A DNA stretch of 60,059 nucleotides from a virus (lineage: Duplodnaviria; Caudoviricetes): IMG/VR virus record IMGVR_UViG_3300042465_001922, positions 1 through 60,059 of that record; one strand, 5' to 3'. Position numbers and translations under genes: made by a program. Numbering within the stretch: position 1 is the stretch's first letter; the number at the start of each line of letters is the position of its first letter. Shown piece after piece: positions 1 through 60,059 of the stretch. The notes under the pieces are model-generated. The model made no database searches and was not told the origin of the DNA. It saw only the letters and a program-made list of their open reading frames with translations.

Positions 1-733
1 TCGTATCCGTCAGATAGTGGTTAACGGTATAACCCTCTGGGATAGAACCATTGTTCTTGATGGCGTTGATGTCGTTGTCAGCCGTAGCTACGCGAAGCTC
101 AGTCTCAAGCAGACGGGTCGCCACGAACATCAGTGCGGGCGGAACAATCAGCTTCTTGGGCTTAGCGGCGATCAGCAGACCACGCTCATCCGTCCATGCA
201 GCGATCTGAATAACAGCGGCCTCAAGGGAGGTCTCATTCAGGTCAGCAGGCGTGGCCGGCTCGTTGGAGTTAACTCCACCAGACACCAGGGGGTGATCGG
301 TAGCAAACAGAGGTTTGCCATCACCGCCCGGGAAGTTAGCGGAGAAACCATTGTTAAGCACGTTGGCGGCTTTAACTTGTTTGGTATAAGCCATAGCACG
401 AGCCAGTGCTTTGGTGTACCGGGACGACAGGCTGTCGTACAGGTTGTCCTCGATTGCCTCTTCGGTAATCGAGAAACCCAGGGCGATGGTTTCGTGGTTG
501 TAACGTGCAGTGAAAGCTTCCTGCGCATTGTCATAAGCAATGGCAGCGCCCTCGTTCTTCACCGGAGCGGCGGAGAATCCGGACAGCTTGGTTTCTTCTT
601 CGAAAGAACGCTCAGAGGTCTCAGTCTCATAGATCTCTTTATGCTCTTCCCCGTAGGTTGCGTACTGAAGACCAAACAGTGCGTTCAGGCCCGGGAGCAA
701 CTCTTTCAGTAGTTGTGCGCGTGAAATAGCCAT
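1..733 (-). CDS. Major capsid protein (Mu gpT-like family), 3' end outside window
   Basis: Not in the ORF track because it is open at the edge. Manual translation from ATG 733: MAISRAQLLKELLPGLNALFGLQYATYGEEHKEIYETETSERSFEEETKLSGFSAAPVKNEG...RYNHETIALGFSITEEAIEDNLYD. GGAG RBS upstream; last gene of the head module. Confidence 0.9.
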   Translation of the reverse strand, partial: MAISRAQLLKELLPGLNALFGLQYATYGEEHKEIYETETSERSFEEETKLSGFSAAPVKNEGAAIAYDNAQEAFTARYNHETIALGFSITEEAIEDNLYDSLSSRYTKALARAMAYTKQVKAANVLNNGFSANFPGGDGKPLFATDHPLVSGGVNSNEPATPADLNETSLEAAVIQIAAWTDERGLLIAAKPKKLIVPPALMFVATRLLETELRVATADNDINAIKNNGSIPEGYTVNHYLTDT

Positions 734-745
734 TTAATTAGCTCC

Positions 746-1372
746 TTATGCCGAAACTGCGGAAGCAGCAGCATTGTAGTACTGATGGATTCCGAAGTTG
801 AACTTAACAATTACCTCGGTATAGGAACCGGGGAAACCAGCGATGGCTGTGTCAGGCACTACGTCAACAATACGGAACGGCAGGGCCGTCTCGGTGTCGG
901 TAGTAGCGGAAACAGCAGCAGCCGAGTCGCCAGTCGTGGTCGAGCCACTAGCAGCGTTCGGAACATAAGCTGTGTTCTGACCAACAGCTGCCTGGGTGAG
1001 GAAAGAAACAGTTGTTGTACCAGCGGTAACAACTGCAACTTTGAAGAGTGCATCCGGATCATCCAGGACGAAAGCCTTGATGTCGGTAGCACTTACGCCA
1101 CCAGGGTAATACTGTTGCTGGAGCAATTGCTTGGTTGTGGGATTGGTGTACTGGCAACCAAGGAAAATGCCAACAGCTTCTACGCTAGAAGCGGTTGCCG
1201 AGACCTTGGTGATCGTACCGCCCGTGTTAATAGCAACAACGTCACCATAATAAATGGCGGTGCCGGAGCTAGAAGCAATGGGCAGCAGACGGGTCGAGCC
1301 AGCAAACACCTGACCGCCGATCAAATTGATCGGACGTAGCCCGTAGGGGCTTGAAACAGCAGGATATGCCAT
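746..1372 (-). CDS. Putative capsid decoration/minor head protein
   Basis: 208 aa, Ala/Thr/Gly-rich beta-type protein (PYGLRP..., GIFLGCQY), immediately upstream of the capsid gene. Confidence 0.55.
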   Translation of the reverse strand: MAYPAVSSPYGLRPINLIGGQVFAGSTRLLPIASSSGTAIYYGDVVAINTGGTITKVSATASSVEAVGIFLGCQYTNPTTKQLLQQQYYPGGVSATDIKAFVLDDPDALFKVAVVTAGTTTVSFLTQAAVGQNTAYVPNAASGSTTTGDSAAAVSATTDTETALPFRIVDVVPDTAIAGFPGSYTEVIVKFNFGIHQYYNAAASAVSA

Positions 1373-1392
1373 GTTAAACCTCGTTCAAAAAG

Positions 1393-1845
1393 TTATGAGC
1401 CTTTACCGAAACTAACCGACGACTTCCGCTCTCTATAAAGCGGCATCCGTGGGTCAGATTCGCGCATGAAGTTGTTATCAACAGATTCAGTCTGGCTTTC
1501 GGTGATCTTTTGAAAATGAGCATTCCGTTGCTCGACTAATTCTGTCGGGGTCTTGCAGAGAATCAGTCCACCAATAACTACGTTGTCTTTGAACTTTTCA
1601 TTAATGTCAGTCCCATGCAACATCAGTTCTGGGTGGTCGGACGCCCTGACGGGTTCCCATCCCTCGCGAAGCTTGGCAGACAAGTTGGTCGGGTCAGATT
1701 GATTCAGAGTTGATAAACGAATCCAACGGAATTTATACCCGTCCTGCGGCGCAGGCTCAGGCAAAAGAGTAGGAGGTGTCCAGCTCTTTACACGCTCGGT
1801 GGTTTCACGTTTTTCAATCTCACGACTATTTCTGTTCTCAGCCAT
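1393..1845 (-). CDS. Head-module protein of unknown function
   Basis: 150 aa, WTPPTLLP..GYKFRWIR motif, overlaps the scaffold stop. Confidence 0.55.
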   Translation of the reverse strand: MAENRNSREIEKRETTERVKSWTPPTLLPEPAPQDGYKFRWIRLSTLNQSDPTNLSAKLREGWEPVRASDHPELMLHGTDINEKFKDNVVIGGLILCKTPTELVEQRNAHFQKITESQTESVDNNFMRESDPRMPLYRERKSSVSFGKGS

Positions 1846-2824
1846 TTTGTTTCCTCACTTCTTCTGCAACCTTTTTGGCATAGAGTTCCAAAGGAACGCC
1901 AAGCCGCTTGGCGATGTTAACCTGCGTTTGTGTTAACACGATCTTCTTAGAGGCCGTGCTGCGGGTCGCAGGCGCTACCACGCTTTTTGTGGCACGAGCA
2001 GGTTTTTCAACCTTCTCGGTAACATCTTCCGGAGAATCAAAGGCATCCGGAAAAACTTGTCGCATACGAGAGTCAATGCGCTCGTAGTACTCTTCACTTC
2101 TCGGGTCGATGCCCGACTTGACTAGCTTCTGGTGCAATCCAAGCGCAAAACTAGTCATTTCCTCGTCCTGTCCAAACCACCGATTTTCTTGTTGCCAGGC
2201 AAGTGCTTTGGTGTCAGCTTGAGGCGCTTGAACGAATTGTTGAGTTTCTACTCCCTTTTCTTCCTCCTGTAAAGGGGTAGGTTTAAAAGAAGCAATCCGC
2301 TCGGCTTTTAGCTTGGCCGTAGTCAGAGCTTCTTGAGCTTCGGTTAGAGCTTCAGAATCGCCAGCGTCATAGGCTTCCTTGAACTTGCGCTTGGCTTTTT
2401 CCATCTCCAAGTCAACAGCTGCCTTGGCCTGGTTGATCAAAGCCTCTTGCCCTTTATTCAGGGAACCTTTTAGCTTCTTGTTCTCCTCAATAATGGCTTG
2501 AGCTAGCCGAATGGCCTCCTCTTTTTCGCGCATGGCGGCTTCCTTAGCCCGGCGCTCGTCGTGGTAGCCCTTGGTAAATTTCTCAATCCGCTTGCGGACG
2601 TTTTCCGAGTACTGGGCAAGCTCGTCCTCAGACGGCTCTTCCGGTGCTGCTTCCAATGGCTTTCGGCCACGGTCTTGTTCCGGGGTGTCGTCTACAACCT
2701 CGATCTCAGAGTCGTTAGCCTTAGCTTCTTTCTCTAGAGGAAGCTCCTTCTGGGCCTTTTCTTTGGCCTCTCGCTCCTCTTTTTCGTCCGGAAACTCGTA
2801 TTCAACCTTCTCAAATTCAGCCAT
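1838..2824 (-). CDS. Putative capsid scaffolding protein
   Basis: 328 aa, acidic N-terminus, long coiled-coil, C-terminal IAKRLGVPLELYAK helix; lies between portal and capsid genes. Confidence 0.65.
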   Translation of the reverse strand: MAEFEKVEYEFPDEKEEREAKEKAQKELPLEKEAKANDSEIEVVDDTPEQDRGRKPLEAAPEEPSEDELAQYSENVRKRIEKFTKGYHDERRAKEAAMREKEEAIRLAQAIIEENKKLKGSLNKGQEALINQAKAAVDLEMEKAKRKFKEAYDAGDSEALTEAQEALTTAKLKAERIASFKPTPLQEEEKGVETQQFVQAPQADTKALAWQQENRWFGQDEEMTSFALGLHQKLVKSGIDPRSEEYYERIDSRMRQVFPDAFDSPEDVTEKVEKPARATKSVVAPATRSTASKKIVLTQTQVNIAKRLGVPLELYAKKVAEEVRKQNG

Positions 2825-2834
2825 TTTCTACTCC

Positions 2835-3245
2835 TTAAGCACGGGAAATTCCCCGGGGATCTTCAACCACGGCCTCGACAGAATCGTCGTTTATCAGCCT
2901 AAATTCCCGGCCATGAATCTTGACTCGGGTACCAGTGTTAGCCCTGACCAACACGAAATCACCCTTCTTGCACCACGGGCCGTGGGGGAAACGGTCTTTG
3001 TCTTTGTAGCAGTCCGGACCAAGCTCAACTACGAAAAGAACATTGGTAAGCAGTTCTTCATACCGAATGATCTGGTCAGCCTTAAGAATGCCGCTTTCGT
3101 ACTTTTCCTCGATCTCGGGGATACAAACAAGGATCTTGTATCCCATAGGCTTAGGCAGCTGCCTTGCCTTTTCCTCGGGAGTCTCGGGCAGAACCGTTGC
3201 CTCCTCCGGGTTATCAGGGTTTACCCCTATTAAAATTTCACTCAT
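2835..3245 (-). CDS. groES: GroES-like co-chaperonin (Cpn10)
   Basis: PKPMGYKILV...ESGIL...VVELGPD...KKGDFVL...GTRVKIHGREFRLINDDSVEAVV matches the Cpn10 pattern. Confidence 0.85.
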   Translation of the reverse strand: MSEILIGVNPDNPEEATVLPETPEEKARQLPKPMGYKILVCIPEIEEKYESGILKADQIIRYEELLTNVLFVVELGPDCYKDKDRFPHGPWCKKGDFVLVRANTGTRVKIHGREFRLINDDSVEAVVEDPRGISRA

Positions 3246-3432
3246 CAGAGTTCTCCAAATTGCGCACGAGGTCTTCTACTAGTTGTTTTGCGGCGAGCAG
3301 CCCTCGGATCTTGCCGCAACTTTCTCGGTACTCGGCGTAGTCTTTCGGCTGGCCGCTACCTAGAAATTCTTGTGTCTGTGCAATTTGGTCGTCTAATTGA
3401 GAGGAAATTACTTCTAGCACTCTCGTTTCCAT
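3238..3432 (-). CDS. Hypothetical protein
   Basis: 64 aa helical ORF tightly packed between portal and GroES genes. Confidence 0.65.
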   Translation of the reverse strand: METRVLEVISSQLDDQIAQTQEFLGSGQPKDYAEYRESCGKIRGLLAAKQLVEDLVRNLENSDE

Positions 3433-3435
3433 TCA

Positions 3436-5814
3436 TTATCCTTTTGGTTTGAGTGTCTCTTTCAATATTGCGGTTTGGGCTTTCTTGTCTTCGCCGCGCT
3501 CTTTTGCTGCCAGTCTCATAGCCTCGCGTTTGTTCTCGGACATGATCCGCTCGCGCTCGATCTCCTGCTGCTGGGCCTTGAGAGTAAGTTCGGCCTGGTC
3601 CTTCTGGGCTTGCATCTGAAGTTTCTGAGCCTGAAGCTGGAGTTCCTGTTGCTGCATTTGGATAACAGGATCTTGCGCCTGGGCCTGAGCCTGCTGTTGA
3701 GCTGCTTCTGCCTGGTTCTTCTGGAGAAGCTGAGCCGAGGCTTGAGCCACGAGCTGAGACAGGTTGACTTCCACATCCTCTGGCAGGTTTTTGTCCGGCG
3801 GAGGCAGCGGAACACCCAACGTATTTTCAATATCGCGGCGATATTTGAAGCCAAGGTGTTCTGCGATGTGGGCCATGAGCGAAGCCTGAATCTGTTGAGC
3901 CATCGGGTTCTGGCCAATCGCTCCCATGATCTTGGGATCTTGCATCATCGTCTGGTGAACCGCGATGTGTGCGTCGTGATCTTGGTAAATAAATGCCTTG
4001 AGAGGTTTGCCCTTCAGAGCATTCATGTTTTCCGAGACCGGATCTACAGGCTTTTGATCGTCGATGGTCGGTACGAGCTTGGCTGCATCCTTAATGCCAA
4101 GGACGTCAAGCATCTGGCGGTGTAAAGCAGGAAGATCATAAATCTGAGGCGCGGATTGAGCCAGTTGAATAACCGCCTGATACTGGACAACTCGCTGCGC
4201 CATAGTGGCGGCGTTTGGATCAGAGACTGGGATGACTTCAACAAGGTCGTAATCACTTTTCTTTGCGCGGGGTGGTGCGTTCTGCGGTTCGTAAGCATAC
4301 GAGTCCTCCGTATAGTCACGGATGATGTTCTTCAGGAGTTTGAACTCCTGTTTCATCGCGTGATGGACCCTCGCCTGCACGGCACTCATGGTCTTCAGCT
4401 GTCTTTCAAGTAAAGCCAGAGTTGTGCCGACCGGAGCTTGTGCGCTCATATCGGACACTTTCATGTCTGCGACTGAGGCAAGCCGACGCGCTTCGTCGTT
4501 TACTTGATTGAGCAGCTGAAGAAGGGTCTGACTCGGCTCTTTATAAGGCAGAGTCATTATGTTGTCTTTAATCGCTCCACCGGGAATGTCCACATCTCTA
4601 AATTCACCTGGAGCAATCGGCGTGTCGTCTCCCTTTACTCGGAGACCTCGGGCTTTAAGCCCTCCTGGAAGGTTAGCCAGGGATCCTGCGTCAATAAGTT
4701 GACGTATAAGCGTCGTGCCTCCGCGAGCATACCCACCGATAATATGAATGAGGCCAAGGTTGTAAAAGCCAAAGCCGGGAATATAGCCATAGTGAACGAA
4801 ATGGGTCCGTTTAAGCTTAAGGGGGTCATCGGGATTCCAGTTTCTACGAATGGCGAGGACTGTTGAGGTCCCTTTATCAATCGTAACGATGTACGGGAGT
4901 GCGATTCCATCTTTATCCTCGTATCCTGGCAGGTCAAGGTCAGCTTGAATCTCAAGCAATGTATATCTGTCATCCGAAGTTAGCGTGAAGCCTGCCTCTT
5001 CCGCCTTCTTCCTTTCAATATCCGTCTGAATAAAAACCGGATCTCCAAGATCTACGTCGCGATAAAAGCCGGCGACCATCAGTCGCTTTAGTTCATTCTT
5101 TGTTTTACGCATTACATGTGTAATGCGCGGTGCTGTCTCTAAGTTAGAGGCGCCATAAGGAACAATCACATCTTCTGCGGTTACAAATAAAGAAACCTGG
5201 CGTCCAAGACTCGGATCGTAGTAAACCTTTTTAAATGCTGACCCCTGAAGGCCGAGAGAGTAGAGCAGACGCTCATGCTCGGGGCGGTATTCAACCATTA
5301 CTTCAGTCAGCTGGTAATTCATATCCTGCTGAACTCGCTCGGAGGCCTCTTCCTTAAACTTGTTAGGCTGACCTATGATCTTCGTTTTGACCGGTCCCTT
5401 GGCCGGGAAGGTCTCCATGATCGTCTCGGACTGGAACCTAATGGCTGCCTCAGAAAGCAGGGTGGAAAAAATCCCGCAGGCTCCGTTCCAGGGTTCGGTT
5501 CGTTCTTCGTATTTGATTCCAAGGACTTCGAGTCCTTTGACCAACATGTCCGCCCAGTCTTTTCGGGAGTTTTCGTCATTCTCTACATCTGATGTAAGCT
5601 CAGAGCCGAACTGGGTTAGCTCGGACTCATTCATAAATTCAGCTAGGTTGGCATCAAAGTCCGTCTCACCAAGCTCGCGAGGTTCAATATCAATCTCTAC
5701 CCCGTCCATCTTGATGGACATTGACTCCGGGTCTACAACCTCGATCTCAATTTCCTCGGCTGACTCTTCGTCGATCCCAATTGGGGCTTGGTATAGGGCT
5801 TTTTCAATCGCCAT
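3436..5814 (-). CDS. Portal protein (P22-like)
   Basis: 792 aa directly downstream of TerL; GSAFKKVYYD and GFYNLGL motifs; Gln-rich C-terminal coiled coil. Confidence 0.85.
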   Translation of the reverse strand: MAIEKALYQAPIGIDEESAEEIEIEVVDPESMSIKMDGVEIDIEPRELGETDFDANLAEFMNESELTQFGSELTSDVENDENSRKDWADMLVKGLEVLGIKYEERTEPWNGACGIFSTLLSEAAIRFQSETIMETFPAKGPVKTKIIGQPNKFKEEASERVQQDMNYQLTEVMVEYRPEHERLLYSLGLQGSAFKKVYYDPSLGRQVSLFVTAEDVIVPYGASNLETAPRITHVMRKTKNELKRLMVAGFYRDVDLGDPVFIQTDIERKKAEEAGFTLTSDDRYTLLEIQADLDLPGYEDKDGIALPYIVTIDKGTSTVLAIRRNWNPDDPLKLKRTHFVHYGYIPGFGFYNLGLIHIIGGYARGGTTLIRQLIDAGSLANLPGGLKARGLRVKGDDTPIAPGEFRDVDIPGGAIKDNIMTLPYKEPSQTLLQLLNQVNDEARRLASVADMKVSDMSAQAPVGTTLALLERQLKTMSAVQARVHHAMKQEFKLLKNIIRDYTEDSYAYEPQNAPPRAKKSDYDLVEVIPVSDPNAATMAQRVVQYQAVIQLAQSAPQIYDLPALHRQMLDVLGIKDAAKLVPTIDDQKPVDPVSENMNALKGKPLKAFIYQDHDAHIAVHQTMMQDPKIMGAIGQNPMAQQIQASLMAHIAEHLGFKYRRDIENTLGVPLPPPDKNLPEDVEVNLSQLVAQASAQLLQKNQAEAAQQQAQAQAQDPVIQMQQQELQLQAQKLQMQAQKDQAELTLKAQQQEIERERIMSENKREAMRLAAKERGEDKKAQTAILKETLKPKG

Positions 5815-5823
5815 AATTCATCC

Positions 5824-7323
5824 TTAGTAATAAGCAGCCCGGCGCTGCTTGAAGTATTGAATGTCGTCCTCTTCGTCAAGAGTAGTACGTACATAACCAC
5901 CCTGCCTAAATCGCATTAAGGCAAGGGAGACCGAGTCCACATAGTCATCATGGTCCCCATTAGGGAAACTTGCAACTTCCTCCACCACTTCCTCGGCCCA
6001 GTTAGTGTTTGGAACCCATATACGACTTGAAGCAAATAGATCAGATACAGCATTTAATCGCGTGATCTTATCGTTGCCTTTGGTTGGGGTAAACTCCTGA
6101 ACGGGAACGCCCATAGATCTAAGCTCATAGATGAGGGGAGCGCCAGAGGCCTTCTTTTCTATGATGAGTCCGTCGGGGTTCCATTCCTTGTACTGTTCTA
6201 ACACCCGTTTTTTCAATTCCGGGAACTCAAGCCGGTCCCGAAAGGCGTTTAACAGTATTAAATTTGCCTGTTCTTTGCCCGTATCGTCCGGGTGGTAGAA
6301 GACCCCCCAGGTAGTACAGGCCGAATAGTCGGCTCGGGTGTTCTTTTCGAACGCTGTATCCCAGGCTTGGATGATCATATCGACCGGAGGCGGGGAATCG
6401 TTCTCCCAAATCTGCCACCACTCCCGTTTTACGATGGCTGAACCCTCTGAGGTAGGGTCTTGTTGGTACTGAGCCTGCCATTTTGGGTGGGGAAGTTCCT
6501 CTTTTAGGGACGATAACTCACTCAAACTCCAAAATTCCGGCCATAAAGGCTTTCCAGAGGGCAAAATTGCTGGAAATTCAACAACATCCCACTCATCCCC
6601 GCCCCGCTGAGCGCTGGCTTTAAGGACTTGGCCAGTTAAATCGCGCTTTCCCCACCGGGTCATCACGATAACAATTGACCCACCCGGCTGAAGACGCTGC
6701 CTTGGGCCAGAGGAGTACCACTCGTAGACCTTATCAAAGACCCCGGGGTCTCCGGCGGCTAGGGCTGCTTCTTGTTCTGAGTGCGGGTCGTCGATAATAA
6801 GGAGGTCAGCTCCCTTACCAGTGACGGTACCGCCAACGCCAATAGCAAAATACTCACCATTAGCATTAGTAGACCACCGCCCAGCAGCCTTAGAGTCGTG
6901 TCGCAGGGATACGTTCGGAAATACTTTTGCATAAGTCTCCCCATCTACTAGGTTACGGACCTTCCGGCCAAAGCCGACCGCTAGTTCGGCGGTATTAGAG
7001 GTCTGGATAATCTTCTTCCCAGGATACTTCCCCAGGAACCAGGCCGGCAATAAGTAAGAAGCAAACTCCGACTTGGTGTGCCGGGGTGGCATATTGATAA
7101 TAAGTCTCTTTAGCTTTCCGGCAGCTATGTCCTCAAACTTCTTGGCCATGACCGCATGATGGCGGCCGTGGATAAAGCTGGGCCACATGGCCTTAACAAA
7201 GTTCATAAAAGAGTTCTGCGCTTTTTCCCGCATCAGGGCGTCCTGATACTGCTGAGCCATAGACAGTATCTCGTCTCGCTGGGCGTCCGGCAGATTGGAA
7301 ATAAAGTCTAAAACCTTACTCAA
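5824..7323 (-). CDS. terL: Terminase large subunit
   Basis: Walker A-like INMPPRHTKS, Walker B LLIIDDPH, VMTRW coupling motif, RNase H-like nuclease QAWDTA...IEKKASG...HDDYVDS. Confidence 0.95.
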   Translation of the reverse strand: MSKVLDFISNLPDAQRDEILSMAQQYQDALMREKAQNSFMNFVKAMWPSFIHGRHHAVMAKKFEDIAAGKLKRLIINMPPRHTKSEFASYLLPAWFLGKYPGKKIIQTSNTAELAVGFGRKVRNLVDGETYAKVFPNVSLRHDSKAAGRWSTNANGEYFAIGVGGTVTGKGADLLIIDDPHSEQEAALAAGDPGVFDKVYEWYSSGPRQRLQPGGSIVIVMTRWGKRDLTGQVLKASAQRGGDEWDVVEFPAILPSGKPLWPEFWSLSELSSLKEELPHPKWQAQYQQDPTSEGSAIVKREWWQIWENDSPPPVDMIIQAWDTAFEKNTRADYSACTTWGVFYHPDDTGKEQANLILLNAFRDRLEFPELKKRVLEQYKEWNPDGLIIEKKASGAPLIYELRSMGVPVQEFTPTKGNDKITRLNAVSDLFASSRIWVPNTNWAEEVVEEVASFPNGDHDDYVDSVSLALMRFRQGGYVRTTLDEEDDIQYFKQRRAAYY

Positions 7324-7561
7324 TCTTATGAACCCTCATATAAGACGGACGCACTGTCCTCGCCCGGCCGGGGATTCCTTTACACACCCCCAGGCGGATC
7401 AGCATCTGGATCTTCCTAGATACATTCCCCCTACCTCTTTCACCAGTGATAAACATAATCTCGTCTATAGACGGGGCGTAGCCATACTTCTTCCACCACT
7501 CATCTATCACCATGTAGGTCTGCTTTAAGGCCGGAGTCATTTCAGGAACTTTTGTACCCAT
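7316..7561 (-). CDS. LexA N-terminal-like winged-helix DNA-binding protein (no peptidase domain)
   Basis: MTPALKQTYMVIDEWWKKYGYAPSIDEIM...GNVSRKIQMLIRLGVCKGIPGRARTV resembles the LexA DNA-binding domain; start may be 7540. Confidence 0.65.
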   Translation of the reverse strand: MGTKVPEMTPALKQTYMVIDEWWKKYGYAPSIDEIMFITGERGRGNVSRKIQMLIRLGVCKGIPGRARTVRPSYMRVHKIE

Positions 7562-7755
7562 CTCGTAAATTTATATATATACCCCCCACCCCTCTCTGAA
7601 TCCAAAACTGTAGGGGGGTGATTGCAGTAATTAACTCCCCCAGATAACTCGCCATTTTTCACTAGCCCCCACCCCTTGTTTGTTAACAAATTTGTTAATT
7701 TTCTGTTAAGTTAGTGAGTACTTAAGTTATAAGTGCTTGATTTCATTGAGAAAGT

Positions 7756-7779
7756 ACACCTTAACAGCTGTTAAGGTGT
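7756..7779. promoter_or_regulatory. Perfect 24-bp palindrome ACACCTTAACAGCTGTTAAGGTGT (candidate operator, copy 1)
   Basis: Read directly; the same 11-bp arms recur at 27013-27035. Confidence 0.6.
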
Positions 7780-7847
7780 GATGTATGGGACAGGTTTGGG
7801 ACATAGTTGAATGAGTGGATTAGTATGCGTAGTTAACTCCGGCACCG

Positions 7848-8537
7848 TCAAACCGTCTCGGGGGGGTGCGGGTGCGGTGGGGTCTCGGCCGGCGCGTTTT
7901 CAGTGGCCTCGGGGGCAGGAAGCGCGGACAGCTCAGCCAGCAGGGATTCGGCGTCTATCGTGTTCGCGTCCTGCGCGTCAGACTTGGCCACGGCCCGGAG
8001 CGATTCGAGTAGTCGCTCTTTGATATCCACAGAGGCGGAGAGCTTCAAGACCTCCCGCCGCTCAGTAAAGGCGGCCACCTCGGTCACCTTCCCCAATAGC
8101 TCCAGCGCTTTGATCTGCTGGGCGTCCTTAACGCTGGGGTCGGTTGCCTTCTTTGTCAGCTCGCTTATCACTAAGGCTCTTAGCTGGGCAGGGGTTCGTA
8201 ATCGCTCCAGCTCAAACGCCCGCTCGAAGGCTTCCTTCAGCGATATTATCGCGGCATCCTTAGCAAGGGCCTGCCCTCGGCGGCTTGCGGATTGGGGCTT
8301 GGCCTTCGTCTCCCTGCTCTTGCGGTATGCCCCAGCCTTACTCTCTCCGAGTGCTAGCTGGCGGGCGAATTCAATATCCTTGCGACTCAGCTTCTTTTCC
8401 TTCGTTGCTGTCGCGCCCACTAAAAGCACCTCTACGGGAACCTGATCCAGCCCTTCCCTGATCTGCTCTCTAGTCAATTTTCCCATGGGTACATTTTCGG
8501 AATCGGCTATCAATTGGGCGGAGTGTATAGCTTCCAC
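7848..8537 (-). CDS. Putative terminase small subunit
   Basis: HTH-like LSRKDIEFARQLALGESKAGAYRKS and IKALELLGK motif, upstream of terL; likely start 8486 (MGKLTREQ). Confidence 0.6.
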   Translation of the reverse strand: MEAIHSAQLIADSENVPMGKLTREQIREGLDQVPVEVLLVGATATKEKKLSRKDIEFARQLALGESKAGAYRKSRETKAKPQSASRRGQALAKDAAIISLKEAFERAFELERLRTPAQLRALVISELTKKATDPSVKDAQQIKALELLGKVTEVAAFTERREVLKLSASVDIKERLLESLRAVAKSDAQDANTIDAESLLAELSALPAPEATENAPAETPPHPHPPETV

Positions 8538-8729
8538 TTATTGAGCGCAAGCTGAGCTGTTTCGCTTCGCTCTTTTCCCCCGCGCCTTCGATTGATTCGG
8601 GCTATCAATTTCTGATTTCGATTAGAAAATAAAATGGCACCATTCGGTTGATAGTCAACCAAAGCATGAGATGATTCGTTTTATCAGTAACCGCCCCGGA
8701 CGGTTTCCGGGATACCGCTAGGAGATTTT

Positions 8730-8933
8730 ATGACCAAACACATCAACCTTGATGATTTATTCGAAGAGTGCCTTCAGGATACCCGCGAAGCTCTCCGCAG
8801 AGGGGAGATCAGCGATTACAAGGCGAACATTGATCGGCTGGAGATATTCCTTCAGAGCAACCCCGGCGACCCTTATACGCTCGCTTGGTCTGCTGATGGC
8901 TTTATGACCCCCGCTGAGAATTTCATTGACTAA
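8730..8933 (+). CDS. Hypothetical early protein
   Basis: 67 aa, CGCTAGGAG RBS. Confidence 0.75.
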   Translation: MTKHINLDDLFEECLQDTREALRRGEISDYKANIDRLEIFLQSNPGDPYTLAWSADGFMTPAENFID

Positions 8934-8981
8934 CCCGCCGCCGGGGCGGTTCCCCGGTTCAACCGCTAGGAGATCAAAACC

Positions 8982-9173
8982 ATGAATTATCTAATCACCC
9001 ACAGCAAAGGCCCTCAGGGTTGGTCAGAGGCCCGAATTGCACCCGTATCGAGTAAACGTCTTAGCCCCTTCGAACGCGAATGGCTGGACTGGATGCTCGC
9101 CAACGGTTCGACCGTAGTCACCATAGGCGACACCATGCTAGAGATCAAGACGCCCCAAGAAGTGAACGACTAA
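8982..9173 (+). CDS. Hypothetical early protein
   Basis: 63 aa, CGCTAGGAG RBS. Confidence 0.75.
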   Translation: MNYLITHSKGPQGWSEARIAPVSSKRLSPFEREWLDWMLANGSTVVTIGDTMLEIKTPQEVND

Positions 9174-9226
9174 CTAACCGCCGGGGGTTCGCCCCCGGTT
9201 TTTCTCACCGCTAGGAGAACCACACC

Positions 9227-9658
9227 ATGTCAACATTTATCGAATTTGAAGGCGGCCTTGTAATCGAGACCGACAACCCTGAATTTCACCCCGAGGGGAA
9301 AAGACTCACCCGGAAAGCGGGCCAGCAAAAACGCCGGGAATACTGCCGCGCCCAATTGCTAAAGATTCTCAAACCCGGCGACACCGTTTACACCGTCCTG
9401 CGCCATGTATCCGCCTCGGGTATGTCTCGCCGCATTGACCTTTACACGATCAAAGACGGACGGATGCAGTATCTCTCCGGGTATGCCGCCGGACTGATGG
9501 ACCGGAAACTATCCGACAAGCCGGGAATCGTGGTCGGCGGGTGCGGTATGGATATGGGCTTCCACCTTGTTTACTGCCTGTCCTATTCCCTTTTCAAAGA
9601 CTCCCCGCCGGAGGGCCACAGGGACGGAGGGTATGCCCTGCGGCATGAGTGGATTTAA
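9227..9658 (+). CDS. Hypothetical early protein
   Basis: 143 aa, GDTVYTVLRHVSASGMSRRI...GGCGMDMGFHLVY; CGCTAGGAG RBS. Confidence 0.8.
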   Translation: MSTFIEFEGGLVIETDNPEFHPEGKRLTRKAGQQKRREYCRAQLLKILKPGDTVYTVLRHVSASGMSRRIDLYTIKDGRMQYLSGYAAGLMDRKLSDKPGIVVGGCGMDMGFHLVYCLSYSLFKDSPPEGHRDGGYALRHEWI

Positions 9659-9733
9659 GCCCTTGACCTGATGCCCTGCGGGTCAGGGTATCGGGGCGCG
9701 GACTTCGCGTCTCAACCGCTAGGAGGTAAACAA

Positions 9734-9922
9734 GTGAACAGGGTCAAGGTTTTTGACAAGGGTTCCGCAAGTATTGAACGGATATTCCCCTCGGGGATGT
9801 ATCTCGTCCAATGCTACACGGGCCACGAGCTGCACGACAAAATCCGCTGCGACACATACCGCGCCGCAATGGATTATTTCCGGGCATTTTGCCGGATTGC
9901 TAAAAATGGGGGTGCGCGATGA
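9734..9922 (+). CDS. Hypothetical early protein
   Basis: Start moved to GTG 9734, which follows the CGCTAGGAG RBS (track start was 9671). Confidence 0.7.
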   Translation: MNRVKVFDKGSASIERIFPSGMYLVQCYTGHELHDKIRCDTYRAAMDYFRAFCRIAKNGGAR

Positions 9923-10101
9923 TTTACCAATACAAGCCACAACCGAACGACCCGCAAGCCCAGACTCTCCCCTACGGTCTGCGCTTGAAGGTCATCCCGG
10001 GAACCCGCGAGGGCTACCCGCAAAGCACCGTGCAGGTGAAGGATACCGCCGGGAATCCCCTCGGCCGGGTGCTGTTTTCCTCGTTGGAGGTGCTGAGATG
10101 A
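9919..10101 (+). CDS. Hypothetical protein
   Basis: 60 aa, ATGA overlap with the upstream stop. Confidence 0.6.
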   Translation: MIYQYKPQPNDPQAQTLPYGLRLKVIPGTREGYPQSTVQVKDTAGNPLGRVLFSSLEVLR

Positions 10102-10271
10102 AGAGCGGCGCGAAATATCAAATAGTCGAGCTTCCCGATGAGGTTTCGATAGTGGACACCGAGAGCAATCGGCCCGTGGTTTCTTACCCTTACGAGGACA
10201 CCGCCGAGCTGTTTCATCAAACTATGAACGCCACCCGCGAATGCTCACGACTTAACGGGGGCCAGCCATGA
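10098..10271 (+). CDS. Hypothetical protein
   Basis: MKSGAKYQIVELPDE..., GGAGG RBS, ATGA overlap; 3' part of track ORF 9753..10271. Confidence 0.65.
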   Translation: MKSGAKYQIVELPDEVSIVDTESNRPVVSYPYEDTAELFHQTMNATRECSRLNGGQP

Positions 10272-10405
10272 ACCGACGAGACCTTGAGGAAATGCGCCGC
10301 CGATTGGCAGAGAGACAAGCCGCAGAGGCCGCCGACCATCCGGCGATGCTGATCGTGAGCGCAGTCGCGTTCATTTTTTTAATCGTTGTCATGAGTGCAA
10401 TTTGA
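10268..10405 (+). CDS. Small membrane protein
   Basis: Manual ORF, 45 aa, C-terminal hydrophobic AMLIVSAVAFIFLIVVMSAI, ATGA overlap. Confidence 0.55.
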   Translation: MNRRDLEEMRRRLAERQAAEAADHPAMLIVSAVAFIFLIVVMSAI

Positions 10406-10416
10406 CGGAGAGAGAA

Positions 10417-10902
10417 ATGGAAATTTTAGAAATTACGGTTTATTCGTTTGATGAGCTGGAGGACAAGGCCAAAGAGAAAGCCCGGGAATGGTTGCGAAGA
10501 GACCTCGATTATCCGTGGTTCGATGAGGCCATCGGTTCGATTCGGGCCTTCGTTCGACACTTCGGGGCCGAGGTTACGGATTGGTCACTGGGGTCAGGAT
10601 CGGGCAGAGACTATATCAAAACTGATATAACCCCGGCGCATTTCCGAGGCGTAAAGCTCAAGGACATCCACCGCGACTATATGCCCACGGGCTACGCCTT
10701 AGACGCCGATTTGTGGGGCGAATTCTATCGGGTGTTCGAGAAAACCGGGGACGCGAAGTATGCCTTCGAGCAAGCCCTCGAAGAAGCCATCATCGGGATA
10801 CAGAGAGATATCGACTATCAGTATTCGGACGAGTGTGTAGATGAGACCCTGAGAATCAATGAGTATCGGTTCACCGAAACCGGAAAATTTTTTAACCGCT
10901 AG
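10417..10902 (+). CDS. Hypothetical phage protein (VYSFDEL..AKEKAREW type)
   Basis: 161 aa from ATG 10417 with GGAG RBS; its TAG stop lies inside the next CGCTAGGAG motif. Confidence 0.75.
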   Translation: MEILEITVYSFDELEDKAKEKAREWLRRDLDYPWFDEAIGSIRAFVRHFGAEVTDWSLGSGSGRDYIKTDITPAHFRGVKLKDIHRDYMPTGYALDADLWGEFYRVFEKTGDAKYAFEQALEEAIIGIQRDIDYQYSDECVDETLRINEYRFTETGKFFNR

Positions 10903-10911
10903 GAGGAAATT

Positions 10912-11265
10912 ATGGGATTGTGCGTATCTGTTTATAGATGGAGTTTGGGTGACTGCACCAATGGCGGGATTTCCGCCGGGGTCTCTGATCTGTGCGTGGT
11001 GAATGTTCCGGGGCCGTTTTCGCCATCCGAGGATTGTCCGGCTGCGGAGCTAGTGCCTGGACCCGTTAAAGGGCAGGCGATTATCAAGCCGATCGGAGAC
11101 CAACCCGGAATGATCGGGCCTATGTTCGGCGGTAATTACGCCAGCAGCAGCGATTCACGATTCAATGAGGCTGTTCGCAAGATAACGGGCCAGCTCACTT
11201 ACGGAGCTGTTGCAATTCACGATCGGTTTGAGACCCAGGAAGAGTATGACGCACTAAGCCGCTGA
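10912..11265 (+). CDS. Hypothetical phage protein
   Basis: 117 aa, DCTNGGIS...GPMFGGNY..SSDSRF...AIHDRFE; CGCTAGGAG RBS. Confidence 0.75.
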   Translation: MGLCVSVYRWSLGDCTNGGISAGVSDLCVVNVPGPFSPSEDCPAAELVPGPVKGQAIIKPIGDQPGMIGPMFGGNYASSSDSRFNEAVRKITGQLTYGAVAIHDRFETQEEYDALSR

Positions 11266-11332
11266 CCTTCTGCCCCTGGGAGACCGGGGGCAGCGGGGCG
11301 GGGGCTTCCCGTCTTATCGCTAGGAGGTTTTT

Positions 11333-11908
11333 ATGAGAAGAGAAGATCTAACCGGAAAACGGTTTGGCAAATTAACTGCGTTGGAATACTCGGGGTCTAC
11401 ACCGGATGGGAGATCCCTTTGGAAGTGTCTTTGCGATTGTGGAATGACCACGATTAAAAGGGCCGGAACCATGAAGCGCGGGGGGACCCAGTCTTGCGGG
11501 TGCATCGTTCGGAATATGCGAGGAGAGAATAATCCCAGAAACATAAAACGATTCCGGGAAAGAGGGGTTTATTTCCACTCAAAACGGGACGACTGGTATG
11601 TAAGGGCAAAGACCATCCTTGCCGGGGCTAAGAAAAACAATACTCCCTTTGGGTTCAAAGATGCGTTGGACTTTACCATCTATCTGAAAAGTATCGCTCC
11701 CGAAGTCTGCCCAGTATTTGGCGTTCCCATGACCACGGGCAAAAGAGTGCTTCACGATTGGAGTCCAAGCGTGGACAAAATCGACAAGAAAAAGGGATAT
11801 GTGCGAGGAAACATTCAGATTATTAGTTACCTTGCCAATGCCATGAAACGGGATGCTAGTCCCGAGCGGCTAAATCAATTCGCCCGATGGGTATTAGCAA
11901 ACAATTAA
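11333..11908 (+). CDS. HNH-like homing endonuclease
   Basis: N-terminal DLTGKRFGKLT...WKCLCDCG...SCGC domain; C-terminal CPVFG...SPSVDKID..KGYVRGNIQIIS..AN..K. Confidence 0.75.
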   Translation: MRREDLTGKRFGKLTALEYSGSTPDGRSLWKCLCDCGMTTIKRAGTMKRGGTQSCGCIVRNMRGENNPRNIKRFRERGVYFHSKRDDWYVRAKTILAGAKKNNTPFGFKDALDFTIYLKSIAPEVCPVFGVPMTTGKRVLHDWSPSVDKIDKKKGYVRGNIQIISYLANAMKRDASPERLNQFARWVLANN

Positions 11909-11918
11909 AAGGAAAACT

Positions 11919-12098
11919 ATGCGAGTAATTATTTCAGCTGAGGACATGATTACCGCCTTTGAGATCGTGAGGCTAACCCTTGAAAATAGGGATACCTATG
12001 ACTCGATAGCGAGACAGATGGATGTATCCGATGAGGAACTATCCCGGCTTTATAACCGGATCATGGGGTTCCTCGATGGTGATCTGAGGTCTGCCTGA
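11919..12098 (+). CDS. Hypothetical protein
   Basis: Manual 59-aa ORF MRVIISAEDM..., AAGGA RBS, TGATG coupling to the next gene. Confidence 0.6.
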   Translation: MRVIISAEDMITAFEIVRLTLENRDTYDSIARQMDVSDEELSRLYNRIMGFLDGDLRSA

Positions 12099-12388
12099 TG
12101 AATCTCAAAGACGGAAACGGGAAGGTGCCAGTGTATATGGGGGGAGACTCCCCCTATATCCTGGTGGACTTCCCAAGCAAAGAGGCATTCTTCCAGCTCT
12201 TCAAACGGACGCATCACCCCGGGAGTAAGGAGAAATTCTGGGAGGTTCTGACAAAGAGAGCGGCCGGGGCTACACTCTCCCAGGCAGGTGAGCCATACAT
12301 GACCAAGGAGGGAGTCCGGCGGATCGAAGCCCGGTTCCTCCGCTTGGTCAGAGAGGCTTACCAAGCAAAACTTTTTTCAGAGAGATAG
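12098..12388 (+). CDS. Sigma-70 region-4-like HTH protein
   Basis: EVLTKRAAGATLSQAGEPYMTKEGVRRIEARFLR resembles the region-4 T-L-x-E-I-G...T-R-E-R-V-R-Q-I-E pattern. Confidence 0.55.
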   Translation: MNLKDGNGKVPVYMGGDSPYILVDFPSKEAFFQLFKRTHHPGSKEKFWEVLTKRAAGATLSQAGEPYMTKEGVRRIEARFLRLVREAYQAKLFSER

Positions 12389-13190
12389 ACGCTTGGAACA
12401 GACCGTGCCTGAGATGGTAGTCGTTGAAGTCCTCCCCGATTGTTGGGGAGATCCAGTAAGGCTTGCCTGCGTTCCTCGCGGCCTTTTCGCCCACTCCATT
12501 GGGATCGTTGTCGGCGACAATGAAACACTCCGAAATGCCCCGCGCTACCTCCTCCAGGTTCGATGCCGAGAAACATACACGAATCGCATACGGGAGCTTT
12601 ATAGCGTTCATGGCGGCCTTGATGCTGAGCGCCGTGGCGTAACCCTCGCAGAGCAATGTGATCCCCTTTGCTCCCATGTTGTAGGTTGCCCCCTTAGTAA
12701 TCTGTCCGTAGAGGAACTTCTTAGTCCCCTCTTCATTGATGAGCTGCGCCCCTACAAGGTCCCGATTACGGCGCATGGGGATAACTAAGAGCCGCACGGG
12801 TTCTGACTTATTGGGATCGTGGATCGTCCAGATCTTGCTTGCCTCGTCCGGGAATCCCTTGCGATCCAGGTATGGGTGAGGTGCATTGAGGCATTCGTCT
12901 AAGATCTTCTGCGCCTTGACTGCCGCCCGGTCTGCATCCTTCTGCCTCTGCTGATCGACCTCCACCCTCTGCTTGCGTAGCTCCGGAGTGAAATGGAATT
13001 GTTTATCTGCCTTCCAGAGGGCGACCTTCTGCATCGTGGCCCAGTTCTGAACGAACCCGTGGTCTCCCATGAATTTATAGCGGCCGTTCTTTTTCCTCGG
13101 GTGATCCACCGTGGGAGTAGCGATCCACCGAAACGGAATAACACTGTCGATAATTAGCCCGTGATCCCGGGCGAAGTCCTCGAACCTCAT
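12348..13190 (-). CDS. Toprim-domain DNA primase
   Basis: HPYLDRKG, LLVIPM, LCEGYATALS, IVADND, GEDFND Toprim motifs; coupled to the helicase gene. Confidence 0.85.
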   Translation of the reverse strand: MRFEDFARDHGLIIDSVIPFRWIATPTVDHPRKKNGRYKFMGDHGFVQNWATMQKVALWKADKQFHFTPELRKQRVEVDQQRQKDADRAAVKAQKILDECLNAPHPYLDRKGFPDEASKIWTIHDPNKSEPVRLLVIPMRRNRDLVGAQLINEEGTKKFLYGQITKGATYNMGAKGITLLCEGYATALSIKAAMNAIKLPYAIRVCFSASNLEEVARGISECFIVADNDPNGVGEKAARNAGKPYWISPTIGEDFNDYHLRHGLFQASISLKKVLLGKPL

Positions 13191-14671
13191 GCTCTTACCC
13201 CCTTAATTCTTCTAGCCCAGGCGATGTTCCTGCTCTTAACCCAGTTAACCGTCTTCAATGTCGGCGGGATGCCGATCTCTGTCATGTTCTTCGGCCAGAC
13301 TCCGAACTTCTCCTTGAACTTGTTACTCGCCCAGCCCTTTTTGTAATTCTTTTCATTGGCGATATAGACCAGCTCGGAATAGAAAGTCTGCTTCTCATCT
13401 CTGAGATGTTTCGTGGTGCCGAATAGCTCGTGCATCTCCCCTGCCACCGAGTCAACATGATTGCGCTTGCGTCTGACATAGCCGCAGTTGGTACAGATGT
13501 CTGATCTGCTGGGCCACAGATGACCGCAGGCTGGACACTTGGATTCTTTCTTAACCTTCTCTGTCGGTTCCCGCTTTGCCCGCTCGCCCTCGTTGCTCAG
13601 CTCCTTGACTCCCGACTCGAAGATGTTGTCCCAGTCCTCACGGAACCGCAGGTAATTGCCTGAGTGATCCAGCCACAATGCAAAGTCTTTTCCCTCAAAG
13701 CTCCGCATGACCCGGCCCATCTGCTGAACATGAGATGAGATTGACTTTGAGAATGGCCTGGCTGATACGCCTATCTTTACATCGGGAACATCGAAGCCCC
13801 GGGTCAAGATGTCAGTAGCGATAAGCCCGTGGATCTGGGTGTCGGGCTTGGCGAAGTCCTCGATGGCCGCCTTCTTAAACTCATCATTATCCTTGTAGCT
13901 GATCGACACGAAGTTGTATCCCTTCCTGGCGAACTGCTCCACCAGGTCTGCGCCGTGTGCTACGCCGGCACAGAACACGATGGTCTTCTCCGGCTTACCG
14001 AATACCTCGTGGGTCTTTTTCTCCCACTCGTTAACGATGTCTCCGGTGATCTTCATGCCGCGCTCAGTGACCTCATCGGGCGACCATTCGCCGGCCACCT
14101 TCTTGGCACCCGACATGTCGATCTCTTTAGCGATGAATACTTTGAGCGGGGTTAGCCACCTCTCATCGACCAGCCACTTTGTTGTCGCGCCGTTCACCAC
14201 ATTGGTATAGATCTCTCCGAGTCCCTTGGTAAACGGGGTTGCAGTCAGTCCGATCACTCGGATGCCTGGGTTCTCTTTAATAAAGTCGGATGTCTGCTTG
14301 CGGGTGATGTGACACTCGTCCACGATCATCAGATCAATGTTCGGGAATCCCTTGCGCCGCTCCATCGTCTGAGCTGAGCAGACTTGCAGTCTCTCGGCCA
14401 GGTTCCACTTCCAATGATCGGCCTGGAAAACTCCGTGCGGGATAGCGTACTTGGTCAGTCGGTTGCTAGTCTGATCGACCAGCACCAGGCGATCCAGGAC
14501 AATCGCCGCTCTGTTGTACTTCTCGATGGTGGCCTTCATCAGATAGATCGCCACCTCTGTCTTGCCGAACCCTGTTGGCGCGTATAAGAGCTGCGCCCTG
14601 TGTCCCTTCCTGAATCCTTCTCTTAACTTCTCAATCACCTGCATCTGATGGTCTCTCAGATGTAATTCCAT
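13187..14671 (-). CDS. Superfamily 2 (DExH) helicase with zinc ribbon
   Basis: APTGFGKT, IVDECH, GLTATP, LTRGFDVPD, QQMGRVMR, CPACG...CTNCG. Confidence 0.92.
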   Translation of the reverse strand: MELHLRDHQMQVIEKLREGFRKGHRAQLLYAPTGFGKTEVAIYLMKATIEKYNRAAIVLDRLVLVDQTSNRLTKYAIPHGVFQADHWKWNLAERLQVCSAQTMERRKGFPNIDLMIVDECHITRKQTSDFIKENPGIRVIGLTATPFTKGLGEIYTNVVNGATTKWLVDERWLTPLKVFIAKEIDMSGAKKVAGEWSPDEVTERGMKITGDIVNEWEKKTHEVFGKPEKTIVFCAGVAHGADLVEQFARKGYNFVSISYKDNDEFKKAAIEDFAKPDTQIHGLIATDILTRGFDVPDVKIGVSARPFSKSISSHVQQMGRVMRSFEGKDFALWLDHSGNYLRFREDWDNIFESGVKELSNEGERAKREPTEKVKKESKCPACGHLWPSRSDICTNCGYVRRKRNHVDSVAGEMHELFGTTKHLRDEKQTFYSELVYIANEKNYKKGWASNKFKEKFGVWPKNMTEIGIPPTLKTVNWVKSRNIAWARRIKGVRA

Positions 14672-14673
14672 TC

Positions 14674-14865
14674 TTAGCCCCTTTGTTTGCGGTCTTCTCT
14701 TTCGATTGCATCACGCATCATATTTGCAGTGATGCCAAGCTCGTGTGCCATAAACTTTGCTACATCGTAATTCCGTTTATTGCACTCACGCCCGATATTC
14801 ATTATCAACATTTTGCAACGAATCAAAAACTCGGAATAATCCTGAGCCAGTTCAACCCGCTTCAT
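14674..14865 (-). CDS. Hypothetical protein
   Basis: 63 aa, ATGA overlap with the upstream gene. Confidence 0.6.
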   Translation of the reverse strand: MKRVELAQDYSEFLIRCKMLIMNIGRECNKRNYDVAKFMAHELGITANMMRDAIEREDRKQRG

Positions 14866-15731
14866 TCGACCCCCGCTTTCTTAAGTTTGTTTTGTAGTGT
14901 CTTAACTGTCCGCATAAGTTCGGAGTTCCTGTTCTGGAACATGTCCCGACTATCTCTGAGCGACTTGTTCTCCATCTCTAAGATCTTGATTTGATTGCGA
15001 AGATCGGTGACCGTGTCCTGGATGTCGATCTTCTCGATCTCACTGGCATCCCACTGGCCAATGGCGATCTTGTCCTTGAGCAGGATGTTCTCTTCGTGGA
15101 GCTGGGTGATGGTGTCCGTTAGCTCCGCGATCTTGTCATCGAAGTCTGAACTGGGTGCCTTGGGGCTTTCTTCCGCACTCTCAACCGCACTATCTGGAGT
15201 ACTCTTCTCCCGTTTTTTCTTGCTCTTCTCAGTGTTCATTTCGGTGGTGTTACCGTGACGATCCACATACTTGCTCTGGACTTTCTTGGCTACCTTGCCG
15301 GCCTCTTCCATAGCATGGCGCACCCTGCCCACGGTCATGCTGGAGACGCCAATATGCTTGGCGATCTGGACGTCCGACCACTTGCTCCATTCCTTGTCCA
15401 ATAGCATCAGGCCAATGATCTGCCGGATGTCTGCGCTGGTCAGCTTCAGGCCGCGCTTGCCGTTGGCCCCGTAGGCGTACAGCTTGGCTTCCCGTTGGGT
15501 TCCCTCGTGGACATCAAACTCTGCCTCCAGTTCGCCGTTGGCCTTGCGGGCAAAGTACCTGTGAAACCCGTCGGCCAGCCAGTAGTCAGACCCATCGTGG
15601 AAAACCACCATAGGGGGGAATTTGTCCCCCTCCTTGAGGCTGTCCGAGTACTCCATGACTACGTCTTGGTCTAGGCCAACACGGGCTTGTGTGCCTCCGT
15701 CTATGCGGATGGCAGATAGTTCCAGCTTCAT
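14862..15731 (-). CDS. ParB-like N-terminal domain protein with HTH and coiled coil
   Basis: FPPMVVF...YWLADGFHRYFA (ParB/Srx motif), WSDVQIAKHIGVSSMTVGRVR HTH; CGCTAGGAG RBS. Confidence 0.8.
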   Translation of the reverse strand: MKLELSAIRIDGGTQARVGLDQDVVMEYSDSLKEGDKFPPMVVFHDGSDYWLADGFHRYFARKANGELEAEFDVHEGTQREAKLYAYGANGKRGLKLTSADIRQIIGLMLLDKEWSKWSDVQIAKHIGVSSMTVGRVRHAMEEAGKVAKKVQSKYVDRHGNTTEMNTEKSKKKREKSTPDSAVESAEESPKAPSSDFDDKIAELTDTITQLHEENILLKDKIAIGQWDASEIEKIDIQDTVTDLRNQIKILEMENKSLRDSRDMFQNRNSELMRTVKTLQNKLKKAGVE

Positions 15732-15749
15732 CTTCTCTCCTAGCGTTTG

Positions 15750-15953
15750 TCAGTCTTTTAACTTATGTAGCTTCACACTTCCCTGCTGGACCACATCCGT
15801 GTATCCCTTCTCATGCAGGAACTTAAGTATAGTCGTGGCCCTGCTTTCACTGAGGATAAATCTCTTGGCTACGGCCTTAGATGTAACCGGCTTTTTTAGC
15901 CCCAGTAAATACTCCAAAACCCTATCCTCCAGCTCACTCAATATCCTTGGCAC
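15750..15953 (-). CDS. Small winged-helix protein
   Basis: 67 aa, VTSKAVAKRFILSESRATTILKFLHEKGY; AGGAGG RBS before a GTG start. Confidence 0.6.
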   Translation of the reverse strand: MPRILSELEDRVLEYLLGLKKPVTSKAVAKRFILSESRATTILKFLHEKGYTDVVQQGSVKLHKLKD

Positions 15954-15968
15954 CGCTCCTCCTGTCTC

Positions 15969-16003
15969 TCAACACATGAAACCCACCCTCTCTCATGTGT
16001 TGA
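15969..16003. promoter_or_regulatory. Inverted repeat TCAACACATG-N15-CATGTGTTGA (candidate operator, copy 1)
   Basis: Identical arms and identical 15-nt spacing recur at 26970-27004. Confidence 0.65.
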
Positions 16004-16234
16004 CATGGTGTTGACAATCTCCCCAAGGGGTGGAAGCCGAGGCTCTTACCCTGCCCGGAGGGCCACTCAAGGGGCCAACCCAGCAAACCCAGGGGGCAGC
16101 GATTCATTCACCAGGAGTCTTGTCCCACCACTTTCCTCCTGGCTACACCAGTCCCTCGCTGACAGGCTGGTACCTAAACGGGGGGTGTAACCGCTAGGTG
16201 TCTTTCTTGCGATTCAGCCGATTCAAGCCATCAA

Positions 16235-16465
16235 CTACCGTGTCGCGGACGCACCGGAAAACCACATCCGAATGAGATTCTTGGTCTTAGTGGCTGATCT
16301 TTGCTGGGACTCTGGGTTGGCTACCAGATAAGACTCCAGCTCCTTCAAACACCATTCCACCTCACATCCGGGGAATTTTTTAGCCAGGTCATGTTGCTCT
16401 TGGTTAGTCACGCAGTAGAACCGGCCATTCATTGGCAGGTATTTGCGGGAATAAACAATCGGCAT
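16235..16465 (-). CDS. Hypothetical replication-module protein
   Basis: 76 aa, GGAG RBS, first gene after the attenuator-like leader. Confidence 0.55.
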   Translation of the reverse strand: MPIVYSRKYLPMNGRFYCVTNQEQHDLAKKFPGCEVEWCLKELESYLVANPESQQRSATKTKNLIRMWFSGASATR

Positions 16466-16523
16466 GACTAGGCTCCGATGATTCAGCAGGAACCGCCCAC
16501 CTACGGGTCAGATCCAGGCCCAC

Positions 16524-16650
16524 AAAAGAAAACCCTTTAGTGGAGACTTGGGCTTGACAGGCCAGCATCGGGCGGACACCAACGATGACTACAAGCCCCC
16601 ACTAAAGGGTTCTGAACAACGTGTGTGTCCGCCAAACGCCGGGATGTCAA
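16524..16650 (-). promoter_or_regulatory. Attenuator-like leader (terminator/antiterminator pair)
   Basis: 13-bp perfect stem 16531-16543/16599-16611 with a U-rich tail on minus; competing ~26-nt helix 16554-16579/16625-16650; candidate promoter TTGCGG-18-TAGTCT (extended -10) at 16694-16665. Confidence 0.6.
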
Positions 16651-16806
16651 CTCCGACAAACGAGAGACTATCACAGTCCAGGAAAGTTCCGCAAGATATT
16701 TTTTACCTGGCCTAACTATGTACGCCTGGCGTTATTAGTGATAACCCTAATATACATTAGGTTATTTCTACTTAATTCGTACAAGTATTTTTGTTATAAC
16801 GAACAT

Positions 16807-17301
16807 ATGACTACCATTGCAGCCAAATTTTCTACCATGGAGATAGCCGCCGATAGTATGGTTAGCGGGGAGGATTCCTTCTACATGGTGTCAAAATTGC
16901 GGCATGGCAAAAATTCTATCTACGGCGCATGTGGTGACTGGGACAAAGTACTGAAGGCGTTCCAGCTGATTGAGACAGGCGGCAAAGAATGGGAGTCAGA
17001 CTTAGACGTAACCATCCTTGAGCTGAGGACAGACGGGATATGGATCTACGAATCCACGATCATTCCTGTCAGGCTGAAGAATGATTACTGGGCAGTGGGG
17101 ACGGGGGCAAACTTTGCAATAACCGCGATGAGGCTGGGTAACAGTCCAGCTACAGCGGTATCAATAGCGGCGGAGTTTGATCCTTTTACGCGCCATCCAA
17201 TCGAATCATACAAACTAGAGGTCAATGATGGTAAGAAGAGTACCCGAAGAGGAATTCATCCGGGTGTGGCAAAGGTTAGAAAGCCCAACGCTAGTAGCTA
17301 A
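16807..17301 (+). CDS. HslV/proteasome-beta-like Ntn-hydrolase
   Basis: M-T-T-I-A start (N-terminal Thr nucleophile), IAADS, K at about position 36, WAVGTGA.FA, FDPFT; start moved from 16621 to ATG 16807. Confidence 0.75.
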   Translation: MTTIAAKFSTMEIAADSMVSGEDSFYMVSKLRHGKNSIYGACGDWDKVLKAFQLIETGGKEWESDLDVTILELRTDGIWIYESTIIPVRLKNDYWAVGTGANFAITAMRLGNSPATAVSIAAEFDPFTRHPIESYKLEVNDGKKSTRRGIHPGVAKVRKPNASS

Positions 17302-18166
17302 AACTTTTGGAATGTCTGTCAGGGGAGCGCAGAAAAGACGAAAAGAATTAGAAGAAAAAGGAGTTGTGCTTAACACGCTAGACCCCAGAGCTAAGCTAGA
17401 TAAGTTTCCAAGAACCTTTGTACCAGAAGACCGTAGAGTAATTAAGCACGAAGTAAAGAACGGTCATATCTTTATAGCTTCAGACGCTCACTACTGGCCC
17501 AACGAGGAAACGGTAGCTCATAAGGCTTTTGTCAAGCTTATCAGTGAGATGAAGCCGCTAACCGTGTGCCTCAATGGTGACGTTTTCGATGGGGCCAGGA
17601 TCTCCAGGCACGAACCACTGATGGGGACAAACCCACCCACCGCTAAGCAAGAGATCGAGGCATGCGTTGACCGGCTGCATGAAATCAAAAACGCATCCAA
17701 GAACGCACGGACATTCTGGACGTTCGGTAACCATGATGTGCGGCTCCATAGGTATATCGCCATGAATGCCCCGGAGCTGACCGATGCTATGAATCTTTTT
17801 GATTACTTCCCAGGCTGGCTTACCTGCTGGCGACTTGATGTGAATGATGTGATCATCAAGCATCGCTGGCATAACGGCATCCACGCCAACTACAACAACA
17901 CTCTGAAGTCCGGCCGAAGCATTGTGACCGGGCATCTACACAAGCTCATGGCCACCCCTTGGGCGGACTATAACGGCCGGCGCTGGGGCATAGACTCCGG
18001 CACCTTGTCAGAACCGGAGAGCGAGAAATTTTCGTACACCGAAATGAATCCGGTACCGTGGGCAAGCGGCTTTGTGGTCCTCACGATACTAGATGGCAAG
18101 CTGATCACGCCAGAGTTTTGTGAGGTGCTTGACGGGGTTGCGTACTTCCGAGGCAAGCCGGTATGA
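17228..18166 (+). CDS. Calcineurin-like metallophosphoesterase with N-terminal HTH
   Basis: SDAH, LNGDVFD, GNHD, KH, TGHLH motifs. Confidence 0.88.
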   Translation: MVRRVPEEEFIRVWQRLESPTLVAKTFGMSVRGAQKRRKELEEKGVVLNTLDPRAKLDKFPRTFVPEDRRVIKHEVKNGHIFIASDAHYWPNEETVAHKAFVKLISEMKPLTVCLNGDVFDGARISRHEPLMGTNPPTAKQEIEACVDRLHEIKNASKNARTFWTFGNHDVRLHRYIAMNAPELTDAMNLFDYFPGWLTCWRLDVNDVIIKHRWHNGIHANYNNTLKSGRSIVTGHLHKLMATPWADYNGRRWGIDSGTLSEPESEKFSYTEMNPVPWASGFVVLTILDGKLITPEFCEVLDGVAYFRGKPV

Positions 18167-18306
18167 GTTCATGGCTCATCATTGCGGTGGGTCTGGTGTA
18201 TGCCTATATAGCGGTGGATAACTTTCTGAAGGGCAACATATCTATGGGGGTAGTGTTTGCCGGATACGCCTTTAGCAACTACGGGCTGTACAGATTATCA
18301 GTGTGA
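18163..18306 (+). CDS. Small two-helix membrane protein
   Basis: Manual 47-aa ORF MSSWLIIAVGLVYAYIAVDNFLKGNISMGVVFAGYAFSNYGLYRLSV, ATGA overlap. Confidence 0.65.
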   Translation: MSSWLIIAVGLVYAYIAVDNFLKGNISMGVVFAGYAFSNYGLYRLSV

Positions 18307-18390
18307 GGTGGGGCAGGGGTGTGTCAACAACCGAACCCCACGTTGCAGGAATCCTGTTATTCCCTGCCCCAAGAAAAGATAACACGGGAT

Positions 18391-18425
18391 AAAAAAACCC
18401 CCAGAGTTTTTGACCCTGGGGGTTT
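18391..18425 (-). terminator. Intrinsic terminator
   Basis: Minus strand CCCCCAGGG-TCAAAAA-CTCTGGGGG followed by T7. Confidence 0.85.
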
Positions 18426-18492
18426 CACCAAAGAGGTGTGTCCATACATCGGCCGCTAGGAGACTTTTGGACTGCCGGTGTGTATGCCGGCA
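18391..18492 (-). ncRNA. Candidate trans-acting antisense small RNA (anti-CGCTAGGAG)
   Basis: Own promoter, three hairpins plus terminator, no ORF; the middle loop carries UCUCCUAGCGG. Confidence 0.7.
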
Positions 18493-18497
18493 AAGGG

Positions 18498-18527
18498 TTT
18501 ATACCACCCCCAAAACTGTTACGTCAA
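18498..18527 (-). promoter_or_regulatory. Sigma-70-type promoter for the candidate sRNA
   Basis: TTGACG (18527-18522), 18 nt, TATAAA (18503-18498) with TGn extension. Confidence 0.7.
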
Positions 18528-18770
18528 GGGCCTGTAAAGGGGTATTGTGAAGTAGCACTCAGACAGCCAGGAATCTTCCGGCTCAGTGAGGCTTAGCTTG
18601 ACCGGCTGCCCGGTGGTCCGATCCAAGATCATCCAGGCATCTGGGAACCGCTTAAAAAATAGCTGAGCTGCCCGGTTCTCCACCAGACAGGCGAAGTCCA
18701 GGAGTTCATCCTGGGACACCCCTTGTATCCCTACGGATACAGCCATATCTAGGACTTCGTCTTCGGTCAT
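18519..18770 (-). CDS. Hypothetical protein
   Basis: 83 aa, ATGA overlap, last gene of the leftward operon. Confidence 0.65.
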   Translation of the reverse strand: MTEDEVLDMAVSVGIQGVSQDELLDFACLVENRAAQLFFKRFPDAWMILDRTTGQPVKLSLTEPEDSWLSECYFTIPLYRPLT

Positions 18771-19405
18771 TCAGATCTTCCGTCGTAATCAAAGGTGCTT
18801 GTATCTCCCAGCCGCCACTTGGCAAACTGCTCAACCCGGTACTTTCTTTTGGCCACTATGAAATCTGGTTTCTTCATAACCTCTGGGTTAAAAGCAGGTT
18901 CAAAAAATCGGCAGCGGTTATTAGGCTGCAAGGCAAACTGGCCGTTGTCAAGCTTTAAAAGATTGTAGCTCTTATGCTCATCGACGGTCTCGGACAGGGT
19001 GAAGTCCGGGATCCTGGGGTCTGGGTTACAGGTGTCCAGGGTAAACATGTATTCCCCCGCATGAGCCTGGCGATCCTTGCCAAAGAACTCAGCCCGTAGT
19101 CCCTTGAGGAACGGTTTATCAACCACGGTTACGTAGTAGCTCAGCGCATCCCAGATCTCTAATACATCCAGCGGCAGCGGCTTATCGTAGACCGGCATCC
19201 AAGAAAAGGCATGGATCGGCAGCTTGTCATACAAAGCGCCGTACTCAGGAAGATAAGTCTCAAACCTGAACGCCTCGCCACGAATGGCTTTAACGCTGAC
19301 CCAGATCCCGGGGATCAGTGGCGTGTCAGCCGTGCAAGTAAAGTCGTACAAATACTCAGGCCGAACCCAGACTTTAACCGGGGGGAGTGGGCAGACAAAG
19401 TTCAA
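18767..19405 (-). CDS. Hypothetical phage protein
   Basis: LPPVKVWVRPEYLYD...GALYDKLPIHAF...DNGQFALQPNNR; start moved to TTG 19405 (GGAG RBS, overlaps the upstream stop). Confidence 0.75.
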   Translation of the reverse strand: MNFVCPLPPVKVWVRPEYLYDFTCTADTPLIPGIWVSVKAIRGEAFRFETYLPEYGALYDKLPIHAFSWMPVYDKPLPLDVLEIWDALSYYVTVVDKPFLKGLRAEFFGKDRQAHAGEYMFTLDTCNPDPRIPDFTLSETVDEHKSYNLLKLDNGQFALQPNNRCRFFEPAFNPEVMKKPDFIVAKRKYRVEQFAKWRLGDTSTFDYDGRSE

Positions 19406-19653
19406 CTGTTCTTCTCCTTTAGTTTGGCTTCGATGGCACGAAAATACTTGTAGGTATTTACCGTATTGCATGATTTCACAGCGACATCTATTTCCTCATC
19501 CGTCAGCCCAACCCATTCACGCTCAGGCTGCGCTAGTCGGTCACGCAGGGCAGTTTCTGCTTGTAGGTGTCGTTCCATCATTTTCATTGGGATAAATGAA
19601 TAAGCATTTTTAAGCGCTCTCAACGCCATTTGCATTAGTTCACGGTCTGTCAT
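19402..19653 (-). CDS. Hypothetical phage protein (REWVGLTDEEI type)
   Basis: 83 aa MTDRELMQMAL...REWVGLTDEEI...AIEAKLKEKN; GGAGG RBS. Confidence 0.75.
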   Translation of the reverse strand: MTDRELMQMALRALKNAYSFIPMKMMERHLQAETALRDRLAQPEREWVGLTDEEIDVAVKSCNTVNTYKYFRAIEAKLKEKNS

Positions 19654-19940
19654 TTCACCTCCAGGTGTTCGTTATCAAAGAGCCACCCGACTGTCTTACG
19701 GTGGGCCATCTCCCAAATATCAACCCGGTCTTCCTTGCTCATCTTGGACCCCTGATCTAAGTCGAAATGGCACCGATAGCACAGGGCTGCGATCCGATAG
19801 TCATGCGCCTTGATCGAGCGGCCCTTACCATCCCGCAACTGATTGGAATGGGCGGCCACCACGGTCCCGTCGCTAGCGCCACAAAGCTGGCACGGAGATT
19901 CCCGGACTATCTCCAAGAGCTTCTTGTTTCGGTAATTCAT
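19650..19940 (-). CDS. DUF1364/YbcO-like putative HNH-fold nuclease
   Basis: CQLCG...TVVAAHSN...K..D...AALCYRCH..LD. Confidence 0.7.
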   Translation of the reverse strand: MNYRNKKLLEIVRESPCQLCGASDGTVVAAHSNQLRDGKGRSIKAHDYRIAALCYRCHFDLDQGSKMSKEDRVDIWEMAHRKTVGWLFDNEHLEVK

Positions 19941-20136
19941 TTATCAATCCCCTGACTTCAGACAATGTTTGATGGGCTTTGTATAAAGTCTCTAGGCTGG
20001 CGATCCTGTCGTCTTCTAACATCTGTAGCATCTGAGCAGCCTTGAGCATCTCAATCCGCTCTTCCTCAAACTTCATGTGCTTAGCGTTGGCCTTGAGCCA
20101 GACCGCTAGTCTGTACGCCTCATTCATGTTTAGCAC
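19873..20136 (-). CDS. Hypothetical protein
   Basis: 87 aa helical ORF in operon; start uncertain. Confidence 0.5.
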   Translation of the reverse strand: MLNMNEAYRLAVWLKANAKHMKFEEERIEMLKAAQMLQMLEDDRIASLETLYKAHQTLSEVRGLINELPKQEALGDSPGISVPALWR

Positions 20137-20198
20137 TCCACCACAGCAAAATTGTTATGTACGCCATCATGGCTATGTAAAACTTAGCCGGCCCCAAG

Positions 20199-20402
20199 CT
20201 ATTCCACTCCACAACCAGGACTGTTAAGTTCATTTATCTCCTCCATCTGTTCTTTAGTTAGAACGTCTCCGTCGCAGCACTCCGATACCAGGTGCCAGTT
20301 CTCATGGCTGGATACATTTCCCCAGTATTCGGTGCGGCCATATCCAAAGTCACGCTTAACCTCCCGGCAAAGCTTTCTGCATTCGCTACAGATCCCGTCC
20401 AT
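20199..20402 (-). CDS. Small Cys-rich (zinc-binding) protein
   Basis: MDGICSECRKLC...DFGYGRTEYWG...VSECCDGDV; start moved to ATG 20402 (TGATG coupling). Confidence 0.65.
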   Translation of the reverse strand: MDGICSECRKLCREVKRDFGYGRTEYWGNVSSHENWHLVSECCDGDVLTKEQMEEINELNSPGCGVE

Positions 20403-20605
20403 CAGTTCCCCTTTAATTTTTTTTGTTGTTCTCCCAGCCACAGACCAGCACATGTCATCTCTAGCTCGTCTGATGGGGGATTGGTTTTCAATGCTGCCTT
20501 CATGCCGGCCTTGTAGCCATCGTCCCAGTATTCCTTTGGGGCGGGGCGGGTAGAAATTAGTATGCCAAGAATGACAGCTAAAAACGCACCAATGATGTAG
20601 TTCAA
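20402..20605 (-). CDS. Membrane-anchored hypothetical protein
   Basis: N-terminal hydrophobic helix; GAGGAGG RBS. Confidence 0.65.
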   Translation of the reverse strand: MNYIIGAFLAVILGILISTRPAPKEYWDDGYKAGMKAALKTNPPSDELEMTCAGLWLGEQQKKLKGN

Positions 20606-20838
20606 TCTGCTTCCTCCTCAAGATCACACTTTGCACCAGCCTCAAACCCCTTGGTCCAAGCCCTCTGCCAGCAAAGACACCACAGATCGTAATAGCCACC
20701 ACCGAGAGGAAACTTAAACTCTGGATCGTTGTGCATTTCAAACAAAGACTTAACATCTTTGCGTTTAATAAACGCCTCCCAAGATTTGTCTCGGTCTATG
20801 TTTTTTAGAGGAATGTCATCAAATAGTCCTTTAGGCAT
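20602..20838 (-). CDS. Hypothetical protein
   Basis: 78 aa, AAGGAG RBS. Confidence 0.65.
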   Translation of the reverse strand: MPKGLFDDIPLKNIDRDKSWEAFIKRKDVKSLFEMHNDPEFKFPLGGGYYDLWCLCWQRAWTKGFEAGAKCDLEEEAD

Positions 20839-20910
20839 TGTTCTTCTCCTTTAAGTTTTCTTTAATAAGAATTTTTATATTTAAGCAATCTTTAATAAGT
20901 TTGCGTTTTT

Positions 20911-21627
20911 TCATAGCCCCGTTAACCTTCCTTCAAATGTGTATGTTCCGGTATGGTTCAGCATGATCCAGGGTGCTAGGTAGACCTTGCCACCGTGCTG
21001 CCGCCACAGCTTGCAAAATGAGTTGTCCTCTGAGTACAGCTTGGTGTTCTCTACCAATAGCCTGAAGAAGTTCTTGATCGGGCGGTCCTTGTGATCTGGG
21101 TGCCAGTACTCATCCACCAAAGGGGCCAGCTCCTCAAACACCCGGCGCTTGATCAGCATGAACCCGGTGGCTACGGTCTCCACCTCCAAGGGGTTCTCAA
21201 ACTTATGCTCTCCCTCTGTACCGGGGATGATGGCAAACGTCGGACGACCAGTGTGGTATTTCAACTGATCCACTGGGACGCCTGCCTTGACCGCCTTCTG
21301 AACCTCCTCCCAATCAATCATCTTCTTGGGATAGTTACCCGCGATCAGATCCTTGTTCTCCTCGATGAGGCTGAACACATGCTCCGGCTTAAACGATACG
21401 TCTGCGTCAATGAACATAAGGTGGGTGCAGTCCGTCTCAGCCAAGAAGTAATGAGCTAGCAGGTTACGGGCATTCACAATCAGGGCATCGTTGTTGACCA
21501 CCCGGATCTTGAGCGGCACGTTGTAATTCCGGCAGGCCACAGACAGATCAGACAGAGCCAGGGCGTAGGGTGAATAACACATCCCGCCGTACATCGGTGT
21601 AGCTACAAACAGTTTAGTACCTTTCAT
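20911..21627 (-). CDS. GT-A-fold glycosyltransferase-like protein
   Basis: LFVATPMYGG...ARN...THLMFIDADV (DxD)...ATGFMLIKR...SEDNSFC...LNHTG. Confidence 0.8.
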   Translation of the reverse strand: MKGTKLFVATPMYGGMCYSPYALALSDLSVACRNYNVPLKIRVVNNDALIVNARNLLAHYFLAETDCTHLMFIDADVSFKPEHVFSLIEENKDLIAGNYPKKMIDWEEVQKAVKAGVPVDQLKYHTGRPTFAIIPGTEGEHKFENPLEVETVATGFMLIKRRVFEELAPLVDEYWHPDHKDRPIKNFFRLLVENTKLYSEDNSFCKLWRQHGGKVYLAPWIMLNHTGTYTFEGRLTGL

Positions 21628-22187
21628 CTTTTCCTCACAATGGTTTGCGCTCCCCAGCCGACTAGCTGGGCTTCCTCTGCGAAGATGTTGACAAAAGCAT
21701 CAATGGCCATCTTGGGGCGATGCAGGATATCTCGTGAGTCTCCCCACATATAGTCATCAAAGACCATCAGACCACCTTGACGCAGCAGCGGCCACGCCAT
21801 ACAAGCATCGGTCAGAACATCCTTCGCCACATGAGAGCCGTCGATGTAGATGAAATCCATCTCCGGAGCGCCTGTAATAATGGTGGCAAGCGCTCGGTAA
21901 GACTCATCTTTTAACTTGTAAATTTTTTGCTCACTACGCTTGGCCTTTTTTACGTTGGTTTCAAACCTAGTTTCAACCTGATCAAAGTCTATGCCTTGGT
22001 GATCTTCGCCGCCGGCCCAGGTATCCACGCAGTACAAGATTCCATCATCGGTCAGCATGTTCTCAATGATCCACACAGCTGACTGACCTTCATATGATCC
22101 AATCTCCAAGACCCTGCCAGCCCTAGGGAACTGGGACCAGCCGTGGGCGGTACGTTTGAACCAGTCGTTAGTGAACTCGTAGCTCAT
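21624..22187 (-). CDS. Class I SAM-dependent methyltransferase (Methyltransf_24-like)
   Basis: VLEIGSYEGQS, CVDTW, DFIYIDGSH, GGLMVFDDY. Confidence 0.85.
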   Translation of the reverse strand: MSYEFTNDWFKRTAHGWSQFPRAGRVLEIGSYEGQSAVWIIENMLTDDGILYCVDTWAGGEDHQGIDFDQVETRFETNVKKAKRSEQKIYKLKDESYRALATIITGAPEMDFIYIDGSHVAKDVLTDACMAWPLLRQGGLMVFDDYMWGDSRDILHRPKMAIDAFVNIFAEEAQLVGWGAQTIVRKR

Positions 22188-22525
22188 ACAGAGCCTCTGT
22201 TATTGTTGTTTCTGTTCGCGCATGGCCATACTGCCTGAAGCGATTCTCTGACCAACGTATATCCCTGCATGTGTCGCCTAGAAGGATTGGAATTTAGGTA
22301 CTGTTTAACTATGTCGTTAATCTGTCCAGCAGTAATCCCAGACTCTGTCTTTGGACAGAAAGCAACATGCACGTAAGCATCATAAATACCGATGACGTAT
22401 CCAAGACCGTACATTCTTTCCATAACATCCGTCGAGGTCAGTCTTTGATGCAAATCATTTCCTGACCAGAACTCCGCCCTAGCTAAAGCCGGAATCATTA
22501 GTAGTGCAATCAGTATCTTTCTCAT
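22184..22525 (-). CDS. Secreted Rap1a-like immunity protein
   Basis: Signal peptide ending ARA; SGNDL...GYVIGIYD...FCP...ITAGQINDIVKQYL..NP..RH...L...WPC pattern. Confidence 0.7.
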   Translation of the reverse strand: MRKILIALLMIPALARAEFWSGNDLHQRLTSTDVMERMYGLGYVIGIYDAYVHVAFCPKTESGITAGQINDIVKQYLNSNPSRRHMQGYTLVRESLQAVWPCANRNNNNRGSV

Positions 22526-22728
22526 ATCTTCCTCTGGCAGTTATACGCCTGGGCATGAACCCTAAATGAACCGGAATACTTGCAGTCCTCCATGATGTCT
22601 TCTTGCTTGTAAACAATTCCAAGCATGATTCCAATAATGAGGGCGATGATTGCCCCCATCATGTTGGCCCATGTCGCCCTGATTCCACGTTGAATCTTTT
22701 GCCACTCAATTAAAGACGGATGGCTCAT
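22522..22728 (-). CDS. Small membrane protein
   Basis: 68 aa, one hydrophobic helix; starts 2 nt after the RAMP-like gene stop. Confidence 0.65.
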   Translation of the reverse strand: MSHPSLIEWQKIQRGIRATWANMMGAIIALIIGIMLGIVYKQEDIMEDCKYSGSFRVHAQAYNCQRKI

Positions 22729-22730
22729 GG

Positions 22731-23351
22731 TTAGTCCTGTGATAGTTCAAAGTTGTTAACAACGAATCTGCCATAGGTTGGACGAAAATCCCCAATCCCA
22801 ATCAGCCGACCGCTCGTGTCAATCACATCCCGCAGTAGCACCGGATCAATGTACTCGGGCAGCAGAACCTGGAGGCTAAAGTCAGCAGTCCACCCCTGCT
22901 TCATAGCCGGACGGGTGCGATTGATACCGGCCCGCTGAATAGTTACGCGACACGTATGTAGGTAGTCCCAGTTGTCAACGCCCAGTGTGGACAAGTTGGT
23001 CAGCGGTACGATGCCGGCTTTAAACAGATCCATAGCTGATTTGCGTGGGCTGCGCGGGTCTTGTTTAAACTTGGCCGCATGAATGATCGCCTGGCGTAGA
23101 TACTCACCAGGTACGCATAGCTCCCCGTCACTGTTACGCCAGACATAAGACTCAATGTCATCGGTCTTCTTGGCTGCGCTGTTCTTGGATGCCTTGGACT
23201 TAGCCTCAACCGCCTCGCAGTTCCAGCGATGAAACAACATGTCCGATGTTCCCTCAAGTCTTATGTGTACCGCATACGGAAGGCTTGCTTCAATTGCCTG
23301 CTTTGCACCGTTTGTCTTTTCCGACACTACCTTTAAAGCTGTCTTACCCAT
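22731..23351 (-). CDS. Stand-alone RAMP/Cas7-like protein (Vipr-like candidate)
   Basis: Beta-strand VHIRLEGTSDMLFH; LCVPGEYLRQAIIHAAK (cf. RAMP xxIPGSSLKGxxR); C-terminal Gly-rich loop GRLIGIGDFRPTYGRF; AAGGAG RBS. Confidence 0.75.
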   Translation of the reverse strand: MGKTALKVVSEKTNGAKQAIEASLPYAVHIRLEGTSDMLFHRWNCEAVEAKSKASKNSAAKKTDDIESYVWRNSDGELCVPGEYLRQAIIHAAKFKQDPRSPRKSAMDLFKAGIVPLTNLSTLGVDNWDYLHTCRVTIQRAGINRTRPAMKQGWTADFSLQVLLPEYIDPVLLRDVIDTSGRLIGIGDFRPTYGRFVVNNFELSQD

Positions 23352-23370
23352 TTTTAATTCTCCTTGTTAA

Positions 23371-23645
23371 GTAAAAAACCACACCACACACTTCCCTACC
23401 TGACCGCGACCAGCCTTACCTTAAAGTCTCATTGGAAAAACCAAACCTCACCCCACCTTGACCCACCTGGCCGGACCGGGCCTTACTTCGGCTCGCCGTG
23501 CCTCACCTTACTTAGTTTTTCCAATGAAACCTTGCCACACCAAACACGTGCCATGCCATTCCCAGCCCGACCGATCCAAACCAAACCGGGTAAAAAATCC
23601 ATGCCATGCCCCAGCTCACCATGTCCGACCGGACCATGCCGAGAC
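23371..23645 (-). ncRNA. Array of four GGY-NN pentamer tracts (candidate guide RNAs)
   Basis: 46 units in 5-nt phase, 32 exact GGY; tracts 23598-23645, 23529-23589, 23440-23514, 23378-23422; U-rich linkers; fills the whole intergenic gap. Confidence 0.8.
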
Positions 23646-23873
23646 TTAGTCTTGCGTTAACTCCTTTATTCTGTTTTGCAGATGGTTGATATGAGCGGAC
23701 TGCTGCTCAATCCTTTCTTGATATCTACGCATCTGCATTCCTACGTCCTCAATCAGATGACCCAGCTTTATTGCAAACTCTCGGAAGTCTGCTGCATTTG
23801 ATTCTGGATCTGCACTAGGGGTATGCCCCCGTGCATACATATCTTCTGCAAGCTGAATCATGTCTCGGATCAT
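23646..23873 (-). CDS. Hypothetical coiled-coil protein
   Basis: 75 aa, ATGA overlap; its stop abuts the GGY-NN array. Confidence 0.65.
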   Translation of the reverse strand: MIRDMIQLAEDMYARGHTPSADPESNAADFREFAIKLGHLIEDVGMQMRRYQERIEQQSAHINHLQNRIKELTQD

Positions 23874-24157
23874 CTTGTCCTCAGTAGTTCATTTATTTGA
23901 TCTGACAATATCGCTCCGACATCCCGACCATGAACTGCAACCATCTGAGCTTCTTTGCAGTCGTAAACAACCTTGGCAGCATCTCGGACCCCTTGGTTAT
24001 ATCCAGCAACAAACTGATCAGTGCTTCCATCTAAAAGCATTGCAATAGCATCCCGCACAAGCGTCGATGCCTTGCGTTCTTTGGCCAGCTCCTTGAGCTT
24101 CAAGTGCTGATCCCGTGGCAAGTAAAACGAAAACGGGACTAACTTACGCTCTTCCAT
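23870..24157 (-). CDS. Ribbon-helix-helix-like DNA-binding protein
   Basis: LVPFSFYLPRDQHLKLKELAKERKASTLVRDAIAMLL strand-helix-helix pattern. Confidence 0.55.
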   Translation of the reverse strand: MEERKLVPFSFYLPRDQHLKLKELAKERKASTLVRDAIAMLLDGSTDQFVAGYNQGVRDAAKVVYDCKEAQMVAVHGRDVGAILSDQINELLRTR

Positions 24158-24678
24158 GTTTGAAATTCCCTGTTAACTCTCTCCAAAAGCTTTCTTGCTT
24201 CAGGATTGGTTTTAAGTTCTGACCGTGATGTGACGTTGCAATACGACCGCAGCCACTCTGTTGCTTCCTTTTCTTCTGCATCAAAGATCTGGTTCTCGCT
24301 ATGCAAGTACTCCCAGAATTCTTTGTCCCTGCATAACAACCCAGCAAGACGGACAGCTTTGTCACCCTCGAACTCGCGGTCCCGATCAAGCGGCATCTCA
24401 TCAGAGCTGAGTCTGACCATGACCACCTGATACCGGGAGCCAACGAAATCCCGAAGCAGATCCTCCGGAATCTCGTCTGGGTGCATAGACAAGGTCAGCA
24501 CGTAGCCGGTCTTGTCTTGTTTGAGGGCAACCTTGACCGCCTCAAACTGAAGTGTTTTGACCTCAGAATGGTACGTCACTGTCGTCCTCGGCAGAGTTGT
24601 CGTGAGCTGCCTTCTGCTGCTGGTCAGCTTTGGGTTGTGGAATAAACGGCTCGGATACTGATAGCGACATGTAGTCAC
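24139..24678 (-). CDS. Hypothetical phage protein (start uncertain)
   Basis: Protein-like from about 24561 (VKTLQFEAVKVALKQDKTGYVL...CNVTSRSELKTN); the track start overlaps the SSB gene by 116 nt. Confidence 0.6.
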   Translation of the reverse strand: MTTCRYQYPSRLFHNPKLTSSRRQLTTTLPRTTVTYHSEVKTLQFEAVKVALKQDKTGYVLTLSMHPDEIPEDLLRDFVGSRYQVVMVRLSSDEMPLDRDREFEGDKAVRLAGLLCRDKEFWEYLHSENQIFDAEEKEATEWLRSYCNVTSRSELKTNPEARKLLERVNREFQTWKSVS

Positions 24679-24865
24679 GCCCAGCTAAAGATGTTCGGTT
24701 CCATGCCGATATGGACAGCTTGACTGGGTTCTCACCCTTGCCGATCTGATCCATCAGCAACTGCTTATCAACAACAATCTCTCCCCGCATATCGGGGTGA
24801 TTGTCTGAAGACTTCTTGTCGTTGTGCCACAACGATCCGGTGTTTGGCTTCGGTACAAAACTCAT
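24563..24865 (-). CDS. Single-stranded DNA-binding protein
   Basis: GSLWHN.K....HPDMRGEI...ISAW...YMSLSVSEP; acidic tail EDDSDVPF; next to ERF. Confidence 0.75.
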   Translation of the reverse strand: MSFVPKPNTGSLWHNDKKSSDNHPDMRGEIVVDKQLLMDQIGKGENPVKLSISAWNRTSLAGRDYMSLSVSEPFIPQPKADQQQKAAHDNSAEDDSDVPF

Positions 24866-25572
24866 GCTGCCTCCTTAAATTTGTTACGGGCTTGGGTAAA
24901 TTTGTCCATCAGGTCTTTAAAGAACGTAGCGTCTTGAGCTTTAACCTCCTCAAAGAGTTGCTTGTTCTTTTTGTAGATCGCCATCACATCATCCTCGCTG
25001 GTTGTAATGCTCAGCATTGAGGTGGCGGCGGTCTCAATAATCTCCATCCAGTCTGCTGATCCTGGGGTGCCAGACACAACCATCTGCCAATCACCAGGTT
25101 TACCTGCGATAGTTGTCTCAGTCTTGGGTGGCGGCGCGGGCGGAGCTGCAACAGGCTTTGGCACGGGCTTTGGCGCTACAGCCGGAGCAGAGTCCTTATC
25201 AGTCGTTGCATCTAATGCGTCATGCTCAACAATCTCCAGGGCATTCACATACAGATAGCGGCGCAGATAGGAGATCGACGCACCAAGGTTCTGGATAGGG
25301 TGACATCCCTTGAGTTCAGCCGCAGCCATCGGGGCCGTGAACAGCACGTACTCTTCCGGCTTGTCGGTGTTGTAGACCGTCAAAGTAGCGTCGCTAGAGC
25401 CAACCCTAAACACACCACAAAGGCCAGTATCACTAAAGATGGTTTGAACAGCTGGTAAAAAATCTTGAAGTTCGAAATATTCATAGCCTGCAAACTTGTT
25501 CTTGCCAGACTTATTGAGCTTCTTTTCCTGAAGCACTAGCCTAGCGGTTTGTAATTTCTGATATACGTTCAT
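24862..25572 (-). CDS. ERF-family single-strand annealing protein
   Basis: KSGKNKFAGYEYFELQD...IQNLGASISYLRRY...LEIVEHDALD. Confidence 0.85.
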   Translation of the reverse strand: MNVYQKLQTARLVLQEKKLNKSGKNKFAGYEYFELQDFLPAVQTIFSDTGLCGVFRVGSSDATLTVYNTDKPEEYVLFTAPMAAAELKGCHPIQNLGASISYLRRYLYVNALEIVEHDALDATTDKDSAPAVAPKPVPKPVAAPPAPPPKTETTIAGKPGDWQMVVSGTPGSADWMEIIETAATSMLSITTSEDDVMAIYKKNKQLFEEVKAQDATFFKDLMDKFTQARNKFKEAA

Positions 25573-25575
25573 TGT

Positions 25576-26460
25576 TTATGCCTCACTAGTTTTTTTCTCC
25601 TGATGGTTACGCCATTGCTGGCAGTAAACAGAAACTGGGCAGAAGTTTTCACATCGGGTGCGACTGCCCGGACGCACTTCGATCTCGTAAGCTTTTCCTA
25701 TCTTGGCAAGCACCTCCAAGGCTTCTTGCCGTGTGTCGTGAACCGACCTAGCCCGCGCACCGCCAATCTTTTTGACGGCATAGACCGTTGGTCTCTCCCA
25801 CATTTCCTCTGAGGTGCAGTCCGGCAGATCCCCATCGGTCTCTAACTCAAACTCGCAATTTGCATGTAAATGGATTCTTTCCTTGATAAATTCCTCGGCA
25901 TAGGATTTCTCCCAAATTGGGATACCAATCTCTTTGACCGGAGCCTGGGGGTAGTCAGGGTTCCTGCCCGCCTCCCTGCGATTCCAGTCCCGGATGATGG
26001 CTACTATGCCTAGGGAGCTGACCGGGGTTTTCTTGACCGTCTCTACAAGCCAGGCGTAGATGTTGAGCTGCTGCTCCCACTCGATCTTCTCGTTCATCAC
26101 TGACCAGGCCGATACGGTCTTGTAGTCTCGGACGGCGATACTATCGCCGCTCAATATCTGTAGATCTATGGCGCCGGAGATCTTCCAGCCATCGACCTCG
26201 GTATGCAGCCGCTCCTCAACAATGTGATTCTCATCCTGGCCATGCTCCAGAACCTTATGGACAGCCGAGCCAAAGATCGACCAGACCATGTCGGCCACAT
26301 CCTGTTCTAGCTCGTCTTCAAACTTCTTGGTCAGGGCTACGATCTTGGGGCTGTTGATCAGCTGGGTCACGGATAGGTTGGCCTTCCCCTTGCTGTAGGT
26401 GGGCCGGTCCAGCACGTTCACAAACGTCTGGGGGATGTTGTGCTTGTTGGTAAATTTCAT
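25576..26460 (-). CDS. PD-(D/E)XK exonuclease (RecB/Cas4-like)
   Basis: FGSAVHKVLE, ISGAIDL, VRDYKT, QLNIYAWL, C-terminal RCENFCPVSVYC. Confidence 0.85.
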   Translation of the reverse strand: MKFTNKHNIPQTFVNVLDRPTYSKGKANLSVTQLINSPKIVALTKKFEDELEQDVADMVWSIFGSAVHKVLEHGQDENHIVEERLHTEVDGWKISGAIDLQILSGDSIAVRDYKTVSAWSVMNEKIEWEQQLNIYAWLVETVKKTPVSSLGIVAIIRDWNRREAGRNPDYPQAPVKEIGIPIWEKSYAEEFIKERIHLHANCEFELETDGDLPDCTSEEMWERPTVYAVKKIGGARARSVHDTRQEALEVLAKIGKAYEIEVRPGSRTRCENFCPVSVYCQQWRNHQEKKTSEA

Positions 26461-26921
26461 ATCGCTGTCAGCCTGTGTTGGTCCAGCGCATAGCCGTCGC
26501 CATGGCCGAGGTCAGAAATGTTTTCCGGGGCGAAGAGTTGATCCTTGGTGGCATAACCAATGATGTTTCCCCCCTTGTCATCGACTATCACCAGGATGTA
26601 GATGTCGCAGGGATCTTCAGCCTTCTCCAGGGTGGCCAGCAGGCGGCCGTCACGGACTCGGGTGGTCTTGACATCTATCTGTTGATTCTTCCGGCTGATT
26701 AGATCAGCGCCACCTTTGCGGGGGCCAACCGTCAGATCTGGGCAGACATTCAGGGCTTTAGCTACGCAGTACTCCCCAACCATCCCATCAATGTCAATCG
26801 ACCACGTATCGTCCTTGCCGACCTGGCGATCCTTGACTACGTTCATTGCTGAGGACCTGCGCATCACGCCGAGCATGCGGCAGATAAACAATTCCTCTGT
26901 AGTGAGGTTAATTCTTCTCAA
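26457..26921 (-). CDS. Restriction-endonuclease-like (PD-(D/E)XK) hypothetical protein
   Basis: GMVGEYCVAK...GADL...IDVKTT; TTG start with CGCTAGGAG RBS; first gene of the operon. Confidence 0.6.
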   Translation of the reverse strand: MRRINLTTEELFICRMLGVMRRSSAMNVVKDRQVGKDDTWSIDIDGMVGEYCVAKALNVCPDLTVGPRKGGADLISRKNQQIDVKTTRVRDGRLLATLEKAEDPCDIYILVIVDDKGGNIIGYATKDQLFAPENISDLGHGDGYALDQHRLTAI

Positions 26922-26944
26922 GTTTTACTCCTAGCGATGGCGTC

Positions 26945-26973
26945 AATTTAAACCAGCTTTTTCTGGATGTCAA
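26945..26973 (-). promoter_or_regulatory. Sigma-70-type promoter of the leftward operon
   Basis: TTGACA (26973-26968), 17 nt, TAAATT (26950-26945). Confidence 0.75.
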
Positions 26974-27004
26974 CACATGGTTCCCATATTCTTTCATGTG
27001 TTGA
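26970..27004. promoter_or_regulatory. Inverted repeat TCAACACATG-N15-CATGTGTTGA (copy 2)
   Basis: Overlaps the -35 box above; same arms and spacing as 15969-16003. Confidence 0.65.
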
Positions 27005-27012
27005 TAGAATTC

Positions 27013-27035
27013 ACACCTTAACAGTGTTAAGGTGT
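27013..27035. promoter_or_regulatory. Palindrome ACACCTTAACA-G-TGTTAAGGTGT (copy 2)
   Basis: Ends 6 nt before the rusA ATG; arms identical to 7756-7779. Confidence 0.6.
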
Positions 27036-27041
27036 AAACCC

Positions 27042-27389
27042 ATGATCCAGCTTGAGCTACCGTACCCGCCGACCATCAACCACTATTGGGGGCAGTACGG
27101 CAACCGCCGTTTCATAGGGAAGAAAGGCAAGCAGTTCAGGATAGATGTGGCAGAGGCATGCCTTGAGGCTGGAATACAGACCCTAGAAGGCCGTCTTTCG
27201 GTACACGTAGCCCTCTGGCCCCCGGATAGGCGGGCAAGGGACGTAGACAATGTTTTAAAGCCTTTGCTTGACGCTTGTGAGCATGCCGGCTGCTTTGTGA
27301 ACGACAGCCAGATCGACGAGCTTCACATCATTCGGCAGGAGGTCCGTAAGGGCGGGGCCTGCACGATAGTAATCCTACCTATTTCCTGA
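27042..27389 (+). CDS. rusA: RusA-like Holliday junction resolvase
   Basis: LPYPPTINHYW...PPDRRARDVDNVLKPLLDA...NDSQID; start moved to ATG 27042. Confidence 0.92.
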   Translation: MIQLELPYPPTINHYWGQYGNRRFIGKKGKQFRIDVAEACLEAGIQTLEGRLSVHVALWPPDRRARDVDNVLKPLLDACEHAGCFVNDSQIDELHIIRQEVRKGGACTIVILPIS

Positions 27390-30300
27390 TTCCTTGGCCT
27401 GACCAACCCGCTCATTGAACCGGGTCATGATGTCCGTGATCCGCTTATCAATGGCCTTGATGTCCTCTTTGGGGGCGTCCTTCTTGATCATCTCAGACTT
27501 CCGCCTGCGCAAAGCTTGAACCGTGCGCTCAACATTGTTGGCTGCGCCATACAGTCTGGCCTCGGGGTTTTCCCTAATATATTCATCCACGGGTTCCCGG
27601 TTCTTACGACGGCCCTTGATCTCGTTCTCATGCTCATTGATGAGTTTGATGTTGTCGTAGAACTTAGCGCTTTGAGCGGCCTGTCCTTTAGTCTCGCCAA
27701 CAAATCGGCCAACCAGAGGGATCTTATAGGTGGGCAGCTCTTCCCCTGTAACAGCAGCTGCTGCTGTTTGCTGGGCTTTTATAGCCTCCCGCCCAATACC
27801 ACCAAACGCTTGGCCGATTAGGTAATCAATCTGATCCGGAGTAGGACTGAACTTACCGGGCCGGAATTCGGTTCCACCGCTAGCATAGTTAAAGAATTCG
27901 GAAAGCTTCTTGCTAACCCAGCTTGCTGTGTCCTTAGCCCTGGTGTATCCAGGCGTTGGATCAAGACTGGAAATATCTTCCTTGGCGATTGTTTTCCCTG
28001 TCCAATCTTTGTTCTCAAGCAAAGCTACGGCTGGATCAAAAGGCGTTGGAGCAAAAGTTTGCCAAGACCAACCGGCGTTACCCAGCGGGTTAAACATCTC
28101 TAAAGCTGCACCGGTTATCTGAGCCACACGCTTTCCTGGATCTCTGAAATCATTCAATGCCCACTCGGTTCCAATCCTGGAAACAGTAGGAATGATGTTG
28201 AATCCAAGCGGCATGGGAATGGTGATGTATTTTCCATCTCCAATTGGGATAACAATGTTTCTATCCTTGATGAAATCGGGCGGCTCATCCTCATCAAACC
28301 CAGCAGCGGCCAGCAACATGGCTTGAGCTGATCCAAGAATCAAACCACCGTAGACAATCTTTTTACCAGCCGGACCACGAAGGGTCTGATACATCCTGGC
28401 CGTGCCTTGTACTGAAGCGTTAAAGAACGCATATAAAGCACCAACTTGCCGAGCTACCTGACCCTTGCGGTTAAAGTTAACCGTCAAGTTCTTTGCTACG
28501 GAAGCGGCCTGCTGCTTGCTTAATCCCTGATCCAGCGCTGCCTTGTAAGCGGCCAGGCGGACTGCATTCTCCATCGTCTCGTTGTAATCAGACAGCCAGT
28601 CAAAAATTGCCCGAGCAGACTTTTTGGCTTTACCCTCGGAAAGTTTTTTCAGCTCACTTGCCAGTGCATCACGACGCTCATCAGCTCGACTGAACTGATC
28701 ACGGAATCCCGTTTGGCCACCTTCTTTTTGGAACTCATCCCACAAGCTAGACCACTTCCCAGATGGAGGAGCTTTTCCGTCCCGTCGCGCCCGCAAATCA
28801 GCATAGATTCCGCGCAAGGCCGGCAACGTGTCAGCCATAACTTGCTTGGTTTTTCCTCTGATCGGAGTGTTTGTCAGATTAAGAGCTGCGCCTTGATAGT
28901 CACGTAAGAAGTTGATAGCACCAAAGATTGGGTTGTACTGCGTGTTAACCCTAGCAAAGTATCTGGTAACCACACCAAAAAACTCTAACGCTTTACTGAG
29001 CTGATCAGCATCCAGATTCTTAAGTGCAGTCGCCATGCGAATTGCACGGGGATCTTTTGTGTTAAAGAAAACAAACTTATCTTCGCCATTTACGCGAACG
29101 GATAAAACATTCTCTGCGCCACGTAATGTTGGATTGATTCCATGAATAACCGAATTGGTCGTTGGATCAACGTACGACCGAGTCGGCTCTTTCATAATGT
29201 TGGCCGCATCAGCCGGATTAATTCCCATCGACTGTAACTGTTGAACCGTCTTGAGAGGATCTTTGATGGCCTTGGGGTCTACCGCAAACCAGAAGTCAGT
29301 GTTTGGGTGTTGAACAGCTAAGCCATAAATTGCCTGAGATACACGGTTTTTTTCTGAACGGACAATTGCCCGCTCTCTTTGCATAGCGATATTGGCAAGG
29401 ATGTCTACTACCTGGCGACTAGAGCCAGCAGCCCTCTTGCTGGTAGGGCCACGGACACTGAAGCCCTGGCCAATACCGCGACCGATATTGCTAAGCTCGT
29501 AGTCCATCTCTTCTCGGGCAAGAGGTATGTAGTTCTTGTAAGAATTTTCCCAAGCCTGAATTGTTGCCGGATCTTCAATGCCGTTTTGAATCAATGTCTG
29601 CCGTGTCTTGGCTGTAATGGCGTCAACCTTTTTGGCTATTGACTCTAAGTCCTTGCGCTTTTGAGGAGACAAAGCATCTAAATATTTATTAGCATCGTCA
29701 GTAAAAATCCCTGACCCGCCGTCTGGCATAGCTGGATTTACTTTGGCGACTTGAATGTTCCGTTCTTTAGCATGACGGTTGTGCAGATACTCTTCGACAT
29801 CGGCAATTGTAAATTTTTTAGCATTAATTTCTTTAAGCAGCGGAGTAAGTTCTTTTTGTATAAAGTCATTTGTCTGCTTAGCTGTACGCCCGTGGTATAA
29901 CTCCTCTTGGAGATACGCATTCCAGCGATCCTGAAGCTTGCCTCTTGCCTCTTCAATATTAGCAATGACCCGCTTAGTATCAACCATCTTGTCTTGCAAC
30001 CGATAGATGACGTTATCGGTCTTGGTGTCATCTGGACGACCCCAAGTAGACTGTGATGCAGGTTGACCAAAAATATTTGTTCTAGCAAATAACGCTATCT
30101 GAGCTTCTTCATTGCTTGTTATTGGGGCGCCAGGAGAGGTTGCAACATTTTTAACCTCCATAATTGGCATGGTAAATAGCTCATTTGATAAGCCAAGAAC
30201 CTCTGAAAGGGTAGTTTCTTTAGATTTTGGAAGGCCAAGAAACTGTCTAATTGTTTCTACAAACTTGTCCCATACGCTTGTATTTTTGTATGGGATTGCT

Positions 30301-32864
30301 TCCATGTATTTTTGCATCTCTCGGCTGGTCATACTCCAGGCCAAGACTTCATCAGCATCATCTAAATAGTTTGCGCCTTTGTATATGCGAAGTTCAAAAT
30401 CATTCAGCTCGCCTTTGCCTTCTTTAAAAGCTTTTACCCGCGAGTTGTAGTGTTTGATAATTGTATTGCTTACGTCATTAAGACGTTTAGCAAGATCAGC
30501 AGCTTGAGTTCCAGCAAGTTGTTTTGTTCTTCCAAGAAAAAGCGATCCCTGAGTTACCGAATGAATTAACTCATGAAGTACTGTGTCGTATGTGGTTCCA
30601 ACTAATTTTGGGTCGCTATTGTCATTCAACCAAATTGTCAGGCTTTTTAAATTGCCAGTCTTGGTATCTACTCGTGACACTGAAATGCCATTAGAAGACA
30701 ACAAACGAACTGGTACTCGGTCACCAATTTTTGCAATCTTTAAATCAAAAGTAACACCAGAGTCCATCAATTTTTCCATGCGATCAACAACACGCTTGGC
30801 AATCATTTGATAGTCTTGGGTTGGAGCGTTAGATGCCATCCATTTGGCCGCCTCTAACGGAGTCTTTCCATCTAGCGCTTTTTGAATCTTCTCGGTTTCG
30901 TCTTTTAGGTCACCTTCAACCAATGGTTCTGCTCCAGCAGCAGATTTTTCAACGGTTTCTGTGTCGCTGTTAAAAAGTTTTAATTGATCGGCTCTTTCGG
31001 CCACGCTTGGAGTGCGCTTCGGAGTGATCTGGGATATGCCCTCGGCACCAAATAAATCTCCTGTAACAGCGGCTTCACGCTCAGGAACCTGTTGCTGTAG
31101 TTGAAAAAGATCGCGCTCTCGGTCAGCAATTGCCTTTTCTTCTGGAGAAGGTGCTGCCTGGCGAGTGATTATTTGCTCCGACGGCTCTCCCTCCGGAGTA
31201 ATACGTTCTGTAATACCTCCAGCTGTGACGATTTCGGGAGCTGTCTCAGCAACTCTAGGGCCTTCTTCTGCTGCGATTTCGGCTGCGATGGCATTGGCTT
31301 CTTGTCTGATTTGTTCATCCGTCATTTCCCTCGCAAGTAATTCTTCAATTTGCGCTAAATCCGTATTGAGTTTGCGCAGGCTTATATCGGTCTCAAATGT
31401 CAGATAGTTCTGATTCCGAATCTTGTCTTTGATGTACTCAACCGCTTCGGTTTCACGCCCAGGCGCCTTGAGTTCTGGATCAAGAAAGTCGTCTAGCTGG
31501 TTAGTGTTTGCTAACACATCAGCGATGTTCTCTCCCTCGCCACGCTTAGGCGACATACGGAAGACCCTGGCAACGCCCGGCTCCGGGGAGATGTCAAATA
31601 CTTCTGACTCACTAAGCCTGTTGCGCAACACGGTGGCCAGGCTTGGGCCTTTATCCCGCATGGCACGGCTAATATCTTTTTCTGCTGCCGCCTTCTCAGC
31701 TTTAAGTCCAGCAATTTCTTCCGGCTCTGGGGGCAGCTCTTCAGAAATGTATGGCCGAGTCTCGGTGGGAATTTCTGGTGCGGCTTCAAGTTCGGCTGAG
31801 GCTTCTGCCATCCGGCGTTGAGCTTCAGGCAAGCCTGGTACAGCCTCTGCTGCCGTGGGTTCTGGCATCAAGCCTAGCGCTTTGAGAGCCTCTTCTTCTG
31901 GGGCCATGCCCGGCTCAGTCGCCTCAATAGCCTGCTCTCTAGCAAGACGCTCCGGTGCAGACTCCGCAGCCTGTTGCTTGAGATCTTCTTCTTTCTCTGG
32001 GGACGGAGTTTCTTTACGGCCGCTTAGAACCTCTCTAGTAGCCTGAACGCCACCACCTAATCCGCCACCAACGATGGCGCCTTCCAGCATCCGTTCACCA
32101 AGTTCTTTTGGATCAACTCCTTTGATCGTGCCAGCTGTCTCACCCAGGTATGCGGCACCTTCTTCAACGGCCTCAGTTCCTCCCTGAACGCCTGTTTCTT
32201 TCGCCAACCTGCCGGTGCGGGTTTGTGATTCAGCGCCTTTACCAAAGCGTTTTGTAGCAAATCTTTCTAATGTTGCCTCTGTTATGGCCGCACCAGCTGC
32301 CGCTGTTACATCACCAACAGTAGCGTCATTTAGTGTCTTGTTGTCATTCTTAACCCGTTCATCCAGGATTTCTTTAGTCCTTGCACCTATGTACGGGGCA
32401 AACGCATACACCGCTGCTGCCATGTCTGGGGTGGATGTAATAACACGCTCAGCAATAAACGGTACTGCATTTAATGGATTGTCAGCTAAATCGCTTAGCT
32501 TGGTGCTGGGGCTGTAACCAATATTCTTTTCAACATCCCGCAACGACCCAGCCAGGTTAAACAGGGGTTGAAGCTGTTTTTCGCTTTTAATCTGTTCGGG
32601 TGGAATGTTACTTAAAGGAATCTTAGATTCCATAAAGTCACCAGCCCGTTCGGCCACTTCAGCAACCGCCTCTACACCCGATGCAGCAAGACCAGCTGCC
32701 CTTCCCAATGCTCCCATTAAGGGATTTTTTGTCCCGCCTGGTGGGGCGCCTAGCCCAGGCATTTGTTGTATGACCGCCTGGTAAGCCTGAGTGTCATCTA
32801 ACTCTACTGGAGACTCAACGCGAAAGGTCCCCTGTCCTGGGATGTCAATCCGGTAAACCGGCAT
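27375..32864 (-). CDS. Large internal virion/ejection polyvalent protein (zincin-like HExxH, LPD38-like C-terminus)
   Basis: 1829 aa; VLHELIHSVT; C-terminal AKNLTVNFNRKG...YAFFNASVQG...ITIPMPLG...NKDWTGKTI. Confidence 0.7.
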   Translation of the reverse strand: MPVYRIDIPGQGTFRVESPVELDDTQAYQAVIQQMPGLGAPPGGTKNPLMGALGRAAGLAASGVEAVAEVAERAGDFMESKIPLSNIPPEQIKSEKQLQPLFNLAGSLRDVEKNIGYSPSTKLSDLADNPLNAVPFIAERVITSTPDMAAAVYAFAPYIGARTKEILDERVKNDNKTLNDATVGDVTAAAGAAITEATLERFATKRFGKGAESQTRTGRLAKETGVQGGTEAVEEGAAYLGETAGTIKGVDPKELGERMLEGAIVGGGLGGGVQATREVLSGRKETPSPEKEEDLKQQAAESAPERLAREQAIEATEPGMAPEEEALKALGLMPEPTAAEAVPGLPEAQRRMAEASAELEAAPEIPTETRPYISEELPPEPEEIAGLKAEKAAAEKDISRAMRDKGPSLATVLRNRLSESEVFDISPEPGVARVFRMSPKRGEGENIADVLANTNQLDDFLDPELKAPGRETEAVEYIKDKIRNQNYLTFETDISLRKLNTDLAQIEELLAREMTDEQIRQEANAIAAEIAAEEGPRVAETAPEIVTAGGITERITPEGEPSEQIITRQAAPSPEEKAIADRERDLFQLQQQVPEREAAVTGDLFGAEGISQITPKRTPSVAERADQLKLFNSDTETVEKSAAGAEPLVEGDLKDETEKIQKALDGKTPLEAAKWMASNAPTQDYQMIAKRVVDRMEKLMDSGVTFDLKIAKIGDRVPVRLLSSNGISVSRVDTKTGNLKSLTIWLNDNSDPKLVGTTYDTVLHELIHSVTQGSLFLGRTKQLAGTQAADLAKRLNDVSNTIIKHYNSRVKAFKEGKGELNDFELRIYKGANYLDDADEVLAWSMTSREMQKYMEAIPYKNTSVWDKFVETIRQFLGLPKSKETTLSEVLGLSNELFTMPIMEVKNVATSPGAPITSNEEAQIALFARTNIFGQPASQSTWGRPDDTKTDNVIYRLQDKMVDTKRVIANIEEARGKLQDRWNAYLQEELYHGRTAKQTNDFIQKELTPLLKEINAKKFTIADVEEYLHNRHAKERNIQVAKVNPAMPDGGSGIFTDDANKYLDALSPQKRKDLESIAKKVDAITAKTRQTLIQNGIEDPATIQAWENSYKNYIPLAREEMDYELSNIGRGIGQGFSVRGPTSKRAAGSSRQVVDILANIAMQRERAIVRSEKNRVSQAIYGLAVQHPNTDFWFAVDPKAIKDPLKTVQQLQSMGINPADAANIMKEPTRSYVDPTTNSVIHGINPTLRGAENVLSVRVNGEDKFVFFNTKDPRAIRMATALKNLDADQLSKALEFFGVVTRYFARVNTQYNPIFGAINFLRDYQGAALNLTNTPIRGKTKQVMADTLPALRGIYADLRARRDGKAPPSGKWSSLWDEFQKEGGQTGFRDQFSRADERRDALASELKKLSEGKAKKSARAIFDWLSDYNETMENAVRLAAYKAALDQGLSKQQAASVAKNLTVNFNRKGQVARQVGALYAFFNASVQGTARMYQTLRGPAGKKIVYGGLILGSAQAMLLAAAGFDEDEPPDFIKDRNIVIPIGDGKYITIPMPLGFNIIPTVSRIGTEWALNDFRDPGKRVAQITGAALEMFNPLGNAGWSWQTFAPTPFDPAVALLENKDWTGKTIAKEDISSLDPTPGYTRAKDTASWVSKKLSEFFNYASGGTEFRPGKFSPTPDQIDYLIGQAFGGIGREAIKAQQTAAAAVTGEELPTYKIPLVGRFVGETKGQAAQSAKFYDNIKLINEHENEIKGRRKNREPVDEYIRENPEARLYGAANNVERTVQALRRRKSEMIKKDAPKEDIKAIDKRITDIMTRFNERVGQAKESGNR

Positions 32865-32865
32865 G

Positions 32866-34530
32866 TTATTTCTCTCTGGTTACTTTGACGCCAGACGGGA
32901 CCGTTACAGATGGCCCACCGCTTGCACCACCAAGCCTCATCAACTCCTCAGCTCTTGAACGAATTTCATCCATTGATGCGCCCGGGCCAAGACTTTGTAT
33001 GGCCCTAGCGATTGCATCTTCCCTGGTCATAACCATACTAGCTTTGCCGCCAAGAAGGATTCGGTTTCTAAACTCTAAGTATCCCTCAACCGAAGGCGTC
33101 AAACCCTTATCTTGAACATATCTGCGGTACAACGCTTGAATCTGTTCATCCGATGTGGGCTTGCCAACCTGACGGGCATAAGACTCAGCTTGAACCCCTT
33201 GTGTCTCAGCAGTTGCCTGAGACTTAAGCAAGTTTGCCCGATCTTCTGCAACCTTACGACGAGCGTCTTCTTCGCGCTGGGTAGCAGCCTCGATGTCCTT
33301 AAGGTCACCGCGACGGATCGCATCACGCTTAGACGCAGAAGCAAACTTAAGCTCTTCCATATCCAGGTCTTGCTTATCCTTCAGCGCACGTTGCTCCTCA
33401 CGATACTTGGTTGAGGCAGCTACACCGGAAGCACCTTGCGTTCCAAACGTACCGCCACGGGGGCCAGCTGCAACGCCCTGGAGGAATCTGGTCAGCTCAT
33501 TCATGGGCTGATCTGCCCGCTCAGATTCGCGTCGAGCCTGTAGTGCTGCCAGACGGCGATCACGCTCATCCAAATATTCTTCGCTGATTCCTAATTGACG
33601 TTGGCGTTGTTGGCGCTGGGCCATCATGTCTTCAAAAGATCTCTCCGGACGATCCGGGTAGACATCCTCTGGCTTAACCTTTAAGAATTTAGACAAGGCA
33701 CCAAGACCACGAGCCTGGCCAGGCGCGCCCCGACCACCGAACAGTTCATCTAAATTGACAGGAGGTTGCGCAGGAGTTCTAGCTGCCGGCTGAGTTCTAA
33801 TTCCGCGATTCTGCTCTTCCGGGTATTGAGTTGGGTCTACAAAGCCGGGGTCAGCTGGAGAGTTATTAAACTGCTCTCTAGCCCGATTGATTGCATCAAT
33901 CTTTTCCTGCTCTGTCATTTGTGTGTTGGCTTTTAGTGAATCCGCCACCGATGCTAGGTACTCAGACAAAGTTTTGCCGCTAACTCTTTTAACCGCGCCG
34001 CCACGCTCAAATGCCACAATCCCACCGCCTGCGTAGTCGCTGCGTTTAAACATGTTTTGCATTGGAATGCCAGCTATTCCCGGACGACGCTTTTGCATCA
34101 TCTTCAGCATCATCAACTTCTTCATCATCTCAGGATTAACCTGACCACCGGCTTGATAGTCACGAGGCACCACGATGTCATCAATGAATCCACCGCCCGC
34201 TAACTGGGCTGGCTCAGAGGTTGTCGTATTAGGTGCGGCCATAGGCATATTTGCTTGAATGCCTTGCTGCTGTTGAGCGGCTTGCCGCTGACGGCTACCC
34301 TGAAGCGCCATGAGTCCAGTGGCCTGCTCGATCTGCTGCTTAACCGTAGGCGCCCCTTCCATCTCTTGGGCTTGATCGGCAGCTGCTGACTCTTGCATCT
34401 TCTTGCGACGGTTCAGTTCGCCTAACGCAAGGAACGGGGGAACCTGTGGGTTTGACCCGTTGGCGTACTGCATCAGTGCCTGCATCGGTACATCTTTAAG
34501 GCGTTCTTGAAGTTGGACTAAGTTAAGCAT
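32866..34530 (-). CDS. Putative internal virion (ejection) protein
   Basis: 554 aa, Gln/Ala/Arg-rich helical, several hydrophobic-x-x-GG motifs. Confidence 0.6.
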   Translation of the reverse strand: MLNLVQLQERLKDVPMQALMQYANGSNPQVPPFLALGELNRRKKMQESAAADQAQEMEGAPTVKQQIEQATGLMALQGSRQRQAAQQQQGIQANMPMAAPNTTTSEPAQLAGGGFIDDIVVPRDYQAGGQVNPEMMKKLMMLKMMQKRRPGIAGIPMQNMFKRSDYAGGGIVAFERGGAVKRVSGKTLSEYLASVADSLKANTQMTEQEKIDAINRAREQFNNSPADPGFVDPTQYPEEQNRGIRTQPAARTPAQPPVNLDELFGGRGAPGQARGLGALSKFLKVKPEDVYPDRPERSFEDMMAQRQQRQRQLGISEEYLDERDRRLAALQARRESERADQPMNELTRFLQGVAAGPRGGTFGTQGASGVAASTKYREEQRALKDKQDLDMEELKFASASKRDAIRRGDLKDIEAATQREEDARRKVAEDRANLLKSQATAETQGVQAESYARQVGKPTSDEQIQALYRRYVQDKGLTPSVEGYLEFRNRILLGGKASMVMTREDAIARAIQSLGPGASMDEIRSRAEELMRLGGASGGPSVTVPSGVKVTREK

Positions 34531-34532
34531 GT

Positions 34533-35477
34533 TTATTTTCCAATTTGTCCAAGAATTTTGAGAAGTTCTAAAGTGGTTCCAGCACCGCCTGCGGCAGACT
34601 GGAATGCGCTTGGTGCAGGCTGATAGAAGCTAGATGATGCGATGCCCGGGATTCCAGAGATCATTTGACGCTGGAACTCAAGCTGCTGCTGCGGATACTG
34701 CTCCTCACGCAAGAACTGGTTGTAAGCTGCGGTTAGTCCAGCCTGCTCGATGTCACGCTCCGTCTGACCTGCTGACAACATCTGCTGGAGATTACGTAAT
34801 CCATACTCACCCTGCTGACTTCCAGCCTGGGTCAAAGCTTGGGTCGCGGCAGTCTGGGCGGCAAGCCCACGAAGCCCTGCATCAATATCTGCCTGACGCT
34901 GTTTCTGTGCGGCTTCAAATGCGCCGGCATATCCTTTGCCAGTGATGTCTCCCAAAAGAGTCTGGAGGTTGCGCTGAGCTTCAGCTTCCATGATTGCCTG
35001 ACGAGAACCGCCATAAGCCCCGGCCTTGGCCATACGGCTTTGCATTTCGTTACGGGCCATTTCTGCCTGACGATTGGCTTCCCGGCGCTGCGGCTCCAGG
35101 ACTGCCTCAAGGTACGGATTCATGTAGGACTGAACCGTGCCGACCGTAGGCATATATTGTTGGGATGCACCGTAAGTGCCGACTGCCTGTGTCCCGGCGG
35201 TAGTCAATGCAGTTGGTACGGTTAATGAGCCAATCCCTGTGAATGCTTTGGTTTGTAAGTTTGACTCAGGCGCTACAAGCCTACCAGCTACATCCTGCGC
35301 AGCGGTAAATTGTTCAGCCCCATAAGGTTGGAACTTTCGTCCAAACTCTTGCCCCTCAGGAGTAACGCCATACGGTCCAAGAGCCTCGGCCTGACCTAGC
35401 ATTCTTGTGACATACGGACCAGCCCACGTAGATAGTGTGCCTTCGGTGCCGCCTGTGGTTTCCATTCCTGTAGCCAT
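34533..35477 (-). CDS. Putative internal virion/DNA-transfer protein
   Basis: 314 aa, YMNPY...AGAYGGSRQAI...YPQQQL; Ala/Gln/Gly-rich. Confidence 0.65.
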   Translation of the reverse strand: MATGMETTGGTEGTLSTWAGPYVTRMLGQAEALGPYGVTPEGQEFGRKFQPYGAEQFTAAQDVAGRLVAPESNLQTKAFTGIGSLTVPTALTTAGTQAVGTYGASQQYMPTVGTVQSYMNPYLEAVLEPQRREANRQAEMARNEMQSRMAKAGAYGGSRQAIMEAEAQRNLQTLLGDITGKGYAGAFEAAQKQRQADIDAGLRGLAAQTAATQALTQAGSQQGEYGLRNLQQMLSAGQTERDIEQAGLTAAYNQFLREEQYPQQQLEFQRQMISGIPGIASSSFYQPAPSAFQSAAGGAGTTLELLKILGQIGK

Positions 35478-35486
35478 GTTAGTTCC

Positions 35487-36572
35487 TTATACCCGAGTAT
35501 ATTTCTGAGGGTTAATTTGCTTGCCTTGTTTGGTTGTACCAGTCCGAGCTTTTCGAACCTTATCCATCATGTCGTAAAGCACATCTGCGCCTGCGTCTGA
35601 GTTGCCATTACCTAAATGAGACACCACATCTGCCGGAATTACAAACTCTCCGTGCGATAGACGGGCGGGCTGTTTGCCATCAATGTCGGTCTTAATCTTG
35701 TCGGCCATTCCGTCCGTGCCGCCACGGAGATAACGAGCTGCACGACCACCCTGGGCAAGATCCATCAAACCACCGCCTGCTGCTTGAATAAACTTGGTAC
35801 CCTCGCCGGGTTTACCACGGACTGCTGTGAATTTAGGAATCTCTCCCTTGTAGCCAACCGGACCTTTAGCAGCAGAACCTTTGCCCAACAATCCCATAAG
35901 TCCACCAAGCAGTGCTGCTAGTAGCGCATCTTGTTTGTTGGGGCCGGTGGTGGTCAGTCGATTAATAACATCTGTTATTTTTTGAGTGATGGTGTTGGTT
36001 CCGCCAGGAGTTGGCGGCCCTTGAATAGTGCGAGTGCTTCCATCTGGATTGCGAATTGTCGTTGTGTTTGTCTTGGGGTCATAGATAGCATTTTTGGTAT
36101 TTCCGTAGAAACCACCCTCTTGAGCTTCGGCATCTCCACCTCGGCCCCCTGTACCGTATGGATACAACTCTTTGTATAAGTCTTCCCCGAGCTGTTGTTT
36201 TACATACTCATCGCTTTGCTCTGGACCTGAGTATGTTCCTTCTTGTAATTCTTTTATATCCTGTGCTGAGTAACCAAGACCGGCATATGGATCTGATTCC
36301 ACATCTGGAAGCATTCCACTTAGATCGCCTAAGTCAAGTCCGTACAAACTCATATCTGGGCTTATGTCGGACAGATCAAAACCAAAACTGTCTCCTAGAC
36401 TGCTTAGATCAATTCCCAACCCGCCATATGAATCGCCACCAAAATCTACGTTTGACCAATCAAAACCACCTAAGTCAACACTAGGAATATCAAAGCTAGA
36501 TGGGAATCCTTCGAACCCACCTCCAGGTAGATACGAATCGTAGTTTTCATCAAAAAAACTGTAATCGGCCAT
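35487..36572 (-). CDS. Putative internal virion protein
   Basis: Likely start ATG 36572; Asp/Gly/Phe-rich N-terminus; C-terminal LAQGG...GGTDGMADKI...ARLSHGEFVIPADVV domain. Confidence 0.65.
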   Translation of the reverse strand: MADYSFFDENYDSYLPGGGFEGFPSSFDIPSVDLGGFDWSNVDFGGDSYGGLGIDLSSLGDSFGFDLSDISPDMSLYGLDLGDLSGMLPDVESDPYAGLGYSAQDIKELQEGTYSGPEQSDEYVKQQLGEDLYKELYPYGTGGRGGDAEAQEGGFYGNTKNAIYDPKTNTTTIRNPDGSTRTIQGPPTPGGTNTITQKITDVINRLTTTGPNKQDALLAALLGGLMGLLGKGSAAKGPVGYKGEIPKFTAVRGKPGEGTKFIQAAGGGLMDLAQGGRAARYLRGGTDGMADKIKTDIDGKQPARLSHGEFVIPADVVSHLGNGNSDAGADVLYDMMDKVRKARTGTTKQGKQINPQKYTRV

Positions 36573-36579
36573 ATTTATC

Positions 36580-38967
36580 TCATTTCTTTGGTGGCGGATT
36601 TGTTGCTTGAGCAATCCGCATTAAATCTGCTGGAGTAAGTCTTCCACTCAAAATTGAAGGTGCAAAAGCTGCGAGTAAATTTCTATCAAAGCCACCGGTT
36701 GGGGCATTTTGTAACAACGCACCAATTCCCTCAGATGTTGCTAATCGTGTAATCGCATCCACTACATCACGATCTGAAAGCGCAGCGGTCGTTGCTGTTC
36801 CAAGCCCTTTAGAGACTATTGATGGAAGACCAATCCCTTGACCACCAAGTTGTACAGCTTGACCCGCTAAGTTAGTTCCAAATGATTTTAAATAATCATC
36901 AAGACCACGAGTTCCAGCAGGTAATGCTCCAATGCCAGAACTAATAATTGACCTTGCAATCATTTCCGGAGTAATAGATGCTGGAAGAATACTTGTTAAC
37001 CCGCTTGGTAATAAGTTTGCCACTGAACTAGTTGCAGTTGACAACGGCGCAGGTGTTGCGGCTCCAGTTATTGCATCAATTCCAGGGGTAGTTAAATACG
37101 CACCAAGCGCCATAGCAATTGGCGGTACAGAAAGGATCTCCATGATGTTGTTAAAGAGATCACCAAAGAATCCGCTACTTGTATTGGGATCTTCAAAGTC
37201 ATACACACGCTGAACTTTGACCGGTACCAGCTTATCGTTTGCTGATGTGTACAAAATTGATGCGTGTTTGGAGTTTTCTTTAACGTCGTCAATACCTAGC
37301 GTCTTGGCTGCTGCTGGATCTAGGGTATCGGTACGGCCCTGCCAAAGATAAAGATCTTTGTACTTGTTGTTTAGATCGTCATAAACATCTTTGATGTCTT
37401 TGTATTGCGGTGCTTTGGATGGGTCTTTGTATGTATCCTTAGCAATTTCATCAAGCCTGGCTTTGGTGTTTTTGTAATAGTCGTATGCCGATGTTGACTC
37501 AAAGTTTCTGGTGTATCTGGCTACGCTTGCTGGATCTTCGGCACCGTAATACTGATCTCCAGCCAACTGCATAGCAAAGAATTGTTCGGCTGTAACCGGT
37601 ATCTTATAAGTGCGATTCTGATTTTCCGGATCTTGTCGTTCTACATAAACAACATCCATCTCAGACCCAGTTTCTGGGTCAATCTGCTTCTGAACACCAC
37701 CAAGCCTGTTTAGTTCTTTTTCAATTCGTGCAAAGTCAGATATATCTTTTTTGTCAGCGGTTACACCAAAAACACCGGTTCCTCTGGCTAAAGCACCCTG
37801 CCATTTACTGTGTGGGTCTGCTCCAACATATTGATGACGAATGTTGTCCGTCATATCCTGCATTCCACCAATAAAGACTTCACCGTCTTTGTCAAGAATG
37901 TCGTCAAATGCTTTCTTGTGGAGGATTGGCAGGTTCGTGCGCGGATCAACACCGTAAGTGTTGGATGTTTCTTCACCCCGTTTTATTTCACCAATTGGGG
38001 TGTTGATAACTTTTTGGAATGGATTGGCTTGAAAGAAAGGAGAATCCGGTGCCTTAGTAGCAGCATCTTGAACTAGCTTTTGTTGTAACTCTTCGTTTGG
38101 CTTGCCAGTTAAATAAGATTGATAAATTTCTTTCAACAATGGATCTGTTGATTTACCGCTAATCAAATCTTTTTCTAACTTTGTTGTTTGCTCATCAGTT
38201 AAACCGTAAAGGTTTTTAGCAATCCCACTAACACGATCTGCTTCTTGGAATTTATTAAATCCTGATGTTTGCAAGATGCTTTGGAGTTCTTGCAAGTTTT
38301 TGGTTGCTAGATCGGAAGACTTAACTGTTGGCGTTAATGTTCCCGGATCAAGACCAAGCTTTTGCTCTAAAGCTGTTGCATATCGTGGGTTCTCTAACGC
38401 TTGATAAATCCCTGAGCTACCTAAAATGTCATAAGCCTGAGCGGGCAGGATATCTGTACCAGTCGCTCCAGATACCAAAGCAGATCGTAAAGTTTGGGGA
38501 GTCAATGCCCCAGACCGAAGCTGTTCAGTGTAATAAGATGGCCCAGTATCCGTTGCAGGAATGTCCCGACCAAGCACGGTCTTGTATGCTGAGCTAATCA
38601 GTTCCGGTATGCCAGCCTCATAAAATCTTTTGTACTCGTCTGCGGTTATGCCATCTGATCCAATTTCTTTTTGCCAGTAATTAAACCCAGTCGTATCTGG
38701 TTGTTGTCCGGCTAACGGGTCACGGCCAAGCACCGATGTGTACAAACCAGCAACATCAGTTGGAAGATTTGTTGGTACTGCGATGTTTAAAGGGGTTGCA
38801 GATGGTAATGCGGCAATACCGGCAGGGGTTGTGGCTGGTGCTGTTGGAGTTGCGGCTGGCGCAAAGTAAGCTTGCTGTTGACCTTGGTTGTACGCAGCCA
38901 AGGCATCCATAATGTTGGAATAGCCTTGTGCTTGTAACCCCGGTAATGCTTCTTCAAATGACGCCAT
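36580..38967 (-). CDS. Large putative virion protein
   Basis: About 795 aa from ATG 38967; two Y..VLGR repeats (LYTSVLGRD, AYKTVLGRD); hydrophobic C-terminus. Confidence 0.65.
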   Translation of the reverse strand: MASFEEALPGLQAQGYSNIMDALAAYNQGQQQAYFAPAATPTAPATTPAGIAALPSATPLNIAVPTNLPTDVAGLYTSVLGRDPLAGQQPDTTGFNYWQKEIGSDGITADEYKRFYEAGIPELISSAYKTVLGRDIPATDTGPSYYTEQLRSGALTPQTLRSALVSGATGTDILPAQAYDILGSSGIYQALENPRYATALEQKLGLDPGTLTPTVKSSDLATKNLQELQSILQTSGFNKFQEADRVSGIAKNLYGLTDEQTTKLEKDLISGKSTDPLLKEIYQSYLTGKPNEELQQKLVQDAATKAPDSPFFQANPFQKVINTPIGEIKRGEETSNTYGVDPRTNLPILHKKAFDDILDKDGEVFIGGMQDMTDNIRHQYVGADPHSKWQGALARGTGVFGVTADKKDISDFARIEKELNRLGGVQKQIDPETGSEMDVVYVERQDPENQNRTYKIPVTAEQFFAMQLAGDQYYGAEDPASVARYTRNFESTSAYDYYKNTKARLDEIAKDTYKDPSKAPQYKDIKDVYDDLNNKYKDLYLWQGRTDTLDPAAAKTLGIDDVKENSKHASILYTSANDKLVPVKVQRVYDFEDPNTSSGFFGDLFNNIMEILSVPPIAMALGAYLTTPGIDAITGAATPAPLSTATSSVANLLPSGLTSILPASITPEMIARSIISSGIGALPAGTRGLDDYLKSFGTNLAGQAVQLGGQGIGLPSIVSKGLGTATTAALSDRDVVDAITRLATSEGIGALLQNAPTGGFDRNLLAAFAPSILSGRLTPADLMRIAQATNPPPKK

Positions 38968-39046
38968 GCTCAATCCCAAAGATTGGTTTCACTACGGAAT
39001 GCGCACGGCTAGGGGAGGCCGGAATTAACCCTAGAAATTGGTCGGG

Positions 39047-39075
39047 ATTATAGCTCTGTGTCATGTCCGAGTCAA
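39047..39075 (-). promoter_or_regulatory. Near-consensus sigma-70 promoter for the internal-virion operon
   Basis: TTGACT (39075-39070), 17 nt, TATAAT (39052-39047). Confidence 0.8.
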
Positions 39076-40028
39076 TAGACCAATATGGATACAGAACCGA
39101 CAGCGCCGACTCCAGCTACCCCTACCAGAGCCACCTGAGTTTTCGGCGGGAATGGTGCGGATACATAGGAAATATCGCCAATTGAAGCCGGAACAGCTGG
39201 ATGTGCGTATGGAGTGGTTTGAGCTGGGAGATATTCTATGTAGACCCCATCTACCGGGCCAGTCGTGCTGTATGCCTTATCGGTTGCCCACCACAAACCG
39301 ACAGACTGCCCAGCCTGAATATCAAAAACAATTGTTGATCCCGCCAAGAGATAAGACGGAACTCCTGCGCTTTTCCTGGCTGGCAAGGTGTACTTGACCG
39401 CCGACTTGACTACATCCGTTCCATTAACTCTTATCCAAATAACTACATCGTGAGCAGCGTTGTCAGTATTAGCAAACTGAAGACCGTAAGTAATCTTGTA
39501 CACCCCGTTGTAAGTAGGGGTGGCTGTATAGTCATTGTTAAGGGTAAACCCTAATATTTCGTCTGCGGTATCCCACTGAACGATGGTCGGCGTGTCATCT
39601 GCCGTGGCGTACTGATCAGCGTTGCCACTAGCGCCAATATGGGGGAAATTTAGCTGTCTGCCAGATCCGGTAAACAAGCTGGCATTTACGTTTGAGCCGG
39701 TTACATTATTAGCCAATACGTCTTGGGCCTGGACTCCCCCGGCGTACAAGGTTTGCAGGTAGGCAAGAGCCGCCACTACTTGCCCGGCGTTGACCAGGTC
39801 TAGGTTAGCCGTATCACCGTTAAAGTTACCCCCATTGAACTCCCCGGCGTTAAGCTCTGGGAAGTAGCCGCCGTTATTGAGCAGCTCCAGGATCTGGTCG
39901 ATTAGGTTGTCATTGAGGTTGAAGTACAGGCGCAGGATACGGCTGTACCCGTCCATGAATGTGGCATTGAACTCCGTAACTGGTGCATACGGTAGCGCTG
40001 GTGCAACATAGGTCTTCTCGATTGTCAT
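39072..40028 (-). CDS. Putative tail protein
   Basis: 318 aa, APALPYAP...ILRLYFN N-terminus, C1q-like beta C-terminus (NGVYKITYGLQF). Confidence 0.6.
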   Translation of the reverse strand: MTIEKTYVAPALPYAPVTEFNATFMDGYSRILRLYFNLNDNLIDQILELLNNGGYFPELNAGEFNGGNFNGDTANLDLVNAGQVVAALAYLQTLYAGGVQAQDVLANNVTGSNVNASLFTGSGRQLNFPHIGASGNADQYATADDTPTIVQWDTADEILGFTLNNDYTATPTYNGVYKITYGLQFANTDNAAHDVVIWIRVNGTDVVKSAVKYTLPARKSAGVPSYLLAGSTIVFDIQAGQSVGLWWATDKAYSTTGPVDGVYIEYLPAQTTPYAHPAVPASIGDISYVSAPFPPKTQVALVGVAGVGAVGSVSILVY

Positions 40029-40645
40029 CTACTACCCCAGTGCAATCGCTCTAGCTCTTTGCGGGCCTGGGCAGCTTCTTCTGCTGTGTTGCACAATTTT
40101 GAATAGTAAGATTTTTTGTTTACCGTTATTTTGGCTAAAAATCTTTTACCAACAGCCGACACCCCAATATATCCGGTAGTGCTGTTAGCGCGAAGCCTTA
40201 CGTTTCTATTTTGGGTTTGAACGCCAGCCCACCGGCAATTTCCAGGCTCATAGTTTCCATAAGTATCAATTCGATCCAAAGTTTCGTCGCCATTTGGCTC
40301 GCCCATATCAGCAACAAATTTCTTGTAATCCATCCATTCCTGACAAACAGAAACTCCCTTGCCACCATAGCGCGGATAATCTTTATCTGTTGGAACTGTG
40401 CATCGTCTAATCATTGCTCGCCACGTATTGTAAGAACCTTTTCCTGTACCACCATGTTTAAGGTTTGGGACAACACAACCACAAGATGTTGTATTGCCAG
40501 TAACCAAACTCCCTGAAACTACAACAGTTTCATTTCCGCATTCACAACGACACCGCCATAAAACCTTTTTTAACCTATCACGACCTGCCTGCTCAATTAC
40601 GATTAACTTCCCAAACACCTGCCCAGTTCTATCTATGAGTTTCAT
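40025..40645 (-). CDS. HNH homing endonuclease with AP2-like C-terminal domain
   Basis: DRTGQVFGKL..WRCRCECG; YPRYGGKG; TLDRIDTYGNYEPGNCRWA...QNRN; GYIGV...AAQARKELE. Confidence 0.85.
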   Translation of the reverse strand: MKLIDRTGQVFGKLIVIEQAGRDRLKKVLWRCRCECGNETVVVSGSLVTGNTTSCGCVVPNLKHGGTGKGSYNTWRAMIRRCTVPTDKDYPRYGGKGVSVCQEWMDYKKFVADMGEPNGDETLDRIDTYGNYEPGNCRWAGVQTQNRNVRLRANSTTGYIGVSAVGKRFLAKITVNKKSYYSKLCNTAEEAAQARKELERLHWGSR

Positions 40646-40699
40646 AAAAGGCTCCTTTAAAGAAGCCCTTAGTATATCACCATAAGTTAGGATGGGATG

Positions 40700-42601
40700 T
40701 CATCTCCTCCCATCAGGACGAATATCGATTCGGGGTGCGCCAAGCTGCCAGGTGGTATTCAGATCACTGGAAGATACTTTGAAGATCATCTGCCGGGCGC
40801 GGACCCGGGTGTAGATGATGTTAGTGAACGCTTCAATTGGCACCGTAGCCGTCCTGGTTACCGTGGCAAAGTTGGTGCCTCCGGCGGATGCTGGGCTGGT
40901 AAAGCCTGATCCTGAACCCTTCATAGGCTGGAGCGTGAATACCGCCTGTGGGTTGGAGGCACTAGACCCTTCAAAGGTGATGTCCGGCAGCATCCTCCAG
41001 ATAAAGCCAAAGTTATGGCCATCGTCAATGTCAAACTCTGAGGAGGAGATATAGGCCTCGATAGCCGCCGGTGTACCGGTTTCGTTGTCATTAACACCAA
41101 ACTCGTGATAGACCAGGTTATTAGTGTAAGTGGCCGCTATCGGGTAGTCCTGTAGGCCGCTATCTAGCCATGCCGTCCTGGCCAGAGTTCCGTAGTACCA
41201 GGCTTTTTCAAGGTAGTTATAGATCACATACTGGTCAATGGTGCTAGATCCAGCGGTGGGGTAGAACCACCAAACCTCTGTAAATCCCTCACTTGTCCCA
41301 GCAAAAATTTGATCAGTCTGCTGAAGGTTAATGTCATTAAAGATGAACCGGCGCAGATCGCATGGCAGAGTCTGAACCCGGCCATCGTAGTAGTAGAACT
41401 TGTCGATACCCATCCAGTAAACAATACCGGAGGCAAAAGCCACGGCATTTGGGCTTTGGATGGAGATGTTATCTGCCAGAAGCGTGGCTCCCCAAACACC
41501 GCCTTGTGGGCCAAGGTATTGAAGAGAGTAAAAAGCAGAGTCAGTAATTACGATGATCTCTTGCCGGGACTGGATTACGGCAACAATTGTTGATCCACTG
41601 GAAAGTCTTAGACTGCCAGCCTGATTGGTAGCACTTGGCGTCCAATTTACCGCCGACTCCTGATCTGACCACCGAATCAGCATTGGGTCTAGGGTTCCAG
41701 AGCCGATGTCGTTTGCTCCAAAAGCCATAGCAAATCGGTAAACGTCGGATACAAATACCTTATTTACCGTAGTCGGAACCCCAGAAGCCCCTCCAAGACT
41801 GGACAAAAGCACACCCCGATTGCTAGTTCCAGAGGATGAATCCCAGTAATAAATCTGGCTTCCACGGTTAGCAAAAATTAGATCTTCACCAAAGTTAGCC
41901 TGACTCCAGAGACGGATCAGCTCGGGCGTCGTGCCGCCTTGACCCCAGTTTCCTTGGCCCCATGAGCCTGCGCCCCACCCTGTAAACGGAACCTGTGTTG
42001 CAGCGCCCACATGAATTTCATAAGCACCAACCACAGATGCCCCACCGTTTCCAGAATCATTCGCATTCGCAGTTACAGCCGCTCCTGTCGTTGGGTTCTT
42101 GGCTACGATGGTGTAGGTATTGGCAGTCAGAACCTGGGCAATCTGGTAGTTCTGCTCAAGGACTGCCTCGGTGATATTTCCCCCGACCCCAAGGCCGTTG
42201 GCATCTACCCCAGAGAAAGTCACAAAATCGCCTGTATAGGCTCCGTGGTTGTTGTCCGTAACTGTGATGGTCGAGCTGCCATTAGAGGCTGCAAAGGTCA
42301 CCTCGCCAGCCGCAGTAGTGGATCGAATGGGGGTGATGTCATAGTAGGCAGCGCCTTGCTCTATGTAGAACTTAAGGTTAGTACCCACTCCGATCAGGTT
42401 TGCCCCTCCCAGGGTCACCCAGTTCCACAGCGACCGGCACACCCCCAGGAATCGGCTACTGGAGATCTGCGCCCACCCACCAATCTTCTCAGGGCTACCC
42501 TGACGGAAACGGACTTTGTCGCATTCGTACCAGCCACCTTCGGTGGTATACCGGGTGTTTTCTTTGTTCACACCTGGTTTAAACAGTATCTTTTTTAACA
42601 T
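40700..42601 (-). CDS. Tail nozzle/stabilisation protein (P22 gp10-like beta-propeller)
   Basis: 633 aa, KVRFRQGSPEKIGGW, IRWSDQE...W, EVWWFYP, ARTAWLD. Confidence 0.7.
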   Translation of the reverse strand: MLKKILFKPGVNKENTRYTTEGGWYECDKVRFRQGSPEKIGGWAQISSSRFLGVCRSLWNWVTLGGANLIGVGTNLKFYIEQGAAYYDITPIRSTTAAGEVTFAASNGSSTITVTDNNHGAYTGDFVTFSGVDANGLGVGGNITEAVLEQNYQIAQVLTANTYTIVAKNPTTGAAVTANANDSGNGGASVVGAYEIHVGAATQVPFTGWGAGSWGQGNWGQGGTTPELIRLWSQANFGEDLIFANRGSQIYYWDSSSGTSNRGVLLSSLGGASGVPTTVNKVFVSDVYRFAMAFGANDIGSGTLDPMLIRWSDQESAVNWTPSATNQAGSLRLSSGSTIVAVIQSRQEIIVITDSAFYSLQYLGPQGGVWGATLLADNISIQSPNAVAFASGIVYWMGIDKFYYYDGRVQTLPCDLRRFIFNDINLQQTDQIFAGTSEGFTEVWWFYPTAGSSTIDQYVIYNYLEKAWYYGTLARTAWLDSGLQDYPIAATYTNNLVYHEFGVNDNETGTPAAIEAYISSSEFDIDDGHNFGFIWRMLPDITFEGSSASNPQAVFTLQPMKGSGSGFTSPASAGGTNFATVTRTATVPIEAFTNIIYTRVRARQMIFKVSSSDLNTTWQLGAPRIDIRPDGRR

Positions 42602-42633
42602 GTTATCATCCTGCCATTAACAAGGAGATCACT

Positions 42634-43482
42634 ATGTATGTTTATATTTGGAAAACACCAGACGCAATTCCGTTTTACGTTGGATTTTCTAAAAGCCGTC
42701 ACCGCACCAATCCCAATAATGGCGGCGGAAGAAATTGGCTTACCAAACAAAAACTTAGTGAAATTGGGTGTCATAACGTAATTGTTGAAATTCGTCCAGT
42801 TGAGTCAATTGTGGCCGGGAGAGCGCTAGAGCGCAATCTCATAGCAGAACTTGGTCGAATACAGACGGGAACTGGCACTTTAACCAATCTTCGTGAAGGC
42901 GGAGAAGGCACCTCATCGCCGTCCCCAGAGCATCGTGAAAAGTTGCGCCAACTTCTTTTTGACCCATCACATCCTGCGCACAGTCCAGAATCCCGTGCCA
43001 AACTTAAAAAACGTATGCAAGATCCTGATGTCAAAGCAAAATTTACGGGGGATGCAAATCCATCAAAGCGCCCAGAAGTGCGAGCCAAGCTCAAAGCCAA
43101 GTGGGCAAATCCTGATTTTAGAGCCGCAATGAAACTTGCAAGGACTGGGGTTAAACGAACTTTGTCTGAAGAAAATAAACAAAAATTACGAGACAGGTTA
43201 GCGGCCAATCCAAACATGTCAGGATGGTCAAGTCGCAATGGAAAAGACCTAGACTTTGAGGCTAAAAGAATAGATGGGATTCGTAAGGCCCAAGCAAAAA
43301 GAGTTGAAAAAATGTCTGATCCAGTTGCCTTGGCCCAGCGCAAAGAACGCCTTAAACAAACAATGAACTCTGAAGAATTTAAATCCAAACGATCCCAGTG
43401 GGATACCCCAGAATACCGAGCCAAGTTATCAGCGGCAAAGAAAGCATACTGGGAAAAAAGACGATCCATGATCAGCTCATAA
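42634..43482 (+). CDS. GIY-YIG-like homing endonuclease with basic helical repeats
   Basis: MYVYIW...PFYVG...ERNLIAELGR...LTNLREGGEG followed by SPEHREKL/SPESRAKL/PEVRAKL/PEYRAKL repeats; AAGGAG RBS. Confidence 0.75.
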   Translation: MYVYIWKTPDAIPFYVGFSKSRHRTNPNNGGGRNWLTKQKLSEIGCHNVIVEIRPVESIVAGRALERNLIAELGRIQTGTGTLTNLREGGEGTSSPSPEHREKLRQLLFDPSHPAHSPESRAKLKKRMQDPDVKAKFTGDANPSKRPEVRAKLKAKWANPDFRAAMKLARTGVKRTLSEENKQKLRDRLAANPNMSGWSSRNGKDLDFEAKRIDGIRKAQAKRVEKMSDPVALAQRKERLKQTMNSEEFKSKRSQWDTPEYRAKLSAAKKAYWEKRRSMISS

Positions 43483-43978
43483 ATAAAGCAATTTCGGCCC
43501 TGCGGCGGCGCGTCAATCCCTTTTCAAAAGCACTGCCCGGATTTACGTACATCATAAACCCCTCGGCAATTCTTTCCAACGGCTCATCCCTGACTATTCG
43601 CTGGCGAAGGGTAGACCTCTGAAACCCACCTACACCGATGTTGTAGCTAAGAGCGACACAAGCGTCAAACAAGCCTTGACGCCCAGATAAATTAGGGGCA
43701 AGTCGAAGAACACCGCGCTCAAAACTGACGAGGAGATTCTTGAAACGTTCCTCCAGTTCTGGCTTTGACCATAGACGATTGTGTTCTGGTGCAAGGGGGA
43801 ACTCCTTTCTGATCATTCCGGTATAGCCTTCTTTGCGAATCACTGGCAGGCGAATCTGTTCCTGATGCAGCACCTCACCCCAGCCCACAGTCCATATTGA
43901 TGCAGGACACAAATAGGGCCGGTCACGATACCCCTCAAACTGGTGCATTACGTGGATGCCTGCCTCGGATGTTTTCAT
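43472..43978 (-). CDS. Endolysin, GH24 lysozyme
   Basis: FEGYRDRPYLCPASIWTVGWG...FDACVALSYNIG...GLTRRRRAEIALF. Confidence 0.92.
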   Translation of the reverse strand: MKTSEAGIHVMHQFEGYRDRPYLCPASIWTVGWGEVLHQEQIRLPVIRKEGYTGMIRKEFPLAPEHNRLWSKPELEERFKNLLVSFERGVLRLAPNLSGRQGLFDACVALSYNIGVGGFQRSTLRQRIVRDEPLERIAEGFMMYVNPGSAFEKGLTRRRRAEIALFMS

Positions 43979-44457
43979 TTCTTAAAGGACTGGCTTCCAA
44001 ACCAAAACGCAATCACGCTTGAAAAGATGATGGCCGAGTCCTCATCCCAGAGGATTGCCATAGCCTGATCAAACGGCACCCCGGTCTTCCAGGCGTAGAA
44101 GAAGCCAAAGATGTTCACAAATAAGAGCATGGAGAACATGCCGTAGGTAATGACCGGACGGACAGAAGCTCGCATATTGACCACCCACTGGGACGCACCC
44201 TTACCGATCTCGATGTCGTGGGCATACAAAGCCTGGCGCTCCTGAACGGCGGTCTGCATGGCGACCTGGTCAGTCCGTATCTCCTCAACCCGGGCCTGGG
44301 CGGCAAAGCCTTTCTCCAGCATCTGAAGCTCCCGCTCCGTCTGCATCTTGGCAAGCTCTAGCTCATGGGCCTTATCCGACCGATCCTGGAAGAAGTCCAA
44401 GACCTTGGGCAGACCGCCCATCAGGAATGAAACGAGGGTAGAAAGCAGGGTAATCAT
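43975..44457 (-). CDS. Holin (3TM, GTA-holin-like)
   Basis: RASVRPVITY...IAFWFGS motif with hydrophobic helices; coupled to the endolysin. Confidence 0.75.
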   Translation of the reverse strand: MITLLSTLVSFLMGGLPKVLDFFQDRSDKAHELELAKMQTERELQMLEKGFAAQARVEEIRTDQVAMQTAVQERQALYAHDIEIGKGASQWVVNMRASVRPVITYGMFSMLLFVNIFGFFYAWKTGVPFDQAMAILWDEDSAIIFSSVIAFWFGSQSFKK

Positions 44458-44720
44458 CGCTTAGACCTTTCTTCAAGGAGTTTTAAACGGACCTGAAGGT
44501 CGTGAATATCTTTGTAAATCTCTTCTTTGAGCTTGTGCCGGGCTTCGGCTGAAATTGGGGAATCAGTTGGGGTGCCGCTGGGGGTAATCAGGGCTGGCAT
44601 CTTAGACTTGATGTCTACCAGATCGTGTTGGATGTTAGTTACGGCGCTGATCATCCAAGTAATTGCAGCCACAATCACCGGAAACGCCATCTGAATTACT
44701 TTTGTCCAGTCCATCACCAC
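44454..44720 (-). CDS. Membrane-anchored lysis-region protein
   Basis: N-terminal TM helix plus coiled coil. Confidence 0.6.
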   Translation of the reverse strand: MVMDWTKVIQMAFPVIVAAITWMISAVTNIQHDLVDIKSKMPALITPSGTPTDSPISAEARHKLKEEIYKDIHDLQVRLKLLEERSKR

Positions 44721-45169
44721 ACCTTTGTCATCTTAAGAACCGCATAAATAATCAAAGACAAAACCCCCAGCACCAGCCATTCGTTCCGTGTTGCCTGTCG
44801 GTCAGAGTCGTACTCCTTTTGCAACTCCTTGCGCTCCTTCCGAAGCTTGACTTCTAATGCCTGAACCTCATCTATTGCCCGTTTGCCAAACTCTTTCTCA
44901 ATCTGTTTAAAGGCGTCCTCTTTGTTGCGCCGCAGGTTGTACAGCACCCGATATTCGTTGATGGCGTCCACATACATCATGTCGCCCCGGCGTTGAACTT
45001 CCTGTTGTTTCCTGCGCCACGCCACACGGGCGCGAGCTTCTTCGTCCAGAAAAGCATTGACTTCTTTGGCTGTCTCTTTGATGTCCCGTCCGGCTTTGAT
45101 CGCCTCGCGGATTCCACCTAAAGCGGTTTGAACGACCTTGGATGGGTCGGCTGGATCTGGCAATGACAT
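44714..45169 (-). CDS. Coiled-coil protein with C-terminal TM helix
   Basis: 151 aa. Confidence 0.6.
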   Translation of the reverse strand: MSLPDPADPSKVVQTALGGIREAIKAGRDIKETAKEVNAFLDEEARARVAWRRKQQEVQRRGDMMYVDAINEYRVLYNLRRNKEDAFKQIEKEFGKRAIDEVQALEVKLRKERKELQKEYDSDRQATRNEWLVLGVLSLIIYAVLKMTKVW

Positions 45170-45243
45170 CTACTGCCCCCATGCGACTATTAGCAAGGAA
45201 CATACCAGAGACACCCCAAAAAGCAATAGCCCGAAGGTTGGGG

Positions 45244-45513
45244 CTATTTGAGCTTTGACAGGGTCTGAGCTAGCCGCGCTCTTTGTCCTAATTTGCCTGG
45301 TTTCTTGGCTGCGGCTGCGAGCTTTTTTGCGGGGATCTTTTCCCCTTTCTTTACACCAAGCGAGCTTCGTAAAGCGCCTGGCTTTTTGATGGCTGACTGA
45401 ATCCATTTCTCACCTACCTTGCCACCCTTTTTTGCAATGACGCCACGACCTTTAAGCACATCAGCTTTGGTCACTTGGCCGTCGCCTGTTAAATCTGGAA
45501 AGTCTTTAGCCAT
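45244..45513 (-). CDS. Small basic protein
   Basis: MAKDFPDLTGDGQVTKADVLKGRG...KWIQSAIKKPGALR...RARLAQTL. Confidence 0.7.
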   Translation of the reverse strand: MAKDFPDLTGDGQVTKADVLKGRGVIAKKGGKVGEKWIQSAIKKPGALRSSLGVKKGEKIPAKKLAAAAKKPGKLGQRARLAQTLSKLK

Positions 45514-45515
45514 GA

Positions 45516-45752
45516 CTACCATCCTTCCACTCTATTAATTTCAACAATGTCCACACCGGGGTGAAACGTCATTTGACCTATACATGCAATGTTCCAGTCT
45601 GGCCCGGTCTGCTCACTCCAGCTATAGGTATTAATTCGCACATGCCTGGCTAATATCTCGTTACCGTTTTCAAACACTCGCCACACATGTTCTTCACTTC
45701 CTCGGCCCGGCTCGCCTTTTGATTTATTAAACCGGATTAGATATTTGTTCAT
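45516..45752 (-). CDS. Hypothetical protein
   Basis: 78 aa, YLIRFNKS.G.PGRG...HVWRVFENG; ATGA overlap. Confidence 0.7.
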   Translation of the reverse strand: MNKYLIRFNKSKGEPGRGSEEHVWRVFENGNEILARHVRINTYSWSEQTGPDWNIACIGQMTFHPGVDIVEINRVEGW

Positions 45753-46120
45753 TCAGGTCGGGTCGGCCATAACACTTCATTTGGATAGTTAGGTTGTAGC
45801 GGGATGTTTTGCAATTTCTTTTGATATTCAACCCACGCCTGCCACTGAGCTTTGCTTAATGTTGCCGTGTTTGCAATTGCTGCACTTGCTTCATCAAACC
45901 GAACTTTAATTTGTTCATCAACATTGTTTTGTAACGCACTTGACGGGTCTGGCGCGTCTACTTCAACCCAACAGCGATCCGTAATACCCAGCCATGACAA
46001 ATCTCCCAAACGATCTTTTACACCTTCCATGCCAAATATTGGACCCCAGTTTTCCGGTAGTGGTTGTAGGCCACCAATATTTTCACCGGTTTGCGGATTT
46101 TTTAGTTGCCACAGTTTCAT
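45749..46120 (-). CDS. Tail fibre assembly chaperone-like protein
   Basis: C-terminal WVEYQKKLQNIPLQPNYPNEVLWPTRPE typical of Tfa-like chaperones. Confidence 0.7.
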   Translation of the reverse strand: MKLWQLKNPQTGENIGGLQPLPENWGPIFGMEGVKDRLGDLSWLGITDRCWVEVDAPDPSSALQNNVDEQIKVRFDEASAAIANTATLSKAQWQAWVEYQKKLQNIPLQPNYPNEVLWPTRPE

Positions 46121-46808
46121 TTGATACCTCGTTGTCTGCTTGTTGTTTCAGTTTCTCTTGACGTTTTATCTCTCGTTCACCGCTTCCTCCGGTGCCACCC
46201 GCCATATAAATTATGTTTTGATCTTCATCTAATGCTAATTTGTTGTGCAGAAGTCCATCTTCTTTGCCAACCATTAAATTTGGTGCGCCCTCTAAAAAAT
46301 CTTTCTGAGTAGTTATTTCACTTAAATCATCTTCATTTGCATAATTTTTTGTATTGGCAAGTATTTCCATAATACGTTTTGCTTCTTCATCGTCATACCC
46401 AGATGCACCAAGTTGTTGAAACACTGCCATATCATTTGGAAACGGAGGATGCCCATTAAGATGATTTTTTTCAGCTTCTGATACACGCCAGTCTCGCCAA
46501 CTAGAAAAATCTTTACGGGGTGTTATTTGAGCATTGCAACCAACATTAGCAGCTAATTGATGTATTAACTCAATAACTTCTACTGGCTGCATAAGACACC
46601 ACAAATGTCGCCCACCATCCCCACGCATCATAAGTTCTGTGGTTCCACCAAACGCTGTACCAACCATCATAGATCTAGCTCGGTTGTAATTACTTTCCCG
46701 GTTTTCTAAATCCATTTTGGCTTCAAATTCACGCAACTGCTCAGCATGCTTTACTGCTATTGCATTTTCAGTAGCTTGAATTTTTTTAACAGCTTCACGT
46801 TTTTTCAT
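46083..46808 (-). CDS. Hypothetical protein
   Basis: Likely start ATG 46808 (MKKREAV), ATGA overlap with the Gly-rich gene. Confidence 0.65.
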   Translation of the reverse strand: MKKREAVKKIQATENAIAVKHAEQLREFEAKMDLENRESNYNRARSMMVGTAFGGTTELMMRGDGGRHLWCLMQPVEVIELIHQLAANVGCNAQITPRKDFSSWRDWRVSEAEKNHLNGHPPFPNDMAVFQQLGASGYDDEEAKRIMEILANTKNYANEDDLSEITTQKDFLEGAPNLMVGKEDGLLHNKLALDEDQNIIYMAGGTGGSGEREIKRQEKLKQQADNEVSNETVATKKSANR

Positions 46809-48127
46809 TGCGGGTTCCATGAAATAACAATTTGACCACCAGGCGATGCAACTGTAATTGGGTATGAACCACCAGGAGTTACTGGTAGGCAATTAACTGT
46901 CGATGGTGTAGCAGCAGATCCTGAAGGTGTTGGCGATGTTCCACCAGCTCCACCAGCTCCTCCTCTTCCACCTCCTCCTCCCCCGCCAGACACGGTCCAT
47001 GAATTAAACGGGGCAGGAGTGCAAGGGAAAGAATATCCACTACCACCAGCTCCACCGGATCTATAAATTTGAGGAAAAGTTGGATTTCCTGGAGCTGGAT
47101 TTCCTCCATATGGGTTAAACGAAAACGGTCCTGGCCTACGACAATTGTACGGAGGGGCAAATGGAAATATACAATAAGACACAACATTTATAGATCTACC
47201 GGCTTGTGTGTTAAGTGCAGGCCACGGACCGTTTACATTGCTACCTATGCTTGATCCTCCAGTAGTGTTTACTGGAAACGCTGGTGTATATGCAGGAAGC
47301 AATGGCGCGCTACTGCAAGACCATGTACCACCTGCGGCACCTAAATAATTATTACACGGTGCAGCTGGAGGAAAATTCGATGCTGATGGTCCACTTGTTC
47401 CATCATTTGTAACTCCTGCGCCTCCACCGCCTGTACCACCTTTTACCCTCCAACAAGTCATATTAGGGTACGAAGTGCGTTGAAAATTGGCGCCGGATCC
47501 ACCATTTCCTCCGCCACTTCCACCCGATCCACCACTACTCGCTCCAGCACTAGATCCCGCACCGCCACCACCGCTATTTCCAGCATTTCCAGCCGCTCCA
47601 GCAACTCCAGCGTTTCCTCCAGCACCCCCATTAAATGTTTGAGATAAACCACTTGATGCGTTTCCAGTATTACCTGGATTGCCAGCATTTCCAGCATTGC
47701 CAGCATTTCCCGAAGCTCCTGAGCTTCCAGGATTTCCGGCGGTTTGGCATGGTCCATTCCCCTGATTACCACCAACAGTAAAATATGGTGCAGAAGGAGG
47801 AGGACTCCCTCCAAATACAGTTATATAACCTCCACACGGATCTGTGCCTTTCCAAGCACCACCACCACGATTTCCACATCTAAATTGATTAGTATTTCCG
47901 TCTTGCCGTGCTGCTCCTGAACCGCCTCCACCTCCACCAGTTCCAGGATTTCCTGGATTTCCAGAATTCCCAGCGTTACCAGGATTACCGGTTCCGCCTT
48001 TGCCGGTAATGCTTACTTTCTTAACTCCAGGGGGAACAGTAAATGTACCACTCGCATTAAAGGTTTGCGTACCGCCAGGAACTAACCCAGCCCCAAGAAC
48101 ACCAATTTTTGCTGATCCAATAGGCAT
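46805..48127 (-). CDS. Gly/Asn/Pro-rich tail-fibre tip/adhesin-like protein
   Basis: TFNASGTFTVPPGVKKVSITGKGG start; G-N-P/G-N-A triplet runs; poly-Gly; VTPGGSYPITV...GQIVISW end. Confidence 0.7.
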   Translation of the reverse strand: MPIGSAKIGVLGAGLVPGGTQTFNASGTFTVPPGVKKVSITGKGGTGNPGNAGNSGNPGNPGTGGGGGGSGAARQDGNTNQFRCGNRGGGAWKGTDPCGGYITVFGGSPPPSAPYFTVGGNQGNGPCQTAGNPGSSGASGNAGNAGNAGNPGNTGNASSGLSQTFNGGAGGNAGVAGAAGNAGNSGGGGAGSSAGASSGGSGGSGGGNGGSGANFQRTSYPNMTCWRVKGGTGGGGAGVTNDGTSGPSASNFPPAAPCNNYLGAAGGTWSCSSAPLLPAYTPAFPVNTTGGSSIGSNVNGPWPALNTQAGRSINVVSYCIFPFAPPYNCRRPGPFSFNPYGGNPAPGNPTFPQIYRSGGAGGSGYSFPCTPAPFNSWTVSGGGGGGGRGGAGGAGGTSPTPSGSAATPSTVNCLPVTPGGSYPITVASPGGQIVISWNPQ

Positions 48128-48129
48128 TT

Positions 48130-48732
48130 TTACCTCCTACTTTTAAGCCCCAAGCTTGGGCGCTTATCAAATTTATGGTCGGCGTTGGGGCCGTCCTGTT
48201 TAACGTAATGCAACATAAACTGCACATTTACTTCTGTTTCTGTAGCCGGTGTACGCCAGTGTTTAATTTGGCACCCATGATAAATACAAGCATCGCCAGG
48301 TTCAAGAACATGTTCCGATGGCTCTGACCCAGGAGCTTGCATCCAAATAGGCCAAGGCTTTCCAACAGTTGCTATATGACAAGTTACTGAAATTTCACAT
48401 GCCGGTCGGTCAGTATGCGGTTTAAGCTCGTCACCTTTGGTGTAGACCCTGGTAAATGAATATGACGGGAATAGCTTATACCCAGTAATTTCTTCCATCT
48501 CAGAAAGAGAGTTAACCAAAACCGTTTCAATTAGCGGATCTGCGTACCACGAAATCTTGCTGCTATCACCATCTCGACCACCTTGATTGTTTTCAGGATA
48601 ACGCTTTAATGAGTTTTCAAGATACCGGGAAATAGTTGATACCGATTGTGGATCAATAAACCCACGGACAATTGTGTAACCTTTGTTTTGAAACTCTTCA
48701 GTTCTAGTCATAATAAAACCATCCTGTAACAA
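48130..48732 (-). CDS. 2OG-Fe(II) oxygenase
   Basis: LKPHTDRPACEISVT...IKHWR (HxD...H). Confidence 0.8.
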   Translation of the reverse strand: MLQDGFIMTRTEEFQNKGYTIVRGFIDPQSVSTISRYLENSLKRYPENNQGGRDGDSSKISWYADPLIETVLVNSLSEMEEITGYKLFPSYSFTRVYTKGDELKPHTDRPACEISVTCHIATVGKPWPIWMQAPGSEPSEHVLEPGDACIYHGCQIKHWRTPATETEVNVQFMLHYVKQDGPNADHKFDKRPSLGLKSRR

Positions 48733-49345
48733 TGTATTTGTATTTATCTGTTAACACAGGGTTTCCGCGATGCGCATGTGTATATGAAGCAGGCCACAAC
48801 AACATCAAGTTCTCTTCTGGTTTAACTCTGGTTCTTTGATACAAAAATTCAGTTTCCCCACCGTCATTATCTTCAAATGAGTTTAAATACACCATATAAA
48901 CCAAAACTCGATTAGCTTGTGTACCCGGACCTTGTTCTCCGTGCCAAACATGATAACCACCTCCGGGGCTGGTACGTTGCATCTTCATAACTGAAGCACG
49001 AATTTTTCCGTTATCCCGAAGTATTGAATATTTAGCTGTGTAATTGTCGTAGCAAGCTTGCAAACCATCAAAAAATAAATCACACGAATCTTTTTGAAAA
49101 TCTTTGGTTAACCCGTTCTCATCAACTTCATTCCATTTAAATGGTTGAAGATTGTGATTACGCAGCTCTATTCCTATTTGATAATCATCTTTAATGTGCT
49201 TATTTGCATTCTCTGATTTCTGACGATTGGCGCCAACACCACCTTCTTCAAGGCGATTGAATTCAGCAATCAAATGCTCACAGTATCCAGATGGATACAG
49301 GTTTCGGTAATAACCAATAAAGTCTTTGTGTTCTACGTCGTTCAT
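48704..49345 (-). CDS. 2OG-Fe(II) oxygenase (prolyl-4-hydroxylase-like)
   Basis: GYHVWHGE...YLN...GGETEF...THAHRG...KYIVTGW. Confidence 0.85.
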   Translation of the reverse strand: MNDVEHKDFIGYYRNLYPSGYCEHLIAEFNRLEEGGVGANRQKSENANKHIKDDYQIGIELRNHNLQPFKWNEVDENGLTKDFQKDSCDLFFDGLQACYDNYTAKYSILRDNGKIRASVMKMQRTSPGGGYHVWHGEQGPGTQANRVLVYMVYLNSFEDNDGGETEFLYQRTRVKPEENLMLLWPASYTHAHRGNPVLTDKYKYIVTGWFYYD

Positions 49346-49935
49346 TTAAATGGTGGCCCCGATATCCATGCGACTAACGATTGACGACTTCCTTGCGTTA
49401 CAGGAGTTACTTGATGCAAGGTCCAAGATGGAAAAGCAACAATAAGACCGCGTTGCTTTCTCATTTTTAATACGTCCTTTCCATGAGTTTGAAGCTCTAA
49501 TACGCCACCCTCGTATTCAACAGGATCGGACAATTGCATTACCAAAGACAATTTTCTGCATGGAGCATTCGTATGCGGACCCATATCCACATGCCATCCA
49601 TACATTCCATTTTCAGATTCGTCATAATGAGTCAATTGAATTTGCTCACCAAACCCCGTTAAGTTAAATCTAAAAAATTGCGAGTTTAAATTTGAAACAA
49701 CGTGTGCCAATGTTTCAAATACCCAAACTGTTTCAGGAGTATTAGATAACCAGTGCAAACCCGATCTACGCACATTTTCATTAACCGAACCATTCCCACC
49801 GCCGCCAACCTCTGCTTTTACTTGAACATTACGAGCTTGTTGTTGCAACCAGTTCAATTGCTGGTCATTAAAAGCACCTTCCCACCAAGCATACGGTTCT
49901 TGCGCTTGATTATATGGGGTTAACAAATATTGCAT
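49342..49935 (-). CDS. 2OG-Fe(II) oxygenase (PKHD-type-like)
   Basis: YGWHVD...RKLSLVMQLSDPVEYEGGVL...FPSWTLHQVTPVTQGSRQSLVAW. Confidence 0.9.
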   Translation of the reverse strand: MQYLLTPYNQAQEPYAWWEGAFNDQQLNWLQQQARNVQVKAEVGGGGNGSVNENVRRSGLHWLSNTPETVWVFETLAHVVSNLNSQFFRFNLTGFGEQIQLTHYDESENGMYGWHVDMGPHTNAPCRKLSLVMQLSDPVEYEGGVLELQTHGKDVLKMRKQRGLIVAFPSWTLHQVTPVTQGSRQSLVAWISGPPFK

Positions 49936-50535
49936 TTAATTTTGTCTTTCTTTGCAACTTAATGTGAAATGAATAAATTTTGTTGATTCGGGAACTTGAT
50001 TAAAAGCAAACTGATGAGGAAGCCAGGCATTAAAAAACATAAATGTGCCTGGCGCCATGTTATTAAAATAAATCTTTGGGGTTCCAACTCTTAATTCATT
50101 ATCAGCCATCATAAAATCAGTCATGGCTTTGCTAGTTCTTGGATCTGAAAATATTGGAAACGATCCGCCTTCTGGAGCTTCTAAAAAAAACAAGCCACAC
50201 ATTTGCGTATTAGCATGAACGTGCGGCTCGTGCATTCCTCCCTGCCCTATTTCCTGCCCCCACATACCAGATGTGTAAAACTCAAATGGGTCGATAAAAT
50301 AACCCTGTTGCTTTAAAAGATCAGTAGCAGTCTTCGCAAAATAGTCAGATAAGAAAAATAATTCTGGATCATTGCCCATGTGACCAGTCTGTGTCACCGG
50401 CCAAGTCATGTTTCTTTCTTGGTCTATTTTCTTTTGCTCTGCGTAATACCTTTCTGAGTTTTTTAAAACATGATCGACCCACTCGGGCTTTTCTTCCCGA
50501 TACACGGCAGAAGGAAAATAGTGAAACTCATTCAC
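49936..50535 (-). CDS. Putative 2OG-Fe(II) oxygenase (HxH...H type)
   Basis: HEPHVHANTQMCGLFFL...FSDPR...FFNAWLPH. Confidence 0.8.
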   Translation of the reverse strand: MNEFHYFPSAVYREEKPEWVDHVLKNSERYYAEQKKIDQERNMTWPVTQTGHMGNDPELFFLSDYFAKTATDLLKQQGYFIDPFEFYTSGMWGQEIGQGGMHEPHVHANTQMCGLFFLEAPEGGSFPIFSDPRTSKAMTDFMMADNELRVGTPKIYFNNMAPGTFMFFNAWLPHQFAFNQVPESTKFIHFTLSCKERQN

Positions 50536-50732
50536 TGGTTGACGTATTGCTCAATCGTCTGGGCAAATGCAGTAATGTCAGCAGCAGTAATGCCACGATC
50601 ACCAACCGGCTTATTGCGATCATTTTCCATGATCACATCGCGAGCAATACGCACTGCTTCCATTTTGTTATTAAGAGCCTGTTGAGCTTTTTGAAACTCA
50701 ATAGTGTCAATTTGTTCTTGGGTAAGAGCCAT
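50532..50732 (-). CDS. Hypothetical protein
   Basis: 66 aa, AAGGAG RBS. Confidence 0.7.
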   Translation of the reverse strand: MALTQEQIDTIEFQKAQQALNNKMEAVRIARDVIMENDRNKPVGDRGITAADITAFAQTIEQYVNQ

Positions 50733-50747
50733 TTTGTTACTCCTTAA

Positions 50748-51725
50748 TTAAGAAAGGTTTTTCATTGGGATTGAAACGTAATAAGTGGTTCCACCGTCAG
50801 GTGTCATAAAGAACCAAATATCTGTTGCATTAGCGGTCGTAGTCCGTGTGACCGATCCATCGGGATACTTGAATGTACCACCGGCAAGTGTCACCGTCCG
50901 ACCTGGTGTTGCATCATTGGTAAGAATCAACACGAATGATGATGCTCCTGATGACACGGGATACCGAAGCGTAAAGGTGCAGCTACCGGTAAGGGTTGCC
51001 GTAAAGACTCCGCCACTTGTTACGTCTACGTTGATAGCCGTGCCTGTGTTGCCAAGGGCCGTGACCGTGTCGGCATATCCAGCTGCCTTAACAAAGTTAC
51101 CGGTAGTAACCGCTGCTGACAGGGCCAGCAAACTCGTGCTTGAAGGGGCCACGCCTGCGCCGCCACCGATCACAAAGTTATTTGCTGCAAGCGCACCAGA
51201 GGAGGCTAAGACTCCAGAAGCAGTGTAAGCCAGCACACCGCCGGAGGTTCCAGATGTTAGTCCGGTTCCGCCGTTTGCTACCGGCAGAGTTCCGCTAACC
51301 CCAGTGGTCAGGCTGACTGCCTCGTTAGAAGCAATCTTGACAAAGTCTGATCCATCCCAGGCTACGCAAGCATTTTTACCAGCTGCAATCGTCACACCGG
51401 TTGTGGCCGATCCTTTGACCACTACTGCTGCGTCTGACTGATTGATAACAAAGTAAGCCTTGCTTGAAGACGGGGCGATGATGTTTCGGCTGACCCCAGG
51501 AGACCCGGTCGGCTTGAGAATTGCGCATCGAGCCTGGTTAGCTGACCCAGATCCGGTGGTTGATAGCGTCCAGTCACCACCAGCTACGCTGGCTGTGGCC
51601 GTCTGAGCGACAGAATCCTCGACCAGCTGAGTAATACTGTCGTTAACTGTGGTACCCCACGTACCGGATAACTCCCCGGTGGTAGGTAGGGCAAACCCTA
51701 ATAGGGTGGTGTAATTAGTTGCCAT
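50748..51725 (-). CDS. Tail fibre protein
   Basis: LPTTGELSGTWGTTVN anchor, GTLPVANGGTG repeat, C-terminal TTTANATDIWFFMTPDGGTTYY. Confidence 0.75.
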   Translation of the reverse strand: MATNYTTLLGFALPTTGELSGTWGTTVNDSITQLVEDSVAQTATASVAGGDWTLSTTGSGSANQARCAILKPTGSPGVSRNIIAPSSSKAYFVINQSDAAVVVKGSATTGVTIAAGKNACVAWDGSDFVKIASNEAVSLTTGVSGTLPVANGGTGLTSGTSGGVLAYTASGVLASSGALAANNFVIGGGAGVAPSSTSLLALSAAVTTGNFVKAAGYADTVTALGNTGTAINVDVTSGGVFTATLTGSCTFTLRYPVSSGASSFVLILTNDATPGRTVTLAGGTFKYPDGSVTRTTTANATDIWFFMTPDGGTTYYVSIPMKNLS

Positions 51726-51734
51726 GTTTGATCC

Positions 51735-52802
51735 TTATGCTGCTGTGTTGATTTGTTCCCAGTTTGCTGCCTGAGCGTCATTAATAATCGTCCAACCTCT
51801 AATCAAAACTGTTCCGACAGCGCCGGTTCCGGCAACTCCGGTTACAAGTTTACTATCGTCTATCTCAATTTCAACCGTTCCGATAGCCCCAGTCCCAGAT
51901 ACTCCGGTGGGTTTGCCTGCCGCAAGCGGTGTCGTGGTTCCAACGGCCCCTGTGCCTTCCACCCCGGTTGGGATGACGGTCTCGTCGAATTGAGGCGTTA
52001 CCGTTCCAACAGCTCCGGTAGCCCCAACGCCATCTACAAGCACCTCAAATACAAAGATGCCGGCAGATACCGCACCGGTTCCTTGTACTCCAGTTGGTGT
52101 GTATGAAATTGCCGGGGTGGTGGTTCCTACCTGACCAGTTCCCTGTACCCCAGTCGGAATGACGTTTTCCCCAACGCTGAAGGAAACCGTACCGATGGCA
52201 CCTGTACCCTGAACACCGTCTGGGATGTAAGCATCATTGGTCTGGAAAGTGACCGATCCAATATCTCCGGTTCCGGCCACCGATATAGAGCCGTTACCCC
52301 AGCCTCCGCCACCCCAGTTGATTGATCCCCAACCATCAAAGTACACGGTCCGGTCAAACACCTCGACCATCTGGGCATCGCCCACGGCTCCGGTACCCTG
52401 GACGCCATTGACGATCAGAGCGTCATCAATCTTGATCAGTACATCTCCAACCGCCCCTGTGCCGCTGGCCCCGTTTGGAGTTTCGGTTAAGAGATAGTTG
52501 GCCGGAGCTGCTACTGATCCAGTTCCCTCGACTCCGGTGACTTCTACAAGCTTAAGAACCTGTGTCGCAACATTGTTAACTGCACCTGTTGCGCTGACGC
52601 CGGACTGGGTATAAGAAACAAGCGGGGTCTCATCACCAACCGCACCTGTTCCGACAACCCCGGTGACATTAGATGTTATTTGGAAGGACACGGAGCCTAC
52701 GGCCCCGGATCCTGAGACGCCGGTTACCTGGTAATAGGAAAGGTCAAGTCCCCAGGTGCCTTCACTCCAAGGGACTTCACCCCAGCCAGCGTAGACCGGC
52801 AT
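51735..52802 (-). CDS. Repeat-rich virion fibre protein
   Basis: More than ten xTGVxGTGAVG-like repeats; GWG..WG motifs. Confidence 0.7.
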   Translation of the reverse strand: MPVYAGWGEVPWSEGTWGLDLSYYQVTGVSGSGAVGSVSFQITSNVTGVVGTGAVGDETPLVSYTQSGVSATGAVNNVATQVLKLVEVTGVEGTGSVAAPANYLLTETPNGASGTGAVGDVLIKIDDALIVNGVQGTGAVGDAQMVEVFDRTVYFDGWGSINWGGGGWGNGSISVAGTGDIGSVTFQTNDAYIPDGVQGTGAIGTVSFSVGENVIPTGVQGTGQVGTTTPAISYTPTGVQGTGAVSAGIFVFEVLVDGVGATGAVGTVTPQFDETVIPTGVEGTGAVGTTTPLAAGKPTGVSGTGAIGTVEIEIDDSKLVTGVAGTGAVGTVLIRGWTIINDAQAANWEQINTAA

Positions 52803-52811
52803 GTCTTACTC

Positions 52812-53273
52812 TTAGGCGATACGAATGATCGCGGTAGCGGCAGCTGCTGCGGGGAACTGAATCTGGAAGTCGCCCGAAGAAACCTGCTGATCGCCACCGA
52901 AGCTCAGAATTGCGCAAGCCGGATTGCCAGTAGCGGTATCGTTATAAATGATGCCGCCAGAGGTTGTGAAGGTTGCGGAAGTCCAAGTGTAGTTATCAAA
53001 GTCGCAGACTGCGGTAGTGCCATCAGCAACCGGGGTAACCGAGGTCAGCGTAGCGCCACCCGTGGTGTAGCCGTTACCGTTGGCCAGCTCGTCAGAGTTT
53101 GACGACAGGGTGTCATAGCTGGTCGTGGCAGCGTTGTATGTGCCAGTAACAGTAGCAGTTGACTTGCCCAGAGCAATCTTGAAAGTATTGCCGGTCGAAG
53201 CGGTAAAGTTGTGAACAGCCTTCAGGATTTCCACCTTGAAGGAAGTCGGCATAGCAGTAGTAAATCCAGCCAT
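52812..53273 (-). CDS. Virion structural protein
   Basis: TSFKVEILKAVHNF...GYTTGGATL...FQIQFPAA...AIIRIA. Confidence 0.7.
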   Translation of the reverse strand: MAGFTTAMPTSFKVEILKAVHNFTASTGNTFKIALGKSTATVTGTYNAATTSYDTLSSNSDELANGNGYTTGGATLTSVTPVADGTTAVCDFDNYTWTSATFTTSGGIIYNDTATGNPACAILSFGGDQQVSSGDFQIQFPAAAAATAIIRIA

Positions 53274-53274
53274 T

Positions 53275-53562
53275 TTAGTTCTCCAAAAGTTTAGTTAATT
53301 CAGAATGTCCCGCATCGCGGAGACGGTTAGAAATCGTGGTGTGATTTGATCTGACGCACTGATTGCCATAGCTCACCAGCACCATACGAATGTGATCGCG
53401 AAACGCTTCAGCCTGTTGACGAATCACAGGATCTGCGGTTGCGCTAATAGAAATAATCCGATCTACGGCGTTTTCGGCCAATTCCTCTGGAGTAAATCCC
53501 CGACCGGAGACCCCCTTGGCTGTGATTTGACCTAAAAGTGCGCCACCAGATGTAGAAAACAT
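53275..53562 (-). CDS. Hypothetical protein
   Basis: RGFTPEELAE...IISIS..ADPVIRQQAEAFR. Confidence 0.7.
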   Translation of the reverse strand: MFSTSGGALLGQITAKGVSGRGFTPEELAENAVDRIISISATADPVIRQQAEAFRDHIRMVLVSYGNQCVRSNHTTISNRLRDAGHSELTKLLEN

Positions 53563-54194
53563 TAAGCCACCCTAACCTTAACTTGCCCATCACGATAGGC
53601 ATCTTCACGCAGTTTGCCGTCTGCCATGTTCTTCAACAGTGCAATCGACTGGATATACCGTTCCTCGTACAACTTAACCAGGTCCGGCTCTCCCTTCATA
53701 AAGGTGATCGCCTCGACCATAGCGCCGTTAAATAGCGCAGAGTCAAAGTTATCACCTAGCCACGAGGTCCCAGCCGTAACGATACTCGCTGGGTAATAGC
53801 CATAGTGCAGCTCCATCGTGTACGTTGCGTTCGGGGTTGGGCCAAGAATAAACGTGTTTTCGTCAAAGTAAGCGTAATGCGTGGGCTTACCAGTTACAGC
53901 CGGAAAAGGAAACGCCTGGCGGATGTAGTTAACATCTTTGTTAAGTAGGTACTCATACGCCCCGGTTGTCGGATCAATGACCGCTAGTGAATAGGTGTAC
54001 AAGAAATCCGAAGGCTGCTCCAGATACTTATTGTTAGCCGTGGTCTGACCGGTCACATTCTTACGAATGGCCGGAGGCTGGCAGCTGTTGTAGATCCGCT
54101 GCTCGGCTAACTGGGTAAACGTAGCAAACTCGTCCTCTGTGAACGTGTTTTCACAGTAGTCGGCTATGTTGGCTTTTAACTGGGTGTAGTTCAT
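53562..54194 (-). CDS. Putative head-tail adaptor
   Basis: MNYTQLK..I.DY.E...LAEQRIY...GKPTHYA...LGPTP....ELHY. Confidence 0.65.
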   Translation of the reverse strand: MNYTQLKANIADYCENTFTEDEFATFTQLAEQRIYNSCQPPAIRKNVTGQTTANNKYLEQPSDFLYTYSLAVIDPTTGAYEYLLNKDVNYIRQAFPFPAVTGKPTHYAYFDENTFILGPTPNATYTMELHYGYYPASIVTAGTSWLGDNFDSALFNGAMVEAITFMKGEPDLVKLYEERYIQSIALLKNMADGKLREDAYRDGQVKVRVA

Positions 54195-54392
54195 TTAGCC
54201 CATCTTTGTGCTGTGCTTGGTCGCCTTGGTTGCTGCTCCAGTACCGCGAGTCTTTTGAGTCTGGGTGCTGGGAATAGCATTGGGGTAACCATTGTTGCCA
54301 GTATCGGCCTGAGCGTAGTCCTTTGGCTGGGTGTACTTGCCAATAGGATCTTTGGTCTCAGGCGAGAAGTAGTTGAACTTATCGGTATCCAT
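54195..54392 (-). CDS. Small basic-tail protein
   Basis: Likely start ATG 54392; KTRGTGAATKA..S.KMG. Confidence 0.6.
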   Translation of the reverse strand: MDTDKFNYFSPETKDPIGKYTQPKDYAQADTGNNGYPNAIPSTQTQKTRGTGAATKATKHSTKMG

Positions 54393-54393
54393 G

Positions 54394-54579
54394 TTAGATC
54401 CCCGTTGCGCGGACTTTACGAACAGGCGACATCTGGTTGGCAACCTTTGCCAGACCACGCCCGAGCTTCTTCATTTCCAGATTGGTCTTTCCGCCAGCGC
54501 GGTAACCTTTACCGTGCATGCGCTTTTCATGGCCCTTTACTTCGGCCTTGGCGACCTTTTTCATTGCTGATTTATCCAT
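54394..54579 (-). CDS. Small basic protein
   Basis: HEKRMH...YRAGGKTN..MKKLGRGLAKV. Confidence 0.65.
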   Translation of the reverse strand: MDKSAMKKVAKAEVKGHEKRMHGKGYRAGGKTNLEMKKLGRGLAKVANQMSPVRKVRATGI

Positions 54580-54588
54580 TTCCTACTC

Positions 54589-54939
54589 CTACGTAATGTT
54601 GATCGTTACCTGTCCTACACCACCAAACCCTATAACCTGGCCTATTGCAAAAGTATCTCCAGGCTCTATCGGTCCAATCTGCAACTGTAAGGTCAAAGAA
54701 CGGCTCTGGGGGTAACCGGTGAAGTCTGGACGGGGATTGCGCAGCGCCTGGGGGTCATCAACCGGGTACATTCCCAGCTGGAGCTGCGGCTGATCCGGGT
54801 TCCAACACTCCGGGCAGGCCAGGATATTTACGTTCTTTGTCTTAATTACGAGCTGCGCTAACTCCTTTAGTTTGTACCGGAAGCCACAAATGTCGCATTC
54901 CGATATTGCCCATTTACCACTAGCGAACCTGTTACCCAT
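54589..54939 (-). CDS. Zinc-ribbon protein
   Basis: ECDICGF...ACPECWNPDQPQL...DPQALRNPRPD. Confidence 0.7.
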   Translation of the reverse strand: MGNRFASGKWAISECDICGFRYKLKELAQLVIKTKNVNILACPECWNPDQPQLQLGMYPVDDPQALRNPRPDFTGYPQSRSLTLQLQIGPIEPGDTFAIGQVIGFGGVGQVTINIT

Positions 54940-54940
54940 A

Positions 54941-55699
54941 TCACGATGCCGATCCTATGAAGTACTGTCTCGGCACGAACCGGTCCGCTGCTTTCTCCCT
55001 GTCTTCTCCCGCCGCTAAATTCCAAGCCTCGTCGTAGGACGCCTTAAGCATTTCCAGCCTTGGTGTCCCTTCCGGTATTTTCATGGCAATGTAGTACGCA
55101 AGTCCAGCGACAAAACAGTTAAGAAACCGCCAGGGGATGTCAAACGTGTTAATCCCGTTTCCGGCATCCTGCATCCGGCGCAGTCTCCAATAAACAAACT
55201 GGTAATACGGGTTGCCTAAAGTCCCCTGATTGGGGGTGGGCCACACCGTAATCCTGGGATAGGCCACAGCGCCCGGAGCATAGTCACTGGTGGCTGGATA
55301 GGTCTGTCCGGTAAGGCGTTGTACCCAGACCTGAATCGGCCTTGCCTGGGTCAATTTATTGGGGATTGTGGCGTATGTAGAGGAGCTGATCCGGGTAATG
55401 GTCAGGTCGGACTGTGTAGTTGGGTTGTTTTGCCCGGTCCGGATCACATGATCCAAGAGGTCCACGGTATCAACGGGCAGGTCGTAAGTATTGACGCCCT
55501 GCAACAAATTAATGGTCCCCTGCTCGATGGTCCAGAGATTGATCCCACGGTTACCCCAGTCGGCCAGCATAAGGTTGATGCTTCGACGAGCTGTACGGAG
55601 GTCATAGCCTGAGCGCATCTCACGCCCAGCCCGCTCAAAGGCTTCCTCAGCCATCTCGTTTAGATCTGGATTAAATAGGTTCGTGCCGGATGTCGTCAT
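54941..55699 (-). CDS. Putative head-tail adaptor/neck protein
   Basis: EEAFERAG...SGYDLRTARRSINLM..DWGNRGINLW...GLAYYIAMK. Confidence 0.65.
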   Translation of the reverse strand: MTTSGTNLFNPDLNEMAEEAFERAGREMRSGYDLRTARRSINLMLADWGNRGINLWTIEQGTINLLQGVNTYDLPVDTVDLLDHVIRTGQNNPTTQSDLTITRISSSTYATIPNKLTQARPIQVWVQRLTGQTYPATSDYAPGAVAYPRITVWPTPNQGTLGNPYYQFVYWRLRRMQDAGNGINTFDIPWRFLNCFVAGLAYYIAMKIPEGTPRLEMLKASYDEAWNLAAGEDREKAADRFVPRQYFIGSAS

Positions 55700-55956
55700 G
55701 TCACTTTCCTGTGTCTGGCGGTTTTGGCAGCGATGGATTTAGGTTGGGAGACGAATTGCTTTCCAGCAGCTCGTCCAGCCCTTTTAGCCCGGGTAGTGGC
55801 CGCATATTCGGACGAGGAGAGCGCTTTGATGGCGGAGGAAGGGAGGTATCTTTCCCCTGTCGCCTGCGATCCTTGCGTAGAAGGTTTGCCACTCTTAGTC
55901 CGCCACTTTTGCTCCGTCCAGGACTTTAGGCTTCTCTGAGATTTTTTTAAGCTCAT
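55696..55956 (-). CDS. Small basic protein
   Basis: SLKSWTEQKWRTKSGKPS...TGERYLP. Confidence 0.7.
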   Translation of the reverse strand: MSLKKSQRSLKSWTEQKWRTKSGKPSTQGSQATGERYLPSSAIKALSSSEYAATTRAKRAGRAAGKQFVSQPKSIAAKTARHRKVT

Positions 55957-56054
55957 TCCATCTCTCTCGCTGTTTTATCTTCCTAAAGTCTTCTGATGTT
56001 GCAATCAGCCATTTAAATACATTTCCGTCAGTTTCCTGGTTAAAGACGGGCCGC

Positions 56055-56336
56055 CTAATCTTTGTATCCGCCTCCAGCCTTCTTGTACTCGGCTGCCAGT
56101 AACTGAGCTTTTCTAGCCGACCACTGGCCAGGCGAACCTCCTTTTCCACCAGCCTTAATACTTTCAAAGAGCCGCTTTCGCATTCCTGGTTTGGTGTAGT
56201 TTCCGGCTTCATTTACCTTGCTAACCTTTCCACCCTCAGCGTACTCTGTAAAGTCAGTATCATCCCGGCGGGACTTAATTTTAGCCCTCGGCATCTTAGA
56301 TGGGAGGATTGCTCCCATACCCCGGCTGGCTCTCAT
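56055..56336 (-). CDS. Small basic protein
   Basis: YAEGGKV...NYTKPGMRKRLF...GQWSARKAQLLA..YKKAGGGY. Confidence 0.7.
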   Translation of the reverse strand: MRASRGMGAILPSKMPRAKIKSRRDDTDFTEYAEGGKVSKVNEAGNYTKPGMRKRLFESIKAGGKGGSPGQWSARKAQLLAAEYKKAGGGYKD

Positions 56337-56337
56337 A

Positions 56338-56640
56338 TCAGCAAGCCTTGCCGCCGCCCATCATCTTGACCATCGTGCCACGGGTCTTGCCCTTCTTGGC
56401 GATGCCATCAGCTGAACGGGTATAGCCACCAGCGGACATTTTCTTAGCTTTTCCGCCATGCTTCATACCGGCCTCGGCCATCTCGTGTTTGATCATCGAC
56501 TTGGGAGCGCCTTTTTTCTTCATAAAGGAAACTTCCTTAGCCATCATTTTCTTTGACTCTTTCATTTCGCCACCTTTTTTCATGCCCATGTTGCCCATTT
56601 GCTCAGAGGTTGGGAGAACCTTTTTAATTCCGTAATTCAT
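56338..56640 (-). CDS. Small Lys/Met-rich protein
   Basis: Repeated M-x-x-GG; RSADGIAKKGKTRG. Confidence 0.7.
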   Translation of the reverse strand: MNYGIKKVLPTSEQMGNMGMKKGGEMKESKKMMAKEVSFMKKKGAPKSMIKHEMAEAGMKHGGKAKKMSAGGYTRSADGIAKKGKTRGTMVKMMGGGKAC

Positions 56641-56879
56641 TTCTTGCCTCGCTTCTTTGACATACCAGCCTCACTCAGGCCAATAGCAATAGCCTGCTTG
56701 GGATTGGTAACCTTTTGCCCCGAGGAAGACTTAAGCTTCCCCGCCTTAAATTCGCGCATAACCGTGGCCACCTTCTTCTGGCCTTTAATTGCGCCACCTT
56801 TTTTAACCATTACTTCTTTTGGTTTGGAGGGAGGCTTTGGGGGCCGATAGATCAGATCTTTGGATTCTGGCTTGTTCAT
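56637..56879 (-). CDS. Small basic protein
   Basis: KVATVMREFKAGKLKSSSG.KVTNPKQAIAIGLSEAG. Confidence 0.7.
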   Translation of the reverse strand: MNKPESKDLIYRPPKPPSKPKEVMVKKGGAIKGQKKVATVMREFKAGKLKSSSGQKVTNPKQAIAIGLSEAGMSKKRGKK

Positions 56880-57139
56880 TAGACCATCCGTCCACGAGTC
56901 TTGCCGCGCTGAGCGATTCCATCAGCTCGCTTTGAAGCAGAAGAAACCTTGCCACCCTTAGCTTTCTTAACAGTAGTAGGAGCCTCAGCAGGCTTCATGC
57001 CAAGCTTATCGCGGATGTAATCCTCTATCGTTGCCGCACCGGTCATGGCTTTTTTAACCATTCCAGGAATACCAAACCGGCCCTCGTCTGCTACAGGTGC
57101 AGACTCAATTGCCTTGGTCTTTTCTGATTTCTCGGCCAT
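56879..57139 (-). CDS. Small protein with RADGIAQRGKTRGRMV tail
   Basis: C-terminus shared with 57140..57415. Confidence 0.7.
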   Translation of the reverse strand: MAEKSEKTKAIESAPVADEGRFGIPGMVKKAMTGAATIEDYIRDKLGMKPAEAPTTVKKAKGGKVSSASKRADGIAQRGKTRGRMV

Positions 57140-57415
57140 TTAAACCATCCTTCCACGGGTTTTACCACGCTGAGCAATGCCATCAGCACGAGAAGAGGCA
57201 GAAGATACTTTACCGCCTGCTTTCATGCCCTTCATTCTTTGCTTTGCTTTTTTAGCAAATTCATTTAATTCATCTTCTTCTTGCGATTGGCTTGATTGCA
57301 TTTTTTTATCAAATTCTTCAGACTCCTGCTGCATTTTTTTAGTTGCAGCATCATATTGTTCTTTGGTAACAGGTTTCCCAAGAACATAATAATTTTGCTG
57401 AGAATCCGCCATCAC
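57140..57415 (-). CDS. Small protein with RADGIAQRGKTRGRMV tail
   Basis: C-terminus shared with 56879..57139. Confidence 0.7.
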   Translation of the reverse strand: MMADSQQNYYVLGKPVTKEQYDAATKKMQQESEEFDKKMQSSQSQEEDELNEFAKKAKQRMKGMKAGGKVSSASSRADGIAQRGKTRGRMV

Positions 57416-57664
57416 TTACCCCTTGCCAATAAGTCGGTCAATTTTTTCTTCAAGGCGGTTAAACCTTGCATCAATGTGTTCAGTAATTCGCTGAACTTCT
57501 TCTTTAGTAACGTGATCACGGGCTACCTCCACACGTGTTTCATTAAGTTTCTGTTCAATCTGGTCTATTTTCCTAAACTTTTCTTGTGCCATATATGCCA
57601 CCAGAGCAAAAAAAGCTGCGGCTAGGGTAAGAAGACCATTCCAAATAAGACCTACCGAGTCCAT
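57416..57664 (-). CDS. Membrane-anchored coiled-coil protein
   Basis: N-terminal TM helix; RFNRLEEKIDRL. Confidence 0.7.
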   Translation of the reverse strand: MDSVGLIWNGLLTLAAAFFALVAYMAQEKFRKIDQIEQKLNETRVEVARDHVTKEEVQRITEHIDARFNRLEEKIDRLIGKG

Positions 57665-57952
57665 TTAACCGCATCTCCATCGTTTCAAAGATTGATTTAA
57701 CCGGCTGTTTGGATCACGTTTGGTTTCCGGATTGGCTAATTTTTTCATGCCTTCCATCCTTGCGCAAAACGATTTCCGTCGAGCTGCACGTTTGCCGGTA
57801 GGGCTTGATTCAGTAACAGCAGTTTGTAACTTTGAGCCAGGGTTGGCTTTCCGATAGGCGGCAACGCCCTTGGCGGTCATGCCAGCACCCTGCTTGGTGG
57901 GACGAAAGTTACCCGACTTCACCGAAGTTTTGATGCCCATTCCCTTGGCCAT
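57665..57952 (-). CDS. Small basic protein
   Basis: GVAAYRKANPGSKL...RRKSFCARM...DPNSRLNQSLKRWRC. Confidence 0.7.
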   Translation of the reverse strand: MAKGMGIKTSVKSGNFRPTKQGAGMTAKGVAAYRKANPGSKLQTAVTESSPTGKRAARRKSFCARMEGMKKLANPETKRDPNSRLNQSLKRWRCG

Positions 57953-58692
57953 TACGCTGCCTCCTTAGCGGCATCTACCGGGCGCAGCCGGGGATAGAGA
58001 TAGTCTTCTCCAAAGTTCCCTTCAAACTCATGTACGCCCATGTGACCAAGCTTAATTGTTGGGTCAATCCAGACGGTAAATCCAGCCTGTTTTGCCCGCT
58101 CACAGAACACAAAATCCTCACCCATGTAGCCTTCTTCCTGATTTAACAGGAAGTCAAAGTAGGCATACATATCGCAATCGTGGTTCTGATCGTAATATTT
58201 CCACTCTGGATGCTTTTCTTTCAGAGTCTCGAATACAGTCCGCTGGATCATAATGAACCCCGTGCCAACGCGCTTGGCTCGGACAAGGCCCATCGAGTCC
58301 ATCATTATGTTTCCGTCTTCGTCTTGATCCAGCATGGAGAAGTAAACCTTCTCCTTTTTCCTGGCGCATCCAACACCGGCCACAATCGGACGGGTCTTAT
58401 TAAATGCCAGAAGTCGGAAGATGTCATCGGCATTAATGACCATATCTGAGTCCACCATAAGCAGGTGGTCGCAGTCGGATTCCAAGAACAATTTAGCGAT
58501 ACTGTTACGTACACGGGAGACCACGGAGCATCCAGAAATATTAGCCAACTGGACTCCAACTCCGTGTGCCTGCGCCTTAACGCAGAACTCCGCTAACGAA
58601 ATGGCTAGCTTTACGCTTATCTTAAAGTCATAAGCAGGTAGGCCAATAAAGACCTTGCTGCCAACCAGATCGTAGGATTGTTCTTGTTTCAT
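57952..58692 (-). CDS. GT-A-fold glycosyltransferase-like protein
   Basis: VFIGLPAY...VRN...DHLLMVDSDM (DxD)...GTGFIMIQR...GEDFVFC...LGHMG. Confidence 0.8.
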   Translation of the reverse strand: MKQEQSYDLVGSKVFIGLPAYDFKISVKLAISLAEFCVKAQAHGVGVQLANISGCSVVSRVRNSIAKLFLESDCDHLLMVDSDMVINADDIFRLLAFNKTRPIVAGVGCARKKEKVYFSMLDQDEDGNIMMDSMGLVRAKRVGTGFIMIQRTVFETLKEKHPEWKYYDQNHDCDMYAYFDFLLNQEEGYMGEDFVFCERAKQAGFTVWIDPTIKLGHMGVHEFEGNFGEDYLYPRLRPVDAAKEAA

Positions 58693-58694
58693 TT

Positions 58695-59186
58695 TTATCC
58701 GTAGTAGATGGTTGCGGTAACACTGTTTTCCAGATAAATCCGGATACCTTTCCGTGCAAGGATGCCCTCGCCAGGAATGATATTGAATACATCATTTGCC
58801 GTGGTGACCTTGCTGATTACCATTACGTCGTTATAAACCAGCGCATTACCGGAAGCGTCTCCAGCGTCTGCTACGGTTACGGTAAAAGTATTTGCATCGG
58901 CTACTGTAACAACTTTATAAAAGTTGTCTGTTGGGTTTGTACCGCCTGACCAATCTATGAATGTATATTCACCAACAACCAAACCGTGATTCTGAGCAGT
59001 TACCGTGGCGGTTGTTGTTGAACGGGTATACGTTCCAGATATAGACGTATCGTCATACATTCCCACAATACCAGGACTGGTTGTGGCCGACCCAAACAGA
59101 AATGCTTTCAGTCGGGTACGGTATGGGATGATTAGGCCAGACGCAGTCGCATATTGCGATTTAACGTCATACTGCATTGATGGCAT
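58695..59186 (-). CDS. Virion structural protein
   Basis: MQYDVKS...IPGEGIL...TIYYG with an inserted ATVTAQNHGL.VG...ANTFTV domain. Confidence 0.65.
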   Translation of the reverse strand: MPSMQYDVKSQYATASGLIIPYRTRLKAFLFGSATTSPGIVGMYDDTSISGTYTRSTTTATVTAQNHGLVVGEYTFIDWSGGTNPTDNFYKVVTVADANTFTVTVADAGDASGNALVYNDVMVISKVTTANDVFNIIPGEGILARKGIRIYLENSVTATIYYG

Positions 59187-59340
59187 CTTGTTTCTCCTGT
59201 TCGGGTGCGTCTAACCGGTTTATTAGCATTTTGTACGCTGCGATAGTGGCTTGGGCTTGAACTTGAAAGACTTGCGCCTTATTTATTTCCTGCTCCAGAG
59301 CCGCTATCTCAGTTTCCAAAAATTCCTTGGTTATTTGCAT
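59167..59340 (-). CDS. Small coiled-coil protein
   Basis: Manual 57-aa ORF MQITKEFLETEIAALEQEINKAQ..., TAATG coupling. Confidence 0.6.
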   Translation of the reverse strand: MQITKEFLETEIAALEQEINKAQVFQVQAQATIAAYKMLINRLDAPEQEKQDAINAV

Positions 59341-59939
59341 TACGGAGTTACAGATGTACCAATGGAAATGTAGTGAGCAACGCCGCCAATTAAAATCTTA
59401 ATTGCTTTGGCAGTGCCACCAACAGTACCAGTCGAGACAATCGTTGCTGCGGGACCGCTCTCAATGTTGAACAGGTTCTGAACCTCACCAGTCTGGGTTC
59501 CGCTGTCCGTAACACGAATGAACGAAGAGGCTGAACCAAGAGTTACGTTGGTGCCGTAGTCGGTGTCCAGCTGAAGAACAGCCAGCGTACCGCCCGGGGT
59601 AGTTGCAGTGCCGCCCAGAGTTGCGCGGATTGCGTTAGCAGCGCCAGAAATCGTGCCGGTCGTGTTGATCGACGTAGAAATGTGTGCGCCGTTGATGGTG
59701 CCTGCGGTTGCGGCATTTGCACCGGTCACAACTGAGAAAGCACGAAGAGTCTCGCCAGAACCGGTAGAGGTAAAGGCTAAACGCTGATAAGAAAGACGGG
59801 TATCACCAGTGGTCGCAGATGTAGATCCGTATGAGCTGGAAATGTTTTGTGCGGTGGTTACTGTGATGGGGGAAGAGGCGGTGCCTCCAATGAAGCCGTT
59901 GTCAGACGCGACTGGGCCTGAAAAGGTAGTACGAGCCAT
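59340..59939 (-). CDS. Virion structural protein (MARTTFSGPV type)
   Basis: Start moved to ATG 59939 with GAGGA RBS; Thr/Gly/Ala-rich. Confidence 0.7.
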   Translation of the reverse strand: MARTTFSGPVASDNGFIGGTASSPITVTTAQNISSSYGSTSATTGDTRLSYQRLAFTSTGSGETLRAFSVVTGANAATAGTINGAHISTSINTTGTISGAANAIRATLGGTATTPGGTLAVLQLDTDYGTNVTLGSASSFIRVTDSGTQTGEVQNLFNIESGPAATIVSTGTVGGTAKAIKILIGGVAHYISIGTSVTP

Positions 59940-59949
59940 GTTGTCCTCG

Positions 59950-60020
59950 TGTAGTAGCACATCCCCGCACCGTCTCTACTAAGTCTGCTAGGCCAGTCGG
60001 TACAGGTAAAAATCCTAGAC
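59950..60020 (-). ncRNA. Pseudoknotted leader RNA, candidate Mu-gpT-DE-like motif
   Basis: CTAGG/CCTAG (60018-14 with 59992-88) crossed by CCTGTACCG/CGGTGCGGG (60006-59998 with 59972-64), plus TAGTAG/CTACTA. Confidence 0.6.
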
Positions 60021-60038
60021 TTAAACGACAGAATACAG

Positions 60039-60059
60039 AAAAAAGGGGGTTTTGCAACC
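60039..60059 (-). terminator. 3' half of an intrinsic terminator, truncated by the window edge
   Basis: Minus strand GGTTGCAAAACCCCCTTTTTT; GGTT/AACC closes a GCAA (GNRA) tetraloop. Confidence 0.6.

What the first reader, a model, noticed from the sequence alone, without database searches (positions are those of the whole stretch)
18391..18527. Small RNA whose loop is antisense to the shared ribosome-binding site of eight phage genes
Seen in sequence: between convergent operons lies a minus-strand promoter (TTGACG-18-TATAAA, extended -10), then about 100 nt with no ORF. It folds as hairpin 1 (UGCCGG/CCGGCA), hairpin 2 (GUCCA/UGGAC enclosing AAAGUCUCCUAGCGGCCGAUGUA), hairpin 3 (CACC/GGUG) and a U7 terminator. 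The hairpin-2 loop is the exact complement of CGCUAGGAG, the extended Shine-Dalgarno before the genes at 8730, 8982, 9227, 9734, 10912, 11333, 15731 and 26921. For 8730 the pairing covers 15 nt (8715-8729, one G-U) right up to the AUG. This is the only full copy of the motif I found that is not placed as an RBS. Inference: one sRNA translationally silences a whole class of early/middle genes tagged by a common RBS barcode, as an early-to-late switch or RNA-based immunity. P1 C4 and P4 CI RNAs are precedents for phage antisense control; many dispersed RBS targets would be unusual.
Basis: partly seen in the sequence, partly recalled or inferred. Interest (0 to 1): 0.88.

Follow-up and report, generated by a model that had tools for sequence, protein, structure and literature searches.

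The report
Phage small RNA mirroring ribosome-site tag
An uncultured lake-water phage puts the same nine-letter tag on the ribosome-binding sites of eight of its non-structural genes and also encodes a small structured RNA whose exposed loop is the mirror image of that tag, so one RNA probably turns the translation of the whole tagged gene set down together, although nobody has yet seen the RNA.

Summary
Observation confirmed. CGCTAGGAG occurs 9 times in this 60-kb phage record (0.28 expected): 8 copies lie 5-9 nt before start codons. The ninth (18454-18462) is, on the minus strand, the centre of hairpin 2 of a ~100-nt unit with a promoter (TTGACG-18-TGgTATAAA), four hairpins and a U7 terminator.

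New evidence: two related phage records carry the same unit. In the distant one (~76% nt identity, missed by blastn) promoter hexamers and all four helices are kept. All 5 pairs of hairpin 2 are replaced by compensatory changes, and 8 of 28 pairs overall. The loop still keeps CUCCUAGC. Its ninth base changed G->A, and the tag on the first gene of the operon that ends in this RNA changed C->U.

Best reading (0.6): a 3'-end-derived sRNA that pairs with the tagged ribosome sites and represses them. Expression, direction and timing are untested; no RNA run was available.

No Rfam family matches. The closest published parallel is the unexplained start-associated sequences of Cluster K mycobacteriophages. 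There, I found that the lone reverse copy also sits in a conserved hairpin loop. This scan has noted similar tag-plus-mirror RNAs on other phage DNA.

The parts
18522..18527 (-). -35 hexamer TTGACG; abuts the TAA stop (18521-18519) of the upstream 83-aa ORF
   Evidence: The relatives have TTGACG (G001) and TTGACA (G002) at the same place.
18498..18506 (-). Extended -10, TGgTATAAA; 18-nt spacer to the -35
   Evidence: G001 has TGtTATAAC and G002 has TATAAC. All three have an 18-nt spacer whose sequence is mostly different (7/18 and 6/18 identical), while the hexamers are 11/12 and 10/12 identical.
18388..18492 (-). Predicted small RNA, about 100 nt. The 5' end is inferred about 7 nt after the -10; the 3' end lies in the U7 run at 18397-18391.
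   Evidence: Fold -47.2 kcal/mol, z -5.0. Covariance model R1 finds homologues in G001 (134 bits) and G002 (41 bits, E 7e-6) and nothing else in 70 sources / 712 kb.
18473..18492 (-). Hairpin 1 (UGCCGG / CCGGCA, loop CAUACACA)
   Evidence: 2 of 6 pairs changed on both sides in G002 and all remain paired.
18440..18472 (-). Hairpin 2 (GUCCA / UGGAC) presenting the anti-tag
   Evidence: 5 of 5 stem pairs are replaced by compensatory changes in G002 (CCAUGA/UCAUGG).
18454..18462 (-). Anti-tag CUCCUAGCG, the exact complement of the shared RBS tag
   Evidence: The core CUCCUAGC is identical in G002 although the loop flanks differ. It is the only part of the RNA with multiple complementary sites in the genome.
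18426..18438 (-). Hairpin 3 (CACC / GGUG)
   Evidence: invariant pairs in all three records.
18391..18425 (-). Intrinsic terminator: 13-bp stem, loop CAAAA, U7
   Evidence: Hairpin energy on minus/plus strand is -23.0/-18.9 (window) and -20.7/-13.7 (G001). The G001 change gives G-U on the minus strand and A.C on the plus strand.
18519..18770 (-). Last ORF (83 aa, no family) of the leftward recombination/accessory operon that starts at 26921
   Evidence: Only 5 near-identical proteins are on record.
8716..8724 (+). RBS tag, 5 nt before ATG 8730 (67 aa)
   Evidence: 15-bp contiguous duplex with the RNA, net about -15 kcal/mol.
8964..8972 (+). RBS tag, 9 nt before ATG 8982 (63 aa)
   Evidence: The hairpin upstream shows a G-C to A-U change in G001.
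9209..9217 (+). RBS tag, 9 nt before ATG 9227 (143 aa)
9717..9725 (+). RBS tag, 8 nt before GTG 9734 (62 aa)
   Evidence: The tag is kept exactly in G001 although the flanks, the spacing and the start codon differ.
10897..10905 (+). RBS tag, 6 nt before ATG 10912 (117 aa)
11318..11326 (+). RBS tag, 6 nt before ATG 11333 (191 aa)
15737..15745 (-). RBS tag, 5 nt before ATG 15731, the first gene (HTH-like, 289 aa) of the replication operon (helicase, Toprim)
   Evidence: The tag is kept in G002 in otherwise diverged flanks.
26928..26936 (-). RBS tag, 6 nt before TTG 26921, the first gene (DUF5843) of the recombination operon (PD-(D/E)XK nuclease, ERF) that ends with the RNA
   Evidence: In G002 the leader of this operon carries TGCTAGGAG, matching that phage's loop.

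Best explanation
The stretch 18527-18388 (minus strand) is a small-RNA gene of about 100 nt at the 3' end of the leftward recombination/accessory operon.

Anatomy:
- It has its own sigma-70-type promoter, which overlaps the end of the last ORF.
- It shares the operon's intrinsic terminator. This is the layout of a 3'-UTR-derived sRNA with an internal promoter.
- Hairpin 2 presents CUCCUAGC(G), the complement of a private tag (C)GCUAGGAG.

Where the tag sits: it forms the ribosome-binding site of every independently initiated cistron in the small-gene cluster at 8.7-11.9 kb, and of the first cistron of the replication and recombination operons.

Inferred mechanism: the RNA pairs with 10-16 nt covering the Shine-Dalgarno sequence, blocks 30S binding (and possibly exposes the mRNA to decay), and so lowers translation of the whole tagged set at once. 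GCUA gives specificity beyond the generic GGAG.

Inferred consequences: because the RNA is also the tail of one of the tagged operons, it would give negative feedback on that operon. As it accumulates, it would shut down the early non-structural programme.

Shown here: the anatomy, conservation, covariation and complementarity. Inferred: expression, repression and timing.
For: 1. Tag. 9 exact copies against 0.28 expected, and no excess of one-mismatch copies. 8 of 8 other copies are in sense orientation 5-9 nt before starts. The tag is kept exactly where flanks, spacing and even the start codon or the gene differ in relatives (G002 operon leader).

2. Promoter. This is one of 7 places genome-wide with 5/6 or better in both hexamers, and the only one of them with TG. 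In G001 the hexamers are 11/12 identical while the 18-nt spacer is 7/18. In G002 the figures are 10/12 and 6/18. The spacer length is 18 in all three.

3. Structure. z -5.0. Model R1 built from G000+G001 recovers G002 at E 7e-6. On that alignment 97.6% of cells are paired and 8 of 28 pairs changed on both sides (hairpin 2: 5 of 5). Slid controls give 31-50% paired and 0-1 such pairs.

4. Strand. The terminator is more stable on the minus strand. The G001 substitution is G-U on the minus strand and A.C on the plus strand. U7 is present only on the minus strand. G002 has no convincing plus-strand genes running into the terminator.

5. Loop. CUCCUAGC is the only conserved block of hairpin 2. It is the only segment of the RNA with many complementary sites in the genome.

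6. Co-change. In G002 the loop is CUCCUAGCA and the leader of the operon that ends in the RNA is UGCUAGGAG. The cognate duplex is 13 bp / -22.1 kcal/mol, against 10 bp / -16.1 with the window's RNA. The window's own pair is 10 bp / -16.5, against 8 bp / -12.6 with the G002 RNA.

7. Energetics. Contiguous duplexes of 10-16 bp, net of opening both partners, come to -8.3 to -15.2 kcal/mol for all 8 sites.

8. Neighbours. The unit stays at the operon's end although the upstream genes differ (83 aa here; 73 + 178 aa in G002).
Against: - No transcript evidence: no RNA run holds the stretch. The promoter and 5' end are predictions.
- Only three records in two effective lineages are available, and the alignment used for the pair counts was fitted to the model's structure.
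- The co-change is a single position at one target. The other tagged site visible in G002 (HTH-like gene) keeps C, which gives an A.C mismatch there (9 bp remain).
- In the window's RNA the anti-tag is predicted to be partly paired. Unpaired probability is below 0.1 for 5 of the 9 bases, and the opening cost is about 5-7 kcal/mol.
- A start codon lies 4-5 nt after the plus-strand copy in all three records and opens a frame of 23-27 codons (my reading).
- In the Cluster K parallel the perfect mirror is not universal. It is present in 6 of 17 sampled phages. Unicorn has 12 exact SAS copies, but its loop has two mismatches to SAS.
- The more distant relatives of this phage (G003-G007) have neither tag nor RNA, so the system is young and narrow.
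Confidence: 0.6

Rival explanations
1. The RNA is real and structured, but the mirror loop does something other than repress the tagged genes. Possibilities: it could mimic the 16S anti-Shine-Dalgarno tail, bind a protein, protect or activate the tagged mRNAs, or act only in cis as the 3' UTR of its own 8-kb operon mRNA.
For: The loop core contains CUCCU, which any SD-like purine tract can pair with. G002 carries a second CCUCCU in the loop of hairpin 1. In Cluster K phages the homologous hairpin keeps a pyrimidine-rich loop even where it is no longer a perfect mirror of SAS. The best duplex in G002 is with the leader of the same operon.
Against: The conserved block extends four bases (AGC/UAGC) beyond the anti-SD core and matches the non-SD part of the tag. 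The own promoter, kept in three records, argues for a separate transcript able to act in trans. Pairing over the SD is most simply repressive (inference from established sRNA biology, recalled).
Confidence: 0.17
2. It is only the structured 3' end (terminator region) of the leftward operon. The mirror of the tag is a relic or a by-product with no regulatory role, and the 'promoter' is not used.
For: The unit lies directly after the last ORF and uses the operon terminator. No transcript data exist. DNA contigs of four lake-water runs show no variation anywhere in 18310-18544, but that block also includes flanking sequence, so it says nothing specific.
Against: A relic would not keep an 8-nt core exactly while the surrounding stem (5/5 pairs) and the loop flanks are replaced. 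Nor would it change together with a target. The hexamers are conserved in a diverged spacer in two relatives. A chance 9-mer in about 130 nt on both strands has a probability of about 0.001 (my arithmetic).
Confidence: 0.12
3. The ninth copy is a working plus-strand ribosome-binding site for a 23-27-codon micro-ORF, read from transcripts that run through the weak plus-strand face of the terminator. The minus-strand RNA would then at most be its cis-antisense partner.
For: A start codon follows the tag after 4 nt (TTG in the window and G001) or 5 nt (ATG in G002), with open frames of 27, 23 and 23 codons. My rough estimate of the chance of this is about 0.1 per lineage.
Against: The peptides are unrelated: apart from the initial M, only Q at position 9 is shared among the first nine residues, and the frame relative to the conserved -10 box differs (my translation). 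The substitutions in G001's variable patch show no third-position bias (my reading). The changes between lineages are compensatory for RNA helices, not for a protein. No plus-strand promoter is visible, the site lies after the terminator, and G002 has no plus-strand operon leading into it.
Confidence: 0.06

Closest known systems
Start-associated sequences (SAS/ESAS) of Cluster K mycobacteriophages (Pope et al. 2011, PMC3203893, passages read; role still called unknown in PMC11373665 (2024) and PMC12699233 (2025), passages read)
   Same: - An exact, asymmetric motif that contains AGGAG lies a few nt before the starts of a subset of non-structural genes, always in sense orientation, and is conserved beyond the canonical RBS.
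- About half of the copies are preceded by an inverted repeat. In this window GC-rich hairpins stand before most of the six copies in 8.7-11.3 kb.
[quoted passage not shown] I found that this site in Anaya lies in the 385-nt gp96-gp97 gap.
- On the rightward RNA it forms the 10-nt apical loop of a hairpin. That hairpin is conserved with covariation: 7 of 18 pairs are compensatory in 12 phages, and G-U pairs fit the plus strand.
   Different: - The motif is different (13 bp GGGATAGGAGCCC) and the host and phage lineage are unrelated, so there is no sequence homology.
- No promoter or terminator unit was defined for the Cluster K hairpin.
- The perfect mirror occurs in only 6 of 17 sampled K phages. 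Unicorn has the same SAS 12 times but a loop with two mismatches.
- The published papers do not connect the reverse copy with an RNA hairpin (passages read; supplements closed).
c4 antisense RNA of phages P1/P7 and CI RNA of P4 (as summarised in review PMC12197685, passages read; Rfam family accession recalled as RF01695)
   Same: A phage-encoded small RNA whose loop sequences pair around the ribosome-binding site of a phage mRNA and block translation. Complementary segments are presented in loops.
   Different: - c4 acts on one operon (icd-ant), from whose own transcript it is processed, and it serves immunity.
- Here there are 8 dispersed targets defined by a shared tag.
- No Rfam model, c4 included, matches at the gathering threshold, or at E <= 10 in the 401 nt around the site.
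Multi-target anti-Shine-Dalgarno sRNAs of bacteria with C-rich loops (RsaE/RoxS type) and 3'-UTR-derived sRNAs with an internal promoter (DapZ, MicL); recalled from general knowledge, not from a call
   Same: One RNA pairs through an exposed pyrimidine-rich loop with the SD region of many mRNAs. The gene sits at the 3' end of an operon, with the promoter inside or at the end of the last ORF and a shared terminator.
   Different: Those are host RNAs acting on generic SD-like sites of host genes. Here specificity comes from a private four-base extension that the phage has written onto its own genes. There is no sequence similarity.

Membership tests
Trans-acting base-pairing small RNA (generic definition) | Own promoter | tested here: met
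   TTGACG-18-TGgTATAAA. The hexamers and the spacer length are kept in G001 and G002, while the spacer sequence diverges. This is a prediction only; the 5' end is not mapped.
Trans-acting base-pairing small RNA (generic definition) | Intrinsic terminator on the same strand | tested here: met
   13-bp stem plus U7. The minus strand is favoured by energy and by G-U pairs.
Trans-acting base-pairing small RNA (generic definition) | Conserved secondary structure with compensatory changes | tested here: met
   8 of 28 pairs changed on both sides and 97.6% of cells paired; slid controls give 0-1 such pairs. Caveats: only 3 sequences, and the alignment was fitted to the model.
Trans-acting base-pairing small RNA (generic definition) | Conserved seed complementary to target sites | tested here: met
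   CUCCUAGC is kept in all three records. There are 8 exact targets in the window, and one seed/target co-change in G002.
Trans-acting base-pairing small RNA (generic definition) | The RNA is expressed and affects its targets | not testable with these tools
   No RNA holder was listed, and the host is unknown.
C4 antisense RNA family (P1/P7 c4, P4 CI) | Match to the Rfam covariance model | tested here: not met
   No family matches at gathering score over the whole window. c4 is not among the 8 sub-threshold matches at E <= 10 in 18250-18650.
C4 antisense RNA family (P1/P7 c4, P4 CI) | Loops complementary to the RBS region of a phage mRNA | tested here: met
   It works like c4 in this respect only.
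C4 antisense RNA family (P1/P7 c4, P4 CI) | Processed out of the target's own leader transcript (RNase P); serves immunity | not testable with these tools
   Here the RNA lies at the 3' end, not in the leader. The phage's lifestyle is unknown: no integrase or repressor family appeared in the 40 proteins scanned.
SAS-type start-associated sequence system | Exact repeated motif containing AGGAG a few nt upstream of start codons, in sense orientation only | tested here: met
   8 of 8 copies, with spacing of 5-9 nt.
SAS-type start-associated sequence system | Restricted to non-structural genes | tested here: met
   All 8 copies lie in 8.7-27 kb: small genes without a family, the replication operon and the recombination operon. 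None lies in the terminase/structural part.
SAS-type start-associated sequence system | Same motif or homology to Cluster K SAS | tested here: not met
   The motif is a different 9-mer, and blastn of 17000-20000 against 50,697 phage records found nothing. The relation is an analogy, not membership.
SAS-type start-associated sequence system | A single copy in the opposite sense that is not at a gene start | tested here: met
   18454-18462, read from the minus-strand unit.
3'-UTR-derived sRNA with internal promoter | Promoter within or at the end of the upstream ORF; terminator shared with the operon | tested here: met
   The stop of the 83-aa ORF abuts the -35. In G001 and G002 the upstream ORF stops at the TAA inside the -10 box.

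The most novel reading that the evidence does not exclude
Private ribosome-site tags plus a cognate mirror RNA are a general and so far undescribed way for phages to address a regulon post-transcriptionally. The phage writes a short 'address' next to the Shine-Dalgarno sequence of the genes it wants to switch together, and it encodes one small RNA that reads that address.

On this reading the same logic would explain the 15-year-old puzzle of the start-associated sequences of Cluster K mycobacteriophages. Their lone reverse copy sits in the loop of a conserved RNA hairpin. Tag/loop pairs would diverge between related phages as orthogonal, heteroimmune-like sets.
Probability: 0.25. Interest if true: 0.88.

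Novelty: new variant of a known kind. Interest (0 to 1): 0.74.

Why it matters
If true, a phage controls a whole class of non-structural genes with one small RNA and a nine-letter address written into their ribosome-binding sites. That would be a compact post-transcriptional programme switch, different from the transcription cascades that textbooks describe.

- It gives a concrete, testable function for conserved 'start-associated' motifs, whose role in mycobacteriophages has been called unknown since 2011.
- It predicts orthogonal tag/RNA pairs that could be borrowed for synthetic multiplex translational control.
- It shows that blastn-level comparison misses such RNAs. The decisive relative was found only by reading the syntenic spacer and then by a covariance model.

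Tried and rejected
- **blastn of the unit against fetched loci.** A search of 18380-18540 against the 59 loci fetched by then found only G001. The genome search with the same DNA found nothing in G003-G012 except one 36-nt terminator-like match. The G002 homologue was missed by blastn. I found it by reading the spacer and confirmed it with model R1.
- **Search for more relatives.**
  - The 83-aa neighbour gave only G001 in viral contigs, and one 96%-identical protein cluster of 5 members.
  - Metagenome contigs gave nothing by protein and nothing by a stem-anchored DNA pattern. Both scans are now used.
  - Three further viral contigs patterns returned only G001 or G001 and G002.
  - Genome contigs returned nothing.
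- **Expression.** No RNA holder was listed.
- **Contigs of four DNA runs.** No listed difference lies in 18310-18544. The invariant block also covers neighbouring sequence, so I draw no conclusion on constraint from it. Some contigs of X19 leave the window's sequence at 18308, 18325 and 18371.
- **Rfam.** Nothing at gathering score. Only sub-threshold hits driven by terminator hairpins were seen, the best being NsiR1 at 22 bits against a cut-off of 39. No tRNA or tmRNA.
- **More distant relatives.** 57 of the 67 loci held at that point have no CGCTAGGAG, and the 10 that do are 8 cut from the window itself plus L009 and L034. G003-G007 show no enriched NNNNAGGAG word. Covariation could therefore not be tested more widely.
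- **Rejected: a DNA-level operator role for the tag.** All 8 other copies are in sense orientation at RBS distance.
- **Rejected: a type I toxin-antitoxin reading.** The plus-strand micro-ORF peptides are neither hydrophobic nor conserved.
- **Literature.** Searches found no paper describing a phage sRNA aimed at a shared RBS tag. Supplements of the SAS papers (site tables) were closed and may list the reverse sites in more detail.
Full report
**What the window is**

The window is a whole IMG/VR virus record of 60,059 bp, 96% complete by CheckV. Near-identical DNA is held in lake-water and freshwater metagenome runs. The gene layout is as follows:

- Structural and packaging genes fill the minus strand from 27.4 kb round to 8.5 kb, including a terminase at 5824-7323.
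- A cluster of small genes without any family runs rightward from 8.7 to 12.4 kb.
- A leftward replication operon (HTH-like protein, helicase, Toprim) starts at 15731.
- A rightward pair (HslV-like peptidase, metallophosphoesterase) ends at 18306.
- A leftward recombination/accessory operon runs from 26921 to 18519. It holds a DUF5843 protein, a PD-(D/E)XK nuclease, ERF, a methyltransferase, a ferredoxin-like protein and others.

**Check of the observation**

- CGCTAGGAG occurs 9 times, against 0.28 expected and at most 2 in 100 shuffles. With one mismatch allowed only 8 more copies appear, which is about chance. The word is therefore all-or-none.
- Eight copies lie 5-9 nt before the starts at 8730, 8982, 9227, 9734, 10912, 11333, 15731(-) and 26921(-). 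These are the cistrons preceded by an untranslated gap. Their downstream neighbours are translationally coupled and untagged.
- The ninth copy is at 18454-18462.
- On the minus strand this region reads TTGACG, an 18-nt spacer, TGgTATAAA, and about 7 nt later a 100-105-nt stretch. The stretch folds into four hairpins ending in U7 (-47.2 kcal/mol, z -5.0).
- The stated 15-nt pairing with the 8730 leader is correct.

**Is it a gene for an RNA, and on which strand?**

- *Promoter.* The promoter is one of only 7 places on both strands of the genome with at least 5/6 in both hexamers, and the only one of those with an extended -10.
- *G001 (92-96% identical around it).*
  - The RNA body has 3 substitutions in 105 nt.
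  - The 18-nt promoter spacer has 11 changes.
  - The hexamers have 1 change in 12, and the TG is kept.
  - One body substitution turns an A-U pair of the terminator into G-U on the minus strand. On the plus strand the same change gives A.C. The hairpin energy is -20.7 on the minus strand against -13.7 on the plus strand.
- *G002 (a 20-kb fragment, about 76% identical in the replication genes).* This relative was decisive.
  - blastn had missed the element.
  - The spacer downstream of its ferredoxin-like gene contains TTGACA, an 18-nt spacer, TATAAC, four hairpins and U7 in the same order.
  - A covariance model built from G000 and G001 alone finds it at 41 bits (E 7e-6). It finds nothing else in 70 sources, 712 kb.
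  - On that alignment 97.6% of cells pair and 8 of 28 pairs have changed on both sides, including all 5 pairs of hairpin 2. Sliding the partners by 1-3 columns gives 31-50% pairing and 0-1 such pairs.
  - The alignment is fitted to the model and holds only two effective lineages. The count is therefore strong support, not proof.
- *Context in G002.* G002 has different genes upstream (73 aa and 178 aa instead of 83 aa). It has no convincing plus-strand genes running into the terminator. The unit therefore belongs to the end of the leftward operon, and the minus strand is the relevant one.

**Is the mirror of the tag under selection?**

- In G002 the stem of hairpin 2 and both loop flanks are different, yet CUCCUAGC is identical.
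- The tag itself is kept in relatives where its surroundings are not:
  - At 9717 the flanks, the spacing and the start codon differ in G001.
  - At the replication-operon leader the G002 flanks are about half identical.
  - The tag persists in both cases.
- In G002 the DUF5843 gene is missing, so the recombination operon starts with the nuclease gene. Its leader still carries the tag, as TGCTAGGAG.
- That C->U change is matched by G->A in the G002 loop. This gives a 13-bp cognate duplex (-22.1 kcal/mol), against 10 bp (-16.1) with the window's RNA. The window's own leader pairs better with its own RNA (10 bp, -16.5) than with the G002 RNA (8 bp, -12.6).
- It is still one position at one target. 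The second tagged site visible in G002 keeps C and pairs through 9 bp only.

**Energetics and accessibility**

- For the 8 sites, contiguous duplexes of 10-16 bp, corrected for opening both partners, give -8.3 to -15.2 kcal/mol.
- In the window's RNA five of the nine anti-tag bases are predicted to be paired in weak inner helices, with the apical loop UAGC. These helices are not conserved in G002, so I regard the loop as open in function.
- No other part of the RNA has more than scattered complements in the genome.

**Mechanism proposed**

- The RNA is made from its own promoter, and it is also present as the tail of the operon mRNA.
- It pairs with (C)GCUAGGAG and a few flanking bases at the tagged ribosome-binding sites and blocks initiation.
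- GCUA supplies specificity that plain GGAG could not.
- The likely consequences are negative feedback on the operon that carries it and coordinated damping or shut-off of the small-gene cluster and of replication and recombination functions.
- Whether this works as an early-to-late switch, as homeostasis or as immunity cannot be told. No integrase or repressor family appeared in the 40 proteins I scanned.
- All functional steps are inferred.

**Rivals**

1. The RNA is real but its loop has another role. It could mimic the anti-SD tail, bind a protein, act only in cis or activate.
   - Points for: G002 has a second CCUCCU loop, and Cluster K hairpins keep pyrimidine-rich loops without perfect mirrors.
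   - Point against: the conserved block extends into the non-SD half of the tag.
2. It is a mere terminator region with a relic. This is hard to reconcile.
3. It is a plus-strand micro-ORF. A start codon does follow the copy at 4-5 nt in all three records (27, 23 and 23 codons).
   - The peptides are unrelated, and the frame shifts relative to the conserved -10 box.
   - The changes serve RNA helices.
   - The site lies behind the terminator without a promoter.

**Comparison with what is known**

- *Rfam.* No family matches, so it is not a member of the c4/CI family, although it works like c4 in pairing loops with a ribosome-binding site (review PMC12197685, passages read).
- *SAS/ESAS of Cluster K mycobacteriophages.* This is the closest published phenomenon.
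  - A 13-bp motif with AGGAG lies 3-9 bp before 11-19 non-structural genes. Its role is 'not known'. The authors asked whether an RNA or a protein binds it, and noted a single reverse copy in K1 phages (PMC3203893, PMC11373665, PMC12699233; passages read).
- *My follow-up of the Cluster K reverse copy.*
  - In Anaya it lies in the 385-nt gp96-gp97 gap. It forms the apical loop of a hairpin on the rightward RNA.
  - The gap region matches 182 Cluster K records.
  - In 12 diverse phages the hairpin shows 7 of 18 compensatory pairs and plus-strand G-U pairs.
  - The perfect mirror is present in only 6 of 17 sampled phages.
  - Unicorn has 12 exact SAS copies and a loop with two mismatches.
  - The parallel is therefore suggestive and not clean.
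- *Literature.* Five full-text searches found no paper on a phage sRNA aimed at a shared RBS tag.
- *This scan.* It has reported similar tag-plus-mirror RNAs on other phage DNA. I did not test those notes.

**Verdict**

The unit is very probably a real small-RNA gene (about 0.85), and pairing with the tagged ribosome sites is its most likely function (about 0.6). It is a new variant of antisense control of translation, with no homologue in Rfam. The decisive evidence still needed is a transcript and reporter assays with compensatory mutants.

Noticed in passing
window 18311-18371 (G002: L084 2796-2870): A structured element of about 60 nt (outer arms GGGGCAGGG / CCCTGCCCC, inner hairpins) lies between the end of the rightward genes and the sRNA terminator. 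G002 keeps it next to the terminator, with changed but still pairing arms (GGAGGGG/CCCCTCC), although the rightward peptidase and phosphoesterase genes are absent there. Contigs of run X19 leave the window's sequence at 18308, 18325 and 18371, at or close to the arms. Function unknown.
   Followed up: partly
L088 34847-34907 (Mycobacterium phage Anaya JF704106, gp96-gp97 gap) and homologous places in L089-L104: The single reverse-oriented SAS of K1 mycobacteriophages is the apical loop of a conserved RNA hairpin (7 of 18 compensatory pairs in 12 phages). The loop stays pyrimidine-rich in most of the sampled subclusters, but it is a perfect mirror of SAS only in 6 of 17 sampled phages. Unicorn has 12 exact SAS copies and a loop with two mismatches. 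I did not see this connection in the SAS papers (passages read only).
   Followed up: partly
window 18495-18521 versus G001: A patch with 14 differences in 27 nt sits in otherwise 93-95% identical DNA. It covers the promoter spacer and the first bases after the -10. A 1-nt indel upstream lets the G001 ORF run 7 codons further, to the TAA inside the -10 box (90 aa instead of 83). The unrelated 178-aa ORF of G002 also stops at that TAA.
   Followed up: partly
L084 2960-2981 (-) (G002 sRNA, hairpin 1): The loop of hairpin 1 in the G002 homologue reads CCUCCU, a second anti-Shine-Dalgarno stretch. The window's RNA has CAUACACA there instead.
   Followed up: no
window 8690-11320: GC-rich hairpins stand directly before most of the six tags here. 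Some are followed by U runs and look like terminators (for example before 9209). The one before 8964 shows a G-C to A-U compensatory change in G001. They resemble the ESAS inverted repeats in position only.
   Followed up: partly
window 7386-7394, 25944-25952, 42441-42449, 44578-44585, 44763-44770, 54706-54755: The stem word of the sRNA terminator (ACCCCCAG / CTGGGGGT) recurs at several other places, often as inverted pairs. The phage seems to reuse one terminator hairpin design.
   Followed up: no
window 22184-22525 (-): A 113-aa protein matches Pfam Rap1a (immunity protein of a type VI secretion effector; E 8e-15, above the cut-off). This is unusual cargo for a phage accessory operon. A methyltransferase gene lies next to it (21624-22187).
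   Followed up: no
L084 17520-17528 (+) and 18569-18576 (-): G002 has further copies of the tag, or of its 8-nt core, inside long coding frames (2424-aa and 490-aa ORFs) and not at gene starts. They are probably chance copies (about 0.15 expected for a 9-mer in 20 kb).
   Followed up: partly

Follow-up and report, generated by a model that had tools for sequence, protein, structure and literature searches.

VIPR (Viral Interference Programmable Repeat) systems are described in three preprints of 2026 (10.64898/2026.04.26.720920, 10.64898/2026.04.26.720927, 10.64898/2026.10.15.759431), and a further preprint reports VIPR-like arrays with a period of 5, in 99 clusters (10.64898/2026.10.21.760802). 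According to the text of the first of these, the guides are 9-16 units long, the natural targets are rival elements, and six vap genes are named for seven VIPR types, which implies one type devoid of a vap gene (10.64898/2026.04.26.720920). The cryo-EM preprint reports that the pyrimidine pocket of the solved Vipr-RNA complex excludes purines, and its text presents the P. fulva complexes as lacking a fiducial like the 3' pseudoknot of SUSP1 (10.64898/2026.04.26.720927). On the basis of homology, the locus analysed here is very probably a VIPR system carried by a lake-water phage of about 60 kb; this kind of system is already published, and the locus adds a member from an uncultured freshwater phage.

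The window, that is, the whole stretch of DNA that was analysed, coincides with an entire IMG/VR virus record of 60,059 bp, whose completeness is rated at 96%. Its phage genes include those for the terminase, portal, primase, helicase, and endolysin, together with an Erf/exonuclease/RusA recombination set, and all 20 sequencing runs listed as containing the locus are DNA runs from lake or fresh water. The vipr gene (22731..23351, minus strand) codes for a 206-aa Cas7-like RAMP homologous to Vipr and is preceded by an AAGGAG ribosome-binding site. The upstream neighbours of the array are RHH/coiled-coil genes, the nearest of which codes for a 75-aa coiled-coil protein (23646..23873, minus strand); from there to vipr extend 294 non-coding nt (23352-23645) that accommodate the pentamer array, which starts 1 base past the stop of the coiled-coil gene and ends about 20 nt ahead of the AAGGAG site. 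Downstream of vipr, the window holds a gene for a 68-aa membrane-like protein without a family match. A search of the minus strand from 22400 to 24400 revealed neither a sigma-70-like promoter nor a hairpin terminator. In agreement with the earlier note on this DNA, which had reported no cas1/cas2/cas5/cas6 and no repeat-spacer array, scans of the window with PHROGs and PADLOC return no Cas protein, with the sole exception of a Cas4-like recombination exonuclease located beside Erf (25576..26460), and no CRISPR array is detected, Tandem Repeats Finder reporting for the window no more than three repeats, all of them short. Moreover, Rfam searches give nothing relevant at the locus, where a single weak sX9 match (E = 0.51) falls outside the array; neither the hammerhead nor any other Rfam family was found in the locus or in 20 related loci.

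Sequence comparison and structure prediction support the assignment of the 206-aa protein as a Vipr homologue that has a Cas7/Csm3-type RAMP fold and retains the GGY-contact residues. Specifically, a phmmer search of the PDB with the single sequence yields one significant match only, SUSP1 Vipr (36pp_D; E = 3.5e-6), and the same chain is matched with E = 3e-8 by a profile of 22 close homologues and with E = 4e-18 by a profile of 71 diverse homologues, the latter aligning residues 33-206 with residues 5-189. By BLASTP, identity to the SUSP1 protein (YP_009199429.1) is 35% over the C-terminal 72 aa. Pfam and PADLOC provide no match for the protein, and PHROGs links it only to phrog_4652, a family of unknown function. 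A first AlphaFold model, derived from the 22 close homologues, was set aside (pLDDT 57.9), and the AlphaFold2 model built on the 71-sequence alignment has a pLDDT of 93.3 and a pTM of 0.85. All 36 Foldseek matches listed for this model are class 1 CRISPR effector chains (type VII, Csm, Cmr, and Cas7-11; best E = 1.1e-6), and the best 29 matches (Z >= 7.3) of a structure search independent of Foldseek are all CRISPR RAMPs, the best being the Csm3 chains 9g9a_D (Z 11.7, rmsd 3.9, 154 residues aligned) and 6ae2_B (Z 11.7, rmsd 3.0, 149 residues aligned); both searches thus recover the Cas7/Csm3 RAMP fold that the earlier note had proposed. The model contains a strand at residues 26-34, a helix at 82-95, a hairpin at 130-150, and a loop at 185-195, with the glycine-rich loop lying between helix 170-184 and strand 196-204, so that the three motifs previously picked out from the letters (first strand, helix start, and glycine-rich loop) are found in this confident model where they had been placed.

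In SUSP1 Vipr, G1, G2, and Y3 of the repeat are held by H17, D177, W178, R138, E71, M72, and R179 according to the cryo-EM preprint (10.64898/2026.04.26.720927). Direct pairwise alignment pairs R138 with R147, D177 with D188, W178 with F189, and R179 with R190 of the window protein, and the profile alignment pairs H17 with H41, E71 with E83, and M72 with Y84; the changes from W to F and from M to Y at these contact sites are conservative. In the 71 diverse homologues, G34, P148, W154, and G194 are invariant, and conservation reaches at least 90% for R147, D188, and R190. The target-backbone lysine K33 of SUSP1, which aligns with A54 of the window protein (adjacent to K51, K53, and K56 of the latter), is counted against a perfect match.

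Read on the minus strand in the GGY-NN register, the array consists of 46 units, distributed in tracts of 10, 12 (9+3), 15, and 9. GGY is exact in 32 of the 46 units and GGA is found in 4, and the other 10 are neither GGY nor GGA (e.g., GAC, GCU, GCC, AGU, GUC, and UGU). This recount reproduces exactly the figures of the earlier note for the units, the tracts, GGY, and GGA; the single 1-nt phase slip that it had described is likewise present, at position 23542 and not near 23547. The degenerate units and the phase slip are counted against the VIPR reading, since some of the guides may be decaying. All the parts of the array lie on the minus strand. Tract 1 (23596..23645; 10 units, with 6 GGY and 1 GGA) is separated from tract 2 (23527..23587; 12 units, with 9 GGY, 2 GGA, and the phase slip) by linker 1 (23588..23597), a U-run, TTTTTTACCC, without a stable fold of its own; tract 3 (23438..23512; 15 units, with 11 GGY) and tract 4 (23376..23420; 9 units, with 6 GGY and 1 GGA) follow, and past guide 4 a further U-run read from the sequence, TTTTTTAC, which has no hairpin terminator, precedes the vipr ribosome-binding site (23352..23375). 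The spacing between the tracts is 10-19 nt, and all four guides are upstream of vipr.

The periodicity of the array far exceeds that of shuffled sequences. The GG-to-GG distances peak at 5, 10, 15, 20, 25, and 30 nt, with 26, 22, 19, 17, 16, and 14 pairs, respectively, compared with 2-9 pairs at each of the remaining distances from 2 to 29 nt. Period-5 chains include 35 GG, whereas 2000 shuffles average 0.7 and never exceed 21, and 17 GGY occupy a single fixed 5-nt grid, whereas 5000 shuffles average 6.0 and never exceed 12. Across the 46 units, 14 different dinucleotides are used at NN. Elsewhere in the 60-kb window, the sole other chain is a weak G-run of the plus strand (7861-7892), with 5 of 7 units. 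Two open reading frames at the array, one of 98 aa on the plus strand (23364..23660) and one of 41 aa on the minus strand within the array, were rejected as genes because the period of the repeat is 5 and not 3.

The protein belongs to a large family, which counts 6,484 members at E <= 0.001 among 6,639 word-sharing candidates and, at the same threshold, 1,926 clusters at 50% identity. The genomic context was compared in 37 related loci (L001-L037), 36 of which derive from IMG/VR and one from the named phage DSL-LC04. Period-5 GG chains are present in 36 of the 37 loci on the strand of the gene, at most 1.2 kb upstream or 1.5 kb downstream of it, and the exception (L016) is a record that begins only with the gene itself and thus contains no upstream sequence; the arrays are weak in two loci (L021 and L031). 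When the arrays of the 36 relatives and of the window are pooled, 91% of the units have C or T at position 1, and the information content is 0.04 bits at N4 and 0.02 bits at N5, in a count in which the GG columns are circular, GG being the rule of unit detection, and overlapping chains enter more than once. The earlier note had proposed checking whether homologues are adjoined by pentamer arrays with a constant GGY and a variable NN: same-strand arrays do adjoin 36 of the 37 genes, and the expected contrast holds for the pyrimidine and for the two N positions, the constancy of GG itself being circular. More broadly, its guess of a VIPR-like system accords with the homology to SUSP1 Vipr, the RAMP fold, the neighbouring arrays, and the lack of cas genes.

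Relatives at 75% protein identity or less have arrays whose NN positions are not alignable with those of the window, and some of them differ in the surroundings of the gene. In a sister clade of 10 loci (70-76% identity), a lysine-rich gene of 114-147 aa lies downstream of vipr and overlaps it by 4 nt; this gene has no likeness to vap1 and no Pfam match and is absent from the window. Several relatives carry a GC hairpin followed by a U-run at the place where the window has the plain U-run ahead of vipr, and in one locus with 58% identity (L028) a tail of about 55 nt that folds into a local hairpin (z-scores of -4.2 and -4.9) follows each tract.

The linkers of the window also have a structure of their own. 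Linkers 2 and 3 are complementary and, in the minimum-energy fold, form a helix of approximately 23 pairs around tract 3, which occupies its loop. The 5' arm (23511..23533, minus strand), which combines the end of tract 2 with linker 2, is indicated by the minimum-energy fold and by covariation, and the 3' arm (23423..23445, minus strand) corresponds to linker 3; the helix counts 23 pairs at minimum energy and 18 in the consensus. The same enclosing arrangement occurs twice in L002, a locus from a close strain, and again in L001, L008, L009, and L035; the loop of the helix is reduced to just 14 nt in L005-L007, and in five other loci it accommodates 5 to 10 pentamers. The alignment of eight examples from seven loci yields the 18-pair consensus with 139 of 139 cells paired, a proportion inflated by the choice of the eight examples by eye for their complementary arms; two of the eight are near-copies of each other. 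Within the consensus helix, both sides are changed in 12 pairs, the covariation score is matched by none of 500 shuffles, and slid registers pair only 37-64% of the cells; between the window and the L002 helix, one pair is fully compensated, from C-G to U-A. No enclosing or inter-guide helix was found in the main texts of the VIPR discovery and satellite-competition preprints, where no passage bears on an RNase and the hairpin referred to is solely that of the SUSP1 tail, and the text of the cryo-EM preprint mentions no RNase, hairpin, or nested guide (10.64898/2026.04.26.720927).

Two roles are conceivable for the conserved 18-23 bp helix, namely that a double-strand RNase cuts there or that the helix caps the filament, and a processing or capping signal of this sort would represent another route to VIPR guides. 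A more elaborate reading is put forward tentatively and is possible rather than probable: in this clade of lake phages, the structured tail of a guide may have turned into a long helix that holds a whole further guide in its loop ("nested"), this helix would direct a double-strand RNase of the host to cut a promoter-less precursor into separate guides, the helix might also be the birthplace of guides through pentamer expansion, and the repeated tails would allow gain and loss of guides by recombination. If true, the nested arrangement would constitute a new array architecture and the first hint of how VIPR arrays are renewed without Cas1/Cas2.

A concrete case of guide turnover is offered by the comparison of two near-identical strains. 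L002 encodes an identical Vipr and has flanking genes that are 94-100% identical, yet it carries six tracts and the window four, and the difference consists of one block of 140 nt that comprises two guides with their tails and is bounded by the same tail sequence. Within the shared units, 8 substitutions separate the window from L002, of which the pyrimidine accounts for 5, N for 2, and G for 1; the five changes at the pyrimidine site include three C-to-T, one A-to-T that restores a pyrimidine, and one C-to-A. Although small in number, these substitutions fit a free choice between C and T in guides that are otherwise conserved. The DNA contigs from four runs contain no variant of the array, and one strain contig shows 12 differences over 1601 nt, none of them in the array, which is not significant.

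The targets of the guides were sought with patterns in which each GGY is replaced by one wildcard and the NN are joined, in accordance with the rule of a 1-nt skip given in the text of the discovery work (10.64898/2026.04.26.720920). In the window itself and in the 37 partial loci, the best site scores 14 of 18 and none reaches an NN match of 80%, a lack of self-targets that agrees with the one reported for the published systems (10.64898/2026.04.26.720920). The exact patterns of guide 3 (28 bases), guide 2 (18 bases), and guide 4 (18 bases) have no match in viral contigs, nor have exact patterns of 22 and 24 bases in metagenome contigs or one of 22 bases in genome contigs. Some shorter candidates were discarded. 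One match to the 3' half of guide 3 (18 bases, L039) is attributed to chance, only 3 of 12 further guide bases being in agreement, and one match to guide 1 (18 bases, L040) within a tape-measure-like gene was judged, as a lone match in a very large collection, compatible with chance by an estimate that was not computed; the latter falls in a GC-rich-looking stretch of a phage contig whose base make-up seems unlike that of the window phage, and the bases that it skips are third codon positions. A pattern of 16 bases proved too loose, with more than 120 matches to genome contigs from unrelated phyla, and among the 120 matches listed 8 further bases agree at chance level (mode 2). Scans tolerating up to 3 mismatches of the complete or partial records of five relatives found no target site, the best scores equalling those of shuffled guides; conversely, 81 guides of relatives, compared with the window and with the five records, stayed at the level of shuffled guides, with no score above 0.83 and the top scores from the shortest guides.

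The emptiness of these searches, both by exact NNx patterns in the viral, metagenome, and genome collections and by mismatch-tolerant scans of five related phage genomes, is what would be expected if the system were not a weapon against rivals and instead served the regulation of the phage's own genes or of those of its host, or if the guides were decaying leftovers, as the 10 degenerate units of 46 and the phase slip might also suggest. This alternative is nevertheless unlikely. It fits poorly with a phage genome in which no site attains 80% of NN and with best scores that equal those of shuffled guides, and the published natural targets are rival elements, as far as the text of the discovery work describes them (10.64898/2026.04.26.720920). 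It is also at odds with a protein kept in about 6,500 relatives and with an array beside the gene in 36 of the 37 loci examined, and the retention of NN between close strains while the pyrimidine drifts points to guides under selection.

It is far less probable still that the array acts as DNA, in the form of origin iterons, a protein-binding repeat, or a quadruplex-prone element, and that it neighbours a RAMP gene by chance. The strand is indeed G-rich, and a GG every 5 nt could form two-tetrad quadruplexes, but same-strand arrays lie beside the gene in 36 of 37 relatives. Moreover, the pyrimidine that follows GG in 91% of the units matches the purine-excluding pocket of Vipr reported in the cryo-EM preprint (10.64898/2026.04.26.720927). 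Lastly, the helix formed by the linkers covaries through G-U pairs, which count in RNA and not in duplex DNA. That the array is a sponge for host RNA-binding proteins similar to CsrA/RsmA or TRAP, of which CsrA reads GGA and TRAP reads GAG/UAG triplets about 5 nt apart, is equally improbable, since the GGA that would speak for it is found in only 4 of the 46 units compared with 32 for GGY, no Rfam family matches the locus or 20 related loci, and the array accompanies the Vipr gene in 36 of 37 loci examined.

Under the preferred reading of the locus as a VIPR system, the 294-nt stretch would encode four vrRNA guides, each of 9-15 YNNGG units, along which the Vipr protomers would align, one per pentamer, as suggested by the homology with SUSP1. 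The two guanines of each unit would be held by H41, D188, F189, and R147, and the pyrimidine by E83, Y84, and R190 of the next protomer, leaving the NN pairs exposed for the recognition of double-stranded DNA in which a base is passed over from each pair to the next (NNx NNx ...); once bound, the filament would prevent a rival phage, satellite, or prophage from being transcribed. The guides would be made as one precursor whose transcription continues from the upstream RHH/coiled-coil genes and would subsequently be cut. Given that no promoter or terminator was found and that the guides are spaced by only 10-19 nt, a single read-through precursor is probably the simplest interpretation. We infer that the guides are transcribed, processed, and assembled into an RNP, and likewise the skip rule, the silencing, and what sort of target is involved.

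With the class 1 Cas7 backbones (Csm3, Cmr4, type VII Cas7, and Cas7-11), the protein shares an RRM core, a glycine-rich loop, and a thumb hairpin; sequence identity to them is just 8-15%, and other cas genes are missing from the locus, as is a repeat-spacer array. The mode of guide reading also differs, as the discovery text describes VIPR guides that proceed in steps of 5 nt, with three bases held and two exposed, whereas in class 1 effectors every sixth base is flipped out of the crRNA-target pairing (10.64898/2026.04.26.720920).

The closest named phage is DSL-LC04 (OR003939.1, Dishui Lake), whose protein WJZ48083.1 is 71% identical to that of the window and carries in GenBank the label "helix-turn-helix transcriptional regulator", which is a mislabel. 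The two phages share an upstream pentamer array on the same strand, a helix around one guide, and a lake-water genome, of about 61 kb in DSL-LC04. In contrast to the window, DSL-LC04 has a lysine-rich gene downstream that overlaps vipr by 4 nt, and its interval between array and vipr contains a GC hairpin with a U-run, whereas that of the window lacks the hairpin.

With the type II system of SUSP1 (vipr YP_009199429.1, vap1 YP_009199428.1; PDB 36pp), the locus has in common a homologous Vipr with its contact residues, YNNGG guides on the strand of the gene, here of 9-15 units, and a phage-encoded setting without cas genes, CRISPR array, or self-target. Conversely, SUSP1 has vap1 directly downstream of vipr, whereas the best tblastn match to vap1 in the six frames of the window has E = 1.3; the window locus would fit the vap-less type implied by the published nomenclature. 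The SUSP1 guides each have their own leader and a pseudoknot tail of about 40-60 nt and flank vipr-vap1 on both sides, and at least one of them, the first, has a promoter-like site of its own; in the window, the four guides are all upstream and packed, are joined by linkers of 10-19 nt without such a tail, and have no promoters of their own. The U-run linkers and the helix that encloses guide 3 further distinguish the window locus from that of SUSP1. The nature of VIPR is unchanged by the window locus, whose value lies in annotation and in array biology: to the separate guide genes of SUSP1, the published model locus, it adds a vap-less, promoter-less, and packed array.

The guide enclosed by a helix of paired linkers is almost unchanged in three different phages, at 3812..3892 of L001 (phage DSL-LC04, OR003939.1), 1658..1734 of L008 and 2600..2674 of L009, and the remaining guides of these loci are unlike. 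This near-constant guide may be directed at a widespread rival; alternatively, it may be structural in role. Guide 1 of the window has a single exact 18-base match, in the pattern in which the dinucleotides are joined by one skipped base (NNx), at 1501..1526 of an IMG/VR contig (L040). The match lies within a tape-measure-like gene, all skipped bases fall on codon position 3, and the phage contig looks GC-rich. L040 was rejected as the target of guide 1 because a lone match to an 18-base pattern in a very large collection was judged compatible with chance.

Two ORFs run through the pentamer array of the window, one of 98 aa (23364..23660, plus strand) and one of 41 aa (23512..23637, minus strand); both were rejected as genes, being products of array composition, and gene callers could wrongly call them. 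The Vipr homologue of DSL-LC04 (WJZ48083.1; 4001..4618 of OR003939.1) carries the GenBank label "helix-turn-helix transcriptional regulator", which looks wrong and may pass on to relatives.

Elsewhere in the window, a Cas4-like PD-(D/E)XK exonuclease is encoded at 25576..26460 on the minus strand (PADLOC Cas4, E = 7e-7; phrog_2139 exonuclease) and is adjoined by the genes of an Erf annealing protein (24862..25572, minus strand) and a RusA resolvase (26967..27389, plus strand). The exonuclease most likely belongs to a phage recombination module, outside the VIPR locus. The window also has a minus-strand row of auxiliary genes at 48130..50535, with one ferrochelatase-like and three 2OG-Fe(II) oxygenase-like members, and a ferredoxin-like gene at 18767..19471. 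A protein of 1,829 aa (27375..32864, minus strand) matches phrog_14770 (E = 1e-205), a group of giant phage proteins of unknown function, and is probably an injected virion protein; it also has a weak DarB-like antirestriction match.

The second gene downstream of vipr in the window (22184..22525, minus strand) is Rap1a/Tai4-like (Pfam PF18602, E = 8e-15), and homologues are present in five related loci, the DSL-LC04 copy being labelled "Tai4 (type VI amidase)". The family includes proteins that give immunity to the amidases of type VI secretion, an unusual cargo in a phage. A different gene, conserved, of 114-147 aa and absent from the window, starts 4 nt before the vipr stop in the related loci L005, L001, L003, L007-L010, L016 and L035. 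Its product is lysine-rich in the N-terminal part, of the KKPAKKA type, and helical in the C-terminal part; it has no match in Pfam and no likeness was found to vap1, the accessory gene of SUSP1, and the product may be a DNA-binding, vap-like accessory protein not yet described.
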